From positions 2,206 to 66,205 of IMG/VR virus record IMGVR_UViG_3300006654_000661: DNA of 64,000 nt. One strand, 5' to 3'. Under the pieces are notes generated by a model. It was not told where the DNA came from and searched no databases. It saw nothing but the letters and a program-made list of their open reading frames with translations. Position numbers and translations under genes: made by a program. Positions 1 through 64,000 of the stretch are shown one piece after another; positions within the stretch are counted from its first letter, which is position 1; every line of letters begins with the position of its first letter. This DNA comes from a virus (taxonomy: Duplodnaviria > Caudoviricetes).

Positions 1-3000
1 CTTCTCTTTAAAGCGGTCTAATCGTTTACGCAATTGCTTCAACTGTTTTTGCGTGCGCTTGGCGTCATCAGATAATCGTAGCAAAGCTTTATTCTCTTTC
101 CTGAACTCAAGCCGTTCCTTTCCTTTTAATGATTCAAGCTCAGCTTGTAACGTTTCCACTTCATCAAGTCTTTCGTAGAAAGTATTGCTGTCACCGTGAT
201 CCGTTGTCTCGCCATAAAAACGGCGAATGAATGGTGTTCTTGATGGTTCGAACTCACCTTGCGCACCACGCGTTGCTGTTTCTGCAGTGTTAAGAACAAA
301 GCGAGAAGCACCACTACCGATATATTCAAGCATGTAGCGAACGGTTTCAGGGTGAACGTCAATCAAGCCACTTTGATATTCACTACCGCCAGTGCCTTTA
401 TTTAACCCCATAGCTACTTGCTTATAAAATTCATTGGTAGATTTGAACCCGCTACCAGCATCCGATTTTTTACTACCATAGTTTTCATTAGCTTCACTAT
501 AAATGGCGCTACCGAAAAAGTTGCTGTTAGTTGCCAGGTCAATGAACGGTTTACCGATTTGCGGCATGATAGTTTTAACGCCAGTTTCCAAAGCATCATT
601 ACCTTCAGACAATCCGATCGGAAGAAATGAGCCCATCACCGCTTTAACTAAGAAGCCTGCATTATCTGACACTTCGCCACCGCTAATAACTGACTCCGCT
701 GCCGTACCGAAATTAGCAAAAACGTTATAGCCGTAAGGCATTGGGAAAGTTACATACTCTTTACTACCTGGAAGCATTAAAACAAAATTACGCTCTTTTA
801 CATACTCCGGTACTTTATCCCAATAGCTTTCACCATCATCATCTTCACCAGCAATAAAGCGATTCATTAACGCCATACTAAAGCCAACGCCAGCCATAGC
901 AATGCCAGCCTTTTGAGCGAGGTTAAGCTTTCTCTCGCCATCTACCGTTTTGAATGTACCAATAGCACGCGCAAAGTTCGCGGTTCCTTGAATGCCAGCA
1001 TTAGCAAATAAGTAAAGGGAGTTTAACCACGTACCAGCTTGGCCTTTACGGTTAAAGTTAACCGTTAGATTTTTGGCTACTACTGCGGCTTGATGCCTGC
1101 TTATTCCTGCATCGATAGCGTTCTTGTAGACAGATAGGCGAATCGTGTTTTCAACTGCAGAGTTATAATCTTCGATAAACTTTAACGCCGCTTTACCATG
1201 CTTAATAAGACCGCCTTTACTTTGCAGCTTCATTAATTTTTGCAAGTCTTTGCTTTGCGTTTCAATATCCTTCATATCGAAGTAACCGGTTTTAGCACCG
1301 GCTTTTCTAAAGTCATCGAATATTTGCGACCATTCAGTATCAGTTCGGTTTTCCCGTAGCGCACGGCGAATACCAGCTAATGCTTTAGGCATATCACGTA
1401 AAACGTTTTTGGTTAGTGATTTTATGTCAGTGCTTTTTAACTTCCCATCGTCTACGTCACTTTCTGCCGCCATGTTATAAAGCGCGGTTTGAATATCTCG
1501 CGTAACGTTAGTGATCAAGAATTCAGGGTTTGCAGAGGTAGCCATCATTGACAAAAATCTGTTTACCGAGCCAAGCACCTGAGTAATTCTATTGCCATTA
1601 TCAACCCCAACATTTTTCATTTGCATGGCCAAAACGGGATCATCTAGCTTTATGTAATAGCTCATTCCATCGCGCTTGGTAGCGAACCATTCAGATTGTG
1701 GTTTATCAGATAACGCCGACATCTTTTCTTTAGACATTGGCATCATTTTAATTTTACCGTCCGGCCCTTTCTTCCTTTCTAATGGCCCTTCAGTAGTGTA
1801 AGCGCTCCATAGTTCAGGGTTCGGCGCCTCTTCAATCAAATTCAATAACGCGTTACCCACTTCATTTTTGTGACCGCGAGTAATGGCGCGTTGCGTATCA
1901 AGGTATGCGTGAAGCAAAGGGCTTTCAGCGCGAGACTTACGGCCAAGTGCGGAAATGCTTTCTTTTCCTTTAATGTTGAAACCCATTCCGGTTCCCTGGG
2001 GCTTTCCACCTTCGTCTTTTGCTTGCCCTTTTAATGGCACATAAAAGCGGTAGTTATCCTGAAAGCCTGAGAACGTTTCTTCATCAATAAGGCCTTGCTC
2101 AAACATTTGCTGTGTGCGCTCGTCTATCATTTCACGCACGCTGTTTTGCAATTCAGTGTAAACGCTGCGGCGAGGATCACGATTTACAGCATCGATAATT
2201 CGTCTTGCTTCGTCATCCGTCATACCTGAGCCAGCGGTCATTTCTTCATCCATGCTATGAATGTGAGCGTTACGCTCTGGCGCGTGCAAGGCATATAAAA
2301 ACAAGTCCAATTCTTCTTGCTTGATATTATGCTTTGCCATTTTTTCGGCCATGGGTTCAAGATACTTTTCAGCTAATAGTCTGAAATCTTCCTCTACTTT
2401 CCCATAGTAAAGCGACTCAATTCCGTAAACGTCTGCTGAATCAGAAGTGTCTATTCCAGCTTTTCGCACGGTATCTTGCGCACGCTTAACGCGGTTGAAT
2501 TTATCTTGAATAAAGCGTAGTGCGTTATCCGTCCAACTCTCTTCTGGCATAGTGAAAGGTGTAGCATCATCAGTTGTGCGGAACATGGCGGCGTCTTCAT
2601 TTTGCAATGGCTTACCGGTATATTTTGCCTTGCTACCAAATGGAATGAAGTAACTCGTGCCATTTTCATCGCTCATTTCAATTGCATCAAAATCTTGAGC
2701 AACGGCAATCTTGCCTCTTAAATTTTGAATTTCCCATGAAACCTCAGCATCGTCACCAGACAAGAAATCAATATCGTATTCACTTTGGGCTTGGTCGTAG
2801 AATGCTGCTTCTGTCAGCGCTTCTATTTCAGAGCCTTCAAGGTAAGAGTATTCTTCTTTTGTTGTCTCTAATGCTTTATCCCAATCTAAATCGCTTGTTT
2901 CTGCAACCTTTCCCTTTCTTGGGTAATAGGTGTGATGAAACCCTCCATTATTTAGTGCGCTTCCTTTCTCACCGGCCAAGGTGAATACGCCATCAAACAT

Positions 3001-6000
3001 ACCAAAAGGAATTGGCTTTGCTTTTATCTCACCATCAAAATCCCCATCTGACTCATGTGTCAATGGAAACCCTGTATCATAGCCTTGCCGCTCTAAATCC
3101 GCTTTATTATTTCCGTTCAAACTAAACACCGCCGCTTTATTATCCGTGCTTGCAGGGCCATTTTTCGCCGCCGCTCTTGCCTTTTTAAGCAGGTAGAATA
3201 AATCGCTATCAGATACTTTAGCAAGTTTAGCTAAACCTAAGTCGCGCAATTTCTGACGAATAAGCCCTACAATCTCTTTTGCCAAGCGTTTAACAGTTGG
3301 CTTATTGCTTTGCTGCATGTGCGCTAGAAGTTCATCCATCAGCACGCGGTTTTTCATTTCCTGCGGCATATTGGTGCCATCTAAACCATTGATGTATTTA
3401 TCTAGTTTAATGCCGTGGCGCTTGGCGGTTTCGCGCAATCCTTTAAGGCCACCATTGGCAACGAATAGCGAATTAAGCTTTTTGGTAATGTCATTGCCGA
3501 ATAGATTTTTAATGCCTAAGTGACCATAAGCCTCATGGAAAAGCGTTGTTTCCATATCGAGTGCGCTGGTATGCTGATCTAAAACTACATGGACCTTACC
3601 TTTATGGAATACACCTTTTACTTGATACTCTGCGCCTTGGGCTTTTGCTGCATCTTTTATTTCGCTAGGAAGATCATCATAAGAAGAAACAACCGAAACG
3701 TAATTCTTACCGGCACTACTGAGCCCCTTGAGGAAGCGGCCGACGATTTCATTTGCATTAGAACGACTAACGGCACTCGTGTTGGCGTTACTAGTGACAG
3801 TGCCAGCGTTGAGAGCGAATAAAGGCGGTTCAACATCAGAGTCAGCATCTTGAGGTTTATCGATAACTATTGTTTTTGAATTTACATTCGTTGAATTGAT
3901 AGCCTCTTTAAATGCACCTTCTGGTAATGGCGTTTCATCTGCGCCAATTTCGTCCAGCCATTCTCTAAACTGCTTATCTACTTTGTTTGAGCGCTCACCG
4001 GCCATGCTACTTGTAACAGCAACCAATCTACCGCCAGGCTTTAAGAATCGATACGCATGTGCAACGTGTCGCGCCTCTTGTCCTTTGGAAAAAGGTGGGT
4101 TCATTATGATGCGGTCATAATCTGCACTTGGGTTCATGGTAAGGAAGTCAGCACTGGTAGGGCGATAACCTTGCTCGGTCAAATATTCGCGTAAACCGTT
4201 TGCCAGTTCGTTAGTGTCAACATTGTCTTTGCCAACTACCTCGGCGGCAGCATCAGCCAAGCTACCCACACCGGCGCTAGGCTCAAATACACTCATGCCC
4301 TCTTCAATCTCGGCAAGTTCCATCACTTGCTTTGCCACAATAGGCGTAGAGTTAAAGAAGTCGTTTTCTTTGTACTGGCCTTGAAACTTAGAGAGCTCTA
4401 TTTGCTTTTTGAGTTTATTGCTTCTCTTTGCAGGCTGCACGCTGCGGGTAATAGCGTCATATTCAAGCAATGCCGCACGCAACATAGGTGTTGAGACAAT
4501 ACCCATACGCTGCAGGCGGTTAAAGTCTTTGGCCACTTCTTCATAATAAGCGTTTTCAGAATTAGCCTGTATAAACTCTTTGAATTTACCGAAGTGTTTA
4601 TGGTTGGCAATATACATATCACCGCGACCATCTTTTTGCTTTCTCATTTCCGCTTCAGCATCAGCAAGCAACTTTTTACCTGCCATTGTATAGCCTTTGG
4701 TTTCGGCCATTTTGCTGGCTACACGCTTCACCATATCAGGGTACATGCGAGTGAGCGGGTATTCTGCCGAACGTACTTTTTGTTCAGGCGTGACGCCTTC
4801 TTTCCATTTAAGACCGCCAGCCACGCCGCCTTCGCGCTTGGTTTCAACTAAATCCTTGTCAGCATAGAGGCGTAATCTATTCCATGATGATGCAAGCAAA
4901 TCGCGCTCAGTGCCGTTTGATAGCTTGGTTAGGTATTTGGCCGTTCCATCCTTGATAGCATTCGCCAATGCGCGTAATTCTTTCGCCTTAGCTAGCTCGG
5001 CCTCTACACTTTCCATTGCGTAACCGGCTTCTCTAGCACGCTTGGCTGTGTTAGTTTTTCTGCTTGCGCCTAAAGATTCATTAGCACGCTCTTCAATCCT
5101 GTCGGCTAATTCTTCTAGGCTTGCGGTTTTATCCTTGGCTACTTTCGTTTTCTCTACGCTTTCACCTTCAAGCACTTTGAGGAATTCGCTTCTAGCATCT
5201 TCAGTTCTAAATTGAAAGCCAGGTATTGCACCTTGCTTATTGTATGCAGAGTAATAGCCGCCAAGCTGCTTTGATTTGGTGTTGAGCTCGGTATACAAAT
5301 CACGGTCTACGCGATCAGCCAGTGACACAATGAATAACTCATGCCCTTTCTTGCTGTGTGTTGACTCGTGTAATTCGTAATTAACCTCACCGTCTACGGC
5401 GCTTATCTGCTTGGTTGCTCTTGCTTCTTGTTCTGCCAATCTTTCATCAGCATGAAGCCTGTCGTATTGCGCCCACTGTTCTGGTGTAAAGTCTTTTTGT
5501 AGCCCGTTTCTAGCCGCGTTCCTGAAATCTTCAAGCGTTTGCGGGTTACTCATGCCTTCAATTCGCTGTCTACGCTCGTTGAATGCTTCGTCAACTTTAT
5601 CCTTACGCGCTTTCATGTTTTCGCGTAGCTGTTCATCGGTTAGATTTTTAAGCTTTTCCTTGGTCGATTCATACCAAGATTTACCACCAAAGTCCGTGAT
5701 TGAAATCACGCCACTGTCAGAAGTAACGAAACCAAACTCCGTTACCATTTGACGGTAAGAGGCATTTACCAGTTGATCCTTTTTCATGCCTGAGTCATGC
5801 CAGCCGCGATAAAATTTATCTTTTATCTGCGCCACGGTATGCGAGGCAATGTGTTCTTTCATTTCTGCTTCGTTATCAATGACCACATCAAGTGCGGCCC
5901 TTGCTTCATCAGCCGTTATGGTTTCATCAGCATTGCGGTACTTATCCCAAAACGCTTGTCTTTGCTCCGTTGGAGATAGGTTTTTAGTTTTTTGATTGGG

Positions 6001-9000
6001 TTTTGATTGTGCTGGTTTTGCTTGCTCGCCTTCAAGAATAGTTTTTGCGCGTTTAGCCAGGTTAGACCGTGCACCAACCACTTTCACTAGGCCACCCATT
6101 TTATTGAGCGCCTTATCTACCGATTGAACCAAGTCTTTTGCGTCAGCTTCGCTCATGCCATCAAGAATGGTTTCCATTTTCTTGTTTGCGAATTTGCGAG
6201 TTTCTTTTGCGAGTTCGTTTCGGCCATCAGTAAGATCAGCGGCAATGGTGCCAGCCAAGCGGGTAAACTCGTTTCTATCTTTTACCTTTTTGCTGTCCGC
6301 TTCCTTTTGAGCCTTTTGCTTTCTCTGCGCGTCATTCATTACCGCTTCGACTGAAGAGGCAATTCTCTTGCGCATACGATCAAGTTTATCGACTTCGGTG
6401 GTAAAGGCCTTGTTATTCTTCTCGGCTCGCTTGTTGTATTTATTGGTGTCTAAATTATCGCGCCCTGAAACAATCCAGCTTGGGTTGTTTTGGCTTCGTA
6501 TAGACTCACGGCGAGTGAATTGCGCTTGCTCATTCAGATAGTTTTCAGTTAACTCTTTCGCCTTTGCCTTGCGTTCTGGCGTATCGAGTAAACCTTTTTC
6601 ATTAAGCTCATTAAGAATGTCATCAGCCGCGCTATTGAGTTCAGCATTAAAGTCACGACCACGCCCTAAGTGTGTAGTGCGGTTGTAGGCTTCTTCAACG
6701 TCTTTGCTAATAGAGGGAACGGTAACGGTTACGCCGTGGGTTTCTTTTTTGGTTTCGGTGGGTTCGGCAAGTTGAGCCTTTCTTGCATTTGCAGCGGCTT
6801 CAACTTCCCTAATAAAGTCAACGCTACTTGTTTTATCTTGCTTGACTTCTTGAATTACATTATCAAAATCCGTGTCACTTTTAAGGTACTTGATTCGAGA
6901 TAGCAACCCTTTGCGATAAGCTTCGACTTGCTTCTTTTGCGTTTCAGGGTTTACAGTTGAAACGTTGCTTACTTCGCTTTCTGTGCCTGCTTGCCCAGTA
7001 TGTTCAGGGCTAACTGTTTCTAACTCACCGCCAAACATATCATTTTGACTTTCATCAGCAATGCTTTCAGGCTGTTCAACTTCGACCTGCTCTTGAGGTT
7101 TAGTGTCTAATGGGCTTGCACCTATTTCGTTTCTAATCTCTGAAACTAGCTCCGGTTTAGTTTCCCAGCTATCCCATGCTTTAGCTTGCGTTGATATTTC
7201 TTCAATCCGCTTATTTAAGCTTTTAGGATCCTTAACGTTAACGCCTTCCGCTTTTGCTAGTTTAGGGTTTTTAGCTGCGCCTCGAATAGCATTTAACCTA
7301 GTGCGCAATTCTCTTTGCTTGGTGGCTGCAACCTTTGCCATTTCCTCAGCTTCCCGCATTGCTGAATCATCAAAGCCAAATAAGTCGCCTGTTTGCTGTT
7401 CTTGACCGCTATCCTTGCGCATTGATTTAACTGCGCGAATAAGGTTTTCTGCGTAGGTAATGGAGCGCTGATCATTCATCAGCGCCTTTAATGCTAGTGA
7501 TTGTAACGCTTCATCTTTGGGGGCGGTTTCGGCTATTCGCTCTGCGGCTTGTCCTGTAATTCTGCCACTCCGTTGCGCTTCAACTGTCTCGCGAGTAGCA
7601 CTAGACGCGATTCTGTAGGCCGTTCTCCCGATTGCACGGTCGAGTAAGCCGAGTTCTTTTGCATCCTCTTCTGTGAGTTTGTCTTGTTGGAATAGTTCGA
7701 CATAATCCTCTACCTGCCCTTTATCTTCACGAATATTAAGTATAGCATCGGTACGCTTTCCGTCCTCCGCTGTAAAGCCTTCATCCTCATAATGATACTG
7801 TGCGGGGATATTGTCTACCCCTGCTCGCTTAGCTAAATCAAATCTGTGACGCCCAGTAATAATTTCTTTATCACCGTTTGACCGAACCCATACTTGAATT
7901 GGGGCCATGCCTACTGGGTCATATTTTCCGGTTAGCGGCTCAACAACACCATCTTGATCTGCGCCTGACTTGAACTGAGGAATGTCATCAGATAATTTCA
8001 ACTCTGATAACGGTGCTTCAATAACAACTTTTTCATGTGGGTTTAGTGGATTGTCATTTGTGTCTCGTCGTGCTGCCAAAGAAGTATTCTCTGCATCGCC
8101 TGTTCCAATTGCTCCGTTTGCACTCTCACGTAACCGTCCTCCATTATCTCCCCGTACATCGCGTGGTAATGAAGTTCCAGCGCTTCCCACTTGCTGATCA
8201 CTTGGTTGTTCAATGCTTCCTGTATCCAATCCAACATTGCTATTCTCCGATACCCAGCCATAGCCGCCATTTACTTCAATGACCTGCGGGTTTAATCCCT
8301 GCTCTTTGGCTTGACGAAATTCCTTTGTCAGTTGTGCGGCTCTGCGCCCACTGAACGGATCGCCATTGCGTTTAACTTGAACGTTTCTACCATCTTCACC
8401 AAAAATAATATCTTTTTGCGGTAAAGCTCGGTTAGACACTTCGCCAACATTATCCGCAAATTCTTGCGCCTGCTGCATGGGCCTGCCATCTTCAGCAATA
8501 ATCGTATCGGCGCGATTAGGCAATCCGCGAGGGCGTTCAAACTCACCATCTATAATAGGCGCCTCTAATACTTGGCCGACTGGCACGGAACGCGGTGGTT
8601 CGCGGTACTGCTCATACTCTCCATCAAAAGTATATGGCTGCATTTGCCCACGGTAAGGCATATCGTTTTGACCATACTGCCAATTAGGTTGCGTATCGCC
8701 TGCGGTTTCGCCAGGAATAACTTCAACTTCGTTACCGGTAATAGCCTGCTCTTGTGCTGGCCCAATATCCGCAAACGGGTCTGGTGTCTCAAGCGCTTCA
8801 TTGATGCCTTGTGTAAGGTCGGTTTCTTCCATTTCGCTAATGGTGGGTTTCTCACCGCGATAACGGTTGTAGGCTGATTGACCTGCTTCGGTTCCCCCAC
8901 GAATAGTACCGCCAACTGCTGCACCGCCCACAAATGCTTCGTCTAGGTTTTCCAGTTCATCAAGCGATTTACCGCCACCCCATTGCGCTAATGCTTCTTG

Positions 9001-9627
9001 TCCGGTTTCCGTAATACCTTCTGTTAAAGCAGATTGACCAACACGCTTAATAACGTTTTTGCCTTCACCACCAAGTATTCGACCAATGGAAGATTCCACC
9101 CCAAGACGCTCTAAGCCTGCTTGACCAAAACCTGAAACGGTTGCACGCCATGGCTGTTTATTATCTTCTGGCTGCGTTTCGTATGCCTCGTTAGACATAC
9201 CGCCACCCATAGCAAACAAGCCAAGCGGGTTTAATGCTGCGGCCATCATAGGCACTGACTGTGCAGTCATTTCGCCAACATAACTACCCACATCACTGAA
9301 TGAATCAATATCTTTGTATGACGCTACTGAAGGTGTATAAGCTTGCTGTTCGCGAATGTTAGTTTGTATACCTTCATCTGCCCACTTCGATAGCGAGCCA
9401 CCTTGCCCAATAGTACGGCCAATAGCGTTTGTTTGCTCTTCTTTGGGTACGCCTACATCAGTAAAGCCTTTTACAGCGCGATAGCCTAACTCTTGTAATT
9501 TATCTACGCCTGCGCCCAATGCAGGCATAATGCCCGACTCGCCTTGTTGCGCATCGGGTAAGTCTGCAAAAGGGTCGCTTTGTGTATCAGGAAGATCAGC
9601 AAATGGGTTGTTCTGGTCAATAGCCAT
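1..9627 (-). CDS. Giant polyvalent virion/ejection protein (DarB-like; ParB-like, N6-MTase, zincin peptidase, AcrIF11-like ART, LPD38-like); >3209 aa, runs off the window
   Basis: ATG at 9627 (MAIDQNNPFADLPD). No ORF in this frame is listed in the track, consistent with no stop in the window. Hand translation gives ITGRHRF (~7840), FEPSAGVG and NPPF (~4280, ~4095), HEAYGH (~3530), WDKVPEYVKERNF and PFIRRFYGE (~800, ~220). Confidence 0.92.
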   Translation of the reverse strand, partial: MAIDQNNPFADLPDTQSDPFADLPDAQQGESGIMPALGAGVDKLQELGYRAVKGFTDVGVPKEEQTNAIGRTIGQGGSLSKWADEGIQTNIREQQAYTPSVASYKDIDSFSDVGSYVGEMTAQSVPMMAAALNPLGLFAMGGGMSNEAYETQPEDNKQPWRATVSGFGQAGLERLGVESSIGRILGGEGKNVIKRVGQSALTEGITETGQEALAQWGGGKSLDELENLDEAFVGGAAVGGTIRGGTEAGQSAYNRYRGEKPTISEMEETDLTQGINEALETPDPFADIGPAQEQAITGNEVEVIPGETAGDTQPNWQYGQNDMPYRGQMQPYTFDGEYEQYREPPRSVPVGQVLEAPIIDGEFERPRGLPNRADTIIAEDGRPMQQAQEFADNVGEVSNRALPQKDIIFGEDGRNVQVKRNGDPFSGRRAAQLTKEFRQAKEQGLNPQVIEVNGGYGWVSENSNVGLDTGSIEQPSDQQVGSAGTSLPRDVRGDNGGRLRESANGAIGTGDAENTSLAARRDTNDNPLNPHEKVVIEAPLSELKLSDDIPQFKSGADQDGVVEPLTGKYDPVGMAPIQVWVRSNGDKEIITGRHRFDLAKRAGVDNIPAQYHYEDEGFTAEDGKRTDAILNIREDKGQVEDYVELFQQDKLTEEDAKELGLLDRAIGRTAYRIASSATRETVEAQRSGRITGQAAERIAETAPKDEALQSLALKALMNDQRSITYAENLIRAVKSMRKDSGQEQQTGDLFGFDDSAMREAEEMAKVAATKQRELRTRLNAIRGAAKNPKLAKAEGVNVKDPKSLNKRIEEISTQAKAWDSWETKPELVSEIRNEIGASPLDTKPQEQVEVEQPESIADESQNDMFGGELETVSPEHTGQAGTESEVSNVSTVNPETQKKQVEAYRKGLLSRIKYLKSDTDFDNVIQEVKQDKTSSVDFIREVEAAANARKAQLAEPTETKKETHGVTVTVPSISKDVEEAYNRTTHLGRGRDFNAELNSAADDILNELNEKGLLDTPERKAKAKELTENYLNEQAQFTRRESIRSQNNPSWIVSGRDNLDTNKYNKRAEKNNKAFTTEVDKLDRMRKRIASSVEAVMNDAQRKQKAQKEADSKKVKDRNEFTRLAGTIAADLTDGRNELAKETRKFANKKMETILDGMSEADAKDLVQSVDKALNKMGGLVKVVGARSNLAKRAKTILEGEQAKPAQSKPNQKTKNLSPTEQRQAFWDKYRNADETITADEARAALDVVIDNEAEMKEHIASHTVAQIKDKFYRGWHDSGMKKDQLVNASYRQMVTEFGFVTSDSGVISITDFGGKSWYESTKEKLKNLTDEQLRENMKARKDKVDEAFNERRQRIEGMSNPQTLEDFRNAARNGLQKDFTPEQWAQYDRLHADERLAEQEARATKQISAVDGEVNYELHESTHSKKGHELFIVSLADRVDRDLYTELNTKSKQLGGYYSAYNKQGAIPGFQFRTEDARSEFLKVLEGESVEKTKVAKDKTASLEELADRIEERANESLGASRKTNTAKRAREAGYAMESVEAELAKAKELRALANAIKDGTAKYLTKLSNGTERDLLASSWNRLRLYADKDLVETKREGGVAGGLKWKEGVTPEQKVRSAEYPLTRMYPDMVKRVASKMAETKGYTMAGKKLLADAEAEMRKQKDGRGDMYIANHKHFGKFKEFIQANSENAYYEEVAKDFNRLQRMGIVSTPMLRAALLEYDAITRSVQPAKRSNKLKKQIELSKFQGQYKENDFFNSTPIVAKQVMELAEIEEGMSVFEPSAGVGSLADAAAEVVGKDNVDTNELANGLREYLTEQGYRPTSADFLTMNPSADYDRIIMNPPFSKGQEARHVAHAYRFLKPGGRLVAVTSSMAGERSNKVDKQFREWLDEIGADETPLPEGAFKEAINSTNVNSKTIVIDKPQDADSDVEPPLFALNAGTVTSNANTSAVSRSNANEIVGRFLKGLSSAGKNYVSVVSSYDDLPSEIKDAAKAQGAEYQVKGVFHKGKVHVVLDQHTSALDMETTLFHEAYGHLGIKNLFGNDITKKLNSLFVANGGLKGLRETAKRHGIKLDKYINGLDGTNMPQEMKNRVLMDELLAHMQQSNKPTVKRLAKEIVGLIRQKLRDLGLAKLAKVSDSDLFYLLKKARAAAKNGPASTDNKAAVFSLNGNNKADLERQGYDTGFPLTHESDGDFDGEIKAKPIPFGMFDGVFTLAGEKGSALNNGGFHHTYYPRKGKVAETSDLDWDKALETTKEEYSYLEGSEIEALTEAAFYDQAQSEYDIDFLSGDDAEVSWEIQNLRGKIAVAQDFDAIEMSDENGTSYFIPFGSKAKYTGKPLQNEDAAMFRTTDDATPFTMPEESWTDNALRFIQDKFNRVKRAQDTVRKAGIDTSDSADVYGIESLYYGKVEEDFRLLAEKYLEPMAEKMAKHNIKQEELDLFLYALHAPERNAHIHSMDEEMTAGSGMTDDEARRIIDAVNRDPRRSVYTELQNSVREMIDERTQQMFEQGLIDEETFSGFQDNYRFYVPLKGQAKDEGGKPQGTGMGFNIKGKESISALGRKSRAESPLLHAYLDTQRAITRGHKNEVGNALLNLIEEAPNPELWSAYTTEGPLERKKGPDGKIKMMPMSKEKMSALSDKPQSEWFATKRDGMSYYIKLDDPVLAMQMKNVGVDNGNRITQVLGSVNRFLSMMATSANPEFLITNVTRDIQTALYNMAAESDVDDGKLKSTDIKSLTKNVLRDMPKALAGIRRALRENRTDTEWSQIFDDFRKAGAKTGYFDMKDIETQSKDLQKLMKLQSKGGLIKHGKAALKFIEDYNSAVENTIRLSVYKNAIDAGISRHQAAVVAKNLTVNFNRKGQAGTWLNSLYLFANAGIQGTANFARAIGTFKTVDGERKLNLAQKAGIAMAGVGFSMALMNRFIAGEDDDGESYWDKVPEYVKERNFVLMLPGSKEYVTFPMPYGYNVFANFGTAAESVISGGEVSDNAGFLVKAVMGSFLPIGLSEGNDALETGVKTIMPQIGKPFIDLATNSNFFGSAIYSEANENYGSKKSDAGSGFKSTNEFYKQVAMGLNKGTGGSEYQSGLIDVHPETVRYMLEYIGSGASRFVLNTAETATRGAQGEFEPSRTPFIRRFYGETTDHGDSNTFYERLDEVETLQAELESLKGKERLEFRKENKALLRLSDDAKRTQKQLKQLRKRLDRFKEK

Positions 9628-9634
9628 TTATCAC

Positions 9635-10927
9635 CTAAAGGTTAATTTGGTCTTGTGGTACGCCCATATCTACGAGGCGTTGAATTACAGCGTTGCGGTC
9701 TTTACCACTTTGAATGGCTGCGGCTGCTTGCTGAAGCACTTTAGAATATTGACCGGCACCTGGGTCTGGTTTAGGCGTGCCGCCTTGACCACCTTCAGGT
9801 GAGTTAAGGTAGCCGGTATACTCTTTAATGATGGCTTGTGTTGCTTGCGAGCGATCTTCTGGTTCATCCATAAACTGAGCCTCTTCCCAGCGAGGATCTT
9901 TTTGCGCCAGTTCAAGTGCCGTTTTCCGCATCGTTGCGCCACTAGGGTCTTTTTGTGAGAAGTATTTAGCTTCCACTAAGTCTTTTGCGGGTATGCCGGT
10001 CATTTGAGAAAGCATGGCCACGCTAGTTACTTCCGCTGGCACGTTGTTGCCTTTACCATTGTTCGGGCTTAGGTATCGATTTGCATTGCCTTGCATTTGC
10101 TCATAAACGCCTGATGATTTAAGGATGCTCGCGAGTTGCCCCATTGATGCGGCGGTGCCGTAAAGATCATCAGCGGTAAATACCTTGTCGGGGTCGTTCG
10201 GGTCAATGCCTCGCATTTCACTGATATAGGAATTGTAAAAGCCGTTGTCAGTAGTGACTCGAATAGGAACCTTGACGCTTCCGTCTTGTTGCTTGGCAAA
10301 GTCGATAATCGTAATATCTTTAATGGTGCCGCCATCACGCCCTTTCATCTTACCCGCGTTGCGATTTAACTTTGACTTAAATAGAACATTTGACTGGTCA
10401 ACAACGGTTTTAATGTCGTTCTTTTCCATTGCTTCGCTGATTTTAATTGCGGCGTCTGCGCCATGAACGCTTTGAAGTGGTTCAATGTTAGTGCCCTTAA
10501 ATACTGGATCTGTGACAAAGCCAGCCCAGTCTTTTGAAGCAGAATAAGCCTGGTACTTCTCAGCTGCATCTTTGTTGTTTTGACCTTTAACTTTATAGGC
10601 TTGATTGGTCTTTGCTGAACTCAGATTAAAATCATTAACTTTATTCTGTGTGCGTTGACCTTCTATGCCTAACTGCTGCCCTTCAACTTGTAGGCCGCGC
10701 ATCGTGTCTCGGTGTTGGGTTGATGCGGGTAAGTCATCTACTTGGTTTTGCAGTAACGTTCTGTTTAAACCTGCCGTTTCCATGTTAGCGCCGTGGCTTT
10801 CTTCAGCCATATTCATGCGGCGATTTTGCAAACCAAGTTGCTGTTGTTGGTACTTACGGCTGTCCTGCTGGTTGTAGTAATCATTCATCATGCCAAACCC
10901 TTGGCGAAACCCATCTACTAAGCTCAT
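9635..10927 (-). CDS. Putative internal virion (DNA ejection) protein
   Basis: 430 aa, Q/G-rich helical N-terminus, in the ejection gene block next to the giant protein. Confidence 0.6.
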   Translation of the reverse strand: MSLVDGFRQGFGMMNDYYNQQDSRKYQQQQLGLQNRRMNMAEESHGANMETAGLNRTLLQNQVDDLPASTQHRDTMRGLQVEGQQLGIEGQRTQNKVNDFNLSSAKTNQAYKVKGQNNKDAAEKYQAYSASKDWAGFVTDPVFKGTNIEPLQSVHGADAAIKISEAMEKNDIKTVVDQSNVLFKSKLNRNAGKMKGRDGGTIKDITIIDFAKQQDGSVKVPIRVTTDNGFYNSYISEMRGIDPNDPDKVFTADDLYGTAASMGQLASILKSSGVYEQMQGNANRYLSPNNGKGNNVPAEVTSVAMLSQMTGIPAKDLVEAKYFSQKDPSGATMRKTALELAQKDPRWEEAQFMDEPEDRSQATQAIIKEYTGYLNSPEGGQGGTPKPDPGAGQYSKVLQQAAAAIQSGKDRNAVIQRLVDMGVPQDQINL

Positions 10928-11217
10928 TAGAACAACTCCGATAAAAGTAAACCTGCGGCTAAGCCTATACCGCCCGTAGCGAGTGCTGATGCACCAATAG
11001 ACGCCGCACCAAGCCCCATGCTACTGGCCATGTTTGCACCAATCGCGGCACCGGCTGATGCGCCTGCGCCTGCATTCGCTTTCTTCTGACCTTTCTCAGC
11101 CTGCTTTATATTGTCGTTAGCAATGTTGCGCTGCGTTTCGCTTTGAGCGGTCTGGCTCATGCCTTGTAACGCTTGATTCTTTTTGCTGTAACCGGTGTCT
11201 ACTAATCCGTAACCCAT
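10927..11217 (-). CDS. Small ejection/pilot protein with glycine-zipper hydrophobic C-terminus
   Basis: 96 aa, GAGASAGAAIGA...GGIGLAAGLLL; translationally coupled to the next gene. Confidence 0.6.
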   Translation of the reverse strand: MGYGLVDTGYSKKNQALQGMSQTAQSETQRNIANDNIKQAEKGQKKANAGAGASAGAAIGANMASSMGLGAASIGASALATGGIGLAAGLLLSELF

Positions 11218-11219
11218 GA

Positions 11220-11696
11220 TTAACCCCCTACTTGATCTGAAACGAGGCCGCGAACCGAAGTGCCGCCCGTTACCATGTTTTGTTGCATATCAGCGTTAGC
11301 GACTCGCGTATTGTTTTTCGCGTGCGCGGCTGAAAGCGCTTTATCAATACTGGTTTGCTTAGTTGAATACGCCTTTTCATCTGCGTTCTGCTGCACCCCG
11401 TAACGCTGTGAAGCTAAAGCCCCTGCGCTAAATTGCGGGTTTGAATATGAGGAATTAACGTTAGTGGTGATGCGAGATAGCTGATCGTTGAGCAATTCAC
11501 GCGATTGCGCTAAATCCATCATTCGCGTTTCGTAAGGCTGGAAACGCTGCTCGTAATCTTCGTATTGCCCTCTGATGATTTGGGCATACGTTTTTGATGC
11601 GTATTCATCATCGTTAGGGCTTATGTAGCCCGATGAACTGCCAGCAACACCTTCAGCCAGTGTGTAGGCCCTATCAATAAAAGATGAATAAGCCAT
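11220..11696 (-). CDS. Putative internal virion protein
   Basis: 158 aa ORF in tightly packed block. Confidence 0.55.
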   Translation of the reverse strand: MAYSSFIDRAYTLAEGVAGSSSGYISPNDDEYASKTYAQIIRGQYEDYEQRFQPYETRMMDLAQSRELLNDQLSRITTNVNSSYSNPQFSAGALASQRYGVQQNADEKAYSTKQTSIDKALSAAHAKNNTRVANADMQQNMVTGGTSVRGLVSDQVGG

Positions 11697-12274
11697 TAGA
11701 TACCACCATCGTCACTGGTTTGCTGTAAGCCGTAACGGGTACCGGCACCAATTACCGCCCCGCCTAATTGCGCATTGTCTTGGCTATTGCCAATTGAGAT
11801 ACGCGCATCGTTATATGCCTTCTGTCCTGACATACTGGCTACATCACTTAAACCCTGCACTGACTCTGTGGATTGCCCTTGCCCCATGCGAACAATATTT
11901 TGTATACCGCCAACATATCTATTTTGCTGGCCTAATTGCGCTTGAGATATTGAATCAGCTTTAGCACTTGACTTGCTTCTATCAAGCTTGCTCATTTGTG
12001 ATTTGAATGCACCAGAATTAGGATTGATGCCAGCACCCACCATGGCGCGTGAAGTATCAGCCACCGCCGTAGAAAATTCACTTTCAACAGGAACCGCCGC
12101 TAACCCCGCGACTTGGTTGTATTGCTCCGATGTATTCATTCTATCTACATCGTCCATATACGCGTTTTCAAAAGGCCGATAGTTTTTTAAATAGTCTTGC
12201 CATTGCTTTTGTGAAACCTCAGCGAGCGCTTTTTGCTCTTCGGTTTCTTCAATATCATTATCGCCGCCGCCCAT
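11696..12274 (-). CDS. Putative internal virion protein
   Basis: 192 aa, MGGG start typical of podoviral ejection proteins. Confidence 0.55.
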   Translation of the reverse strand: MGGGDNDIEETEEQKALAEVSQKQWQDYLKNYRPFENAYMDDVDRMNTSEQYNQVAGLAAVPVESEFSTAVADTSRAMVGAGINPNSGAFKSQMSKLDRSKSSAKADSISQAQLGQQNRYVGGIQNIVRMGQGQSTESVQGLSDVASMSGQKAYNDARISIGNSQDNAQLGGAVIGAGTRYGLQQTSDDGGI

Positions 12275-12275
12275 A

Positions 12276-12656
12276 TTAATTAACCTCTATTTGGTAAACT
12301 GTGTAATCTTCACGCTGCCCTATGCGCTGGTAGCCGTATCGGGCGCCCAGCTTGGCAAAGCCTTTTCGTTTTGTTTCAAACCGTATAAATTTCATGCCTG
12401 ATGCTTTGGCCATGGAAAGCACAAGATGAAAGTATTCACCCACGCCTTTGGGGTTTTTGTGGATGCCCACCCACACCAACATGCCTACGCGATCATAATC
12501 ATCAATAATCGGGCGCAGTATGATAAGTGTGTTTTTGCGGTAAATAGGCGTAGCAATGTTTAGCTGTATTGCTTCTGTCACCTGGGAGAGTAATTTGGGT
12601 TCGTTGAAACGCTGGCCAAGCGCTTCAATATCGGGTATGAATTCTTCGGGCAGCAT
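12276..12656 (-). CDS. Hypothetical protein, possibly GNAT-like virion assembly protein
   Basis: 126 aa; C-terminal AKASGMKFIRFET...ARYGY resembles the acetyltransferase fold; usual position before ejection genes. Confidence 0.45.
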   Translation of the reverse strand: MLPEEFIPDIEALGQRFNEPKLLSQVTEAIQLNIATPIYRKNTLIILRPIIDDYDRVGMLVWVGIHKNPKGVGEYFHLVLSMAKASGMKFIRFETKRKGFAKLGARYGYQRIGQREDYTVYQIEVN

Positions 12657-12661
12657 AAACG

Positions 12662-12728
12662 AAAAAACCCCGCCATAAGCGAGGTCTAAGAGTTAAAAAC
12701 AAAAATGCCCCGCACTAAGCGAGGCATT
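12662..12728 (-). terminator. Two tandem intrinsic terminators
   Basis: Minus strand aatgcctcgcttagtgcggggcattttt and gacctcgcttatggcggggtttttt. Confidence 0.75.
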
Positions 12729-12732
12729 GGTA

Positions 12733-12771
12733 AGTATGGTTAAAATTACTGCAAAACTCGTTTTTTGTCAA
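12733..12771 (-). promoter_or_regulatory. Sigma70 late promoter copy 2 (pR'/qut-like)
   Basis: TTGACA-17bp-TAATTT; shares CGAGtTTTGCA and TAACCATACT with the promoter at 34935-34974. Confidence 0.65.
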
Positions 12772-12775
12772 TCGC

Positions 12776-12994
12776 TCACTTTTTGGTGAACTTCGCTTTA
12801 ACCCACTTGCTATGCTCTACAAGCTCACGCCCTTCATCGCCAATATCAATGCCCTGACTATCAAGGTGGCTGAACGTTTTAACGATGGCATCTAATTGAT
12901 CGCCTATTGGCATGTAGGCTTTTTTTCGTGGCGCACTGTGGCCAATGGAAATGTTAGCTTTCAACGTATAGTACCTTTGTTTCGTATAGCTCAT
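12776..12994 (-). CDS. Tail fibre assembly-associated small protein
   Basis: 72 aa, AYMPIGDQLDAI...VKAKF motif typical of tail fibre chaperone-like genes; true start may be slightly downstream. Confidence 0.55.
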   Translation of the reverse strand: MSYTKQRYYTLKANISIGHSAPRKKAYMPIGDQLDAIVKTFSHLDSQGIDIGDEGRELVEHSKWVKAKFTKK

Positions 12995-13328
12995 GCGCTA
13001 GGGTGAATGTAATTTCGATAGGCTGATCAAGTTCTAATTCAAACTCGCCCGTATCATCCATTACGAATTGCTCGTTTTCTGCTGTGATAATGGTGCCTTC
13101 AGGCACATTAGAAAGCGTAATATCGTTGCCGTTCCTTGACGTTTGCACCGAAAACTGATGCTTAGAAGTGATTTCACCATTAACAACAATCTGCGTTTTA
13201 GGGTTAGACACTTCCATTAATCTGCCTTCACCCGGCATTAGGTTGGGTAGCTTTGAAGAAGAGCAGGACGCGAAGCGCAATATCCTGCCCGTTGCTAAAT
13301 TGTATTCTGTGTAATTAACGTTTGGCAC
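12954..13328 (-). CDS. Tail-associated hypothetical protein
   Basis: 124 aa ORF directly after tail tip gene. Confidence 0.55.
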   Translation of the reverse strand: MPNVNYTEYNLATGRILRFASCSSSKLPNLMPGEGRLMEVSNPKTQIVVNGEITSKHQFSVQTSRNGNDITLSNVPEGTIITAENEQFVMDDTGEFELELDQPIEITFTLAHELYETKVLYVES

Positions 13329-15306
13329 TTTGCACCACCGTACTCATTGAAATGGTATGAGCCTCACCTGCGCTTACGCCGGTGACCTTTACCCTTACCG
13401 ACTCTTCAGATAGTTCAGGAATAAAAATAGTAACAGGCGTGAAAAAGGATATGCCGCCGTTTTCTGGCTGGCCGACTGTGACTGATTTAGACGCCAGAAC
13501 GGTTTGGTAAAAGTTAGATTCAAATACTTCAACCGTGAATGTAATTTGGTCGGCAGGGCTCCCGCCTGTTGTTCTAATCGCCTCAATAACCACATCAACA
13601 AGCAAGTTACCTTTTACCACTTCGCCATCGTGATAATGGGAAGCTGACCACATTTCTGCAGAGCCACCTTTAGCCACGTTAATGGGGTCTGTTTCTGAGT
13701 AGCTTTTAACGGTTACCGCGTTGTTCTTAATCTTTAACGTGTCAACGGTTAGGTTTTTAATAAATGTACCGTCTACACCATCAGCATCCATAATCAAGTT
13801 GTTATCGTTGTCGTACAACTCCATGCCACGCGCAATAACCTCGCCGGTATTGGTTAGTGCAAACTTGGCATTACCCAATGAACGTGAATCAGTATCGGTT
13901 TCAACGTTGTAATAAACGGCTTCGCCGTACCAGAATGCAAGAAAGTCATCGGGCTCAATTGCAAGTGAATGATTGCCGTTCACCATCCAAAGTGCGTTAC
14001 CTGTAATCTGAGCGCCCTTCAACTTCCATGCGGTTAATTCACCGTTCACAAGAACTTCATTTTCAAATACCGCAGAGAATTGCACCGCTAGTGTATTGAG
14101 GAACGCATCACCAATGACCGCATCTTTAATGACAACGCGCCCATCAGTTACGCCGAATATCGCTTCCCACTCACCATCAACCGGATTAAATACCGCAAAG
14201 TTATCCACGGACACCATGAATGAAGTCACGCCATTTACATCAACAAAGCCCACGCCATGCTGTAAATCGCCCACTTGAGACTGTACGCCCCACTGTTTTG
14301 TATACTCGCCATTCAAGTCAACGGTTACGCCAATTGTCGCGGCTATTGAGTAAGTTTCACCTTTATATTCAACATTATAGCTTTCTATCTCTTCCGCTAT
14401 CATGCCATCGTCACCGGCTAAAACCTGCGACATTTTGTTGATAAACGAACTTGATAAGTTGCCATCGCTACCAATGACAGATACTTGCAGCGCGTAAAGC
14501 TGCGCTATCCAACTGGTATAATTAGTTTCTGTGGTAACAACCTGCTCAAACAACCCTTTTGCCAGCGCTTCAATTTCTTCGCCATGCTCGTTAATTAATA
14601 TGGTTTTTTGTATGAAATCAAAATCGTCCATGACTTGATTCATGTTAGCTATCTTGCTATCAAACTCAGTTTGAAAGGCTTCTAGTGTCGCTAAGCTTTC
14701 CTCTTGAAATTCATCAATGACCGTATCAATGTCGGGCAACGTTTCCGCATAAACACCACTGGCGCCGTGAACGGGCCCAGGTAAGCCGCTTGTATTTACA
14801 AAACGAACCCAATAGTAATACCCTGTTTCGGGTAAAACGCTATCCATATACATCGAACCGGCTACCGTGGCCACCAATACGGCTTCGCCCTCTTCCCTTG
14901 GGTCGGTCATATCGCCTAGTGCATCAACGGTATTTCGCCATATTTCAGCATGCTCATGGCCTGCGTAGTTGGGAAAATCCCACTGCACCATGATAGTAGT
15001 GAACGCGGCTGATGCTCGTACATTAACCGGCTTTGTTGGTGTTTCTGCGCTTGGGTCAACAACGCCGCCACTACCTGCACCAGTACCGATAATGGTCGTG
15101 CCGCTAGTGCCGGTGAACTTCCCTTTACTATCTAAAATGCCGAACTCTTTTAAGTCACGCACCAGTACAGCGCGATCATTTTCGTTTTTCGTTTGGCCAG
15201 TCAGAATAGCGATGTTGCTTGAAAGGGAATTAATGTGGTTTTGTTGGTCGGGCTTGTCGAAACGTGGCTTACCGCCTACGCCTGAAAATGCTTTTTTACT
15301 AGCCAT
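13315..15306 (-). CDS. Tail tip/fibre protein (FN3-like plus DUF1983-like)
   Basis: YYYWVRFVN FN3-like segment; QWGVQ...SFMVSVDNFAV...GRVVIKDAVIGDA segment. Confidence 0.7.
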   Translation of the reverse strand: MASKKAFSGVGGKPRFDKPDQQNHINSLSSNIAILTGQTKNENDRAVLVRDLKEFGILDSKGKFTGTSGTTIIGTGAGSGGVVDPSAETPTKPVNVRASAAFTTIMVQWDFPNYAGHEHAEIWRNTVDALGDMTDPREEGEAVLVATVAGSMYMDSVLPETGYYYWVRFVNTSGLPGPVHGASGVYAETLPDIDTVIDEFQEESLATLEAFQTEFDSKIANMNQVMDDFDFIQKTILINEHGEEIEALAKGLFEQVVTTETNYTSWIAQLYALQVSVIGSDGNLSSSFINKMSQVLAGDDGMIAEEIESYNVEYKGETYSIAATIGVTVDLNGEYTKQWGVQSQVGDLQHGVGFVDVNGVTSFMVSVDNFAVFNPVDGEWEAIFGVTDGRVVIKDAVIGDAFLNTLAVQFSAVFENEVLVNGELTAWKLKGAQITGNALWMVNGNHSLAIEPDDFLAFWYGEAVYYNVETDTDSRSLGNAKFALTNTGEVIARGMELYDNDNNLIMDADGVDGTFIKNLTVDTLKIKNNAVTVKSYSETDPINVAKGGSAEMWSASHYHDGEVVKGNLLVDVVIEAIRTTGGSPADQITFTVEVFESNFYQTVLASKSVTVGQPENGGISFFTPVTIFIPELSEESVRVKVTGVSAGEAHTISMSTVVQSAKR

Positions 15307-16957
15307 TAAGCTCCCCAGGTGAACTCGCTAACGCTATGGTTTCAATTTCATCACTGCCCACTACATCAAAGTGAAGTCTGGCACCACGAAAAGCAGGTAA
15401 TCGAAATACTGGATCGGGGCCGGTAAGTGGCGCACTCATAATAGTTGCGCCATCGGCGTAAATGTTCACGGTGGTATTTGATAGATTTTCAGCAAAGACT
15501 TTCATGCAAGATAATGTGGTGCGGTTAATATCAAACTGCTTTGACGCCCACTCGTAATTTAATGCCGTTCCTTCATCAAACTTTGTCAGCACATCATCAA
15601 CTATTAAGTAAAGTGAACCGGACACCGGATCAAAGTAACCGGCTGATGCGTAGAAATCTAACTCAAAGAAATCACCACGGCGCAAATCAAAAACAAAGCC
15701 TGCACTCTCGCCATAAAAGCCCACGTAGTAATCGTGATAGCGATAGGCTTCAACGGTGCTAGGGTCAAACGATTGCCAATATTCCTTATCAATCAAATCG
15801 ATTGTGATAAGTTGTGCACCACTTTGCGAGATTGACACCAAACCATCATGGCTCGCATAAATCGCCGCCTCACCCATATCCACCATTGAGCGCTTTGAAG
15901 TACAAGGTAATGCCGCGTCAATAACTTGCATGGTAAAGCTATCAGGCAATGTACCTTGCATGATCACCGGCTTGTTATCAGTCGCAATCACGACTCCCGC
16001 ACTCATTTCAGCCATAGCAACAACGGTATCTTGTAGCGTTTGACGGTAGCCAAGTGGGTACGCGTAAGGCAAATAGGGTTCACTGGGTACTACGGTGTTA
16101 CCAACGAAACCAATAACCACGCCATTAGACGTAGCAATAAGGCCCGTTAAGTTCTCCGGTGGCTTGGTGTATTCTTCTGTCGCTAACTCTGCACCCAATT
16201 CATACACAGATTTAGTATCGATGTACTCGCTTGTGTTAACGGGTATTTCATCCACTAAAAACAACTCGGTAATGTCGCCAGAAGTCGCTGTTCGGTAAAT
16301 GCGTCTAAGGCTTATCTTCTGCGTACCGAAGCCGCCCGTATCTGAAAAAGTCAGCGTTACGCTATCATTCTCATGGAATATGGTTAATTCGCCTGAGATA
16401 TTGCTAGGGGCGCTTTCTTCGCCAAAGTCGGTAACGTAGGTGCAAACGTAAAAACGGGTTTCATCATCGTCCGTTTCCATGTTAATGAATCCGCTTTCTG
16501 TTTCGGTTTCATAGTCGCTTGCGCTTTCACCTGCAGCTAAGTCTGCTGATTGGTCGTAATAACTGACCGTTGCGTTAAAGGCATCCGGTGAGTCTAGGCC
16601 AATAGTGTTATTAGCAAACGGCTGTACGCCCGTACCAGTTGCAATGCTGCTGTTAGTATACTTGGGTACGCCATCGCCGGTGTAATAGGCTCTGTCGTAT
16701 TCATCCTCAGCAATAGGGCTATCTACCACATCAACATCCAAAGGCCAGCTAAACCAGTGCGTGCCCTGGTAAAGAAAAATAGTTTTTGCGTTATTCGCTA
16801 TTGTGGGGGCTGGCGATACGTTCACATTTCCTTTCAGTGGCGTAAGGTTTCCGTTCCTTACAATGCAGTTGGTTGCCTTTTGCGCCTGCTCATTGTTAAT
16901 GAGGCGAGGCGCATAAGCGTTATTTTGACCTTTAAATGCTGATACGGCTATTTTCAT
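15299..16957 (-). CDS. Tail tube/stabilization (nozzle) protein
   Basis: Start re-called at MKIAVSAFKG (16957, overlapping upstream stop); beta-rich; YVCTYVTDFGEESAPS motif. Confidence 0.7.
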   Translation of the reverse strand: MKIAVSAFKGQNNAYAPRLINNEQAQKATNCIVRNGNLTPLKGNVNVSPAPTIANNAKTIFLYQGTHWFSWPLDVDVVDSPIAEDEYDRAYYTGDGVPKYTNSSIATGTGVQPFANNTIGLDSPDAFNATVSYYDQSADLAAGESASDYETETESGFINMETDDDETRFYVCTYVTDFGEESAPSNISGELTIFHENDSVTLTFSDTGGFGTQKISLRRIYRTATSGDITELFLVDEIPVNTSEYIDTKSVYELGAELATEEYTKPPENLTGLIATSNGVVIGFVGNTVVPSEPYLPYAYPLGYRQTLQDTVVAMAEMSAGVVIATDNKPVIMQGTLPDSFTMQVIDAALPCTSKRSMVDMGEAAIYASHDGLVSISQSGAQLITIDLIDKEYWQSFDPSTVEAYRYHDYYVGFYGESAGFVFDLRRGDFFELDFYASAGYFDPVSGSLYLIVDDVLTKFDEGTALNYEWASKQFDINRTTLSCMKVFAENLSNTTVNIYADGATIMSAPLTGPDPVFRLPAFRGARLHFDVVGSDEIETIALASSPGELNG

Positions 16958-17400
16958 AATACGGGCTCTAGCACTGGCACAATGTAGACTTGACCACCAA
17001 AGACCGGTGGCAATTTGTAACCTGCGGCATTCCATACAACAAATTGATGGCGTAGCGAGCCCTTGTGCTTTTTGTCTAAAACATCGCTGCTTACATGGAT
17101 CATAAACTGCGAACCTAAAGCCGATATGCCTTCATTTAACTTTATTGAAGCAACGGTTTTCCCTCTGGTGGTCGCTATCCTGTACTCTGCATCAGAAAAA
17201 AGGCTTGGGTTTAAAACCAAGCCTTTTTCGTCTAATACTTCACACAATATGAAGTTATCGGAATACTGATAGAGTGATACGGGGTCGCGATAAATATCAT
17301 TGAATGTACCAATGTCACTTGATATTTCGATGTAATTAACGGTTTCATCAAATGCGTAGCTGCTCGCTACATTCCAGTTGCCTGATACATTCCAAGTCAT
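16954..17400 (-). CDS. Hypothetical virion protein
   Basis: 148 aa, coupled to both neighbours. Confidence 0.55.
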   Translation of the reverse strand: MTWNVSGNWNVASSYAFDETVNYIEISSDIGTFNDIYRDPVSLYQYSDNFILCEVLDEKGLVLNPSLFSDAEYRIATTRGKTVASIKLNEGISALGSQFMIHVSSDVLDKKHKGSLRHQFVVWNAAGYKLPPVFGGQVYIVPVLEPVL

Positions 17401-20400
17401 TATTTTGTTACCCCTTCAAAACTACCGCCAGTATTTGGGAAGTTATCACCTACCCATAACCCAACGATTTGAACACCAACTTCTAAATCAATATCTACGT
17501 CCATGACATCATCTGTAAACGTGGCATCGCCGTTGTAGATAACGGTAGATAAGTCGGATATTTCAAAAATCGACACCTCATACACACCGGAGCCTGAGCC
17601 TTTGATGGTAACCGATAAGTTTGAGCTTTCTACGGCTACCACTTCTGCGGCAACAGGAACGCTCACAGTATCAGTAGCAGTAAGTCCGTTGCTGTCTGTT
17701 ACTGTTAACTCATATGTTAGCGTTTGGGCTGCGTCAGAGTTGGGAGCAGCGCCGGTAGGGTTATTAATAAGCGGGTTAGATAACGCTACAACTGTGCCGG
17801 TCGAAATCTGAACCCACCTATAACTAACAATGGCTGCACCTGATTGGGTAGCAACACCTGAACCATTTAGCTGAAATTGAGCTCCAGCGGTAACGGTAGG
17901 TAAATCATTGCCAGCGTTAGCGGTTGGCGGGGTGTTTACTACTGGCTCGGCATTAGTTGTTATCGTTTGTATTGTGCTTGGCGCGGAATCACCTAGAGCA
18001 TTCGAAGCTCTTGTGTAAACAGTGTATTCAGTATCAGGCTGCAAACCTGTGAATGTGCCGTTATCCTGTTCTACACCGTCTAGGAAATACTTATACCCTG
18101 TAGCACCTGAAACATTACTCGCAGTAAGCGTTACTGTATCAGTAGTTTTGCTGGTAGTTAGTGTCGGCGCACTTGGAACCGCAATAGCATCGTTACTGTA
18201 AGCTTCTAGCGATAACCCGCCAAACGCATACGATCCCTCAGCTTCTTCTACACCAGCAAAATAACCCCGTGTGAAAACCTTCAACTCTTTAGTGAAGTCA
18301 AATCCGGTAATGTCGAACACATCACAAAGCGCTACGCCTTCTAGCGTCACGATCTTATTCAAGCTGGGTATTATCCGAATACCGACCATGTGCTTGCTGG
18401 ATTCATCTTCTGGGTAGCCACTTGCAGAGAATGAGTTACTTTGCCCGAAGTAGTTTGCCGTTACCCGATTGGTTTCATCCGTAGCACCTTCAATTGCAAT
18501 TTCCATCGGCTGTGCGGGCGAACCGGTTTCAGGGGCGGCAGGCCATTGGTATGCGATTTTAGCTGTGGTAGTGCCGAGGTCGTCAATTAAACCAAATTCG
18601 AGCGTTTGCAATTCAATGCCGTTTTTGCCAATCCTATCAAATTTAATATCGATAACATCGTAATCGGCCAGTGTGATAGTTGCGGTAGAAATTGCCGTGC
18701 TTGGCGTACCATCCATAGGTAATGGGATGGTTGTAAGCTTCCGATTTTGGATAGAACCGCTTGGGGCGGCATCAACAAAATACGGAGTATGGCTATACGT
18801 TAAGTTTGGCGCTGTTCCATTATCCGGTGTAGTGGTGCTTAATAGCTCGTTTCTCTCGGCTAGTGTGTGGAAAACTTCCCATGTATGCGGAACGTCCTCT
18901 ATTAAGTACGCACCAAGTGCGCGAGAACCATCTTCGGCAATAGCCGTGTAAAAGCTAAAAGTTTGACCATCGAAAGTTATTTCTCTTAATCCTGAACCGA
19001 CTTGACTGGCATCAAACTCGCCGCTTGCACCGCGAACTACGGTGGGTTCGATATATGACACAATATTAAAATTGTCATCAATTAAAAATTCGCAAATATC
19101 GCCCTCTGTGCTTGTTGTTCCACCAACCGCCAAGCGGTAGTGCCCTGTTGCACGATAGTAAGCCCCCTCTTTTCTAACTTGACCTAAGTTTGTTAAGTTC
19201 ACAACGCGGTTACTATCAAAGCCAGCGGCTTCGTTTAGTATTCCATATTGGGATGAAACAGTTGTTATTCTATAAAAGTTTTTACAGTCGTTAGAGCCAT
19301 ATATGGCGTTAGTGCCCCCTAGCGCACCAGTGCCACCGCCATGCAAGGCTTTAGCAATATATGTATAAGGAAAGCTTTCAATCGGGTTAACCTCGATAAT
19401 AGCGTAACCGTTATGCCCTTCACCTTCGATTTGATACGGGTCATACCAAAATGTACTAATGTTATTACCTGAGAAATCAACACCGTTTGTGCCGCCCGCA
19501 CGTTTAGTAGTTTGGCTACTTTTACCGCTAACACCTACGCTTGATAGGTTTACACCGAAGTTGTGCCAGTGTATGTAAACTGTGCCATCAACAACATTCA
19601 CGGTTGCTGTCTCTGTCTGCGTACCGTTCGAAGGTGATACAAATATAGGGTTGGTTTTAGTTGTGATGTGGTCGAACTCTGGTCGAGTTGCAACGTTCTG
19701 CCATTCCACTAATGCTGCTTGGTTAAATACCAACTTGCCGTTAACTAAGATTGTTAAGTTACCAAGGGCTTTTTCCCAAACTCGCAAATAAACACCACCA
19801 TCACCTGTGCTGTGGTCAGGTGTAGTGTAGAAAAGCATGGGGTATTGCTCATGCGGCCAGAACGGTATCTCTGAGCCAAGAACGGGCCACGGCCAGTATT
19901 CATACTCACTAGATGCCATTTGTGAGTGAGTGTAAGCGGCTACGCCAAGCTTTGTTGCTTGACGCTTAAAACCATCAATCATCACACTTTGAATGTCAGG
20001 TATTGGCTCTACTGGGTCAGGTTCGGGGTCTGGGTCTACTGGGTCAACTGCGGTTGCTTCGGTATCTTGAAACTCTACCGAGCGTAATTCATAGTCACCG
20101 GCACCACTGTAGATAACCGTTCCGTCTTGGGTTTCTAAATAATCATCGGTTGTAGAACCCCGTGATACCTCTGGAGCGTCCTTGTAATTTGCAAATATTT
20201 CATGGGCGTTGCCATTGGCCAGTATCCTAAATACTACAGGCCCACCATTCCAACTTATAGCACCTGAAATATCAGTATCGATGTACAGCGTAGAAGTTCC
20301 ACCAACCATTTTACCGGCACGAAAAACGCCAGTGGTGGCGCTGTATGAAACGAACCAGTGATTTGATGCGTCTACGTAACGGTATCTTATTTGTAGATAA

Positions 20401-20600
20401 GACGAGTTATTAGTCTCTTTATTAAAAATAAGAGAAATATCGTTATCTGCCGCTGAATCATCGAGGGCGATTTCAGTAACAGCGTTATAGGGCATTAAAA
20501 GACCCGTACCTGTAAATGTTGGGTTACCGGTGTTTACCGTTACCCCCTCTGGCACGGCGCTACCTTCTGGCAGGTATAGATTAACAAATACGTCTGACAT
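17400..20600 (-). CDS. Tail spike/receptor-binding protein (putative beta-propeller glycosidase, FN3, PKD-like)
   Basis: 1066 aa; DPVDPDPEPDP linker; FTGLQPDTEYTV FN3; NTPPTANAG...LTVTDSNG PKD/Ig-like. Confidence 0.65.
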   Translation of the reverse strand: MSDVFVNLYLPEGSAVPEGVTVNTGNPTFTGTGLLMPYNAVTEIALDDSAADNDISLIFNKETNNSSYLQIRYRYVDASNHWFVSYSATTGVFRAGKMVGGTSTLYIDTDISGAISWNGGPVVFRILANGNAHEIFANYKDAPEVSRGSTTDDYLETQDGTVIYSGAGDYELRSVEFQDTEATAVDPVDPDPEPDPVEPIPDIQSVMIDGFKRQATKLGVAAYTHSQMASSEYEYWPWPVLGSEIPFWPHEQYPMLFYTTPDHSTGDGGVYLRVWEKALGNLTILVNGKLVFNQAALVEWQNVATRPEFDHITTKTNPIFVSPSNGTQTETATVNVVDGTVYIHWHNFGVNLSSVGVSGKSSQTTKRAGGTNGVDFSGNNISTFWYDPYQIEGEGHNGYAIIEVNPIESFPYTYIAKALHGGGTGALGGTNAIYGSNDCKNFYRITTVSSQYGILNEAAGFDSNRVVNLTNLGQVRKEGAYYRATGHYRLAVGGTTSTEGDICEFLIDDNFNIVSYIEPTVVRGASGEFDASQVGSGLREITFDGQTFSFYTAIAEDGSRALGAYLIEDVPHTWEVFHTLAERNELLSTTTPDNGTAPNLTYSHTPYFVDAAPSGSIQNRKLTTIPLPMDGTPSTAISTATITLADYDVIDIKFDRIGKNGIELQTLEFGLIDDLGTTTAKIAYQWPAAPETGSPAQPMEIAIEGATDETNRVTANYFGQSNSFSASGYPEDESSKHMVGIRIIPSLNKIVTLEGVALCDVFDITGFDFTKELKVFTRGYFAGVEEAEGSYAFGGLSLEAYSNDAIAVPSAPTLTTSKTTDTVTLTASNVSGATGYKYFLDGVEQDNGTFTGLQPDTEYTVYTRASNALGDSAPSTIQTITTNAEPVVNTPPTANAGNDLPTVTAGAQFQLNGSGVATQSGAAIVSYRWVQISTGTVVALSNPLINNPTGAAPNSDAAQTLTYELTVTDSNGLTATDTVSVPVAAEVVAVESSNLSVTIKGSGSGVYEVSIFEISDLSTVIYNGDATFTDDVMDVDIDLEVGVQIVGLWVGDNFPNTGGSFEGVTK

Positions 20601-20613
20601 TCTTTATTCTCTC

Positions 20614-23502
20614 TTAAACTGTTATTGAAATTGTGTTAGACCAAGCGCCAGTTAAAGCACCGTTAAAACACCGGCATCGAATTTGATAGTCTCCACTTGC
20701 TAAGTTTGCGGTTCTTTTAAAGCACCCAAGAACGCCAGGTAATCCGATATCAGGAAAATTCAAGCCGTACCAACTTGCACCGCCAATACTCTTTATTTGA
20801 AATTCCATATCGGTCATTGCGACACGACAGTGGTCATTAATTGTCGGATAGGTTTTTAAGACACATACACTACCCGAATTTATACGTACCGCACCTACGT
20901 CTGAGAAGTAATCGTTAGGTCGAATTTGGGAAAGCATTTGTTCTCGAGTTACGCATCTAACGCCATCAACGTAGCTATTCCAGATATGAATAAGGGTGTA
21001 AGACTGAGAGGGTGCAAACGATTCTTTAGTACCCCATTCCGTGATGAAGTCACAATTTGCAACAAGGCCGGTACCGTTGCGGTTCAACCTGAATTGGCGA
21101 TAGCCGCCGATGAACGTTGAATGGTTTACTTCTGTCCTTTTCTTACTATCAATAACACCATCAGAACTACCTTTGCCGCGCATACCTAATACCCAACCGC
21201 GAGCGTCAAATGTTTCAGCGTTCGTTAACCCGTTAAATACAATAACGTCAGAGTTACCGAACTGGCTGCTGTATACTCCGCGTGAGGACTCTAACAACAA
21301 ATCACAATCGATGTAGCATGCTTGGATATTCTCAAAGTATGGGCCTGTATTCATTTCAGGAGATATAGCGTTTTGCCACTTTTCATACTCACCGGTATAC
21401 CCACCAGTTACTTTGAGCTTGTAAACCTCTAAGTTGTCCCCCCCACGTAAGTTAATTGTGGACTTTCTACCTACGCTGAAAACATCTTCAAAAAGGTAAG
21501 TGCCGCCGTTTCTGTCGTAATAACCGTTTCTGGCGCTCTCGGCTAACTCGCCTGTTTTACTGACTCTGGGTGTTACCGTGTCCGTAATACGTTCGATAGG
21601 TGTTAGATACCACTCCAACTCAACATCGTTACCGCTTACCGTAGCTTCTAGTTCGGGTACTGAGGGGGTTTCTGTCCGAAGCAACTTCCGCACATAGATA
21701 TTTAGCACAGCACCAGTGAACGATTGGCCTTCTATTAGTACAGCGTTGGCATTGCTTGGCGCTCGAATCAGCCACACTTCTGTACCATCTATATAGTGGC
21801 TGTATTGGCCTTGAGCCGTGCCGATTGACGGTATTACACCGCCTGATGTGCGCCCTTCTACCTTCACCGATATTTGGTAAATCTCGTCAACTTCAAAAGC
21901 GTAACTAGCACTTAAAGAGGTATTTGTATTGCTGCCTGTGTATGCCGCACCGTCTTTACTCCAACCTGAGCTACTAAAAGAATCAGGCTGAACTACTTTT
22001 GCACCCACTTCTGGTGATGCTTGCACTATGAATTGGTGTACGTAAATATTCTCCGCTGTTGAGTAGCGAAAATAATCTACTTCGGTTTCCCCAGGGTCTA
22101 AATGTAAATACGCCTCGGCTGGGTCAAACCTAACCGAACCCGCTGTAGTCGATGCGACTCTAGCACCGCTTGGTAATGTCACTACGCTGCTGAAAGGTTC
22201 GGTATTGCCCTGAATAGAAACAGCATCACGTAAAGCGGGTATGTGACCTAGTGGCTGGAAGTGAATGGCGTTGTTATAAACAGGGATGGTTTCAATCGTA
22301 GTGACCGCCTTTTCCCCACGCCAACTATCGCCAAAACCTAAATCTACGGTTTCGTTATAAAGAACGCCGTTAATGGTAACGTTGTTTAAAATAATGGTTG
22401 AAGCGCCGATACCGGTAGCAAACGGTAGTGGTGGATTTATTTGGTAATCACCGCCATTTACAGTAACGGTTGAACCATAGGCTAAAACAACCACGCCTAA
22501 CCCGCCGGTTTCATCTAAATTGCAACCGCAATTATTAAGCTCTCCGTCTTTTTCAAAGTAGTAAGCGTAGCTATCGCCTTCTATCTGTCGTAAGAACGTA
22601 ATCATACAATCACGGGCTTTTGCGTACTCAGCAAAGTAGATACCAGCGCCACACTTATCAGATACCAGGCCTTTAACGTCAGCTTCGCAATAGAACTTAA
22701 ACGCATTGCCGCTAAAGCCATTAATGGTGTTGTATCTAACCGTTGCGAGTGAGCCAACACCAAACGTTACACCATGGTAAATAACGCCATCTTCATCGTA
22801 TTGGTGGTATTCGTTATCAATAGTCAGTGCAATAACTTCTACTTCACTATGCCCATTCTCTACGGATAATCCGCAATCGCCTTCACCAGTGGCATTAATG
22901 TCTTGAAGCGACACATTGCTTGAAGAAAGTGGCACATCAAGCAGCTTCGCCACAACATCGATGAAGGTTATATTTCTCAACACCCAGTCAATCATGCGGT
23001 AACCTTCCGTTTTAATAAGTGGCGTATTAATCAGCACTGCGTCTTGAACGGCTATCCCTTCAACTTGACCTGATAGGGTTATCGCTGGGTCAGAGTTTTT
23101 CATTTTCAGGCCGAAGAAGCGGAAATGATTGGCACTAATATCAAATAGGGAATTAGCGTTACCAACTATGTAAGGGGCGTGATTCTCTATATTTGTATCA
23201 ATATCCGCAGTACCCTTTTGAACTCCGAAGTAAATGGAATAGGGCGCCGATTCGCTACCTGAAATATTTAAATACCAAGGGTCACGTATGGGGTGCCAGT
23301 CACGAATTACATTTTTATCTGAAGCAATATAAAAGTTATCGCCTGGCTCTATTCTGTAAGTCGGTAAATCATCCTCTTCACTTTCCCCATAAACTCTATG
23401 AAACACCCCGTTGAAATCTTGTGCGGGGTTGCAATCTGCCCACTCTTCGCCCTCAGTCCAGCCCGCATCTGTGAGCAAGTTAATATCAAAAAGTCTATTC
23501 AT
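20614..23502 (-). CDS. Tail spike, putative right-handed beta-helix depolymerase
   Basis: 962 aa, repetitive beta-strand N/I/G pattern, GSSDGVIDSK pectate-lyase-like segment. Confidence 0.55.
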   Translation of the reverse strand: MNRLFDINLLTDAGWTEGEEWADCNPAQDFNGVFHRVYGESEEDDLPTYRIEPGDNFYIASDKNVIRDWHPIRDPWYLNISGSESAPYSIYFGVQKGTADIDTNIENHAPYIVGNANSLFDISANHFRFFGLKMKNSDPAITLSGQVEGIAVQDAVLINTPLIKTEGYRMIDWVLRNITFIDVVAKLLDVPLSSSNVSLQDINATGEGDCGLSVENGHSEVEVIALTIDNEYHQYDEDGVIYHGVTFGVGSLATVRYNTINGFSGNAFKFYCEADVKGLVSDKCGAGIYFAEYAKARDCMITFLRQIEGDSYAYYFEKDGELNNCGCNLDETGGLGVVVLAYGSTVTVNGGDYQINPPLPFATGIGASTIILNNVTINGVLYNETVDLGFGDSWRGEKAVTTIETIPVYNNAIHFQPLGHIPALRDAVSIQGNTEPFSSVVTLPSGARVASTTAGSVRFDPAEAYLHLDPGETEVDYFRYSTAENIYVHQFIVQASPEVGAKVVQPDSFSSSGWSKDGAAYTGSNTNTSLSASYAFEVDEIYQISVKVEGRTSGGVIPSIGTAQGQYSHYIDGTEVWLIRAPSNANAVLIEGQSFTGAVLNIYVRKLLRTETPSVPELEATVSGNDVELEWYLTPIERITDTVTPRVSKTGELAESARNGYYDRNGGTYLFEDVFSVGRKSTINLRGGDNLEVYKLKVTGGYTGEYEKWQNAISPEMNTGPYFENIQACYIDCDLLLESSRGVYSSQFGNSDVIVFNGLTNAETFDARGWVLGMRGKGSSDGVIDSKKRTEVNHSTFIGGYRQFRLNRNGTGLVANCDFITEWGTKESFAPSQSYTLIHIWNSYVDGVRCVTREQMLSQIRPNDYFSDVGAVRINSGSVCVLKTYPTINDHCRVAMTDMEFQIKSIGGASWYGLNFPDIGLPGVLGCFKRTANLASGDYQIRCRCFNGALTGAWSNTISITV

Positions 23503-25045
23503 AATGGGCTACTCGCAAACGTAATGACTCAATGCGAACGCTGCCGGTGAGCGGGGCAAAGCTGGCTTGTCTTTTAAAATAAAAGCGGTCTTGCTCAACA
23601 ATGAAGCGGTAAGTTCCTTCAAAATACGTGGTGTAATCTGCGTTATTTCCTACTGTTAGCGCCATAGGGTTTGGTATATCTGTAACCACCACTATTTCGA
23701 ATTCGTATTCATCCCAAGAATCACCAAAAATACGTAATGCATCGCTACCGCCATCCGCGCCAGCTACCGAAAACAGGCGGGAATCTGTAGTATCTTGCGA
23801 CCAACTGCCGCCCATTGAATAAGGCGTTTCGGGCATAACATCGGCGCTATACCAGTAACCATCTTGACGCAATGAGAATTGCATAAACCGATTGTTTGCC
23901 ACGCTCCCATCGCTATTGCCGTGGTAAACCCCGACTGACTGGAAATGACTTTTTGCAGCCGATAGGGTTTCAAATCCACTGTCTGTTTCTATGTAGTCAA
24001 TAATTCCTATAAACCCACTGGCAAACTGCCCCAAATTCGTCACCGCGCTTGTTACTGTGTGCCACTCAAAATCAGAGAGTGTGGGGTTATCAGGAAGGCC
24101 AGTGCCACCTTCGCCCATCGGGTATACGCGTAGGGTGAGAGAGCCCGTGTAGTTACTGTCAAAGTAAAGGCGGGTGCTAGATGTTTTTACTAAAAATTCA
24201 CGGGTAGCAATGACGTTCGGTATTTTCAACCATTCTTCTGTTAGCGCTATGTAGGCTACTTGGCGCACATCATCAAATAACATTTCTCGGCGGTTGTTCG
24301 GTGAGTGGGTTGGAATATCAACCGTTTTCTTTAGCTTGGGGTAGTCGATTAATCGGTGAGAAAGTGAGGGTTCAATTTTAACCGGTGGGCTTAGCGCCTG
24401 TGTGCGCTTGCTATCCGTTTCAATTGAGTCGGGCAATTGTTCCTGCGTGACTTTACCCGTAACGTTTTCGAAATTTGGCCAGCCTTGAGCATAATCAGGC
24501 TTGTCGGTAATTTCATCGAACCTCGCCCATCGCGAAGCAGTTTCAGGAATGTTCTGAATGTTTGCCCAGGCAAGTTCAGCTAATGCGCTACCATCACCTA
24601 TATCAATGGTGCCATCAACTAACTTAGTTAACCCCGTAGGCGTCACCACTAAAACCCGCTCACCTTGTTGGTTCGTGATTTGGTAATAGTTGTTATTAGT
24701 GTTAAACCACCCTGTCATTTCATCTTCGCGTCTGTGCCAATTTTGTTGCAGCAATACAACGTTCTTGGCTATTTCTGCGATTGAATCAGTGGCAAAGCTT
24801 TGAATAATGGAATAACTAACGTCACTTACTGCGTCACCGGCATACGTATCACCGCTTAATCGGTGCTTAATGCGCAACTGGCTATCGGTGTCTATCTGGT
24901 AAATTTCGTAAAACTCTTTACCGTCTAGCGTGAACAAGTCACCTTCAGAGATATTGCCAACCGACTGAAAGTAAGTATCGATACCCGTAACAATATTAGA
25001 GTTACTAGGAACCGATACCGTGCCGGTGTTATAAACGTTAGTCAT
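23495..25045 (-). CDS. Tail fibre protein
   Basis: N-terminal YNTGTVSV..SNIVTG anchor; WANIQNIP/FDEITDKP repeats. Confidence 0.7.
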   Translation of the reverse strand: MTNVYNTGTVSVPSNSNIVTGIDTYFQSVGNISEGDLFTLDGKEFYEIYQIDTDSQLRIKHRLSGDTYAGDAVSDVSYSIIQSFATDSIAEIAKNVVLLQQNWHRREDEMTGWFNTNNNYYQITNQQGERVLVVTPTGLTKLVDGTIDIGDGSALAELAWANIQNIPETASRWARFDEITDKPDYAQGWPNFENVTGKVTQEQLPDSIETDSKRTQALSPPVKIEPSLSHRLIDYPKLKKTVDIPTHSPNNRREMLFDDVRQVAYIALTEEWLKIPNVIATREFLVKTSSTRLYFDSNYTGSLTLRVYPMGEGGTGLPDNPTLSDFEWHTVTSAVTNLGQFASGFIGIIDYIETDSGFETLSAAKSHFQSVGVYHGNSDGSVANNRFMQFSLRQDGYWYSADVMPETPYSMGGSWSQDTTDSRLFSVAGADGGSDALRIFGDSWDEYEFEIVVVTDIPNPMALTVGNNADYTTYFEGTYRFIVEQDRFYFKRQASFAPLTGSVRIESLRLRVAHYE

Positions 25046-25653
25046 AGGAAGCTAGGGTATTCCAAACGCATGTTATTGGGCATGTTGTTCAATCTGACTT
25101 CATCAGCCTTTTTATTCTTCGCATCGAGGAATAAGTTTTCGTAATAGGCCACTTCATCAGGTGAAAACCAGTCGGTGTTGGGGTGTTTCTTTAGCAGTGC
25201 TAATGCGCCCCAGCGAATGGCCTCGGCGTTATCATCAAAAACACATCGGTCAATGACCGGCGCTGAAAACGTAGGGCGAACCGCAACAGTCACGGTTAAC
25301 TCTTCATCTTCTTTGGGGATAGGCATTAGCTTTATTGAGCGGTTGGACCTGCCAACATAATAGCGAGGCGTGCCGGTACCCGTCTTTTTATCGTACTGCT
25401 GCGCTTGAGTGAGTGCGTCATTTTCGCCGCGCTTTACTTCAAGAATAGAAACGACTTCAACAAACTGATCGTAACCATCTATGTCGTAAACTGACTCACC
25501 CGCTGTCACGCACAATTCAATTTCTTGCTGGTAGGCGAAAACATGGCGAAAGAAGTCACGCGCTGACTCTCGAATGGCATTAGCCGCCGTAAACGCCGGT
25601 ATGTTTGGCGTATACGGTGCGACTAATGTGGTTAAGCTGTCAAAGCTAACCAT
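25042..25653 (-). CDS. Head-tail adaptor protein
   Basis: 203 aa; GTPRYY...LMPIP motif; position after capsid block. Confidence 0.65.
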   Translation of the reverse strand: MVSFDSLTTLVAPYTPNIPAFTAANAIRESARDFFRHVFAYQQEIELCVTAGESVYDIDGYDQFVEVVSILEVKRGENDALTQAQQYDKKTGTGTPRYYVGRSNRSIKLMPIPKEDEELTVTVAVRPTFSAPVIDRCVFDDNAEAIRWGALALLKKHPNTDWFSPDEVAYYENLFLDAKNKKADEVRLNNMPNNMRLEYPSFL

Positions 25654-25655
25654 GC

Positions 25656-26306
25656 TTACATTCGCTCTTCAGGGTTCGCCGCTTTATCTACGCCCGATTT
25701 GTTACCTAGCGTTCGCTCAAACTTGTTGTAGTGCGATTCGGCACGTTGCGCGTTAGAGGCGTAATCAGCGTCTTTCGAGTAGGCCGCATAAAGCATGTAC
25801 TCTTTAATAGCGTTAAAATAGCTATCATCGATACTGATTGTGGTGGTGTCGTTTTCAAAATCCGTTACTTCTGCGGCTTCCGGTGCTACTGAATAGATAA
25901 CTTGAATACTTACTGCCACTGAAGGCTGCGGATAAATGTAAACGGTTTTAGGGTCGCGCTCGTCAAATACCCAGTTAGTAACGCGGCTACCTATTGAGTT
26001 ATGCCAGTTAGGTATTTGATCGTCCAATGTGGTGCGACTGGTTTTACGAATGGGGCTACCTGACGCCACATCGTAAACAATATCCATCCAGCGTAGACCA
26101 TCATCAGGAAGAGTTTGCTTGCTTTTACCTGCTTCGGTGATGAAGTCTTCATTTTTGGTGCTGGCATCAGGGCGAAGGTTTACTACTGCCATGACAGCAT
26201 TGTTATAACCATTCAATAATTCTTGGTCTGGCCATCGAGTGCCAGTGGTATCCACCAACGTAGCTCGAACTTGCGAGATTGCATCAATAACTTTGCGTGT
26301 TGACAT
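25656..26306 (-). CDS. Head-tail adaptor protein (DUF6682-like)
   Basis: RWPDQELL...RPDA, FDERDPK.YIYPQP, AYSKDADYA motifs. Confidence 0.7.
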   Translation of the reverse strand: MSTRKVIDAISQVRATLVDTTGTRWPDQELLNGYNNAVMAVVNLRPDASTKNEDFITEAGKSKQTLPDDGLRWMDIVYDVASGSPIRKTSRTTLDDQIPNWHNSIGSRVTNWVFDERDPKTVYIYPQPSVAVSIQVIYSVAPEAAEVTDFENDTTTISIDDSYFNAIKEYMLYAAYSKDADYASNAQRAESHYNKFERTLGNKSGVDKAANPEERM

Positions 26307-26321
26307 TAGTAAACCTCGTTC

Positions 26322-26690
26322 TTACTCGTTAGTAGCGCTAGTGGTTTTAGCCGCTGGCTTAGCTGTGGTTTTCGCTGCAGGCTCGGCCGCTGCTTTTTCC
26401 ATTGCTTCTACTTTCGCTTTTAACTCGGCATTTTCTTTGGCAAGTTCTTCGTTCTTTTCAGTGGCGGTGGAGCTTGCAGAGCCAGAGCCTTTGGCTTCTT
26501 TTGCAATAGCGGCATCGTATTGCTTTTTAGTGATTTCAATCATCCCGAACTTTCCTTTTCGGAATTGCTTAACGATGGCAGGCGTAGCAACAAAAACGCG
26601 GCCAGACTTCGCTTTTACATAATCAGGCGTAGCGTTGTTTTCATCTTGAATATCAACCGCACCGGGTGAGATAGGTTTTACTTGTGACAT
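26322..26690 (-). CDS. Hypothetical protein, Ala/Lys-rich tail
   Basis: Start re-called at MSQVKP (26690) downstream of the terminator and an RBS. Confidence 0.6.
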   Translation of the reverse strand: MSQVKPISPGAVDIQDENNATPDYVKAKSGRVFVATPAIVKQFRKGKFGMIEITKKQYDAAIAKEAKGSGSASSTATEKNEELAKENAELKAKVEAMEKAAAEPAAKTTAKPAAKTTSATNE

Positions 26691-26706
26691 TTCTAATTCC
26701 TTAAAC

Positions 26707-26732
26707 AAAAAAGCCCCCAATTAAGGGGGGCT
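26707..26732 (-). terminator. Intrinsic terminator after capsid gene
   Basis: Minus strand GC hairpin agcccccc..ggggct followed by T run. Confidence 0.7.
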
Positions 26733-26749
26733 GAATTAACGAGGTGGGA

Positions 26750-27682
26750 TTAACCTAGACGCATTACGCTGTGACCAAGTTGCTCAGGAAGCAACACATC
26801 AAAGCCGTACACAAACAATGAACGCACTAAATCACCGAAGTCATTCGGGTTTTTAAGGGTTTCCATTTCTGTGATTTGCGCAGCGAATGAAAGGGCCGAC
26901 TTGTGACCAAACAGAACGTCATACGCACCATTCGTTACACGAATATTACGTGAAGAGTAGATATGTAAGCGGTCAATCATGCCGATTTTGCCAGAGCGAA
27001 GCGTAGAGTTACCGTCACCGGTTAAGCTCGCGTCTTTCAATTCTGATGTTTTGATACGTGCGCACATTGAAGGCGGTAGAGCCACGTAACGATCTTCATC
27101 AGGCGTATCAGTTTCATCAAGACACACACCAAAACGCTCAACCAATACATCGATGATGTTTGATTTTGTTACATCAAGGGGTGCGGCTGCTGTACCCAAG
27201 TCAATAGAGCCAGTGTCTTTACCTGCTGCTGCACCGGCGTTTACCGCGCCTGCACCTGCGTAGATAGAGCCAAGGATATTGGCATCAACACGGCGTTTCA
27301 TCTTCATGCCACCGTCTTGCGTGAAAGTATCCATCAGATTAATGTCTGATTGGTATTCATCAACGCTGTTTACTTTGAACGCGAAGTAGTGGCCTTGGTC
27401 GATAGCTAACGACACTGGCGCACTTTCTGGCTGTTCGTAGTTCAGGTTTTGGCCTTTCTCGTAGTCACTGATAGTAATATCAGGAACCGTGCGGATATTA
27501 ACCTTGTCACCCACTGACTTAATCTCACCTTCGTAGTCAGTATTAGCGATTTCCATGTAAATACAGTTCTCGTAATACTTCGTAAGAAGTTTCTTAGACC
27601 AAATTTCAGGGATGAAACCTGAATTGTTGTTTGCACCAGTATTTGAATAGTTAACACTACCGGAAGCGACTGGATAACCCAT
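26750..27682 (-). CDS. Major capsid protein
   Basis: FIPEIWSKKL, NTDYEGEI..GDKVNI, DFGDLVRSLFVYG motifs; follows scaffold. Confidence 0.88.
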   Translation of the reverse strand: MGYPVASGSVNYSNTGANNNSGFIPEIWSKKLLTKYYENCIYMEIANTDYEGEIKSVGDKVNIRTVPDITISDYEKGQNLNYEQPESAPVSLAIDQGHYFAFKVNSVDEYQSDINLMDTFTQDGGMKMKRRVDANILGSIYAGAGAVNAGAAAGKDTGSIDLGTAAAPLDVTKSNIIDVLVERFGVCLDETDTPDEDRYVALPPSMCARIKTSELKDASLTGDGNSTLRSGKIGMIDRLHIYSSRNIRVTNGAYDVLFGHKSALSFAAQITEMETLKNPNDFGDLVRSLFVYGFDVLLPEQLGHSVMRLG

Positions 27683-27712
27683 TTTTATTACTCCTAAATT
27701 GCCTGCTGCGGC

Positions 27713-28690
27713 TTAGTCAATTACATTGCCTGCAGCGTGTGCGGCGAAAAGTTTTCGCTCCCACTCTTTAAACTCGCCTTCGGTTAGCTTGCCTTTGTTG
27801 TAGTCATCGTAAAGACGGTTAATTTGCTCTTTCGTCCACACGTTATCGTCACCCATGGCATCACCAGGGGCGCGACTTGATACATCAACTTGACTTGCTA
27901 GAGGGTTGTTTGAAAAGTTGGAACGCTCTTGTGCTTTGAAGGCTTTGAAAAAGAATGCGGTACGATTAATATCGCCGCGACTAAACGCGCCATTCATCAA
28001 CGTGTTTCGTTCCTCGCCACTTGCTTCATCAATACCTTTTAGCCATTCGTGAAACATCGGGTCGGTGTTAACTTGCTCGAAATCAATGTTGCTCTTACTC
28101 AGTTCGGCATTTAATTCACGCATGCGCATATTGCCTGCGGTTTCATTAGTGGCCTGTTCTGTTTGTGTAAGCTTTGATTGGAGTGAGTTGACCAGATTCG
28201 ATAAACGCTGTATCTCGGCAGAGGTGCCCGAATTACCAGCGCTGGCTTGTTCTGCTACTGCGCGTGCGAAATCTTCGCCGTACTCGTCAACCAAGGTTTT
28301 ATTTAGCTTTACTTCGCTGCTAGGTTTGGCGCTCGACTGTTGCTGTTGCTCTAATTGTTGCTTCAGTTGAGTGTTTTCAGTCTCTAAAGACTGTAAGCGG
28401 TGTTGTAAGCTAGGGTCTTGGCTGCGCTGTTGAGCTTCACGTAAATCATCGTTTAGCTTTTTAGTATCAGCGTTGTACTTGCCTTGCAGTACGCGGTATT
28501 TATGTTCCCACGTTTGTTCAGAGTCCGATTGCGGCGGCTGCGGCGGCTGCTGTTCGGGTGTTCTGTTCTCTTGTGGTTGCTGTGGCTCGTCAGTGTTCCC
28601 AGTTTCGGGAGTTGACGCTTTTTGTTGCTGTTGACGAATTAACTCGTTTGCTTCTTCATCTGCATTTTGCAGTGCCTGGGGTAAAGCCAT
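27713..28690 (-). CDS. Capsid scaffolding protein
   Basis: Start re-called at MALPQ (28690, GAGGA RBS); WEHKYRVLQGKY coiled-coil; directly upstream of capsid. Confidence 0.75.
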   Translation of the reverse strand: MALPQALQNADEEANELIRQQQQKASTPETGNTDEPQQPQENRTPEQQPPQPPQSDSEQTWEHKYRVLQGKYNADTKKLNDDLREAQQRSQDPSLQHRLQSLETENTQLKQQLEQQQQSSAKPSSEVKLNKTLVDEYGEDFARAVAEQASAGNSGTSAEIQRLSNLVNSLQSKLTQTEQATNETAGNMRMRELNAELSKSNIDFEQVNTDPMFHEWLKGIDEASGEERNTLMNGAFSRGDINRTAFFFKAFKAQERSNFSNNPLASQVDVSSRAPGDAMGDDNVWTKEQINRLYDDYNKGKLTEGEFKEWERKLFAAHAAGNVID

Positions 28691-28822
28691 TTGTCTTATC
28701 CTCGGTGAGTCAGTATTCGGGAGCCCGAAGGTATTCCCACTGGTGTTCACTTTTGTTTAGATATAAAAAAAGGCCGCTATTAAGCGACCTTTGTTGTTTC
28801 CCTTTCGGGAGTAAAGAAACTG

Positions 28823-29062
28823 CTATTCGAACTGAGCCAACGTGGTATTCGGATCGTGTAGCAATTCCAATAATTCTTCGAGCGTGTTTATAGCGCCTTG
28901 GCTTTTAAACATTTGCTGCGTATCTACTGCGGTTTTTAACGCCTCAACATTCTGAGAAACCAACATTTCAGCAATGCTTACTATGTGGTCGTATTGGTCA
29001 GGCTTGGTATTTTTTAGAAATACCAGTGACTTTAGTTGTTGAACCGTCAATCCCGTTATCAT
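28823..29062 (-). CDS. Small hypothetical protein after portal
   Basis: 79 aa, overlaps portal stop. Confidence 0.6.
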   Translation of the reverse strand: MITGLTVQQLKSLVFLKNTKPDQYDHIVSIAEMLVSQNVEALKTAVDTQQMFKSQGAINTLEELLELLHDPNTTLAQFE

Positions 29063-31044
29063 TGTGGCGGCTGGCCTTGTGCGGCTTGCTGCTGTGCGGC
29101 TGCCACTTCATTCATTAGCTTTTGGCGCAATTCATCTTCGGTAGGCACAAAACGATTAGCCGGTAAATCTGCGGCTTTCGCTGCGCTTTCTAGCAATACT
29201 CTTCGACCTTCTTGACCAATGATTTGCATATCTACTGGATTGTTAGTGGTGGCTAGGAACTCAGCTTGACGCATTGCCGTGGCTTCTTTGTGCATTAGCG
29301 CATCAGAGCCACGCGCTTTCACTTGCGCATCACCTTTGATTTCTTCAGGCACATCGGGATCAATCATGGCGCTGGTGTAAAGATTAGAAACAAGGGGCTC
29401 AATAACGTGAATATCTACGCCTCGTACCACTTCTTTCATGGACTTGCTGGCCGCATTCATCAGCATAGATAAACCGGATGCGGTTTTACCTGCGCCTGCT
29501 GCTTGGTCTGAACCATACGCATAAGCAGGAATACCGCTCTTATCATCGGCGTAACGCTCAAAGCGCTCATACACACTAAGCAACTCATTAGCTTTAATGT
29601 CAGGACTAAAGAAGTTGATACCGGGCTTACTTTGCCCTGCACCGTTTACGCCTTTGCTACTGAATTGCCATATCTTGCCTGGGTAAATGCTAGTAATGTT
29701 TGCGCCCTGTGGTATCTGTGCCAAATCGATAGCCACTTGAGGTTGCGCACCAATGGCCATGTTATTAATCAGGGCTCGCATTGTGGCGTTAGCTGAATCC
29801 TGAATGTCAGCAATAATCTCGGCTAGTGCTTCACCGCAAAATGAATTAGGCAAACTTCTGAATGTTGACTTGTAATAGCCAGGCTTGCCGTTAGGGTCAG
29901 GGTTGACCGTAGCTTTAATGGTGTAGTTACCCACGACAACAACGGTGACAGGGTACTCGGTGTAAGGATCATCTATTTGATGTTCGATACCCCAGTCTAT
30001 TAACTGCTTGCCCTGCATCCATCCGGTGAACTCTAAACCGTCTATGTTTTCATAGTTTGAATGCGTAAAGCTTCGCTTGCCTTCTAATCGTTCGCGCTCT
30101 GAATCATTAAACACCCACTGGCGTAGGCCATGGCGATAATCATTCAATGCCATCATGATATTTCTACCGTTATAGCCTTTAGAGCCTCGCATCGATGTCA
30201 GCGTTGAAGGTGTAAACCTCACATGCTCAATGTGCCAGTGATCACCGATATTAGTAGTTGACGGTGAAGGGTAGAAATCAAACGGGCTCACGCGTCTAAA
30301 TTGACGGACCAACTTATCTTCAATCTTTGGTGCATGTTTACCGGTGCGATTATCCTTAGCCCACTTAACACGCTTTTGTACGCGATAGATTGGGCCTTTA
30401 AGAATGGCGAATGGATAAGTCACCAAATCATCTAAGAACGCATCAAACTCGTCACGGAAACCGCCTTCAACCATCATATCTTCAATGTGGTCGGCCATTT
30501 TTTCCATGCGTGCCGCGGCTTCTTCGTTAATTTCTGACTTAATGCGCTCTCCGTGCTGTTGTAGCACCTGTTCAGACATTGCCATGACTTCACGCGGGTC
30601 GCCTGCCGTTTGCATTGCGTTTTGAATAGCGATGGCAATCATGCTTTGTGCAATTTCTGGCGGCAATTCAGGAACCGGTGTGGCTTCAATGTGAAAGGGG
30701 CGGTCATTACTGGACGCAAACAAGTCACTGAGCCAAGCTTTTGCGGCATGTATCTTGGTGCCGGTCAGGTTCATATAAATTGAACTGCCACCTTGGGCTT
30801 TTATTTCTGATAGCTTGCGAGCGGAATACTCGCCCTTACGTCTGCGTAGGCATTCCGTTAGCCGGTCTGAAATATCCATTTTGTGGTTTTTGGCCGTAGC
30901 CCAACATTTAAGAACATGCTGCGCCAAGTTGTCAGTAATGCGGGAGCTTTGCACCTCGCGATCAGCTTTAATCTTTTCTTCTTTGGCTTCTGTCTGTTCT
31001 CTTTGTAGCTGATCAGCGCCTTTAACTTCCAACATTATGCCCAA
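29059..31044 (-). CDS. Portal protein
   Basis: 661 aa after TerL; RVSPFDFYPSP, TASGLSMLM motifs of P22-like portals. Confidence 0.88.
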   Translation of the reverse strand: MGIMLEVKGADQLQREQTEAKEEKIKADREVQSSRITDNLAQHVLKCWATAKNHKMDISDRLTECLRRRKGEYSARKLSEIKAQGGSSIYMNLTGTKIHAAKAWLSDLFASSNDRPFHIEATPVPELPPEIAQSMIAIAIQNAMQTAGDPREVMAMSEQVLQQHGERIKSEINEEAAARMEKMADHIEDMMVEGGFRDEFDAFLDDLVTYPFAILKGPIYRVQKRVKWAKDNRTGKHAPKIEDKLVRQFRRVSPFDFYPSPSTTNIGDHWHIEHVRFTPSTLTSMRGSKGYNGRNIMMALNDYRHGLRQWVFNDSERERLEGKRSFTHSNYENIDGLEFTGWMQGKQLIDWGIEHQIDDPYTEYPVTVVVVGNYTIKATVNPDPNGKPGYYKSTFRSLPNSFCGEALAEIIADIQDSANATMRALINNMAIGAQPQVAIDLAQIPQGANITSIYPGKIWQFSSKGVNGAGQSKPGINFFSPDIKANELLSVYERFERYADDKSGIPAYAYGSDQAAGAGKTASGLSMLMNAASKSMKEVVRGVDIHVIEPLVSNLYTSAMIDPDVPEEIKGDAQVKARGSDALMHKEATAMRQAEFLATTNNPVDMQIIGQEGRRVLLESAAKAADLPANRFVPTEDELRQKLMNEVAAAQQQAAQGQPPQ

Positions 31045-32549
31045 CCTCCTGAACTCTGTACTTGGACTTCTGCAAAGCCAGTGTGAAATGATTCGTTCAT
31101 GCGTTCTCTTATTTCGTTTAGCGCTACGGCAAATGTTCTAAATGCGTCTGACGAGTGACTTGCTTCATCGTGTACCGGTTGTGACTTCCATACGCCGTGC
31201 TTATCATCCCAATCTTTTCGGTAAGCAGATAAACCAGAGAAACCTTTTTCTGTCTTAACTTCATCAAACCAACACAAGGGAAGCACTGTTCTCACCGCTT
31301 CAATGCCATCGGCAATGGATAATTTAGGCGCAGTAATAAAGTCGATACCTAATGATTGAGCCGTTTCTAGTCGAGATTTACCCGTACCTAGCTCTCTAAC
31401 AGCAATATCATGCGGCGCTACGTGAAATCCGTAGTTGTATCGAAGCTTCTCCCTCAGTTCATCAAGCACAGACTTGTAGAATGCGAGCCCTTCACCGGAG
31501 TTTTGATAGTAATTGATGACGCGATACTCACGCCCGACCTGCTGGATAAACCAAATACACATCGTATCCGACATACCCAAATCCCAAAACGTGTGAACTA
31601 AAGCGCTTGGCTCTAGTGGTACGCTGGTTAGTCGGCCATCAGAATAAATGTCATTAATCTGGCGATGGTAGTAAGCGCCTTCAATGGACTGTTCGAAAGC
31701 CTCTTCCGGTGTAGCAGGATATTCACGGCGAATATCTGCACCAAGCGACTTCTCTTTTGAGGTGTACCAAGCCAACTGGCCATTGGTTAAGCGTATTGCG
31801 TATTTCTGCTCAAGCTGCTCTTTGTACTCAAGCAACCTATCAGGAACAATAACGCTTTCACCTTCGAGCGTGTAATCAGGGTTTTCATGCCAGGGGAAGA
31901 AAAACAATTCCCACTCCATTTGCCCAGGCTCCATACCTTTACGCTGCCGGTTCAATGCTTCTTGGCAATAATCGTAGAAGTAACCCACTTTCCCTTCGGC
32001 GGTAGATTCGATAGTGATAACACAATCTTTTGAAACCGCTTCAAACGCACCGGTAACAATCTCTTTTGCTTTATGTGGGTACTTGGCGCAGATTTTACCG
32101 AACTCACTGATATGCAAATACGTGAGCGTTCCACCACGAAACGAGGTGCCTACTGCAATAGAAGAGCCGTTAACGAAAACTAATTCACCGGCCCTTGCTA
32201 TTTCCGCTGGCATCATCCCTCGAATGGTTGGCGGTAATGCGTTATACGCAAACTCTATCTTTTCACGGAAGAGTCTTATCGAATCGTCACGGCTATGCGT
32301 GATAACGGCGCACTTTGTATTGTTGTTAAACAAGCACGCGTCTAACATAAATATCATTGTGAAAGTCGTGAAGCCAAGCTGCCTGGCTTTCAGAATAATA
32401 TTTCGGTAGTGCATCCCTTCGAAGAACACCATTTGCGCTTCGTTGAGCTTAAACTTTATCTTCTTACCGTTTTTATCAGTAATGAAGTACAGGTTATTGA
32501 TGCGCCAACGCCAATTACTGAGGTTAGCTTTTAGTTCTTCCTCAGTCAT
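31035..32549 (-). CDS. terL: Terminase large subunit
   Basis: ILKARQLGFTT Walker A, LHISEFG Walker B, ESTAEG, WDLGMSD nuclease motif. Confidence 0.95.
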   Translation of the reverse strand: MTEEELKANLSNWRWRINNLYFITDKNGKKIKFKLNEAQMVFFEGMHYRNIILKARQLGFTTFTMIFMLDACLFNNNTKCAVITHSRDDSIRLFREKIEFAYNALPPTIRGMMPAEIARAGELVFVNGSSIAVGTSFRGGTLTYLHISEFGKICAKYPHKAKEIVTGAFEAVSKDCVITIESTAEGKVGYFYDYCQEALNRQRKGMEPGQMEWELFFFPWHENPDYTLEGESVIVPDRLLEYKEQLEQKYAIRLTNGQLAWYTSKEKSLGADIRREYPATPEEAFEQSIEGAYYHRQINDIYSDGRLTSVPLEPSALVHTFWDLGMSDTMCIWFIQQVGREYRVINYYQNSGEGLAFYKSVLDELREKLRYNYGFHVAPHDIAVRELGTGKSRLETAQSLGIDFITAPKLSIADGIEAVRTVLPLCWFDEVKTEKGFSGLSAYRKDWDDKHGVWKSQPVHDEASHSSDAFRTFAVALNEIRERMNESFHTGFAEVQVQSSGGWA

Positions 32550-32618
32550 TTTGAATCAATATCCACTTTTTGAGATAAAACCCCGTACATTTTCCAATGA
32601 AACGGAATAGTTATTTAA

Positions 32619-33173
32619 TTACTTTGCATGTTTAGGCAAAACTGAGCGCGTTTCGCCATTACTTTCTGATATTTCAGCAATGAGATTATTAACAGTTAAC
32701 TCGCCTTCTATCTCACGTTTCTCTTTAAACGCTTGAACATCGATGTGCTTACCAAGTAACTCAAGGTTCTTTACTTTGTCTGGCCATTTGATTTTGCGAA
32801 GTACAGTTTTGACCTCGCCCATCATTAACTCTTGAATATCGAGGCCCGAAATTGTTCTACGCCACGTTTTAGGCCACTGCGTAATAGCCTTGATATGACC
32901 GCTATCATCCAAAATATCAGCAACGTCCATTTCATCAATTTCAATAAGACGCTTAAGCACATAATCGGCATTGACTTCGTTCTTTTCGAGCCTTTTATTT
33001 TGCGCTTTTGATATGGCATCTTGAATATTAGGTTTTCTGAGGTTTTCGTTACCTGTCTCGCAAGCGGTCTTTTTACTGTAACCGGCGCGTATAGCTGCCT
33101 GTGTTGCGTTTAAATCGACAAGGTACTCACTGACAAACAATTCTTGTTTTTTTGTCAGCTTCTTAATAGTCAT
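32619..33173 (-). CDS. terS: Terminase small subunit
   Basis: LTKKQELFVSEYLVDLNATQAAIRAGYS; start re-called at 33173. Confidence 0.92.
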   Translation of the reverse strand: MTIKKLTKKQELFVSEYLVDLNATQAAIRAGYSKKTACETGNENLRKPNIQDAISKAQNKRLEKNEVNADYVLKRLIEIDEMDVADILDDSGHIKAITQWPKTWRRTISGLDIQELMMGEVKTVLRKIKWPDKVKNLELLGKHIDVQAFKEKREIEGELTVNNLIAEISESNGETRSVLPKHAK

Positions 33174-33181
33174 TTGATTCT

Positions 33182-33469
33182 CTATGCCACGTTGCCGCTT
33201 AAAGCACGCTGCCCATCTTGGGGCGCTCCGCGCTCGAACGTATATGAAGTGAAGTTGTTTTGTTGTAGCCAAGCTTTGATTGCAACTCTCACTTTGAATG
33301 AGTAGTTACCATAAGCGTTAGTGAGTCTTGCTTTACCTTGGCCGTTGTGTGAAACGTTGACAGTAAAAAGGCGCTTTGCTCGTTGTGGGCTGTATACCCT
33401 GAGCGTAGCGCCTGTTAATTCGGATTCGACTTCTAGACCATCCGCAGTGATTACGGTGGTGAATGCCAC
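33182..33469 (-). CDS. Hypothetical protein
   Basis: 95 aa ORF between holin and terS, RBS upstream. Confidence 0.5.
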   Translation of the reverse strand: MAFTTVITADGLEVESELTGATLRVYSPQRAKRLFTVNVSHNGQGKARLTNAYGNYSFKVRVAIKAWLQQNNFTSYTFERGAPQDGQRALSGNVA

Positions 33470-33471
33470 GT

Positions 33472-33744
33472 TTAGCCCTCTTTGCTCTCCGCCATTGTGC
33501 GGATAGTGATTTCATGAAGCTCTTGTTTTCTTCGCTCGTCTGCCAGCTTATATCTATCGTCACGCTTCTTGAAGTAGTAGTTAAGACATAGGCCAGCAGC
33601 ACCAATCAACATACCGAAAATTATGCCGAACTCTTGAGAGGCGAGAAATCCCCAAAATGCTGAGATACCGCCCCCAATGTAGGTCGTTATAGATGATTTG
33701 TCGGCCATTTCTTGATTAAATTCGTGTTGGTAGTGAGTGTTCAT
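33472..33744 (-). CDS. Holin (HP1/phage 21-like)
   Basis: Hydrophobic segments then NYYFKKRDDR basic tail. Confidence 0.7.
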   Translation of the reverse strand: MNTHYQHEFNQEMADKSSITTYIGGGISAFWGFLASQEFGIIFGMLIGAAGLCLNYYFKKRDDRYKLADERRKQELHEITIRTMAESKEG

Positions 33745-33815
33745 GCTGTTGCCCTTTTTGTGGTTTCAACAACATGGTTATTCAAATATCGTTCCATTGG
33801 GTATTAGACAAAAGT

Positions 33816-34331
33816 TTAACTTTTCTTATTGAATGCCAATAGATTGCGTTTACCTATCTCTCTCAACCCTGCGTAAGCGGTAGGTAGAGTAAGGAACGCG
33901 CCCAATATTGTTAAGTCTGCTGACTCGGTAATAAATACGTAGACGATACCGGCGATTAGTGAAGCCGTTGCGTGAAGTGGACGAACATATTTCACGGCAC
34001 CTTCTGCATTATCGCCATTGCGTATGGTTTGCTGTGTCTCTGAATGGCTACGCTGTTTATCTTGAAGTTCTAGCGCCATCACAGATTCAAGGTGCCTGTT
34101 TACTTCCGCTTCGCGTGCTGCGGCTATTTCTTCTAGCCTTGCCATCGCTTCAGGGTCATTTTGCAGTGTCGCTAATGCTTTATCGGGGTTTGTCGTGCCA
34201 GTAGCTTGAGCAACCATTGAAGCGCCAGCGCTTACCGCACCAACCACGTTACCGGTTAGTAGTGAACCAACTAGACCGGCTACGCCTGTTTTGTTTTCGC
34301 TTAGGAACCCACCTACGTCTGACCAATTCAT
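33816..34331 (-). CDS. Second holin-like membrane protein (3TM-holin-like)
   Basis: Start re-called at MNWSDV (34331); YVRP followed by two TM helices and YAGLREIGK. Confidence 0.6.
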   Translation of the reverse strand: MNWSDVGGFLSENKTGVAGLVGSLLTGNVVGAVSAGASMVAQATGTTNPDKALATLQNDPEAMARLEEIAAAREAEVNRHLESVMALELQDKQRSHSETQQTIRNGDNAEGAVKYVRPLHATASLIAGIVYVFITESADLTILGAFLTLPTAYAGLREIGKRNLLAFNKKS

Positions 34332-34435
34332 TAATCCCATACTCCAACCGGCGAATCCCATAACTCATCACTGACCTTGATGAAATCATAACCTTCTTCG
34401 CTGCAAACCCTATCTGTCCAGCCATCAATTCTCAT
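34331..34435 (-). CDS. Small 34-aa hypothetical protein
   Basis: MRIDGWTDRV...VGVWD; its stop overlaps the next ATG. Confidence 0.4.
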   Translation of the reverse strand: MRIDGWTDRVCSEEGYDFIKVSDELWDSPVGVWD

Positions 34436-34444
34436 TTTCTCACC

Positions 34445-34873
34445 CTATGGCTTATACAATTCGAAGTGTGGCAAGTCGAGAAACCTTTCATCGCGGCTTC
34501 TACCGTCCATATCCCAATCACCACCCCACCGTAGTAAGTGGGTAATTTTCTTTTCAGCATAAAGCTGACGAGCAATACACATTACGTGACCAGCGAATAC
34601 AGCAAATGCTAATTCGTCTTTCCAGTCTGTATTTGTTAGCTCAATGAAGTAAGGGCCGGCATCTATAGCAAGTGAGGGGGTTTTATTGTGTTTCGAATCA
34701 GGCCAGCGCAATTGGCTTAACTTATCGGCGTAGGCCTTGTTTTGTTCTTTCTCGCCGCGATGGCCGCAGAAGATAGACGCGTTAATAACCTTTTTTACTT
34801 CGTTGAATATAACCTGTATATCAACATGGCACGTATCAAGACGCGCTTGTGAAGTTTTGCCATAAGGAAACAT
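34445..34873 (-). CDS. Endolysin, M15-family (L-Ala-D-Glu-type) peptidase
   Basis: GHR..EQ, SKHN..PSLAID, RWGGDW, DLPHFEL. Confidence 0.9.
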   Translation of the reverse strand: MFPYGKTSQARLDTCHVDIQVIFNEVKKVINASIFCGHRGEKEQNKAYADKLSQLRWPDSKHNKTPSLAIDAGPYFIELTNTDWKDELAFAVFAGHVMCIARQLYAEKKITHLLRWGGDWDMDGRSRDERFLDLPHFELYKP

Positions 34874-34887
34874 AAAATTCAGCCATA

Positions 34888-34919
34888 AAAAAAGCCCCGA
34901 CTGGTAAGGTCAGGGCTTT
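34888..34919 (-). terminator. tR'-like terminator between late promoter and lysis genes
   Basis: Minus strand aaagccctgacc..agtcggggcttttttt. Confidence 0.75.
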
Positions 34920-34934
34920 GTGTGAGGTAACGCG

Positions 34935-34974
34935 AGTATGGTTATATTCTATGCAAAGCTCGGTAATGAGTCAA
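34935..34974 (-). promoter_or_regulatory. Late promoter pR' with qut-like elements
   Basis: TTGACT-17bp-TAGAAT followed by -10-like CATACT; downstream of the Q-like gene, upstream of terminator and endolysin. Confidence 0.7.
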
Positions 34975-35110
34975 CTACTGTATTTCCCTCTTTCAATTAA
35001 AAATAAATGCGAAAACCAACAACTCTAAAGAGATAATATTTATTGCTATTGATAAGTTGAGTAACCGGCCAGTTTTGCGAGACTCCCTTACAAGTTCTTC
35101 AAGCTCTTGC

Positions 35111-35299
35111 TCATTCATCTTGATCATCCGCTCTCGCGTTCCAAGCCTTAACAATTTTCTCTTTATCTCTATGCGGTGACATTAATACAGGGCATCCAGT
35201 ACAGCCAATCATGCTTCTTAACAAACCCTGAACAATGCCCGTTTCCATTCCCGCTTCGCTGCCGCAGAATGGGCAAGGCTTTAATTTCTGCTCACTCAT
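35111..35299 (-). CDS. Lar-family restriction alleviation protein
   Basis: LKPCPFCG...CTGC...AWNAR. Confidence 0.8.
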   Translation of the reverse strand: MSEQKLKPCPFCGSEAGMETGIVQGLLRSMIGCTGCPVLMSPHRDKEKIVKAWNARADDQDE

Positions 35300-35823
35300 G
35301 CCGCTTCATCCTCTCTCATTGCTGCGCTTACGTGACTTAATGCTGAACTGTTCCAGTCAAATAACTGCTGAAGTATCGCATTGTAGGCATCTTCTATCTT
35401 AGCCGGAAGCTTATTGCCCTTAATACCCAGCCTACGGCAAATCTCGCTTTTACTGGTTGGTTTAAGTTCTTGCTCGCCGGTCTTGCGATTTAGACGCATG
35501 ATTGGCTTTTGAATCTCTTTGATAGCGCAATTGATTAGCTTGGCTACTGACACATCAGGTAAATCAATCTCTTTCTCTACCATTACGCCCATAACGCCTG
35601 CTTTAACGTGAACGCGTGAGCTTCTATCATCAGCATAAAGCAACCTGGCTAAGTAGTAGGCATGGCGATTTAGCTTATTACCCGTATCAGGGTGAGCCAT
35701 TGCCAGAGCCCCAGCCACCTCATTTACATCAGGAGCCGTACCACTAAACCCCATACCGTCTATTTGCTTTGACTTTGTTGTCATTCTACCTATATCTCTG
35801 ATTGGGTGTGCCATAGTTTTCAC
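35296..35823 (-). CDS. Putative late antiterminator (Q-like)
   Basis: Position after ninG and before late promoter; EVAGALAM and C-terminal HTH-like segment. Confidence 0.6.
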   Translation of the reverse strand: MKTMAHPIRDIGRMTTKSKQIDGMGFSGTAPDVNEVAGALAMAHPDTGNKLNRHAYYLARLLYADDRSSRVHVKAGVMGVMVEKEIDLPDVSVAKLINCAIKEIQKPIMRLNRKTGEQELKPTSKSEICRRLGIKGNKLPAKIEDAYNAILQQLFDWNSSALSHVSAAMREDEAA

Positions 35824-35837
35824 CTTTAGCGCACGGC

Positions 35838-36407
35838 TTATGCCGCTTTTTGTTTCTGCATTTCGCGAACTCGCTTGCGATAATGCACCTTTATTTCTTT
35901 AATCTGTTCTATTGTGTAGCGCTTGGGTTCGTGTGGACCTTCAAGCCACTCCACTTTCTCTAATCCGATTTTCTCAATGAGATTAATGCGGTACTTAATT
36001 AAGTTGCCCGATAGATGGTTATTGCAGGGCGCACATTGCTTATGATTATTTAGCGGTTCAAAGCGTAATTCTGGCGAGCTTCCCACACTTCGGTAGTGAC
36101 CGGCATGGTACTGGCCAGTGTGAAACTTACCGCAACTGATACAAGGCTCTTCCGCATCACGCAGCCGGATATAGGCGTTGAATGCCGTTTGTGCCTCTCT
36201 AAGATGCTCGCCCTTTGTTTTAAGGCTCTCTTTCTTTGCCTTGTGGATTTTCGATTCAATCTGCCTTCCCTTCTTAGCCAGTTTGGAAACGTTAGCTGCT
36301 GCCCACTCTGCAAAGCAGTTGGTACCGCAAAAGGCTTTTAGCTGCCTTAGTAGCATTTCCTCTTGTGGGCCTTTCTTTTTGCAGTGTGAGCAACGTCTAT
36401 TTTTCAC
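35838..36407 (-). CDS. ninG: NinG/Rap recombination endonuclease
   Basis: AFNAYIRLRD..PCISCG, AGHYRS, HKQCAPCNNHLSGN. Confidence 0.92.
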   Translation of the reverse strand: MKNRRCSHCKKKGPQEEMLLRQLKAFCGTNCFAEWAAANVSKLAKKGRQIESKIHKAKKESLKTKGEHLREAQTAFNAYIRLRDAEEPCISCGKFHTGQYHAGHYRSVGSSPELRFEPLNNHKQCAPCNNHLSGNLIKYRINLIEKIGLEKVEWLEGPHEPKRYTIEQIKEIKVHYRKRVREMQKQKAA

Positions 36408-36786
36408 GATTGCGGCCCCTCGCTAGTGATGACCAAACGGCCGAATGGTGGCGAGGCCATAGGTTCGGTGCGCACCCTTCACACAAGCAGTCAGCATTAA
36501 GGAAAAACTTCTTTGCGCATTCTGTTGCTGGATAGTGCTTAACCTCACCTGGTCCAATCTTTAAAACAGGTGAATCTATTTCGTGAATCATCCCTGGGTG
36601 GTAATGCTTTACCGGCTCTTCTCTCACGATGAGTTGGTCAACTTCGGAGTAGCACAGATAGTGCAATTTAATCGGCCGTTGCTGTCGCTCTACCAGCACG
36701 CCGTTAACCCTTGCCGAATTAACAATAAACTTTTCATCGCTACCTACAGGTATCGCATAACAAACCGTTCTTGTTGGTGTAATCAA
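36397..36786 (-). CDS. Hypothetical protein
   Basis: ORF between coupled neighbours; TTG start at 36786 overlaps upstream stop. Confidence 0.55.
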   Translation of the reverse strand: MITPTRTVCYAIPVGSDEKFIVNSARVNGVLVERQQRPIKLHYLCYSEVDQLIVREEPVKHYHPGMIHEIDSPVLKIGPGEVKHYPATECAKKFFLNADCLCEGCAPNLWPRHHSAVWSSLARGRNREK

Positions 36787-37253
36787 ACCTTTTCCTCCAT
36801 GATTGCGGAGCCTGAAAACTTCCATTGAACGCGCAAGCCAGATTTCTCAATAATTTGCTTAGTTTCAGTGATAATCCTTTTCAGTCTTTCGTTTTCATTA
36901 CTGGCTGCGGCCAACTCTCTTTGTGCTGACAAGGAGCGCTCCAATTGATTAACCAACTGACGAACTTCAGTGTTTTGTTTTGCAATATCTTTTAGAGCCT
37001 CAATCTCACGCTTAATCTTTTCCTCCCTCTCCCACCAACAAGTAATAATTGGGAAAGAATGTGAATAATTAAGGTGATGAACAAGGCCAGGGGTGCGCGT
37101 TCTTACGTCTAAGGTGTAATGCCCCTTATTTAACAGTGCGCGAACCTCATTGCGATACGCATCGCCAGCATCACGATAAGCTTTAGCGTGTCTAATCTTC
37201 TCGTCTACCTGCTCATACTCTTCAAGCGGCATAGTTATTGTTTTTTCGCTCAC
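36783..37253 (-). CDS. Hypothetical coiled-coil protein
   Basis: GTG start at 37253 overlaps stop of the NinB-like gene. Confidence 0.55.
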   Translation of the reverse strand: MSEKTITMPLEEYEQVDEKIRHAKAYRDAGDAYRNEVRALLNKGHYTLDVRTRTPGLVHHLNYSHSFPIITCWWEREEKIKREIEALKDIAKQNTEVRQLVNQLERSLSAQRELAAASNENERLKRIITETKQIIEKSGLRVQWKFSGSAIMEEKV

Positions 37254-37684
37254 TGTCTTGCCCCCATATTCTCTTTGCATGGCCACGGCACAAAGATACC
37301 TGCTCGCTCTCCAAATATTTTATTAATTGAATCGCTCACTACAACGCACTCACTGGAACTCATGCTTGACGTTGACTTCTTACCTGTAACAGCCTCAGTT
37401 ATTGGATGAATAACCAACGCTTTAAAGGCTGAGCCGGTCCATGGAACATCAGGCTTTTTCATGGTTTCGTTAATCACGTGCCTGACATCAAAACCCATTT
37501 CATTTAGCTTTGATGCGTACCATTCAGACCAAAGGTGTAGAGAATTATTTTGTAACCGACTGCGCTGCTTCTCGTTCGTTGTTTGAATCATTAACCACTT
37601 GTCTCGCTGCCAGTTTTCGCGCAACTCTTGAATGGCGGCGTCTAGTGACTGTTGACTGTTGATAACGCGAAATTGACCTTTCAC
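37250..37684 (-). CDS. NinB-like protein
   Basis: QRSRLQNNSLHLW and KKSTSSMS motifs. Confidence 0.7.
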   Translation of the reverse strand: MKGQFRVINSQQSLDAAIQELRENWQRDKWLMIQTTNEKQRSRLQNNSLHLWSEWYASKLNEMGFDVRHVINETMKKPDVPWTGSAFKALVIHPITEAVTGKKSTSSMSSSECVVVSDSINKIFGERAGIFVPWPCKENMGARQ

Positions 37685-37860
37685 AATTCCAACTCCTTCC
37701 ACATTTTCTCGAAGTGGTCCTTTTCAGAAAGTGCTAATGCGCTGAAGGCTTTCTTTTCCTCAGCTTTACGCGCTGCATTCATGCGACCTTTCATTTCAGG
37801 GCTTTGGCTTTCTTGCTTACCCTTTGGTGGGCGTAACCAGTTAGTGCAAGGCTGTGTCAT
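37681..37860 (-). CDS. 59-aa hypothetical protein (not in ORF track)
   Basis: MTQPCTNWLRPPKG...WKELEL, coupled at both ends. Confidence 0.55.
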   Translation of the reverse strand: MTQPCTNWLRPPKGKQESQSPEMKGRMNAARKAEEKKAFSALALSEKDHFEKMWKELEL

Positions 37861-38381
37861 GCGGCCACCTCCAATGCGTTTACCTTCCCTTTGCTTAATA
37901 GCGTTTCGCGGGTTACAAAAGACACATAACCGGCACCTATTCGGTGTGGGTCAAATACGAAAATTGCAGAACCTTTGTTGTTACCGGATTGAGGCTTGCC
38001 ATTTTTAAGGAATGCCAAGCGGCCTTCGGTAACAAACCGGATTTCGCTAGCGTACTGGGCGGCCAAGCTGAACCATTTCACTGATGGGTCGCACATAACG
38101 AGCATTACAGTGCCACGGCCAGCGGCTTGAGCTTCAATTGCTTTAACCACCCATGGTAAAATTTTGCTGTAAGGGGGATTGCACCAAAGATAAGAAGCAT
38201 ATCCAGCCCCAAACATTGACCCGGCTATACCCCAGTCTTGGACTAGCGCATTTTGGTCGATGGTCCAATATTCAGCACACTTTGCTGTTTCATCTTCTGC
38301 GCAAACATCAAAGCCAAAACCAAATTCCATATCTAACGCGTTAAACACCTCTGGCGGTGTACTCCATAAATCATTAGACAT
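37857..38381 (-). CDS. Phage DNA N6-adenine methyltransferase
   Basis: DLWSTP, FGFDVCA, WCNPPYS, GRLAF motifs. Confidence 0.9.
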   Translation of the reverse strand: MSNDLWSTPPEVFNALDMEFGFGFDVCAEDETAKCAEYWTIDQNALVQDWGIAGSMFGAGYASYLWCNPPYSKILPWVVKAIEAQAAGRGTVMLVMCDPSVKWFSLAAQYASEIRFVTEGRLAFLKNGKPQSGNNKGSAIFVFDPHRIGAGYVSFVTRETLLSKGKVNALEVAA

Positions 38382-38635
38382 TACGCGGCACTCCTTTCAC
38401 GAATAGCCATAAAGCTTTTGAAAACACTGGTGCGGCGGTACTTCTGCATGTTTTCGCATATTTCGACAAAACCCTTTTTCTTAAGCGCTTTCAAGTGGTC
38501 CATAGCGCAATTAGGGTTTACGCCAAAATGTTCACCAATGATGGTTATCGATGGAAAGTTGTCATTTTCAGCAATGAATTTATCAATGAAATTCATGTAC
38601 TCGATTTGCTTACCGGTTGGTTCGATGTTTTTCAC
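38381..38635 (-). CDS. LexA-type DNA-binding domain protein
   Basis: PTGKQ..FI..FPSITIIGEHFG...HLKALKKKGF. Confidence 0.75.
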   Translation of the reverse strand: MKNIEPTGKQIEYMNFIDKFIAENDNFPSITIIGEHFGVNPNCAMDHLKALKKKGFVEICENMQKYRRTSVFKSFMAIRERSAA

Positions 38636-39210
38636 GCGCTTTTCTCCCTAAACTTAGCTAATCCTTTTTCGAGATTTGCCAGTGAACCGGCTTGCTTCGC
38701 CTTGTGAGCCTGCAAGTCTGCGAGCCCTGCCACGTTATTCGGTAACTCTTCAAGTGGGCGCTTTTCAAATTCCAGGTAGGTAGCAACGAACTTCTTTTGC
38801 ACCCATTGCAATGAGTCCAACTTCTGTTCGCACATGAACGGCCACCCACCCAAGGCAGTAACAACAGCACCGGTAATAGGATCTTTAAATTTTGGGGTCT
38901 CATATTTGCCGCATCCCCTAATGGCAGCGGTAACACGAAGCCATTGCATTTCAGCTTGGCCTTGAAGGTTTTCTAGCTTTTCCTTGTCACCTACTGTTAG
39001 GAACCTGATTATATCGGCAGGCTTAGGCGGGTACTGGCCGCGATCAGGGTCAGAAATATGTTTAGTTAGCGCACTGCAAACATCATCGATGCTGTACGGC
39101 TTGAGGGATGCCCACCAGACTTTTACGAGCCCCGCTGAAACTTCCTTGCTGTAAATCTCGAAAGTACCAAAAATGGCCTTACTGAATCGCTCTCTCTCTG
39201 AATCAATCAC
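38632..39210 (-). CDS. Replication accessory / helicase loader (DUF6475-like)
   Basis: Follows O-like gene; GQYPPKPADII, LGGWPFMC. Confidence 0.65.
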   Translation of the reverse strand: MIDSERERFSKAIFGTFEIYSKEVSAGLVKVWWASLKPYSIDDVCSALTKHISDPDRGQYPPKPADIIRFLTVGDKEKLENLQGQAEMQWLRVTAAIRGCGKYETPKFKDPITGAVVTALGGWPFMCEQKLDSLQWVQKKFVATYLEFEKRPLEELPNNVAGLADLQAHKAKQAGSLANLEKGLAKFREKSA

Positions 39211-40051
39211 GATTGCTCTCCCCCTCAGCTATGAAGCTTGATAGCACTTCAATGTTATTTTGCGTTCTGCGCTCACTGAAACTAACGGCGCGATTTGCTG
39301 GCTTGTTGGGTTCAAATAATCCTTGGTAATTGTTTGCAATGCTGGTCTGAATGATTTCATCCAGGTTGTGACCTTTTGCTTGCCATGCTTCCAATCGTTT
39401 GATTTGCATCTTTGCCGATCTCACGGTCATGGGCTTTTTATTTTCAGCGCGATTTTCTACCCAGTTAACCCACATATCGAAAGACAAGCTGCGAGGTATA
39501 TCCATCGATAGAATTTCAGATTTAACACTAGGCTTTTTGTTACCCTTTTCTTTTGTATTAATTTCTTTTGTTATAGTTTCTTTCTTTTGTGGGGGTCTAA
39601 TTGGTTGAGTTTTTTCAACCGATTGGTTGATTTCTTGAACCGATTGGTTGATTTCTAAGAACCGATTGGTTGATTTTTTTTGTGTGGACTTCTTAACCGA
39701 TTGGTTGATTTTCCATTCGCTGATAACTGGGTTTATGCCGGTCTTTTTACCATCTTTTCTAATGACATTTTTAGCATTCAATGAGCGAACAATTTTACTT
39801 ACGTGTGCTTCACTCATGCCTGTGATTTCTGAAAGCTGTACATTGGCAATCCAGTCATCTTTTTTGTGAAATCGGAAAGTTTTAGATATGAGCGCAAACA
39901 AAATTTGATACTCGCAACCTGATAGGCTTGCGTGATTTTTTGCCAACGCGTTGGTAAGTTCGTGAGCCAACCTATCAAAGCCATTTTCTATATCTGCTTT
40001 CACAATGGGCCTATGGTCGTTTAATTTGATTACTTGTTCTGCATGCTGCAT
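39203..40051 (-). CDS. Replication initiator (lambda O-like)
   Basis: ADIENGFDRLAHEL...KTFRFHKKDDWI; internal iterons. Confidence 0.9.
   Translation of the reverse strand: MQHAEQVIKLNDHRPIVKADIENGFDRLAHELTNALAKNHASLSGCEYQILFALISKTFRFHKKDDWIANVQLSEITGMSEAHVSKIVRSLNAKNVIRKDGKKTGINPVISEWKINQSVKKSTQKKSTNRFLEINQSVQEINQSVEKTQPIRPPQKKETITKEINTKEKGNKKPSVKSEILSMDIPRSLSFDMWVNWVENRAENKKPMTVRSAKMQIKRLEAWQAKGHNLDEIIQTSIANNYQGLFEPNKPANRAVSFSERRTQNNIEVLSSFIAEGESNRD
39599..39711. repeat. Phage replication origin iterons
   Basis: AACCGATTGGTTGATTT at 39617, 39638, 39660 and 39695 plus a degenerate copy at 39599, next to an AT-rich tract inside the O-like gene. Confidence 0.85.
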
Positions 40052-40293
40052 AATTACCTCGTTACTTCGTTAACAACCCCGCGTTTTGCTTTCCACGGCA
40101 TGCGGGGTTTTTTATTGCCTGTAACAATCACATTTAACTTTGTGATTGTTGTTGGTAACCCGTTGGGGCCAAGTGGGTGAACCTTGGCTGCAAGCTCAGT
40201 CTATGTGTCGCCATCTGCCGCCAATAATCGGTGTTAACCTCCGCTTGCCAGTTAACTGCCTTACCGATACCTATTTATTTATTAACCCTCACG

Positions 40294-40490
40294 CAGTTGG
40301 TAAAACTGGCTCTCATAGAGACTCGGGAAAGCGCCGACTACATTTGTGCAATCCGCATAACGCTTTGATGAAGATGCCTACTCCTTTGAGAATTGATACG
40401 TTACTCAAAGTGGTTGCAGCTAGGCGAGGCACCTTCTCAAAACGTGCCGGTTACCCTCTTCCGGCGTTGCGTCATGCCAGTACCAAACTG
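40294..40490 (-). ncRNA. Candidate structured RNA
   Basis: Closing stem cagttggta..ctggc / gccag-tacca-actg plus nested long stems; strand assumed from operon direction. Confidence 0.4.
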
Positions 40491-40687
40491 ACCTTGTTGC
40501 AACGGAGCACTTAAATTCGGTAAGTGAGCCTAGTTTGTGTGGGCTACCGCCAGTAGTGACAAACGTATCTGGCGGAATTACAAAACCCTTCTCTTCTTCA
40601 GTGGTATGAGTTACAAACGCTTCTACCCAAAAACCCCGCGACTAGGCAGGGTTTTCAGTTTTATTGACACGATTTATTGTCTGTGGA

Positions 40688-41023
40688 TTAGAATCGCCAG
40701 CCGACTTCATGCCTATGACGATAACCGTCAGTAATTTGATGTTGACTCAAGTTAACGTTAGCGAGTTTCGTAGCCTCACCAGCCATTACAGGCTTTGTAA
40801 TGTGTTCACTTGCCTTGGTGGGCACAAAGCCAACCAAGTACGCTTCACGCTCAATTTCGAACGCTTCAGTGGGGGCAATTGCAATTTCAAGCTTTGAATC
40901 AACAAGGCTTTCAGTTTGCGCAACTATTACAATGTCGTGTTTAGGCAATTCAGCGTGAGCAGTCGAAGCAATAGCAGTAGCTAAGCCAATAGCGGCACCA
41001 ATAACTAAAATTGTCTTTCTCAT
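40688..41023 (-). CDS. Exported hypothetical protein
   Basis: Sec signal peptide ending AHA; C-terminal RHRHEVGWRF. Confidence 0.65.
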   Translation of the reverse strand: MRKTILVIGAAIGLATAIASTAHAELPKHDIVIVAQTESLVDSKLEIAIAPTEAFEIEREAYLVGFVPTKASEHITKPVMAGEATKLANVNLSQHQITDGYRHRHEVGWRF

Positions 41024-41052
41024 TTCAGTTCCCTTTTATTGTTATTAACGAG

Positions 41053-41275
41053 AGCAGTATGCTTTCACCGACTTAACCCCAATTAAGGGGCTTATTGTCT
41101 TGTCTCTCCAAGTGTCACCCGACTTTCGCCGTTATTCAGGTCACTAACCCATGTCAGAGTAAAACATCGCTCTTGTGGCTTATGCTTCGCTTATCTGAAT
41201 GTCCTCGCAACATGGAAGAAATTGCTCAGGCGGTACACTCAGGGCGATTTAGCGCAACATCAAACGCTTACTGCT
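41053..41275 (-). ncRNA. Candidate pseudoknotted structured RNA
   Basis: Closing stem agcagta/tactgct; crossing pairings attcagg/tctgaat and ccatgt/acatgg; GAAA tetraloop hairpin on minus strand. Confidence 0.45.
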
Positions 41276-41281
41276 AAGGAA

Positions 41282-41584
41282 TTACTTGTTTAATTGCTCT
41301 TTCAGTAGATAGCCTTCAAGCGCCCAAATTTTATTTCTAGCGTTATCACGCGCTATCTTTCGCCCTATTTCTGCATCAAAGTTTTCAGGGCTGGCACAAG
41401 CTGACTCGCCAAGGACCGTGAAGCCATTTTCGAGCGTTAAAAGGCAAGTGGTAAAAGTCGTACCATCAAAAACATGGTACTGCTCTGACTTAATCTTACT
41501 TTCTATAATTTCAGGTGTGATGCGCGGTGCAGTTAATCCCTTTTCCTGAATTTCGTTTTCAATATCGTTGTCGCTCATTCTCAT
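41282..41584 (-). CDS. Gp49/Sf6 gp66-family protein (candidate Acb4-type nucleotide sponge)
   Basis: LTAPRITP..TTCLLTLENGFTVLGESACASPENFDAEIGRKIA..KIWALEGY. Confidence 0.85.
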   Translation of the reverse strand: MRMSDNDIENEIQEKGLTAPRITPEIIESKIKSEQYHVFDGTTFTTCLLTLENGFTVLGESACASPENFDAEIGRKIARDNARNKIWALEGYLLKEQLNK

Positions 41585-41666
41585 TCCTTTCAGTTGATTT
41601 TTTATTAGCGCTCTATGGGCAAAACGCTAACAAAAAAGGCTACAAACCACATAGCCAACAGGGAAA

Positions 41667-41954
41667 CTACCAAGCACGCTTATCAGGGCGAACGTAAGGT
41701 TCGCGCTTGAAAGAAACGTCTAATACGAACGTTATGAATTTCAAAATTACAGCGCACACAAGGATTGAAATTGCCGCTATAACTATCACGCCACCAAAAA
41801 ACGCTGAAACTGGCCACACTAACGCGGCGATAAACCCAAAAATTTGCAGGTCTAGGTAGTTGTGTTCTTCGCGCTTTGTTGAGTACATAAAACAAAAAAT
41901 AAAAAACTCAAATACGAAAACAACAGATAAGTAATTATCAAGTAGCCATTCCAT
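41667..41954 (-). CDS. Membrane protein
   Basis: 95 aa with 2-3 hydrophobic helices. Confidence 0.6.
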   Translation of the reverse strand: MEWLLDNYLSVVFVFEFFIFCFMYSTKREEHNYLDLQIFGFIAALVWPVSAFFGGVIVIAAISILVCAVILKFITFVLDVSFKREPYVRPDKRAW

Positions 41955-42044
41955 TACGCGGCCCTTCTAGTGGGTGTGTGAGTGGGTTTTGGTTGAGTAC
42001 GCACAGGGCGTATAGGAACTACTTTGCTCATGCTGCTTTCTCCT

Positions 42045-42242
42045 TTACTTATTAGGGACTTTTGAGTCCCTCAAAATCTTCTTCATAGCCATTGATGACG
42101 GGCATATATCGGTTAATACAGATCCAAGACCTTCAAGCATTGCTCGTTGCGCTGCTTCCTCAAGACTTACGCCAAGCTCATCTGCATGCTTTTGTAGTAG
42201 TTCTAATTCGTCGTTACTGAGCTCTATTTTTTCTTCGGTCAT
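42045..42242 (-). CDS. Small ribbon-helix-helix-like protein
   Basis: IELSNDELELLQKHADELGVSLEE. Confidence 0.55.
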   Translation of the reverse strand: MTEEKIELSNDELELLQKHADELGVSLEEAAQRAMLEGLGSVLTDICPSSMAMKKILRDSKVPNK

Positions 42243-42298
42243 TATTGAGGGCCTTAAAAAGTCTTAGATGAACCCTCTTTGGGTTCTTCGTTAATGTT

Positions 42299-42487
42299 CT
42301 AAGCTGCTGTACGCTCTTTGCTTCCAAACGAAACAGACTCTTTTAGGCCACGCATGAAAATGTCACGAACAATTACCGCTTTTTGTCCGCCAGTGTTTTT
42401 CACTAGCGCCTCAAGCAATTCATTAACGTCATCATCTAAACGAACTTTCACTTCGTTCTTTTTGATTTTTCTTGGGTCTGCGTACAT
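42299..42487 (-). CDS. CII-position RHH-like regulator
   Basis: MYADPRKIK.NEVKVRLD, immediately after cro. Confidence 0.65.
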   Translation of the reverse strand: MYADPRKIKKNEVKVRLDDDVNELLEALVKNTGGQKAVIVRDIFMRGLKESVSFGSKERTAA

Positions 42488-42503
42488 AGCCTTTATCTCC
42501 GTA

Positions 42504-42689
42504 TTAACTGGCTTTTTTAAGTTCTGGTTCTTCCGCTTTAAGCTTGCCGTTTGTTATCCGCTCAAGCTGATAAGCTCTAAGTAAAGGAATGTTTTCTTTC
42601 CATTGTGATATTGCTGAAGGAGCAATATTCATCGCGTTAGCAAGCTTTGTTGCACTCCCAAAGTAAGAAATAGCTTCATGCTTTTTCAC
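42504..42689 (-). CDS. cro: Cro-like repressor
   Basis: AISYFGSATKLANAMNIAPSAISQW..IPLLRAYQLE; divergent from cI. Confidence 0.9.
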   Translation of the reverse strand: MKKHEAISYFGSATKLANAMNIAPSAISQWKENIPLLRAYQLERITNGKLKAEEPELKKAS

Positions 42690-42709
42690 AGCTGCAACCT
42701 CGTTATTAG

Positions 42710-42769
42710 TAAGATATCTTAAAAATAAACCTTAATATATCTTACGTCAAGTTGTTTTAAGATAACTTA
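42710..42769. promoter_or_regulatory. OR operators / PR-PRM switch
   Basis: Three near-palindromes TAAGATATCTTA (42710), TAATATATCTTA (42733), TAAGATAACTTA (42758); minus-strand TTGACG at 42745-42750. Confidence 0.8.
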
Positions 42770-42788
42770 AAAGCAAATTTGGTGATTT

Positions 42789-43493
42789 ATGGATACTTTT
42801 GGCTACTGTTTAGAAAAAGCCAGGAAAAAAGCGGGGTACAAATCCGCTGGCGAGTTTGGAAAGAAACTTGGCGTTTCCCATGTAACCGTTAGGGCTTGGG
42901 AAAAAGATGAATACAAACCGAGTAGTGACAATATTTTTGAAATAGTCAATGTGCTAGGCGAGCATAGCTACGGCCTACCCAATGTTCACTCCTCTAAAAA
43001 AATAGACGAGTCTAATGCAGAGTATGTAGGCCATGTTGATGTTTGGGATAGCAATACAGAATTAGACGAGGATGAAGTAGAAGTGCCGTTTTTCATGGAT
43101 GTAGAACTAGCTGCTGGCGTAGGTGGTGAATTAGCAATAGAGATTCAGGGGCCTAAATTAAGATTTTCAAAGTCAACATTAAGGCGTTGTGGAGTTCAGG
43201 CCGAAGCCGCGGCCTGCGTAAAGGTCTCAGGCAATAGTATGGAACCAAGGCTTTTTGATGGCGATGTTGTTGGAGTAAATACTTTAGATAAACATATTGT
43301 TGATGGAAAAGTTTACGCGATAAATCATGCTGGGCTTTTGCGTGTGAAGCGGATTTACAGGATGCCTGGCGGCGGATTGAGGATAAACAGCATTAATCAC
43401 GCAGAACACCCTGATGAGTTATATTCTCAGCAGGAAGTTGCTGACATAATGATCATAGGAAAAGTATTTTGGCATTCTAGCATCTGGGACTAA
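42789..43493 (+). CDS. cI: CI-like repressor (HTH plus S24 autoprotease)
   Basis: HTH N-terminus, LAAGVG cleavage site, GNSMEP serine and VKR lysine motifs. Confidence 0.95.
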   Translation: MDTFGYCLEKARKKAGYKSAGEFGKKLGVSHVTVRAWEKDEYKPSSDNIFEIVNVLGEHSYGLPNVHSSKKIDESNAEYVGHVDVWDSNTELDEDEVEVPFFMDVELAAGVGGELAIEIQGPKLRFSKSTLRRCGVQAEAAACVKVSGNSMEPRLFDGDVVGVNTLDKHIVDGKVYAINHAGLLRVKRIYRMPGGGLRINSINHAEHPDELYSQQEVADIMIIGKVFWHSSIWD

Positions 43494-43511
43494 TCAAGAA
43501 GGAAATCATTA

Positions 43512-43964
43512 ATGAAGCTAGCCATCCCCCTACTAATCTTTCTTAATATTTTGAATACCGCCCATGCTGGCATTTTTGGCCCTGATAACTATGAGGAATG
43601 TGTCCTCGATAAAATGAAGGGGCAAGCAAAAAACCTAATATATGTTGCTAGAAAGGCGTGTGAGAAAAAATTCCCCTACGAAAAAGACTTAGGAAGTTAC
43701 TCAAGCGAGTACGAGTTTTCTTGGATGCCTTATAATGATAATTCAGTTTATTTCTCAATAAGCAAAAACTATGGTGAATACAAAATCACTAGAGTAAATG
43801 TTACGTTTAGCTCAAGCCTATGCAGCGACAATACTTCATTACCAAGTGAGCACACCAAAACAGTAGAGCTAAGTGATAAAGAAGACGCCTCTATTACTTC
43901 CGTACCTGCAATATCCTATAAATGTGCCAGAGTTAATAACTTATGGGGGATCATAAAATCATAG
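43512..43964 (+). CDS. Exported protein co-transcribed with cI (possible superinfection exclusion)
   Basis: Signal peptide ending AHA; GPDNYEECVLDKMKG; AT-rich. Confidence 0.6.
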   Translation: MKLAIPLLIFLNILNTAHAGIFGPDNYEECVLDKMKGQAKNLIYVARKACEKKFPYEKDLGSYSSEYEFSWMPYNDNSVYFSISKNYGEYKITRVNVTFSSSLCSDNTSLPSEHTKTVELSDKEDASITSVPAISYKCARVNNLWGIIKS

Positions 43965-43987
43965 CTATAAATTTTATCTAGGAACTG

Positions 43988-44011
43988 AAACCGCTTTATG
44001 GCGGTTTTTTT
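43988..44011 (+). terminator. Intrinsic terminator of the cI operon
   Basis: aaaccgctttatggcggttttttt. Confidence 0.8.
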
Positions 44012-44022
44012 GTATCCTAAAA

Positions 44023-44082
44023 AAAGATAATTTAAGTTTTCTTACATTTAATATTGACAATTTATTTAAGTTATCTTAAATT
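44023..44082 (+). promoter_or_regulatory. PL-like promoter with OL operators
   Basis: TTGACA (44054)-17bp-TAAATT (44077); operators TAAGTTTTCTTA (44033) and TAAGTTATCTTA (44067) match the OR consensus. Confidence 0.8.
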
Positions 44083-44116
44083 TAGCCTATCAACTTAAAT
44101 TGATAAGGCTTAAACC

Positions 44117-44500
44117 ATGACCTACTGCCACGTATCAAATCAACTCGCTTGGCACGCTAATAAGCCAGAGCCTAAAACCTTTGGCGATCTTGGCGAATGG
44201 GAGCAAGAGTACATTGTTACCGAGCTTTCTGAGTCAGTGCTTAGCGATAAGGCTTCACTTAAATGGGTTGATTACCCTCATGTGATTGACGCTGACTTTG
44301 CGATGCAGAGCCTTCTTGAAGAAGCAGACTTCATCGAAGAGTTAGCAAAATCAGTGCTTCAAACATCAAGCGCTAAAACGCTACTCCTAAATCAACTTAA
44401 AGCTGAAACCAAAGGGCTAATCAAGTGCGCATTAGATAAGTGCAACATGCCGCCAAATGGTTATGACTTTGAAGAAATTTTGGGGAGCTACGCAGCATGA
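44117..44500 (+). CDS. Early hypothetical protein
   Basis: 127 aa, first gene after PL. Confidence 0.65.
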   Translation: MTYCHVSNQLAWHANKPEPKTFGDLGEWEQEYIVTELSESVLSDKASLKWVDYPHVIDADFAMQSLLEEADFIEELAKSVLQTSSAKTLLLNQLKAETKGLIKCALDKCNMPPNGYDFEEILGSYAA

Positions 44501-44943
44501 ATGCAAATGGCGTTCACCTCACCCCAAGAGAGCAGCAGGTTTATGACCTGATGATAACCGGCACTAGTCAACGCACTGCGGCCAAGATTATCGGCATTTC
44601 AGTTAGAAGCGTGAAGTTTTACACCGCATCTATTTTCAAAAAGCTTGGCGTTTACTCAACGCGTCAAGTTGTGGCCACTCATTACATGGGCTTAGACCAA
44701 GTTAATGAGAGTGGCGTGCCAGGTGTTGAATCGCTATCGAAAGCAGAGCGCCGCGTTTACGACCAAGTGGTTACTGGTGTTAGCCGAAAAGAAATTGCAT
44801 CAAGAGTTTTTCGGGCTGATACCACGGTCACTTTTCATTTGAAAAATATCAGTAAAAAGCTTGGCGTTAACTCAATGCTTGAATTGATATTTCTTCATTA
44901 TGTTGGTGATAGCGAGTCTTTAATAGAAAGAGAGGCAGCATGA
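44497..44943 (+). CDS. Tandem LuxR-type HTH protein
   Basis: Two copies of L(T/S)xxExxVY...IA...TV.F....I.KKLGV. Confidence 0.85.
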   Translation: MNANGVHLTPREQQVYDLMITGTSQRTAAKIIGISVRSVKFYTASIFKKLGVYSTRQVVATHYMGLDQVNESGVPGVESLSKAERRVYDQVVTGVSRKEIASRVFRADTTVTFHLKNISKKLGVNSMLELIFLHYVGDSESLIEREAA

Positions 44944-45053
44944 TTTATTTAATTATTTTGCTAGGGCCATGCTTTCTTTTGCTGGCAACTATATCGCTAA
45001 TTGAAGCCATTAAAGGCGTTAATTTTAATAAATAAAACCAAAGGATAAAGACG

Positions 45054-45677
45054 ATGAAACTATTAGATTTTTTGCAGCAAAGAAATATTTCACATGAGGT
45101 TGCTGGTAATAAAGTCCTCGTAGGTGGCTCCCTTTACCTTCGTGGCACTCAAATCACTGAGCTACCAGAGGGTTTGAATGTAGGTGGCTCTCTTGACCTT
45201 GAGGAAACTCAAATCACTGAGCTACCAGAGGGTTTGAATGTAGGTGGCTCCCTTTACCTTCGTGGCACTCAAATCACTGAGCTACCAGAGGGCTTGAATG
45301 TAGGTGACTCCCTTTACCTTTGTGGCACTCAAATCACTGAGCTACCAGAGGGCTTGAATGTAGGTGACTCCCTTTACCTTGAGGAAACTCAAATCACCGA
45401 GCTACCAGAGTCATTTTCATGCGAATCGCTTTATTTGAACCCAGAGAATTTTAAAGAAATAGAAAGCAAAAGTAACTGCGGTGCTCACTCTAGAACCATT
45501 TTTGTGTTGATAAATAAAGGCGAATTCTATGTGGCAGCAGGATGCTTTTTTGACACGTTCACGAACTTTTGTGAAGCGGTCAATGGTAAATATTCGGACC
45601 ATTCTGCTAAAAAGTACATTGCTGACGCTCAAGAGTGTATTGAAAAGCTTACAGCTAATTTAGCAAGCGTAGCATAA
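45054..45677 (+). CDS. Leucine-rich repeat protein (20-aa units)
   Basis: VGGSLYLRGTQITELPEGLN approx. x5; C-terminal VAAGCF domain. Confidence 0.8.
   Translation: MKLLDFLQQRNISHEVAGNKVLVGGSLYLRGTQITELPEGLNVGGSLDLEETQITELPEGLNVGGSLYLRGTQITELPEGLNVGDSLYLCGTQITELPEGLNVGDSLYLEETQITELPESFSCESLYLNPENFKEIESKSNCGAHSRTIFVLINKGEFYVAAGCFFDTFTNFCEAVNGKYSDHSAKKYIADAQECIEKLTANLASVA
45120..45410 (+). repeat. 60-bp tandem repeat, about 4.9 units
   Basis: Units start at 45120, 45180, 45240, 45300, 45360. Confidence 0.95.
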
Positions 45678-45764
45678 ACCACGCCCCTAACTAAAGGGGC
45701 GCTAACCAACGGCTACCGCGTTTTGGACGGACAAGGTAGCCATAAGCACCGGAGATAATAAACG

Positions 45765-46067
45765 ATGAAAATCCGAACCACAAACACTAAAGGCTTATTT
45801 TGCCTTGAATGGAAAGACGATGGCATAAGTGGCGGTGAGTATTTTACTCGCCTTGAGACCATCACCAACTCACTCGACACCGATGTAACGCTATGGCGTG
45901 AAGGTGTGCCAGGCACCGTTTTAAATATTGACCCTGAAGCGGTTGATAGCTTCTTTGAAATGGCTAGCAACGTTGACGTTCCTATTGATGTAATTAACGC
46001 CTTCCCTGCAACTGAAACTATTTCATCGTCTGCCAAGGATGGCTTTTTTGGGGAGGATGCCGCGTGA
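45765..46067 (+). CDS. Early hypothetical protein
   Basis: 100 aa, GGAG RBS, coupled to next gene. Confidence 0.6.
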   Translation: MKIRTTNTKGLFCLEWKDDGISGGEYFTRLETITNSLDTDVTLWREGVPGTVLNIDPEAVDSFFEMASNVDVPIDVINAFPATETISSSAKDGFFGEDAA

Positions 46068-46345
46068 AAATTGAACACACTCGCGTTTCACAGGATGGGC
46101 ACCAGAGAGTGACTAGCCCTAAAAAAACGACTTATTGGACGGTTGAGCATGATGGTAAGCAATATCAAATCCAGCAAGAAACCGATTCATCTGGTCGCCC
46201 TCACGACTATGAATATCACGTAAACCGATTGCGTATCGTGAAGGTTGCGCATGACCTTTCAACAGTTTCAGCAAGTTTAACGAGCTTTGTAGATATTACG
46301 CTCGCGGTAATGCTGGCGAAGTTTGTAAAGGAGAATGCCGCGTGA
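46064..46345 (+). CDS. Early hypothetical protein
   Basis: 93 aa, GTG overlapping upstream stop. Confidence 0.6.
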   Translation: MKIEHTRVSQDGHQRVTSPKKTTYWTVEHDGKQYQIQQETDSSGRPHDYEYHVNRLRIVKVAHDLSTVSASLTSFVDITLAVMLAKFVKENAA

Positions 46346-46489
46346 TTTTCAAATATAAAAGCATTAAACCAGCTCGCCGTGAGCGCCTATTTTGGGATTT
46401 TTTAGGCTTAAACACACGCATTTCAGCAAAAGCCAACCGCTATAAAGTTGAGCTTATCGCATTCGATTCATTATTAGGGAGAGTAAATC

Positions 46490-47344
46490 ATGGGTAATCA
46501 AATTCAAAGTTGGGAAGAGCAAAACAGTTATTTGGTAGCGCGAGGCATTGACGAATCAACATGGAACGCGCTTTGTTCGACCATTTACCCAGGTGCAAAA
46601 CCTGACTCGATTGTAATGGCTGTTGATTATTGTCATGCGCGCCAATTGGACATAATGCTAAAACCTGTTCATTTGGTGCCAATGAGCATCAAGAACGCTC
46701 AAACAGGAAATTATGAATACCGTGATGTTCCAATGCCTGGCGTAGGGCTTTACCGCATCCAAGCGGAGCGAACTGGCAACTATGTGGGAGCTGATGCACC
46801 TGAGTTCGGCCCAATGATTGAGCGTGATTTTAAAGGAAAAAACAACCAAGTAGTAGCGTGCCGCTTTCCAGAATGGTGCAAATATACAGTTTATAAGCTC
46901 GCTAAAAACGGGGAGCGAGTAGCTTACTCAGCACTTGAATACTGGGAGGAAAACTACGCAACGGCTGGTAAATATTCAGAAGCACCTAATTCGATGTGGC
47001 TAAAACGCCCACGCGGACAGTTGGCCAAATGCGCAGAGGCGCAAGCTTTGCGCCGTGGCTGGCCTGAAATAGGACAAGAAGCAACAGCCGAAGAAATGGA
47101 GGGTAAGCACCGTTTTGAGCGCGAGATCAACCCAACCCATTCAATTTCACCCGCCGAACCTAAGACTTTACCCGTTTACACGCAGGGCCAGTTCAACGAG
47201 AACGCTAATTCTTGGGCTAATGCAATTAGTGCAGGCAAAGCAACGCCTGAAAAAATTATCGCCATGGTGTCGAGCAAGTATGACTTGCCTAAACAAATCC
47301 GTGAGCAAATTGAAACCATCGTAGACGTAGCAGAGGAAGCGTAA
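46490..47344 (+). CDS. bet: Single-strand annealing recombinase (Bet/RecT family)
   Basis: LDIMLKPVHLVP, GLYRIQAERTG, W.KRPRGQLAKCAEAQALRRGWP. Confidence 0.9.
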   Translation: MGNQIQSWEEQNSYLVARGIDESTWNALCSTIYPGAKPDSIVMAVDYCHARQLDIMLKPVHLVPMSIKNAQTGNYEYRDVPMPGVGLYRIQAERTGNYVGADAPEFGPMIERDFKGKNNQVVACRFPEWCKYTVYKLAKNGERVAYSALEYWEENYATAGKYSEAPNSMWLKRPRGQLAKCAEAQALRRGWPEIGQEATAEEMEGKHRFEREINPTHSISPAEPKTLPVYTQGQFNENANSWANAISAGKATPEKIIAMVSSKYDLPKQIREQIETIVDVAEEA

Positions 47345-47346
47345 TT

Positions 47347-49089
47347 ATGAATTTCTTAACTGACTTAGTTCAAGGCTCAAAAGAGTGGCTAGAAGTTCGC
47401 AAGAACTACTTCACGGCTAGTGAAGCAGCAGCAATGCTTGGTTTAAGCAAATACACCTCTCGTAGCGATTTGCTTAAACAGAAAGCTACAGGCGTAACGC
47501 CAGAAGTTACGCCCTCTCAGCAACGCCTTTTCAATAAGGGGCACGCTACCGAAGAAGTGGCACGCCCTATTGCTGAAGCCTATATAGGTGAAGAGCTTTA
47601 CCCAGCAACTATCACAAACGAAATTGAAGGTTTAAAGCTTCTAGCTTCAATGGATGGCTTAACCATGATGGGTGATCGTGGCTGGGAATGCAAAATGTGG
47701 AATGCTGAGTTTGCCGAAATGGTTAAAAACGGAATCGTACCAGATACGCATTGGCCGCAACTTGAACAGCAGACGCTTGTAAGTGGTGCAGAAAAGATTC
47801 TATTCACGGTTACTGATGGCACCGAAGAAAAGCGCGAACAGGTATGGTACGAGTCAGTGCCAGAACGCCGCGCACAAGTCATTAACGGCTGGAAACAGTT
47901 TAAAGCCGACCTTAAAGCGTACGTTCTCACCGAATCTACAGAAAAGGTAGAAGCAGAGCCAGTACGTGAACTGCCAGCCATTAACTACAAAATGAATGGC
48001 TTAGCACTAGAGTCAAACCTAGAAGCGTACAAGCAAGCTGCCACTGACCTTGTAGCGCTATCTGAAAAGCCACTTGAATCAGACCAAGACTTTGCCGATG
48101 CCGAAGCGCGTCAAAAGGTTTTCACAAAAGCAGAGAAAGACATTAAGGACGCATGTGATCGCGTTATGGGTGAGATTGATTCAATCGATACCTTTGTAAA
48201 AGACATGCGCTTTATCTCTGAACAGATTCGCCAAGCGCGACTAGCTGAAGGTAAGCAAATTAAGGCGCGTAAAGAAGAGTTGCGCGAAGAGATTTTAAAC
48301 AAGGCTAATCAAGAAGCTTCAAAGGCGCTTAACGAGGCGATGGCAAAAGTTAATGCCAAGCTACCTAACATCGACTTTAACCCAGCCGGTGCCATGAAAG
48401 GCAAGCGCACTATTGAGTCATTGCAAGACGCAGCTGATACCGAAGTAGCGAAAGCAAAAATCCAAATCGCTGAGTTTGTCGAAGTAGCGCAAGCCAACAT
48501 GCTTGTTATTGCTGATAACCGCGAGTTCGATTTCCTATTTAACGACTGGGCCCAAATTGCTTTTAAAGCAACTGAGGACTTCAAAACATTGGTAACAGCT
48601 CGCATTGCGACTTACCAGGCTGACCAAAAAGCTAAAGAAGATGCAGAACGTGAACGCATTCGCCAAGAAGAACAAGCGAAGCTGCAACGTGAAGCTGAAG
48701 CGAAAGCGCGAGCAGAAGAACAAGCCAAGCGTGACGCAGAAGAAAAAGCCCGTTTTGATGCGGAAGAACAAGCAAGGCTGATGCAGGGCGATAGCAAGCG
48801 AACAAGCGAAGGCATGCAAGGGCAAAGCAAGCATGGTTCGGCAGGACAAATGCAAGATGGAGCAAAAATAAATGAGCCAAAAGAAGAAGTTCAGCCAGAA
48901 CAGAAAGCGGAGCCAGCGCCTAGCGTGGTTCGACAAGAGCAAAACCCAGTGCGCCACTATGGGCTAATGGAGCTTAACGCAATGGATCAGCTAGCAAAGC
49001 TAGTTGAGGAAGCAAACAAGCCTTACGCAAATGACCTACGCCAGTTCGTTGAGTTGGTTAAGGCTAACAACTTGAAGAAGGTGGCTTAG
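47347..49089 (+). CDS. YqaJ/lambda-exonuclease family protein with coiled-coil tail
   Basis: QGSKEWLEVR..TASEA, ASMDG, WECK, QLEQQ. Confidence 0.9.
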   Translation: MNFLTDLVQGSKEWLEVRKNYFTASEAAAMLGLSKYTSRSDLLKQKATGVTPEVTPSQQRLFNKGHATEEVARPIAEAYIGEELYPATITNEIEGLKLLASMDGLTMMGDRGWECKMWNAEFAEMVKNGIVPDTHWPQLEQQTLVSGAEKILFTVTDGTEEKREQVWYESVPERRAQVINGWKQFKADLKAYVLTESTEKVEAEPVRELPAINYKMNGLALESNLEAYKQAATDLVALSEKPLESDQDFADAEARQKVFTKAEKDIKDACDRVMGEIDSIDTFVKDMRFISEQIRQARLAEGKQIKARKEELREEILNKANQEASKALNEAMAKVNAKLPNIDFNPAGAMKGKRTIESLQDAADTEVAKAKIQIAEFVEVAQANMLVIADNREFDFLFNDWAQIAFKATEDFKTLVTARIATYQADQKAKEDAERERIRQEEQAKLQREAEAKARAEEQAKRDAEEKARFDAEEQARLMQGDSKRTSEGMQGQSKHGSAGQMQDGAKINEPKEEVQPEQKAEPAPSVVRQEQNPVRHYGLMELNAMDQLAKLVEEANKPYANDLRQFVELVKANNLKKVA

Positions 49090-49129
49090 GCCACCTCTGT
49101 AACTTTCTTACTAAAAGGTAATAAATATT

Positions 49130-49474
49130 ATGAGCGAATCAAAACAAACAAACGTTGACGATTTTGTAAGCGAGCTAGAAGCAGGCATTTTCAAAGAGCG
49201 TTTAGCCATGATGCTAACAGAGGCAGCGCTTGGCGCAGTAATGCACAACCGCAAAGGTAAGGTTAACGTTAGTTTTGACATTACCCGCGTCAATGAGTCA
49301 GGCCAAGTAATGATCAGCGCCAACTTGAAAAACACCAAGCCTACAAAGCGTGGCGCCATCACTGAAGAAGTGAAAAGCGATACGCCTATGTGGGTAGGTA
49401 AAGGCGGTGTTATCACCATCGAGCAACCAAAAGAAGAAATGAGCGGTCAATTCACTTTAATTCACAGCAAATAA
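49130..49474 (+). CDS. YfdP-like phage protein
   Basis: KPTKRG..EE..DTPMWVGKGG; usual partner of DUF2303. Confidence 0.7.
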   Translation: MSESKQTNVDDFVSELEAGIFKERLAMMLTEAALGAVMHNRKGKVNVSFDITRVNESGQVMISANLKNTKPTKRGAITEEVKSDTPMWVGKGGVITIEQPKEEMSGQFTLIHSK

Positions 49475-49483
49475 GGCAAAAAA

Positions 49484-50305
49484 ATGAGCATGGATAAATC
49501 AGCAATAGAAAAAATTCAGGAAAGCAATGCGCTTTCTATCGCACGCGAACAGCTAGACAAGCAAAAATTACCTGGCGTATTAGTGGCACCGGACAACACA
49601 AAGTTGGCAGACCTTGAACAGTTTATGCCGAATGCACGCCACTTCAAACTTAGATTTGACACAAAAGTTATCGGTGAGTTTGTTCGCTACGTTAGCCAGC
49701 ATGCAACAAAAGACAGTGGCATTTTTGTTGATGATGAAAATCTATCTGCAGGGTGCTGCGTTGATCTAGGCACAACTGATAAGCCTTTGCATAAATACCA
49801 TGGCGCAAATCTAAGGCTTAAAAAAACGGCTGCTTACTCTGCAATTCTTGGCAAGGTTGGATGCAAGCTAGGACAGAAAGAAGCGGCTGAATTTATCGAA
49901 GATTGGAAACATGAAATTGCAACCATTCTTACCAGCGAAGAAGGGGAAATGACAGTTGGCCAAGCTGCATCTTCAATGCGAAACCTATCGATTGAACAAG
50001 CACGCGAAACCAATTCAACAGTTAGTGACTTTGGTTACAGCGCCAGTGCGCAAGAGCGACTAGAAGCTAAAAACAAAGACCGCCTGCCTGCATTCATCAA
50101 ATTTTCCATAGCGCCGTATCATGGGCTTGGTGAGCGTGAAATTATCTTGCGAGTAGGTGTAATACCAAGTGGTGATGCACCAACCATCACGTTTCGAATT
50201 GTGGGTGATGAAGCGCTTAAAGAAGAGTTAGCATTCGAGTTCAAAGATATTCTTGAAGATAAGCTAATTAAGTGTGAAGCCCCAATTTACATCGGCACTA
50301 TCTAA
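49484..50305 (+). CDS. DUF2303 (YfdQ-like) protein
   Basis: QKEAAEFIEDW, PYHGL, IYIG C-terminus. Confidence 0.8.
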   Translation: MSMDKSAIEKIQESNALSIAREQLDKQKLPGVLVAPDNTKLADLEQFMPNARHFKLRFDTKVIGEFVRYVSQHATKDSGIFVDDENLSAGCCVDLGTTDKPLHKYHGANLRLKKTAAYSAILGKVGCKLGQKEAAEFIEDWKHEIATILTSEEGEMTVGQAASSMRNLSIEQARETNSTVSDFGYSASAQERLEAKNKDRLPAFIKFSIAPYHGLGEREIILRVGVIPSGDAPTITFRIVGDEALKEELAFEFKDILEDKLIKCEAPIYIGTI

Positions 50306-50348
50306 CCTGAAATGTAGGCAAGCCCCTTCGGGGGCTAAGGTTATCAAA

Positions 50349-50483
50349 ATGGAAAACCCAACCCCTGAAGATTGGCCAGATGAAAAGCGTATTGAACTTA
50401 TCGGGCACAATGGCCCAACTGGTGAACACTACTTTTGGGAATTGTATAACAAGCTAGTTGAAGCGGGAGTGTATGACGCATGA
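50349..50483 (+). CDS. Small phage protein
   Basis: Start re-called at 50349; RIELIGHNGPTGEHY motif. Confidence 0.55.
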   Translation: MENPTPEDWPDEKRIELIGHNGPTGEHYFWELYNKLVEAGVYDA

Positions 50484-50668
50484 CCACAATTTTAATAAAT
50501 GATAAGCCGGTGCGCTTTCATGCCACGTTAGTCACAAGAGTTCAGGCAATGGTAGAGCGAGGAATGACCGCCGAAGCTATAGCAACAAAGATAGCAAGGA
50601 ACGTAACCGTTACCGCTGAGCTAGTTTCTACTATTAAAGGTAATGCACAATTGGAGCAAGTAGCATGA
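50480..50668 (+). CDS. Small HTH-like hypothetical protein
   Basis: 62 aa, GMTAEAIATKI. Confidence 0.55.
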   Translation: MTTILINDKPVRFHATLVTRVQAMVERGMTAEAIATKIARNVTVTAELVSTIKGNAQLEQVA

Positions 50669-51267
50669 GTGATTTAGAAAAGTTATTTGAACATGCGCCG
50701 GAAGGGGCTACTGAGATAGCAGTATTTCCTGACGGTGAGCTAAGATACGCTACAGAGGGTAAAACTTGGTATGCTCCACGCTGGATAGCTCGACCTCATA
50801 AATGGCAAACCATAGCCACCCGCCCACAACCGGAACCACGCAAGACTGTGGAAGATGTTGTTGAGTGGGCAGAGAGGCGGTGGCGGGCAGGCGAAACTGC
50901 GATATGCGAACTTGATGGGGAATTGTATTTCGCTGATAACAATTTACGAATGCGAAATGTTATCTGCACCCGCGAACAATTCGAAGCCTGTGTTGCTAAT
51001 AATAAACCTGATTGGAGAAACAACATGAAAAATCCGCCTATGGGGAAGTACGTAATGGGCTTTTTTAAGTCCTCTGTGAAATCCATTCCTTACCATATTT
51101 GTGACTGCTACTTTGATGGAGAGTACTGGAAAACTATGGGTAATGACAGAGTAGAGGATTTTTATGGTTGTCCTCCGTATGCTTGGTCTGAGCTGGCACA
51201 ACCTCCAATCGAAAACGTAACTAAAGCCGAAGCTGAAAAACTGCTTGGCGTTAAAATCACAGATTAA
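50665..51267 (+). CDS. Mosaic hypothetical phage protein
   Basis: APEGAT N-terminus, ICTREQFE, DUF551-like C-terminal part. Confidence 0.65.
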   Translation: MSDLEKLFEHAPEGATEIAVFPDGELRYATEGKTWYAPRWIARPHKWQTIATRPQPEPRKTVEDVVEWAERRWRAGETAICELDGELYFADNNLRMRNVICTREQFEACVANNKPDWRNNMKNPPMGKYVMGFFKSSVKSIPYHICDCYFDGEYWKTMGNDRVEDFYGCPPYAWSELAQPPIENVTKAEAEKLLGVKITD

Positions 51268-51278
51268 CAATTTCAATC

Positions 51279-51478
51279 CTACTGTTACTCGCTCAATTGC
51301 TATTTGTCTTTTGACCCACACGCATCAAGAGGTTGCGCAAGCACAACGAAATAGCGAGAGTCACGGCAAGAGTAGACTACTACGAAAGTGACAAATTAGG
51401 TGACGAGTGATGCGTGTCCTCGGTGTACTAACGTAAGCTTAGTTTTAGTTATTGGTTCGACTCCTTTACAGTAGACCA
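51279..51478 (+). ncRNA. tRNA-like RNA 1 (200 nt, enlarged D-domain)
   Basis: Acceptor CTACTGT/ACAGTAG plus A-CCA; GGTTCGACTCC T-loop (stem imperfect); 5-bp/7-nt anticodon-like arm at 51427-51443. Confidence 0.6.
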
Positions 51479-51486
51479 ATTTCAAT

Positions 51487-51623
51487 CCACGTTTTGCAGA
51501 CGCTTTTAGTTGTAAACCTGTGCTGAATCATGAATAAGTCAGGTCAGCTACTAATACGTAGGTGCAACATGCCAATAGCGCTAACGGCGAATATGCGAGG
51601 TTCGACTCCTCGGGCGTGGTCCA
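51487..51623 (+). ncRNA. tRNA-like RNA 2 (137 nt, enlarged D-domain)
   Basis: Acceptor CCACGTT/GGCGTGG plus T-CCA; perfect T arm CGAGG-TTCGACT-CCTCG. Confidence 0.65.
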
Positions 51624-51681
51624 TTTTTAATGAGAATCAGTTATGAATTCTTTATAAACTACCTATTAAAAAGGAATAATT

Positions 51682-52071
51682 ATGACCAGTCCTGTTACCG
51701 GTATTGAAGGTCTTCGTGTACTTACTGAAACTACATTTGATGGTTTCCCTGATTCCACTATTCAAAAGTGGATTGAAGAAGCTGTAAAGCAGTATGACGA
51801 CCTTAAGCAAGATAAGCAGGAGTTGATTGAGCGTGTTAAAGAGTTGGAGCATGGCAACAGAGCTTGTGCCGTAGCAATAAGAGATATGGTATCAAGAGGT
51901 GATATAAAACCACTGATGGTAGGTAATGAAGCGCTCGATGAAATAGTAAACAAATTCGCCATAGATAAGAAGATTGAAGCTCTGGAAGAGTGCGTCGGAG
52001 TTTGCGGCTTCCTGTCTTGCGAAGACTCACTTAAGGCTCGAATAAAACAACTACGCCATGAGGGTGAGTGA
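51682..52071 (+). CDS. Hypothetical coiled-coil protein
   Basis: 129 aa with AAGGA RBS. Confidence 0.6.
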   Translation: MTSPVTGIEGLRVLTETTFDGFPDSTIQKWIEEAVKQYDDLKQDKQELIERVKELEHGNRACAVAIRDMVSRGDIKPLMVGNEALDEIVNKFAIDKKIEALEECVGVCGFLSCEDSLKARIKQLRHEGE

Positions 52072-52265
52072 TGGGTTACTGCGCCGTAAAATACAAAGAA
52101 CTTCCTGAGGTGTGTAAGTCTTGCGAGTTTCGTGATTCTGATTCAGATAATTATGAATATGGTGGCACTTATTGGTATTACTGCACCAAAGGTCTTTATC
52201 TACCGACGAAGAAAAACTCATGCAAGGTTAAAAATAGGTTGCTACGCAAAGGGGGTGAGTCGTGA
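52068..52265 (+). CDS. Small Cys-rich protein
   Basis: CKSCEF...YYC...SC. Confidence 0.55.
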   Translation: MMGYCAVKYKELPEVCKSCEFRDSDSDNYEYGGTYWYYCTKGLYLPTKKNSCKVKNRLLRKGGES

Positions 52266-52759
52266 AACGCAAAGCTAACACACCAATAAAGCGCAAGCTA
52301 ATGATTGCACGCACCGCGCTTAAAAACCTTTGTATAGCCATGGTGCTTGGCGAATCAAAGCATTGCACGGTGATGAATTATAAATCTTGCAACGAAATTA
52401 CGGTATCTCGACAAGTAGCAGATCTTATAGCCGGTCTACCATGGAAATGGCAAATCGAATGTTCAGTAGTTTGCCGTGATCAGCAGGGTAAAGAATACGT
52501 AGTAAGCGAAACCGTTCACTGTGAATCAGCTTACCGCCAGTCGGACCCACGGCTAAATGATTTTTTAAATGTTCACTACAAAGCGTTTTTAGAAAAACAA
52601 AACCCGCTACACGTTATTACTCTTGCATGGGTAGCAGTGCCAGTAATTGGAAATGAAGTGGAGTTGGAAATAGAAACGCTAGATAAGATTTATACCAAGC
52701 TAGGTGCGTATGAATTTTTATCTACCTGGGAAAATAATAAGTTGGAGGCGGCAGCGTGA
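52262..52759 (+). CDS. Hypothetical phage protein
   Basis: 165 aa coupled ORF. Confidence 0.65.
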   Translation: MKRKANTPIKRKLMIARTALKNLCIAMVLGESKHCTVMNYKSCNEITVSRQVADLIAGLPWKWQIECSVVCRDQQGKEYVVSETVHCESAYRQSDPRLNDFLNVHYKAFLEKQNPLHVITLAWVAVPVIGNEVELEIETLDKIYTKLGAYEFLSTWENNKLEAAA

Positions 52760-53019
52760 GTGAGTCTGTTTTAGTTCATCACCAAAGCTTCAAATGCCGC
52801 CATAACAGATACATAGTTGACCCAAGATTAAGTGCTGTTGAGTGCGGTATATGTGGCGAAAAGCTCAATCCGATGTGGGTTTTAGAGCAGCTTTGCGGTA
52901 GAGAAAATAGAGCGGCAGATAGGCTTGAATTCCTTAAAAAAGAAGCGGAAAAAGCCATAAACAAAAATCGCTGCAAGTGCGAAAAGTGTGGCGAGATGAC
53001 ACGAATTCAAAGGAGTTAA
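52756..53019 (+). CDS. Zinc-finger phage protein
   Basis: CRH..VECGICGEKLNPMWVL..CEKCGEMTRI. Confidence 0.7.
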   Translation: MSESVLVHHQSFKCRHNRYIVDPRLSAVECGICGEKLNPMWVLEQLCGRENRAADRLEFLKKEAEKAINKNRCKCEKCGEMTRIQRS

Positions 53020-53022
53020 TCA

Positions 53023-53235
53023 ATGACTAACCAAGAGATTCTATCGAATGGGCCTGAAGGTTGGACGCATTATTGTATAAGTGGGTTTTATTGGAGGCTT
53101 TTAGGCTTTGGTAAAATTTGGCATTGGAATGAAAATAAATCAGAGTGGAAGCCTGCAGGAAGTCTCAGTATAACCCGCTCGCGCTCTGACATTGAGCGAA
53201 TCGTTTATCTTGAGAGTGTTTTGAAGGGGGATTGA
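53023..53235 (+). CDS. Hypothetical protein
   Basis: 70 aa, PEGWTHY motif. Confidence 0.6.
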   Translation: MTNQEILSNGPEGWTHYCISGFYWRLLGFGKIWHWNENKSEWKPAGSLSITRSRSDIERIVYLESVLKGD

Positions 53236-53433
53236 GTGATGAACATAGTGCCTTTAAAAGCATATTGCGCAATTAGCCATGAAACCAAAGCTGCTGTGGA
53301 AGCGAGAATCGAACGCGGAATTTGGATTGAAGGTGTACACTATTACAAAATAAACAAAGTTCGCGAACGATGGATCGACATTAAGGCGGTGGAAGAATGG
53401 GCGAGAAACGGAGGAAGCTGCCGCGCGGCGTAA
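53236..53433 (+). CDS. xis: Excisionase
   Basis: RIERGIWIEGVHYYK..RWIDIKAVEEW, overlapping int. Confidence 0.85.
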   Translation: MMNIVPLKAYCAISHETKAAVEARIERGIWIEGVHYYKINKVRERWIDIKAVEEWARNGGSCRAA

Positions 53434-54614
53434 GCATAAAGCAAAACCGTGCCAGCGAATCATTGCAGGTAGCGTTCACCTATAAAGGTGTTCGCTGCCG
53501 TGAGGTGTTGCGGATTGAACCCACAACAAGAAACATAAAATATGCCGACAACCTACTAGGCGAAATCCAAAACGCCATTGAGAGAAAAACATTTCAATAC
53601 GCGGATTACTTCCCAAATTCTGCCAAGCTAAGAATATTCGGGCGGCAAGTTGATCGCACTAAAACCGTTATTGATTATTTAGACGAGTATCAAAACGCCG
53701 CAAAATTACGCGGCCTATCTCCTTCTACACTTGAAGGGTATCGTAAGCTTAAAAAATCATTATCTGAATTGCATGATGTACCCGTTACCGAACTAACCCC
53801 CGCACTATTAAAGGATTTTGTTAGGCGATCAGGTAATTCACCCAAGACGTTGCGCAACAAATTTAGCTATCTACGAAGCGCATTAGCTGAAGCGCTCACT
53901 GATGGGTTAGTAGAGATAAACCCAATTGATACTATTAAGCTATCCAACTACGTGGCCAAAGATAACAAGGTTAGCTTGGATGGCGATCACAATGATATTG
54001 ATCCATTTACGCCAAGTGAAGTTGAGTCAATTCTTAACCACGCTCGCCAAGATGAAATTAATATAGTGAAGTTTGTGTTTAATACTGGGATGCGGCCTAG
54101 TGAGTGGTCAGCGTTAAGGTGGAATGATATTGATTTTATCAATAACCTGGTAGTCGTTAAGGTAGCGATTGTTCACCATCAAATGAAAGGCACAAAAACC
54201 AATGCAGGCAAACGGGCCATTCCATTAAATGATGAAGCGCTTGAGGCGTTAAATGCGCAAAAGGCATTATCATTTGTTGGTGGTGAATTTGTGTTCCCTC
54301 AAAAAGTAGGGATGCCGGTTCAACTCCCTAACGGGGAAATGAATCGGATCAACCCCGACTCATTCAGGAAGCATAAATGGTCGCGGATCTTAAAATCTGC
54401 GGGGGTTCGTTATCGTTATCCTTATCAGATGCGACACACGTTTGCGACCAGACACATAAGCCAAGGTGTTAACTTGTGGCAATTGGCAAATTGGATGGGG
54501 CACGCTTCGCCAGAAATGCTATTTAGGCATTACGGTAAATTTATCGAAGATTACGAAAAAACAAAGCAAAATGACACGCAAATGACACGCGACATAGGAT
54601 CGAAAATAAAATAA
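53397..54614 (+). CDS. int: Tyrosine integrase (prophage)
   Basis: Arm-binding N-terminus, TGMRPSE, YQMRHT, MGH..HY; adjacent to att. Confidence 0.95.
   Translation: MGEKRRKLPRGVSIKQNRASESLQVAFTYKGVRCREVLRIEPTTRNIKYADNLLGEIQNAIERKTFQYADYFPNSAKLRIFGRQVDRTKTVIDYLDEYQNAAKLRGLSPSTLEGYRKLKKSLSELHDVPVTELTPALLKDFVRRSGNSPKTLRNKFSYLRSALAEALTDGLVEINPIDTIKLSNYVAKDNKVSLDGDHNDIDPFTPSEVESILNHARQDEINIVKFVFNTGMRPSEWSALRWNDIDFINNLVVVKVAIVHHQMKGTKTNAGKRAIPLNDEALEALNAQKALSFVGGEFVFPQKVGMPVQLPNGEMNRINPDSFRKHKWSRILKSAGVRYRYPYQMRHTFATRHISQGVNLWQLANWMGHASPEMLFRHYGKFIEDYEKTKQNDTQMTRDIGSKIK
54569..54590 (+). repeat. Putative integrase arm-type sites
   Basis: AAATGACACGC x2 in tandem, about 55 bp before the att core. 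Confidence 0.55.
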
Positions 54615-54644
54615 CCAACAATATCAACGTATTATAAAAATAAA

Positions 54645-54679
54645 GACGCGGGTTCAAATCCCGCCAGCTCCACCAATTC
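54645..54679 (+). repeat. att site: duplicated tmRNA 3' end (prophage attR / satellite attL)
   Basis: GACGCGGGTTCAAATCCCGCCAGCTCCACCA matches the conserved gammaproteobacterial ssrA 3' end. Confidence 0.9.
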
Positions 54680-54842
54680 CAGATGCGGTCTAGAACCTTC
54701 TAGACCGCTCTATCCCTCTAATAACGCTGCTTCCAGCGAATCATCACTTTCTACTAATTCGGTCTCTCAGGGTCTAAATAGGGCTCAAAAGTGTCGTGAA
54801 TCTGTACTCGACTGTCGCGAGACTGTCACCTGCCCTAATGAA

Positions 54843-56480
54843 TTGACAAGTGGTATTGGTACACGTGAATGTCACCTTTTTCGCAAAAAAATATTCGATT
54901 TCATATCCCCTCTTGCTTATGACGCTGCGCATAAGTACCTCAAGCTTTCTAAACAACATGACTATGTACAAGCCAACCGCTTCCTTTCCAGCCTAAATAA
55001 ACACCTTCACTTAGCAGATCTAAACCTAACTTCTGACATCAAAGAACTCAAAGCCTTTGCTAAATCGAAAGCTATGGAATGCTTGCGCGATACCGCCGAT
55101 TTAAGTGAAGCCCACGCACTCTGTCTATGCAAAGCCAAACTACTTAAATACAACATCAGTCTTCCTGACGACATTTCAGCCACTGAGGGCATTATTCAAG
55201 CGCGTTCAGAGAAATTTTGGTTCAACAAGCTGAAACGAATTGCCAGCCAAAAAGTAGAAGAAATACGTCGACAGTTAGATTTAGTGAATCAGAAAAAAAG
55301 TGCTTATTGCAGTAGTGACCGATTGCGCCAATTTAAGTGGGAAAAAGAGCAAGCCCTTGAGTTTATGAAATCTAAATGGTTCTGCAGTGCTGATGGTGAG
55401 TTTATTTCTATGCTGGATGCTTATCAGGCAAACGTATCTAATCCTGAAGTAAGAAGAGCCGAATTGATGGTTCGAATAAAGGGAACGGAAGAGTATTCTA
55501 AACTGCTAAACCATGTGGGGTGCTTTTATACCATCACCACACCATCCAAGTTCCATTCACACTACCAATCGGGTAAGCCGAACCCTAAATATTTAAATTA
55601 TTCTGTTAAAGATGCTAATGAGTATCTTAATGCCCAATGGCGCAAAGCTAGAGCACAGTTCCATCGCGAAGGAATAGAAGTGTTCGGCTTGCGTGTTGTT
55701 GAGCCACACCATGACGGCACACCACATTGGCATTTATTGCTATTCACACCGCCAGAACAGTTGGCACGTGTAACAAGCATTTTAAGGCATTATGCAATGG
55801 AAGATGATGCCGACGAATCCGGCGCGGACAAAAATAGATTCAAAGCAGAGCCAATAGATCCTGAAAAGGGTTCAGCGCAAGACTATATCGCTAAATACAT
55901 TTGTAAAAATATTGATGGTGAATTTCTAGATACCGACAACTACGGCAACGATGCGAAACAGTCTGCATCAAAAATCACTGCTTGGGCATCACTATACAAT
56001 ATAAGGCAGTTTCAATTTTTAGGGCTGCCTTCGGTTACGTTATGGCGACAGTTAAGAAAGTTAGAATTAGAAAGTAGTGACACACCATTAGGAAAGCTTC
56101 AAAAAGCGGCAGATGAATCTGATTGGCTTTCTTATTTAATAATGATGGGTGGCGCAAACGTGAAGCGTATAGAACGCCCTTTCTCCCTCGAGTATGAAAA
56201 TCAAATTAAAACGCAGTATCAACATTGTGAATTAAGCACCCTTTCAAAACACGCTTACAACCAAAAGCCAAAACACATCCGTTTCACTGAAGGCACATAC
56301 GCTATACCAGATAAAAACTGGCAGCTCTTTTCGTCACCCGCTGAACGAGTTGACAGCCCGCCCTCCCAACGGGAAGGACGGGCTGTCGACGAAGGCTCAG
56401 GGGGTAGCCGAAGGCGACTGGGGATTTCCCGTGAGGGGAAAGCCCCAAAAGCCGAAGGCATCTTGGACTTGTGTAAATAA
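54843..56480 (+). CDS. Rolling-circle replication endonuclease, P2 gpA family
   Basis: TITTPSKFH, RVVEPHHDGTPHWH (HUH), YIAKYICKNIDG, IRQFQF; start codon uncertain. Confidence 0.92.
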   Translation: MTSGIGTRECHLFRKKIFDFISPLAYDAAHKYLKLSKQHDYVQANRFLSSLNKHLHLADLNLTSDIKELKAFAKSKAMECLRDTADLSEAHALCLCKAKLLKYNISLPDDISATEGIIQARSEKFWFNKLKRIASQKVEEIRRQLDLVNQKKSAYCSSDRLRQFKWEKEQALEFMKSKWFCSADGEFISMLDAYQANVSNPEVRRAELMVRIKGTEEYSKLLNHVGCFYTITTPSKFHSHYQSGKPNPKYLNYSVKDANEYLNAQWRKARAQFHREGIEVFGLRVVEPHHDGTPHWHLLLFTPPEQLARVTSILRHYAMEDDADESGADKNRFKAEPIDPEKGSAQDYIAKYICKNIDGEFLDTDNYGNDAKQSASKITAWASLYNIRQFQFLGLPSVTLWRQLRKLELESSDTPLGKLQKAADESDWLSYLIMMGGANVKRIERPFSLEYENQIKTQYQHCELSTLSKHAYNQKPKHIRFTEGTYAIPDKNWQLFSSPAERVDSPPSQREGRAVDEGSGGSRRRLGISREGKAPKAEGILDLCK

Positions 56481-56486
56481 CTGTAC
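56458..56486 (+). promoter_or_regulatory. P2-like rolling-circle origin (nick site)
   Basis: GCATCTTGGACTTGTGTAAATAACTGTAC resembles P2 ori GCGCCTCGGAGTCCTGTCAATAACTGT (recalled); preceded by GC hairpins. Confidence 0.65.
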
Positions 56487-56511
56487 TGAACAAAACAAAC
56501 TAGAGACAAAT

Positions 56512-56913
56512 ATGAAAATTGGTAGAAATGATAAATGCCCATGTGGGAGCAACAAGAAATACAAGCATTGCTGCGCTAATAAAAATGTTACTCGGGAAAG
56601 CAGTACTCCGCTATCTATGTCAGAGCAGCAATTTCTCGGTTATTCACGAGAACGCTTGCCCGAAGAGTCACCATTTGATTTATCTACAGATGGCCTCTGC
56701 TGTTTAGTAATGACATTAGATAGCCGAAAAGCAAATACACTGAATGAAATGCATAACACTGACGCCTTTATTAGCGGCATGGTTATCGTTACTTCTGGTG
56801 AATGCTCTAATGTGCAAATGGCTGGACCGTTCGGTTCATTAGATGAGGCTTTTGAATATTCACGTATCGAGCATGGCGCTATCAGATTCCACAGCAAACC
56901 CGAATTCATATAA
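56512..56913 (+). CDS. SEC-C motif protein
   Basis: MKIGRNDKCPCGSNKKYKHCC; start re-called at 56512. Confidence 0.8.
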   Translation: MKIGRNDKCPCGSNKKYKHCCANKNVTRESSTPLSMSEQQFLGYSRERLPEESPFDLSTDGLCCLVMTLDSRKANTLNEMHNTDAFISGMVIVTSGECSNVQMAGPFGSLDEAFEYSRIEHGAIRFHSKPEFI

Positions 56914-56960
56914 ACCGCAACGCATTATTCATAATGATCTTTAAAAATACGGTCTTGTTT

Positions 56961-57899
56961 TTAACGAAGGAATGTTCCCTCCTTCGTTATATGGTCAAAA
57001 GAAAACACATGTTCTGACGGTGCCACCCTGCACTTTCCAACGAACCTATTATGAAACTCTCTGCTCTTTTCAATTAGTAGGTCTTCCCCACAAACTGAGC
57101 ATTTCGCTTCAATCGTAACTGCTTTCATGCATATAGGTGCGTTAGTTTGTCCTGTCGCGTTAATCGTTAGTAGCTTATTTTTTGCTAATTTTTTAGACCA
57201 AAATGCAGGATATGTCGTTATCCCTTTATTAAGTAACTCGTGCAGCGTCTTGAAAATGATACCTGCAACTATGCCAAAAATAACCACACATGTATTAGTC
57301 GTCTTGCTGCCCCACTCTACCAATCCAATAAGCGTGTAGAGTGTTAGTACAATCGACGTCAGTAAACCTATTGCAACTAATATAAGCTTTCTTGGAGTTA
57401 GAATCAGATTGGAAAAAGGTTTAGCCCATGGCAATGCATCATCAATATGTGTGACGACGTACCGCACCTTTAGGGCATTTGAATTTCCTGTACCAGTCGA
57501 TTTCACAGAACCAGTGCGAATTCTCCACTTCGTAGGAATGCCACCTTTCGAATTCACGCGCTCTAGTCTAAGTGGGCTTAAATTTTTTTCTGTAAGTAAT
57601 GCGTTCAATGAAGATGTTTGAGCAAAAAGCTTTGAGAGTTTTTCTTCATGCCCTTTCATCCAGCGTCTTGCTTTCTCTGAATCGTCTTGCCCATTCATAG
57701 ACTTATATATTTCTGCAGCAGTAAAGTAAAAATGGGATTCATCAGCCGCATTTTGTCGAATCAATCGATGAGTTTGTTCTATTAGAAAAGCCCCAATTTC
57801 TTCACCAACTATGTTCGGTAGGTGAACACTAAAAAACTGCAACGCTACGTCTAACGACTTCTCTAGATCTTCAACATCCTGTTTTTCAACAACTTCCAT
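56961..57899 (-). CDS. Membrane-anchored protein with C-terminal Zn ribbon (putative regulator)
   Basis: Soluble N-domain, two TM helices, CSVCG...C...EH; divergent from xis-int; start re-called at 57899. Confidence 0.7.
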   Translation of the reverse strand: MEVVEKQDVEDLEKSLDVALQFFSVHLPNIVGEEIGAFLIEQTHRLIRQNAADESHFYFTAAEIYKSMNGQDDSEKARRWMKGHEEKLSKLFAQTSSLNALLTEKNLSPLRLERVNSKGGIPTKWRIRTGSVKSTGTGNSNALKVRYVVTHIDDALPWAKPFSNLILTPRKLILVAIGLLTSIVLTLYTLIGLVEWGSKTTNTCVVIFGIVAGIIFKTLHELLNKGITTYPAFWSKKLAKNKLLTINATGQTNAPICMKAVTIEAKCSVCGEDLLIEKSREFHNRFVGKCRVAPSEHVFSFDHITKEGTFLR

Positions 57900-57992
57900 A
57901 TTTTCACTACCCGTATGTAACCCGTATGCCCCCTGTTTTAGCAGACCAATCAAGACCAATCTAGTACTTCGTTTATACGGGAGTACAAATTT

Positions 57993-58169
57993 ATGAGCGG
58001 ATTAGTAACAACAGACAAACTTTCTGAAATGACAGGATATTCAAAAGAAGCAATTCGAATGAAGGTGAAAAAAGGTGTTTGGATAAAACAGCGGCATTAT
58101 CTAAAAGCGCCTGATGGCAGATTGATTTTTATCGTTGAAATGATTTACCAATGGATGAAAGGAGAATAA
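57993..58169 (+). CDS. xis: Excisionase (58 aa, not in ORF track)
   Basis: MSGLVTTDKLSEMTGYSKEAIRMKVKKGVWIKQRHYLKAPDGRLIFIVEMIYQWMKGE; GGAG RBS; directly before int. Confidence 0.85.
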   Translation: MSGLVTTDKLSEMTGYSKEAIRMKVKKGVWIKQRHYLKAPDGRLIFIVEMIYQWMKGE

Positions 58170-58173
58170 CAAA

Positions 58174-59238
58174 ATGAGTGTTAAAGCTGTAAACGGCGGA
58201 TATGTAATAGACTTCACTCTTAACCATGAAAGATTCAGAGAAACGATACCCGCCCCACATAATAAAACCGCTGCAAAAAGAATTGAGGAACAAGAAGCTA
58301 TTTACAAGATGGCGATTTCACTAAACGACAAAGCAATTGCGAGTCGCTTTCCCAACAGCAAGATAATGCAAAAAGCTTTTGATAATGGCTGTACTTACAC
58401 TATTCACGATTATTCAAACATTTGGTTTAAACAAAAGCAGCGAAACTGGTCACATACAACTATTCGGGGCTATACACAAAAATACAATTCATACATTAAG
58501 CCTAATTGGGGACACCTGATTTTAAATGAGTTTAAAGCTAGTATGTTTGATGAATGGGCATCTGAATGCTTACTCTCTGGTAAATCAATTAATGAAACTC
58601 GCAATGTGCTTAGTCAGATCTTCAAGCGTGCATACTTTGATGGTGTAATCGACTCAAATCCAGTCGAACGCATTGAAAGGTACAAACAAAAAATTAATGA
58701 ACCAAAGCCCTTCAATAAGTCTGAGATCAAAAAAATACTTAATGCGTTACAGTCCCCCTATAAAGAGTTTTTTCAATTTGCATTTTATACAGGCTTGCGG
58801 ACTGGTGAATTACTTGGACTTCGTTGGGAAGACGTTGATATAGAAAAACGTTTGGCACACATACGGGTTAATATTACTTCTGGAAAAGAGAAAGTACCTA
58901 AAACTGCTGGAAGCATTCGAACTATAGAATTGCACTGCTTGGCATTACAGGCTCTTACATCAATAGAATCATCAAAGTTCTTTAATTCGAAAAGAGTATT
59001 TATTGACCCAAAGACTATGAAAGAGTACAAATATGCTGACGGGTTACGTAAATACACTTGGAAACCTGCTCTTAAAAAGCTAAATATTCCTTATCGTTAC
59101 CCTTACCAATGTAGGCATACTTATGCATCAATGATGCTATCATCTGGCAAAAATCCTATGTGGGTTGCAAAGCAAATGGGTCATGCTGATTGGGGAATGA
59201 TTCGAAAAGTTTATGGAAGATGGATAAACGAGTCTTAG
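58174..59238 (+). CDS. int: Tyrosine integrase (satellite)
   Basis: TGLRTGE, YPYQCRHT, QMGH..VY. Confidence 0.95.
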   Translation: MSVKAVNGGYVIDFTLNHERFRETIPAPHNKTAAKRIEEQEAIYKMAISLNDKAIASRFPNSKIMQKAFDNGCTYTIHDYSNIWFKQKQRNWSHTTIRGYTQKYNSYIKPNWGHLILNEFKASMFDEWASECLLSGKSINETRNVLSQIFKRAYFDGVIDSNPVERIERYKQKINEPKPFNKSEIKKILNALQSPYKEFFQFAFYTGLRTGELLGLRWEDVDIEKRLAHIRVNITSGKEKVPKTAGSIRTIELHCLALQALTSIESSKFFNSKRVFIDPKTMKEYKYADGLRKYTWKPALKKLNIPYRYPYQCRHTYASMMLSSGKNPMWVAKQMGHADWGMIRKVYGRWINES

Positions 59239-59290
59239 TTATTTAGTCGTATTTCTTGTACGATTCGGCACAAGAACACAACAAATTCTT

Positions 59291-59311
59291 TGCAACTATT
59301 TTTTAGTTGCA
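59291..59311. promoter_or_regulatory. Palindromic operator upstream of hicA
   Basis: TGCAACTA-N5-TAGTTGCA. Confidence 0.65.
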
Positions 59312-59344
59312 CTATTATCACATGGAACCGATGCGAGTACGGAA

Positions 59345-59605
59345 GTGGGAAGTCAAGACAAATTCAAGATTTACATACAAAGAATACCGGTACCGAGCGA
59401 CTGCAGATTTTCTAAACTCAGTAGCTTTTTACAAAATCTCGGTTTTACATTACACAATAGAGGGAAAACCAGCGGGAGTAGGATTATTTTCTTCGATGAA
59501 TCAATGAATAAAATTATCCTTCATAAGCCGCACGGCAGTGATCCCGTTTGTCAAAGTGCACTTAATGATGTTGTACAGAAGTTGAAAGAATATGGATATT
59601 TGTAG
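59345..59605 (+). CDS. hicA: HicA-family mRNase toxin
   Basis: LGF...GKTSGSRIIF...ILHKPH. Confidence 0.88.
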   Translation: MGSQDKFKIYIQRIPVPSDCRFSKLSSFLQNLGFTLHNRGKTSGSRIIFFDESMNKIILHKPHGSDPVCQSALNDVVQKLKEYGYL

Positions 59606-59614
59606 AGGTGCGAT

Positions 59615-60091
59615 ATGAACGTTTTAGATTATAAAGGGTACATAGGCTCAATAGAAACGTGTCTTCATAAGAAAAATCTTTATGGGAAAATATTATATAT
59701 TAACGATCTAGTTACCTTTTCAGGTGATACAGTATTGGAACTAGAAGCAGAGTTTAAAAGTGCTGTTGATGATTATTTGATAATTTGTGAAGAATTAGGA
59801 GCTGAACCAGATAAAACATTTAAAGGTTCACTCAATGTTCGGCTTGGTAATGACTTGCACAGGCAGGTTGCTTATCAATCCGAAAGGATGGGCATTAAAA
59901 TTAATGACTTTATCAAAAAAGCCTGCGAGGAAAAATTGATAACTAGAGATGTGATCAATTTGAATGTTACGCACATCACAAGGACTTCTACTACTCAAGA
60001 CGTAGTATTTGGAGAAGAAGCTACCTTTAGTTATGCTAATAAATCAATCTCAGCCAAGAATGTTGATTATGATTCAAAGGACTGCCATTAA
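59615..60091 (+). CDS. hicB: HicB-family antitoxin with C-terminal extension
   Basis: LDYKGYIGSIE..F.SAVDDYL..C...P.K.FKGSLNVRL; about 48 extra residues after the RHH domain. Confidence 0.92.
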   Translation: MNVLDYKGYIGSIETCLHKKNLYGKILYINDLVTFSGDTVLELEAEFKSAVDDYLIICEELGAEPDKTFKGSLNVRLGNDLHRQVAYQSERMGIKINDFIKKACEEKLITRDVINLNVTHITRTSTTQDVVFGEEATFSYANKSISAKNVDYDSKDCH

Positions 60092-60094
60092 CTA

Positions 60095-60556
60095 ATGAAC
60101 ATTCAATTAGATTTACTGAGATCAAAGCTCTTACATTCATCATTCGATGATAAAAGATTAGATGTCTCTAACAAAAAAGGCTTAGTTAAAAGTTCTTTAG
60201 CAATTAATTTTGAAGAAATCGATACTACTGAAGACTCGGAAAATAATGTGATCGAATTACATTTTGAGTCTAAATCCGAATTAACTGGATTTGTTGGTCA
60301 TGATTTAGAAGACTCAGAGATTGCGTTCTCCTTAACTCTCGAGGCAGTTTCTTCATTCACTGTTGATATAACTTCTGTTTCAAAGGATGTAGAGAATACT
60401 GTTCAATCCTTAGTTGAAACCGACTATGTCAGATATCTAGTTATGGCGGCATGTAAGCAATTTCACATTGAACAGGCGGGACAATTGTTAAGGTCAACTA
60501 AGTTTAGTAGTGTACCGGCTCAATATTCTGGTGACATTAGCAGTGACGAGAGTTAG
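60095..60556 (+). CDS. Putative SecB-like chaperone (TAC third component)
   Basis: 153 aa, very acidic, four-strand then two-helix pattern; 3 bp after hicB. Confidence 0.6.
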   Translation: MNIQLDLLRSKLLHSSFDDKRLDVSNKKGLVKSSLAINFEEIDTTEDSENNVIELHFESKSELTGFVGHDLEDSEIAFSLTLEAVSSFTVDITSVSKDVENTVQSLVETDYVRYLVMAACKQFHIEQAGQLLRSTKFSSVPAQYSGDISSDES

Positions 60557-60585
60557 CTAAGCAATTGAAATCATGAAAATAGTTA

Positions 60586-60616
60586 CGGGTTCAAATCCCG
60601 CCAGCTCCACCAATTC
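60586..60616 (+). repeat. att site: second tmRNA 3'-end copy (satellite attR)
   Basis: CGGGTTCAAATCCCGCCAGCTCCACCAATTC identical to 54649-54679. Confidence 0.9.
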
Positions 60617-60621
60617 GTATT

Positions 60622-60645
60622 AAGCCCCTATTTTAGGGGCTTTTT
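60622..60645 (+). terminator. Intrinsic terminator, probably the displaced native ssrA terminator
   Basis: aagcccctattttaggggcttttt immediately after the last ssrA 3' copy. Confidence 0.75.
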
Positions 60646-61086
60646 GCTATCTAGCCCACTATATCCTAAAGCTGTAGCAGAATTCCCCCCACTATTACCT
60701 CACTAACAAAATCAGAAAAGATAAAGCGCTTACTGCCCTCGACGAAGATTAAACTATTTATACTCTTTTCAATTTACTAAATTTCATAGCCAAGCTCGTG
60801 GCATTAGTGCTATCACTCGGTTAAACGTTCCAAGGTTTTATTAAGTGTTAGTACGAGAATACCGATACCTATTCATGGGATGAGAGCCCAGATGTAGACG
60901 TGACGATTGAAATAACCAGGCTCTAAAAACCGGCCAAAATACAATACACTTTAAGCATCATCCCAGTAACCAGAATGAGAAAAATTATGAATGACACATT
61001 GGTCGGTATTACTAATTGAGCCTTATTAGTTCTCCTACTAGAGAACGATACGAGAATGATCAATCTGATAATTTTAGCGTAATCTT

Positions 61087-61170
61087 AACCTTCCTATTTA
61101 AACCTTCTTATTTATACCTTCTTATTTAAACCTTCTTATTTAAACCTTCTTATTTAAACCTTCTTTTTTA
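61087..61170. repeat. 14-bp tandem repeat x6
   Basis: Consensus AACCTTCTTATTTA with single substitutions in units 1, 3 and 6. Confidence 0.9.
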
Positions 61171-61654
61171 AACAACTAATAACAACTCAATTAACATTCC
61201 TCCCCATGCGATGAGCAGCCCAAGTATTAAGATGAAATGCAGAACTAATCTTAAGCAGGTTAAATATCGCACTAACAATTTAAATATTAGCTTATCCGAT
61301 TCAGAAGATGGATTTCTGAAGTTTTACACCTGAAATTACTGCATGAAAATTACGCAAAATAAACAAAATTTGACCGCCAGTTTAATTAACACCTAAAGAT
61401 TTTTCATTTTTCAACCAAAAATCCCGCATATAACAAAAACCTAATGTTTAAATAAAAATCAACAATAAGTTAATACTCCCAAAAGGGTTATTCATTTCTT
61501 CGTAAAAAATTGATTTCGTCTGCTCATGCTCATTAGAATGCGCGCCCTCTTAGACACAAGTATAACTTTGAACACAAAATAACCTTTTAAGGCTTGCCTA
61601 AAATTTGGCCTTATTTGATAACAAGCACGAAAATTTAATTTACCAGGAACACAC

Positions 61655-64000
61655 ATGAAAAATATTGCAACTGCTGTTCGGTTAGCATTGGCTGGAAGCG
61701 TCGCGTTGACCTCCGCCAACGTATTGGCGCAAGACTCTGCGACCAGTGGCGCCGATGTCGAAAAAATTCAAGTTACAGGTTCACGTATTTCTCGTCAGGG
61801 CGCAATTGCACCTTCGCCGGTTACCGCTATTTCTGGCGAGTCACTGCTTAACTCAGGTGCGATGAACATTGGTGAGGTGCTTAATGAACTGCCCTCTTTA
61901 GCTAACACGTTCTCGCTTGGTAACTCAGGACAATTTATTGGTACTGCGGGGCTAAACATTTTAGATCTTCGCGGTATGGGTACAGACCGCACATTAGTGT
62001 TGGTCGACGGCAAACGCCACGTATCTTCATCAGCAGGCACAGCCGCAGTTGATACGAACACGATTCCAACTTCATGGATTGAGCGTGTTGAAATTGTAAC
62101 TGGTGGTGCATCTGCTGTTTACGGTGCCGACGCGGTTACCGGTGTAGTTAACTTCATTCTTAAAAAGAATATTGAAGGGTTCGACATTAGCGCAACCCAA
62201 GGTTTTGCGCAGGAAAACGGCTATAAGAACGATAAGTATCAAGCGTCTTACGGTTTCAACTTCGACAACGACCGCGGTAACATCGCTTTTGCAGCTGAAT
62301 ATAGCTCACAAGAATCGTTAGATGCGCTAGACAACCCGTGGACTGCCACGTCTTATCGTAACATGAGTTTTGAAAGCATCATGGGTTACGAGCGCAGTGA
62401 AGACCAACTAGATTCAACCGCATACCCTGATGATATCTACACGGCTAACGCCGGTTACTACGTGTTAAATAACGCAGGTGTGTTCGGTGATGGAACCAAA
62501 ACTTTCAACGCTGACGGTTCACTTAAAGACATTTATATTGGCGAGCAAGTAGACGGCGTTTTCTGCGCTAACTGCGATTTTTTCAACCTTGGCCAGTTCA
62601 CGCAACTACAGCCTGAGTTTGACCGTACTAACGTAAATGTTAAAGGTAACTACACACTAAACGACGACACCACCGTTTACGCGCAAGCTAAATACGCCCG
62701 TACTCGCGCCATTTCTATGGGGCAGCCTGCTTTCTTCTTCTATAGCGATGAAACGACTATCTCTCGAAACAACGCATTCCTAGACGACAGCGTTGCTGAG
62801 TACATGGACGCAAACGATCTTGATAGTATCGTGCTAAACCGCATGATGACCGACTTAGGTCGTCGTACAGAGGCGGACGAGCGTGAAACTTATCGCTACG
62901 TACTTGGTGTTGAAGGTTACATCAATGATGAGTGGAACTACGAAGCATTCGTAAACTACGGTAAAACTGAGCTAGAGCGTGAGAACCGCAACAACCTGAT
63001 TCTTCAGAACTTCTATAACGCAATAGACGCTATTGAAGACGACAATGGTAACATTGTTTGTGCATCAGGCAGTGCAGATGGCTGTGTTCCGCTTAACATT
63101 ATGGGTTACGGTCAGCCTTCACAAGAAGCTATTGATTATGTGAATACCACCTCTGTGGGTAACAGCACAATTGAACAGTACAACGCTGGCGCAACGATTG
63201 CGAACTCTGGTATTTATGAGTTACCAGCGGGCTACGTAGGTTTTGCCGCAGGTGTAGAATATCGCAAAGAGAAAAGCGAAATTGAAGAGCCTAATAATGC
63301 AGTTGGCACCTTCTTCAATGTTCTTGGCGAAGACAAAGGTGAGTATGACGTATCTGAAGTATTTACAGAACTTACTATACCGCTACTTGAAGGCCTTCCA
63401 GGCGTAGATATGCTGACGTTCGACACGGCCGCCCGTATTGCTAACTATTCGTCTATTGGTAATGCGAAGAGCTGGAAGCTTGGTTTAGATTGGCAGGTTT
63501 TCGAAGACTTACGAGTGAGAGCGACTAAATCATCAGCGCTTCGCGCACCAAATATTAGTGAACTATACGGCGAAGCTAGCCAAACGTTCTTCAACGTTGA
63601 CGACCCATGCCGTACAGACAACCTAGATAACCTTGCCAACGCCGACCAGCGTATCGCAAACTGTAACGCATTAGGTGTTCCAGCAGATTTTAACTCTGAG
63701 TATGACTCAGCCACGTTGGAAGGTGTAAACGGTGGTAACATTGACCTTCAAGCGGAGCAATCTATCTCTAAAACACTAGGCTTGGTTTACACACCTGGTT
63801 GGTTTGAAGGCTTTACTGCTACTGTCGACTATTGGGAAATTGAACTTACCGATGCAATTACCAGCATAGATGGTCAAACTATTCTTGATCGTTGCGTAGA
63901 CTCTGAAACAGGTATAGATAACCCATATTGCGGCCTTATCGACCGTGATTCAGAAACAGGTGAAATCGTAACCGTTCACCAGGGCCCTATTGACAGTTAG
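61655..64000 (+). CDS. TonB-dependent receptor (host gene; probably incomplete at the window edge)
   Basis: Signal peptide, VEKIQVTGSRI TonB box, LRGMG.DRTLVLVDG, IERVEIVTGGASAVYGADA plug motifs; no typical C-terminal Phe. Confidence 0.93.
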   Translation: MKNIATAVRLALAGSVALTSANVLAQDSATSGADVEKIQVTGSRISRQGAIAPSPVTAISGESLLNSGAMNIGEVLNELPSLANTFSLGNSGQFIGTAGLNILDLRGMGTDRTLVLVDGKRHVSSSAGTAAVDTNTIPTSWIERVEIVTGGASAVYGADAVTGVVNFILKKNIEGFDISATQGFAQENGYKNDKYQASYGFNFDNDRGNIAFAAEYSSQESLDALDNPWTATSYRNMSFESIMGYERSEDQLDSTAYPDDIYTANAGYYVLNNAGVFGDGTKTFNADGSLKDIYIGEQVDGVFCANCDFFNLGQFTQLQPEFDRTNVNVKGNYTLNDDTTVYAQAKYARTRAISMGQPAFFFYSDETTISRNNAFLDDSVAEYMDANDLDSIVLNRMMTDLGRRTEADERETYRYVLGVEGYINDEWNYEAFVNYGKTELERENRNNLILQNFYNAIDAIEDDNGNIVCASGSADGCVPLNIMGYGQPSQEAIDYVNTTSVGNSTIEQYNAGATIANSGIYELPAGYVGFAAGVEYRKEKSEIEEPNNAVGTFFNVLGEDKGEYDVSEVFTELTIPLLEGLPGVDMLTFDTAARIANYSSIGNAKSWKLGLDWQVFEDLRVRATKSSALRAPNISELYGEASQTFFNVDDPCRTDNLDNLANADQRIANCNALGVPADFNSEYDSATLEGVNGGNIDLQAEQSISKTLGLVYTPGWFEGFTATVDYWEIELTDAITSIDGQTILDRCVDSETGIDNPYCGLIDRDSETGEIVTVHQGPIDS

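Follow-up and report, generated by a model that had tools for sequence, protein, structure and literature searches.

What is an enzyme of the AcrIF11 anti-CRISPR type doing inside a giant protein of a phage structural module? AcrIF11, represented by the solved proteins Pae1 (PDB 6KYF) and Pae2 (8DWQ), is a stand-alone phage or plasmid anti-CRISPR mono-ADP-ribosyltransferase (ART) that modifies N250 of Cas8f. The original prediction for the stretch of DNA analyzed here (64,000 nt, hereafter the window) placed an AcrIF11-like ART domain at 2610-3070, embedded in a virion protein. It suggested that such an enzyme might arrive with the genome as an anti-CRISPR, or else modify another defense target, and proposed an HMM and structure comparison with AcrIF11 and a search for type I-F CRISPR in the host genus.

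The AcrIF11-family domain and its conserved residues

The peptides named in that prediction are all encoded by the minus strand and share a single frame, that of the open reading frame 1..9627: LTHESDGDF (residues 2189-2197, window 3037-3063), FGMFDGVF (2208-2215), SALNNG (2223-2228), SWEIQNLRGK (2297-2306), and SDENGTSYFIP (2319-2329, window 2641-2673). The predicted range almost equals the envelope of the family HMM (2608-3078). The features of the domain are as follows.

1..9627, minus strand: giant polyvalent-protein ORF, 3209 aa within the window
2608..3078, minus strand: AcrIF11-family ART domain, residues 2184-2340
3055..3057, minus strand: His2191 of LTHES, aligned with the NAD-site His of Pae1 (H7) and Pae2 (H20)
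2983..2997, minus strand: F2211-D-G2213-V-F2215 strand motif, F2215 aligned with Pae1 F26
2713..2727, minus strand: Q2301-N-L-R2304-G2305 helix motif (family consensus QRLRG)
2665..2670, minus strand: Asp2320-Glu2321 of MSDENGT, aligned with catalytic D115 of Pae1 and D146/E147 of Pae2

The NCBIfam model NF052490, "AcrIF11 family anti-CRISPR ADP-ribosyltransferase," matched the excised domain with an E value of 4.3e-16 (60.1 bits) and the 3209-aa protein with 53 bits, both above its curated cut-off of 50 bits, and phrog_11282 also matched (E 4e-17). When a 197-aa stretch was compared with 177,635 PDB sequences using phmmer, the two AcrIF11 structures were recovered (6KYF, E 2.4e-5; 8DWQ, E 5.4e-5), while the third-best match reached only E 0.48. 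A profile built from the domain and 42 small relatives matched both structures over their full length (3.2e-29 and 2.1e-16, respectively). The AlphaFold2 model of the domain (pLDDT 85.3, pTM 0.81), used as a Foldseek query against the PDB, ranked 6KYF first (E 2.1e-6, target TM 0.72) and 8DWQ second (E 5.4e-3), followed by MbcT and exotoxin A domain III, both of which are ARTs, at E values of at least 0.4. Like AcrIF11, the predicted fold has a beta-core with a helical insert. The proposed comparison with AcrIF11 therefore yielded significant profile and predicted-fold matches to both solved proteins, and the predicted presence of such a domain in the giant protein was borne out. Sequence, profile, and predicted fold together confirm residues 2184-2340 as a true member of the AcrIF11 ART family, with a likeness to AcrIF11 far above chance.

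We then compared the domain with 143 family domains. The column of His2191 holds His in 131/143 of them; the G and second F of the F-D-G-V-F motif, the Q and G of the helix motif, and the D and E columns are invariant (143/143), and the helix-motif R is found in 141/143. Every column that is invariant or nearly so (H, F, G, F, Q, R, G, D, E, G) is intact here, giving the His...F-x-G-x-F...Q-x-x-R-G...D-E signature of AcrIF11. The signature includes the residues required in mutagenesis: activity of Pae2 is reported as abolished in an H20A/Y46A mutant (bioRxiv 10.1101/2024.08.26.609590), and D115A and D146A/E147A mutants as inactive (PMC8120803; bioRxiv 10.1101/2024.08.26.609590). As judged from the alignment, the His and Asp-Glu that these mutants identify as necessary are kept in the domain.

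One position of Pae1 is not conserved. The second His of its H-F-H-D set (H37, in "SHG") is Asn2227 here, and this replacement, along with the fact that the domain is not a stand-alone protein, could point to a domain that has decayed and lost its activity, and that the giant protein retains as a spacer or structural element. However, the same His is absent from 68/143 relatives (it is present in 75/143, and in 7/26 giant proteins) and, as counted on the alignment, from the validated Pae2, which has Ala in this column; for this reason, we did not take H37 as defining. Given also the intact conserved columns and the confident fold prediction, we regard an inactive remnant as very improbable.

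The carrier protein and its relatives

In contrast to AcrIF11, which is encoded by an early gene of 130-170 aa in an anti-CRISPR locus, the domain is embedded in a structural-module protein that measures 3238 aa when its frame is followed through the provirus record, 29 codons lying beyond the left edge of the window. Three further regions were recognized in the carrier.

3967..4221, minus strand: SAM-dependent methyltransferase core with an NPPF motif at residues 1843-1846 (Pfam MTS, E 5.8e-6; PHROG DNA methyltransferase families)
214..2556, minus strand: conserved C-terminal module, residues 2358-3138 (phrog_616, 6e-213)
229-822, minus strand: LPD38, residues 2936-3133, inside the C-terminal module (E 1.8e-38, 133 bits)

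Several unrelated effector domains (LPD38, the MTS methyltransferase, and the AcrIF11-type ART) are thus joined in one giant polypeptide, which is the mark of a polyvalent protein; ParB_N gave a weak match (E 0.035). No release peptidase was recognizable in the giant protein, as "HEAYGH" does not conform to HExxH and PF18818 found no match. With its LPD38 and methyltransferase, the carrier is a polyvalent protein of the type described by Iyer, Burroughs, Anand, de Souza, and Aravind (2017, PMC5512222), in which such domains and an ART occur in proteins encoded among late structural genes; that article describes LPD38 as restricted to phage-type proteins and predicts that these proteins are packed and injected.

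The surrounding genes are consistent with this assignment.

13315-15306, minus strand: tail fiber (phrog_496, phrog_511, together with the internal virion protein)
15299-17035, minus strand: internal virion protein (phrog_496, phrog_511, together with the tail fiber)
26750-27682, minus strand: major head protein
29059-31044, minus strand: portal/adaptor
31035-32549, minus strand: large terminase, at the start of the structural module (26750..32549)
53397..54614, plus strand: prophage tyrosine integrase (Pfam Phage_integrase, Arm-DNA-bind_2)
61655..64000, plus strand: host TonB-dependent receptor gene in the flank (Pfam)

The tail fiber and internal virion protein genes lie upstream of the giant gene in the same operon direction, and the giant gene is the last of the terminase, portal, head, internal virion protein, and tail fiber block, which places it among the late structural genes. 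The flanking receptor is 93-94% identical to those of Alteromonas sp. S005, A. portus, and Alteromonas sp. 4B03, identifying the host as Alteromonas. The element is an integrated, podovirus-like Alteromonas prophage.

Trees of the family split into two clades with a support of 99 in both FastTree and IQ-TREE, and the domain falls in clade A. The clade B profile outscored the clade A profile on 6KYF (112.7 versus 40.6 bits) and 8DWQ (67 versus 39 bits), although the two profiles are unequal in depth (37 and 9 rows, respectively), and we therefore consider the validated AcrIF11 proteins to be of the B type. On these scores, the domain belongs to the sister clade of that nearest to both validated enzymes.

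Clade A is well supported and is dominated by embedded forms. Among 153 family-bearing proteins, 26 exceed 1000 aa, and a scan of the other giants (17/25) found LPD38 (5), InPase (4), ART-PolyVal (4), PBECR5 (3), LPD22 (3), and MuF_C (2). The ART directly precedes the conserved C-terminal module in a 3229-aa IMG/VR ORF and in the protein P0012 as well, and in P0007 the neighboring modules follow a different order. These arrangements indicate that the carrier is a modular mosaic, with the ART as one cargo module. A tblastn search found the domain in only 7/50,697 phage records, where the annotated feature beneath every match is a "hypothetical protein" (in Moraxella phage Mcat24, a 471-nt CDS). 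Besides small acr genes, the AcrIF11 family includes modules that recur as cargo in giant proteins (26/153).

The ART of the polyvalent proteins described by Iyer et al. is ART-PolyVal (PF18760; H-Y-D, Tox-ART-HYD2 clade), whereas the one found here is of the AcrIF11 family, which the main-text sections drawn on here do not name (PMC5512222). An ART-PolyVal identity for our domain found no support: PF18760 gave no match at E values up to 10 in an hmmscan of the domain, nor did it match when the record was searched in six frames. ART-PolyVal-like domains show a distant likeness to the AcrIF11 family, seen as a 37-column C-terminal match in hhalign (probability 59.5%), as BFVD fold matches (E 2e-3 to 5e-3), and as ESM Atlas feature neighbors (0.92, with recognition below the threshold of the tool).

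Proposed packaging and delivery

The C-terminal 780 aa of the giant protein matched gp69 of Burkholderia phage JC1 (BLASTP, E 4e-54), and the C-terminal module is 41.6% identical to gp35 of Stx2 phage 86. By tblastn, the module occurs in 338 phage records, and it is common to the giants of Stx-converting, Vibrio, Ralstonia, and Burkholderia podophages. The "DarB-like antirestriction proteins" JC1 gp69 and Bcep22 gp75 have this module of approximately 800 aa and are likewise encoded after the tail fibers, and the giant "LPD5 domain-containing" proteins of Stx-converting podophages have the same module and gene position. Table 6 of the JC1 study lists gp69 among the proteins of virions purified on CsCl, identified by 51 unique peptides at a peptide coverage of 15.6% (PMC9144972).

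Because the giant gene closes the structural module and its product shares the C-terminal module with a virion-found protein, virion delivery is reasonable to infer. The giant protein is probably carried in the virus particle, in which case a finished enzyme that modifies the host may enter together with the phage DNA. However, BLASTP of the window protein aligned nothing in JC1 gp69 or Stx2 phage 86 gp35 with residues 2184-2340, and gp35 shares the C-terminal module only. Since JC1 gp69 lacks the ART, its presence in virions bears on the packaging of the ART-bearing part only by extrapolation.

Delivery of a pre-made ART is not a new idea: T4 Alt is the classical case, and Iyer et al. (PMC5512222) had already predicted it for the ARTs of polyvalent proteins. 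Alt is synthesized late and travels in the particle to act on host proteins at entry (PMC5512222, PMC9503650), as the present ART would. It differs in belonging to the R-S-E clade, with another active site, in being a separate protein, and in targeting RNA polymerase and other housekeeping proteins. Alternatively, the ART might never be delivered and instead serve within the cell that makes the phage, in late host takeover for instance, or modify phage components such as virion proteins. Not every phage ART is injected, T4 ModA and ModB being examples (PMC5512222), and packaging of the giant protein considered here is itself predicted. Nevertheless, the gene position, the LPD38 module common to a virion-found protein, and the polyvalent architecture all fit the injected class of Iyer et al., and we consider action confined to the producing cell improbable.

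We favor a reading, with a probability of roughly 0.6, in which the domain is an AcrIF11-family mono-ART cargo of a polyvalent protein that is made with the structural proteins, injected, and modifies a host protein. Residues 2184-2340 would be a catalytically competent mono-ADP-ribosyltransferase within the 3238-aa protein, produced by the integrated Alteromonas prophage along with its structural proteins. The giant protein would be packed into the capsid via its conserved C-terminal module and ejected with the DNA, and the ART, drawing on the NAD+ of the host, would then ADP-ribosylate a host protein ahead of any phage gene expression.

Type I-F CRISPR in Alteromonas and the candidate targets

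If the injected domain is a true type I-F anti-CRISPR, it would arrive pre-made and ADP-ribosylate Cas8f (Csy1). NF052490 is an equivalog model for anti-CRISPR function, and its match speaks for Cas8f as the target. The same can be said of the PDB searches, in which the two solved AcrIF11 proteins were the only significant sequence matches and the top two fold matches, and of the retained catalytic residues. On the other hand, the domain lies in clade A and the validated enzymes are of the B type (by profiles of 9 and 37 rows, respectively), and the least conserved part is the helical insert, for which a bioRxiv preprint by Chen et al. proposes a role in setting Csy specificity.

The search of the host genus, made on genomes of relatives since the source record holds the provirus only, had a divided outcome. 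Csy3 was found in 2/79 Alteromonas species genomes, both of which carry I-F arrays (23 and 30 repeats), so that a Csy target does exist in the genus. However, it was absent from the 5 nearest Alteromonas genomes (0/5) and is rarer in the genus than in the order (80/401; Fisher p = 2.8e-5), and none of the 31 distinct spacers of the two arrays matches the provirus record. In favor of a Csy target, the sole family member in the 401-genome order sample, a B-type solo gene, sits in a genome with Csy3 (n = 1). In sum, the family assignment favors the anti-CRISPR part of the original prediction, while the clade placement, the rarity of I-F in the genus, and the spacers do not. We judge a Csy-directed function of this domain possible but rather unlikely, and the hedge that the ART modifies another defense target is at least as likely. 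In this host, a non-Csy defense protein or other host protein would, by our estimate, be about twice as probable a target as Cas8f.

We found no paper joining AcrIF11 and polyvalent proteins in the literature searched. Both parts are known separately, and what is new here is an AcrIF11-type ART as a module of a polyvalent structural-module protein. To our knowledge, known anti-CRISPRs need to be expressed once the DNA has entered, so that CRISPR can act first, and an enzymatic inhibitor riding in with the DNA would alter the phage-CRISPR race. A bolder version, which we hold to be doubtful and a little less likely still than a Csy-directed function, is that this is the first AcrIF11-type anti-CRISPR or anti-defense enzyme packed in a virion and injected ready-made, striking Csy or another surveillance complex before transcription, with clade A as a lineage of such ARTs. 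If this is true, the injected enzyme would escape two limits of ordinary anti-CRISPRs, the delay until expression and the dependence on phage cooperation, and all of clade A would form a lineage of pre-delivered ARTs, swapped as cassettes among polyvalent proteins. Whatever its target, the domain ties together work on AcrIF11 and work on polyvalent virion proteins.

An AcrIF11-like domain in a giant prophage protein

The provirus record in IMG/VR comprises 66,205 bases and has a completeness rating of 100%. Its giant polyvalent-type protein carries the following features.

Window 1..9627, minus strand: giant ORF, a single open frame of 3238 codons in the full record, 3209 of them inside the window
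Window 2608-3078, minus strand: AcrIF11-type ADP-ribosyltransferase (ART) domain, residues 2184-2340 (family HMM envelope)
Window 214-2556, minus strand: conserved C-terminal module, residues 2358-3138, common to Stx-converting, Vibrio, Ralstonia, and Burkholderia podophages
Residues 2936-3133, minus strand: LPD38 domain (Pfam, 133 bits)

The original prediction had placed an AcrIF11-like ART inside a virion protein and cited five peptides in its support. All five were found in the frame of the giant ORF (residues 2189-2329), and the HMM envelope places the domain at residues 2184-2340 of the 3238-aa protein. Four independent routes, working from sequence and from a predicted structure, agreed that the domain is AcrIF11-like. 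When a 197-aa ART stretch was searched with phmmer against all PDB sequences, the sole significant matches were AcrF11 (PDB 6KYF, AcrIF11_Pae1; E 2.4e-5) and an “H3 protein” (PDB 8DWQ; E 5.4e-5), the next match having an E value of 0.48. The text of a preprint (10.1101/2024.08.26.609590) identifies 8DWQ as AcrIF11_Pae2; we refer to these two validated AcrIF11s as Pae1 and Pae2. Against the curated model NF052490 of NCBIfam (“AcrIF11 family anti-CRISPR ADP-ribosyltransferase”; cut-off 50), the domain reached 60.1 bits and the entire protein 53 bits. In the PDB, a profile built from the domain and 42 small relatives matched 6KYF (3.2e-29) and 8DWQ (2.1e-16), each over its full length. Finally, when an AlphaFold2 model from the same alignment (pLDDT 85.3, pTM 0.81) was compared with the PDB by Foldseek, 6KYF ranked first (E 2.1e-6, target TM 0.72) and 8DWQ second, ahead of two ART toxins, MbcT and exotoxin A domain III, whose E values were nonsignificant.

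Pfam assigned no family to the ART domain at E values up to 10, PF26151 is assigned to close relatives of the domain in the protein database, and megablast of the giant gene found nothing among phage records. A word-indexed homologue search found one and then four relatives, and a full HMMER search was required; among 1.84 billion representatives, it returned 180 clusters at E <=1e-3 and 52 at E <=1e-10.

Conservation of key columns in an alignment of 143 near-full domains (10 of 153 left out as partial)
G and second F of “FDGxF”: 143/143
Q and G of “QxxRG”: 143/143
D-E pair: 143/143
R of “QxxRG”: 141/143
First His: 131/143

The window protein keeps every key column (H2191, F2211, G2213, F2215, Q2301, R2304, G2305, D2320, and E2321). 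By the phmmer and profile alignments, H2191 aligns with Pae1 H7 and Pae2 H20, and D2320/E2321 align with Pae1 D115 and Pae2 D146/E147. Loss of activity is described in the texts of two studies, for the AcrIF11 mutant D115A (PMC8120803) and for the Pae2 mutants D146A/E147A and H20A/Y46A (10.1101/2024.08.26.609590). Where Pae1 has the second His of its “H-F-H-D” set, the window protein has Asn2227. This is no ground for calling the domain dead, since only 75 of the 143 relatives have His in that column and, by our own count on the profile alignment, the validated Pae2 has Ala.

Besides LPD38, which is among the domains treated in the text of Iyer et al. (PMC5512222), Pfam recognized a methyltransferase core in the giant protein, and about 1700 residues had no Pfam assignment. 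None of the models PF18760 (ART-PolyVal), PF18818 (MPTase-PolyVal), and PF18763 (ddrB-ParB) matched in the provirus record. The stretch “HRFDLAKRAG” (residues 594-601, window 7825-7848) gave only a weak ParB_N match (E 0.035), and “HEAYGH” (residues 2031-2036, window 3520-3537) was rejected as a zincin motif, being HExxxH rather than HExxH. HExxH is absent from the 400 aa upstream of the domain in the window protein and present in only 6 of the 29 relatives that have at least 300 residues upstream of theirs. By HExxH and PF18818, no release peptidase was recognized in the window protein.

The giant gene closes a block encoding terminase, portal, major head protein, internal virion protein, and tail fiber. 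Farther along, the prophage encodes a repressor, RecT/YqaJ, and an integrase; a second small integrative element follows, and after it a host TonB-dependent receptor gene. This receptor shares 93-94% identity with its counterparts in Alteromonas sp. S005, A. portus, and Alteromonas sp. 4B03, and the host is thus Alteromonas. A tblastn search with the C-terminal module (~850 aa) matched 338 phage records, including 101 from Vibrio, 31 from Ralstonia, and 10 from Burkholderia phages, as well as Stx-converting and Escherichia phages. Burkholderia phage JC1 gp69 aligns with the module (E 4e-54), and the text of PMC9144972 describes 51 unique gp69 peptides from virions purified with CsCl. From homology of the module to this virion-detected protein and from gene position, we infer, indirectly, that the window protein would be packed into the virion. 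Judged from the sequence, a hydrophobic stretch lies in the module around residues 2905-2925, and it may anchor the protein in the capsid core or, during ejection, in the membrane.

Two further observations concern the prophage itself. The second element spans window 54843-59238 and lies between the prophage integrase and the TonB receptor gene. It encodes a replication protein of the P2 GPA type (54843-56480) and a tyrosine integrase of its own (58174-59238), and could be a satellite or an island in tandem at the same attachment region; G+C falls to 0.36-0.37 at window 58-62 kb. In the early region, a 207-aa ORF (window 45054-45677) gave leucine-rich-repeat matches, both below or near Pfam cut-offs, an uncommon feature among phage early genes.

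Two clades and a movable domain

The 143 domains fell into two groups, with support of 99, in FastTree as well as in a quick run of IQ-TREE.

Domain clades by length of the protein
Clade A (query inside): 53 rows; >1000 aa, 15; 221-1000 aa, 30; <=220 aa, 8
Clade B: 90 rows; >1000 aa, 11; 221-1000 aa, 42; <=220 aa, 37

A clade A profile (small proteins plus the query) scored 40.6 bits on 6KYF and 39 bits on 8DWQ, and a clade B profile (small proteins) scored 112.7 and 67 bits, respectively. The two validated AcrIF11s are therefore B-type by a comparison of scores that is weakened by the unequal depth of the profiles (9 versus 37 rows). Among 68 IMG/VR loci, 10 were A-type, half of them (5) in frames of >1600 aa, and 58 were B-type, 37 of which lay in frames of <=220 aa. 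Embedded forms are present in clade B as well. The giant (>1000 aa) and solo states require at least 12 changes on the tree, so embedding and release happened repeatedly.

Four comparisons show the ART domain to be movable cargo. With Stx2 phage 86 gp35, the common part is the C-terminal module only (41.6% identity), and nothing aligned over the ART region. In a 3229-aa ORF on an IMG/VR contig, and likewise in the relative P0012, the ART stands immediately ahead of the C-terminal module, and in the relative P0007 the segments neighboring the ART occur in a different order. By length, the 153 family-bearing proteins comprise 26 of >1000 aa (the window protein included), 12 of 501-1000 aa, 62 of 221-500 aa, and 53 of <=220 aa; many of the mid-sized ones come from short contigs and so may be fragments. 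A Pfam scan of 17 of the 25 other giants found LPD38 (5), InPase (4), ART-PolyVal (4), PBECR5 (3), LPD22 (3), and MuF_C (2), and these accompanying domains are hallmarks of polyvalent proteins.

By tblastn, the domain occurs in only 7 of 50,697 phage records. The annotation under all seven matches is “hypothetical protein,” that of Moraxella phage Mcat24 being a 471-nt CDS. P0007 and its cluster members are publicly named “DEAD/DEAH box helicase family protein,” which does not mention the ART domain, and five other giants that we looked up had no public name.

Type I-F systems and the target

The substrate of AcrIF11 is the whole Csy complex, and to our knowledge Cas8f in the type I-F Csy complex is the sole known substrate of the family. 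The original prediction allowed for a type I-F target or another one and proposed a search of the host genus for a type I-F system. Csy3 (PF09615) was found in 2 of 79 Alteromonas species genomes and was absent from all 5 Alteromonas genomes nearest the host. By comparison, 80 of 401 sampled genomes of the order had Csy3 (Fisher p = 2.8e-5; the genus and order sets may overlap slightly). The arrays of the two Alteromonas type I-F loci are typical, with 30 and 23 repeats, and none of their 31 distinct spacers matched the provirus, the best agreement (16/18 bases) being at chance level. The domain itself was carried by 1 of the 401 order genomes and 0 of the 79 Alteromonas genomes, too few for an association test with type I-F; the lone carrier has a B-type solo gene and Csy3 in the same genome (n = 1). 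We consider Cas8f a doubtful target for the embedded domain and another host protein roughly twice as probable, at somewhat over one half.

The two arrays (L134:16339-18112 and L136:16843-18196, from two Alteromonas species) have an identical 28-nt repeat and many junction sequences in common, with their order kept, which suggests a locus recently shared or transferred.

Relation to ARTs of polyvalent proteins

ARTs in injected polyvalent proteins (2017; text of PMC5512222) and AcrIF11 as an ART (2020) were already known. A full-text literature search found no paper with both “AcrIF11” and “polyvalent,” and in a wider search no AcrIF11 paper was among the 12 best of 648 matches. The main text of Chen et al. 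(10.1101/2024.08.26.609590) contains neither “polyvalent” nor “fused,” and its supplementary tables and tree may include long homologues; the supplements of Chen et al. or Iyer et al. may likewise already contain AcrIF11 homologues in embedded form, or this domain by a different name.

The ART-PolyVal HMM (PF18760) matched neither the ART domain nor the record, and by sequence models the AcrIF11 family is distinct from ART-PolyVal and probably distantly akin to it. Three lines of evidence, each weak and partial, speak for kinship. Comparison of ART-PolyVal-like domains with the AcrIF11 family by hhalign covered 37 columns, over the last two strands, at a probability of 59.5%; a BFVD fold search placed an embedded relative first (2.1e-8) and ART-PolyVal-like proteins at E values of 2e-3 to 5e-3; and ESM Atlas feature neighbors with PF18760 scored 0.92, recognition lying under the tool's own threshold. 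A jackhmmer search seeded with an ART-PolyVal domain gathered AcrIF11-like domains, which we treated as possible profile drift and handled by a repeat with AcrIF11-like domains masked and by the profile-profile comparison. With this masking, an ART-PolyVal-like domain was found in 13 of the 153 family-bearing proteins.

The closest relatives of the domain, the metagenomic proteins P0004 (467 aa) and P0005 (437 aa), have an ART-PolyVal-type domain immediately before the AcrIF11-type domain and thus carry two different ARTs in tandem. The third-best Foldseek match of the ART model was chain B of PDB 9k3a, the cyanophage A4 pre-ejectosome (E 9e-3, probability 0.98, rmsd 8.4). The searched text of the accompanying paper names no ART and describes, in ejection protein gp28, an unassigned alpha+beta domain beside transglycosylase and M23 peptidase domains. 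If true, the presence of an ART-like fold in an ejectosome protein of solved structure would merit closer inspection.
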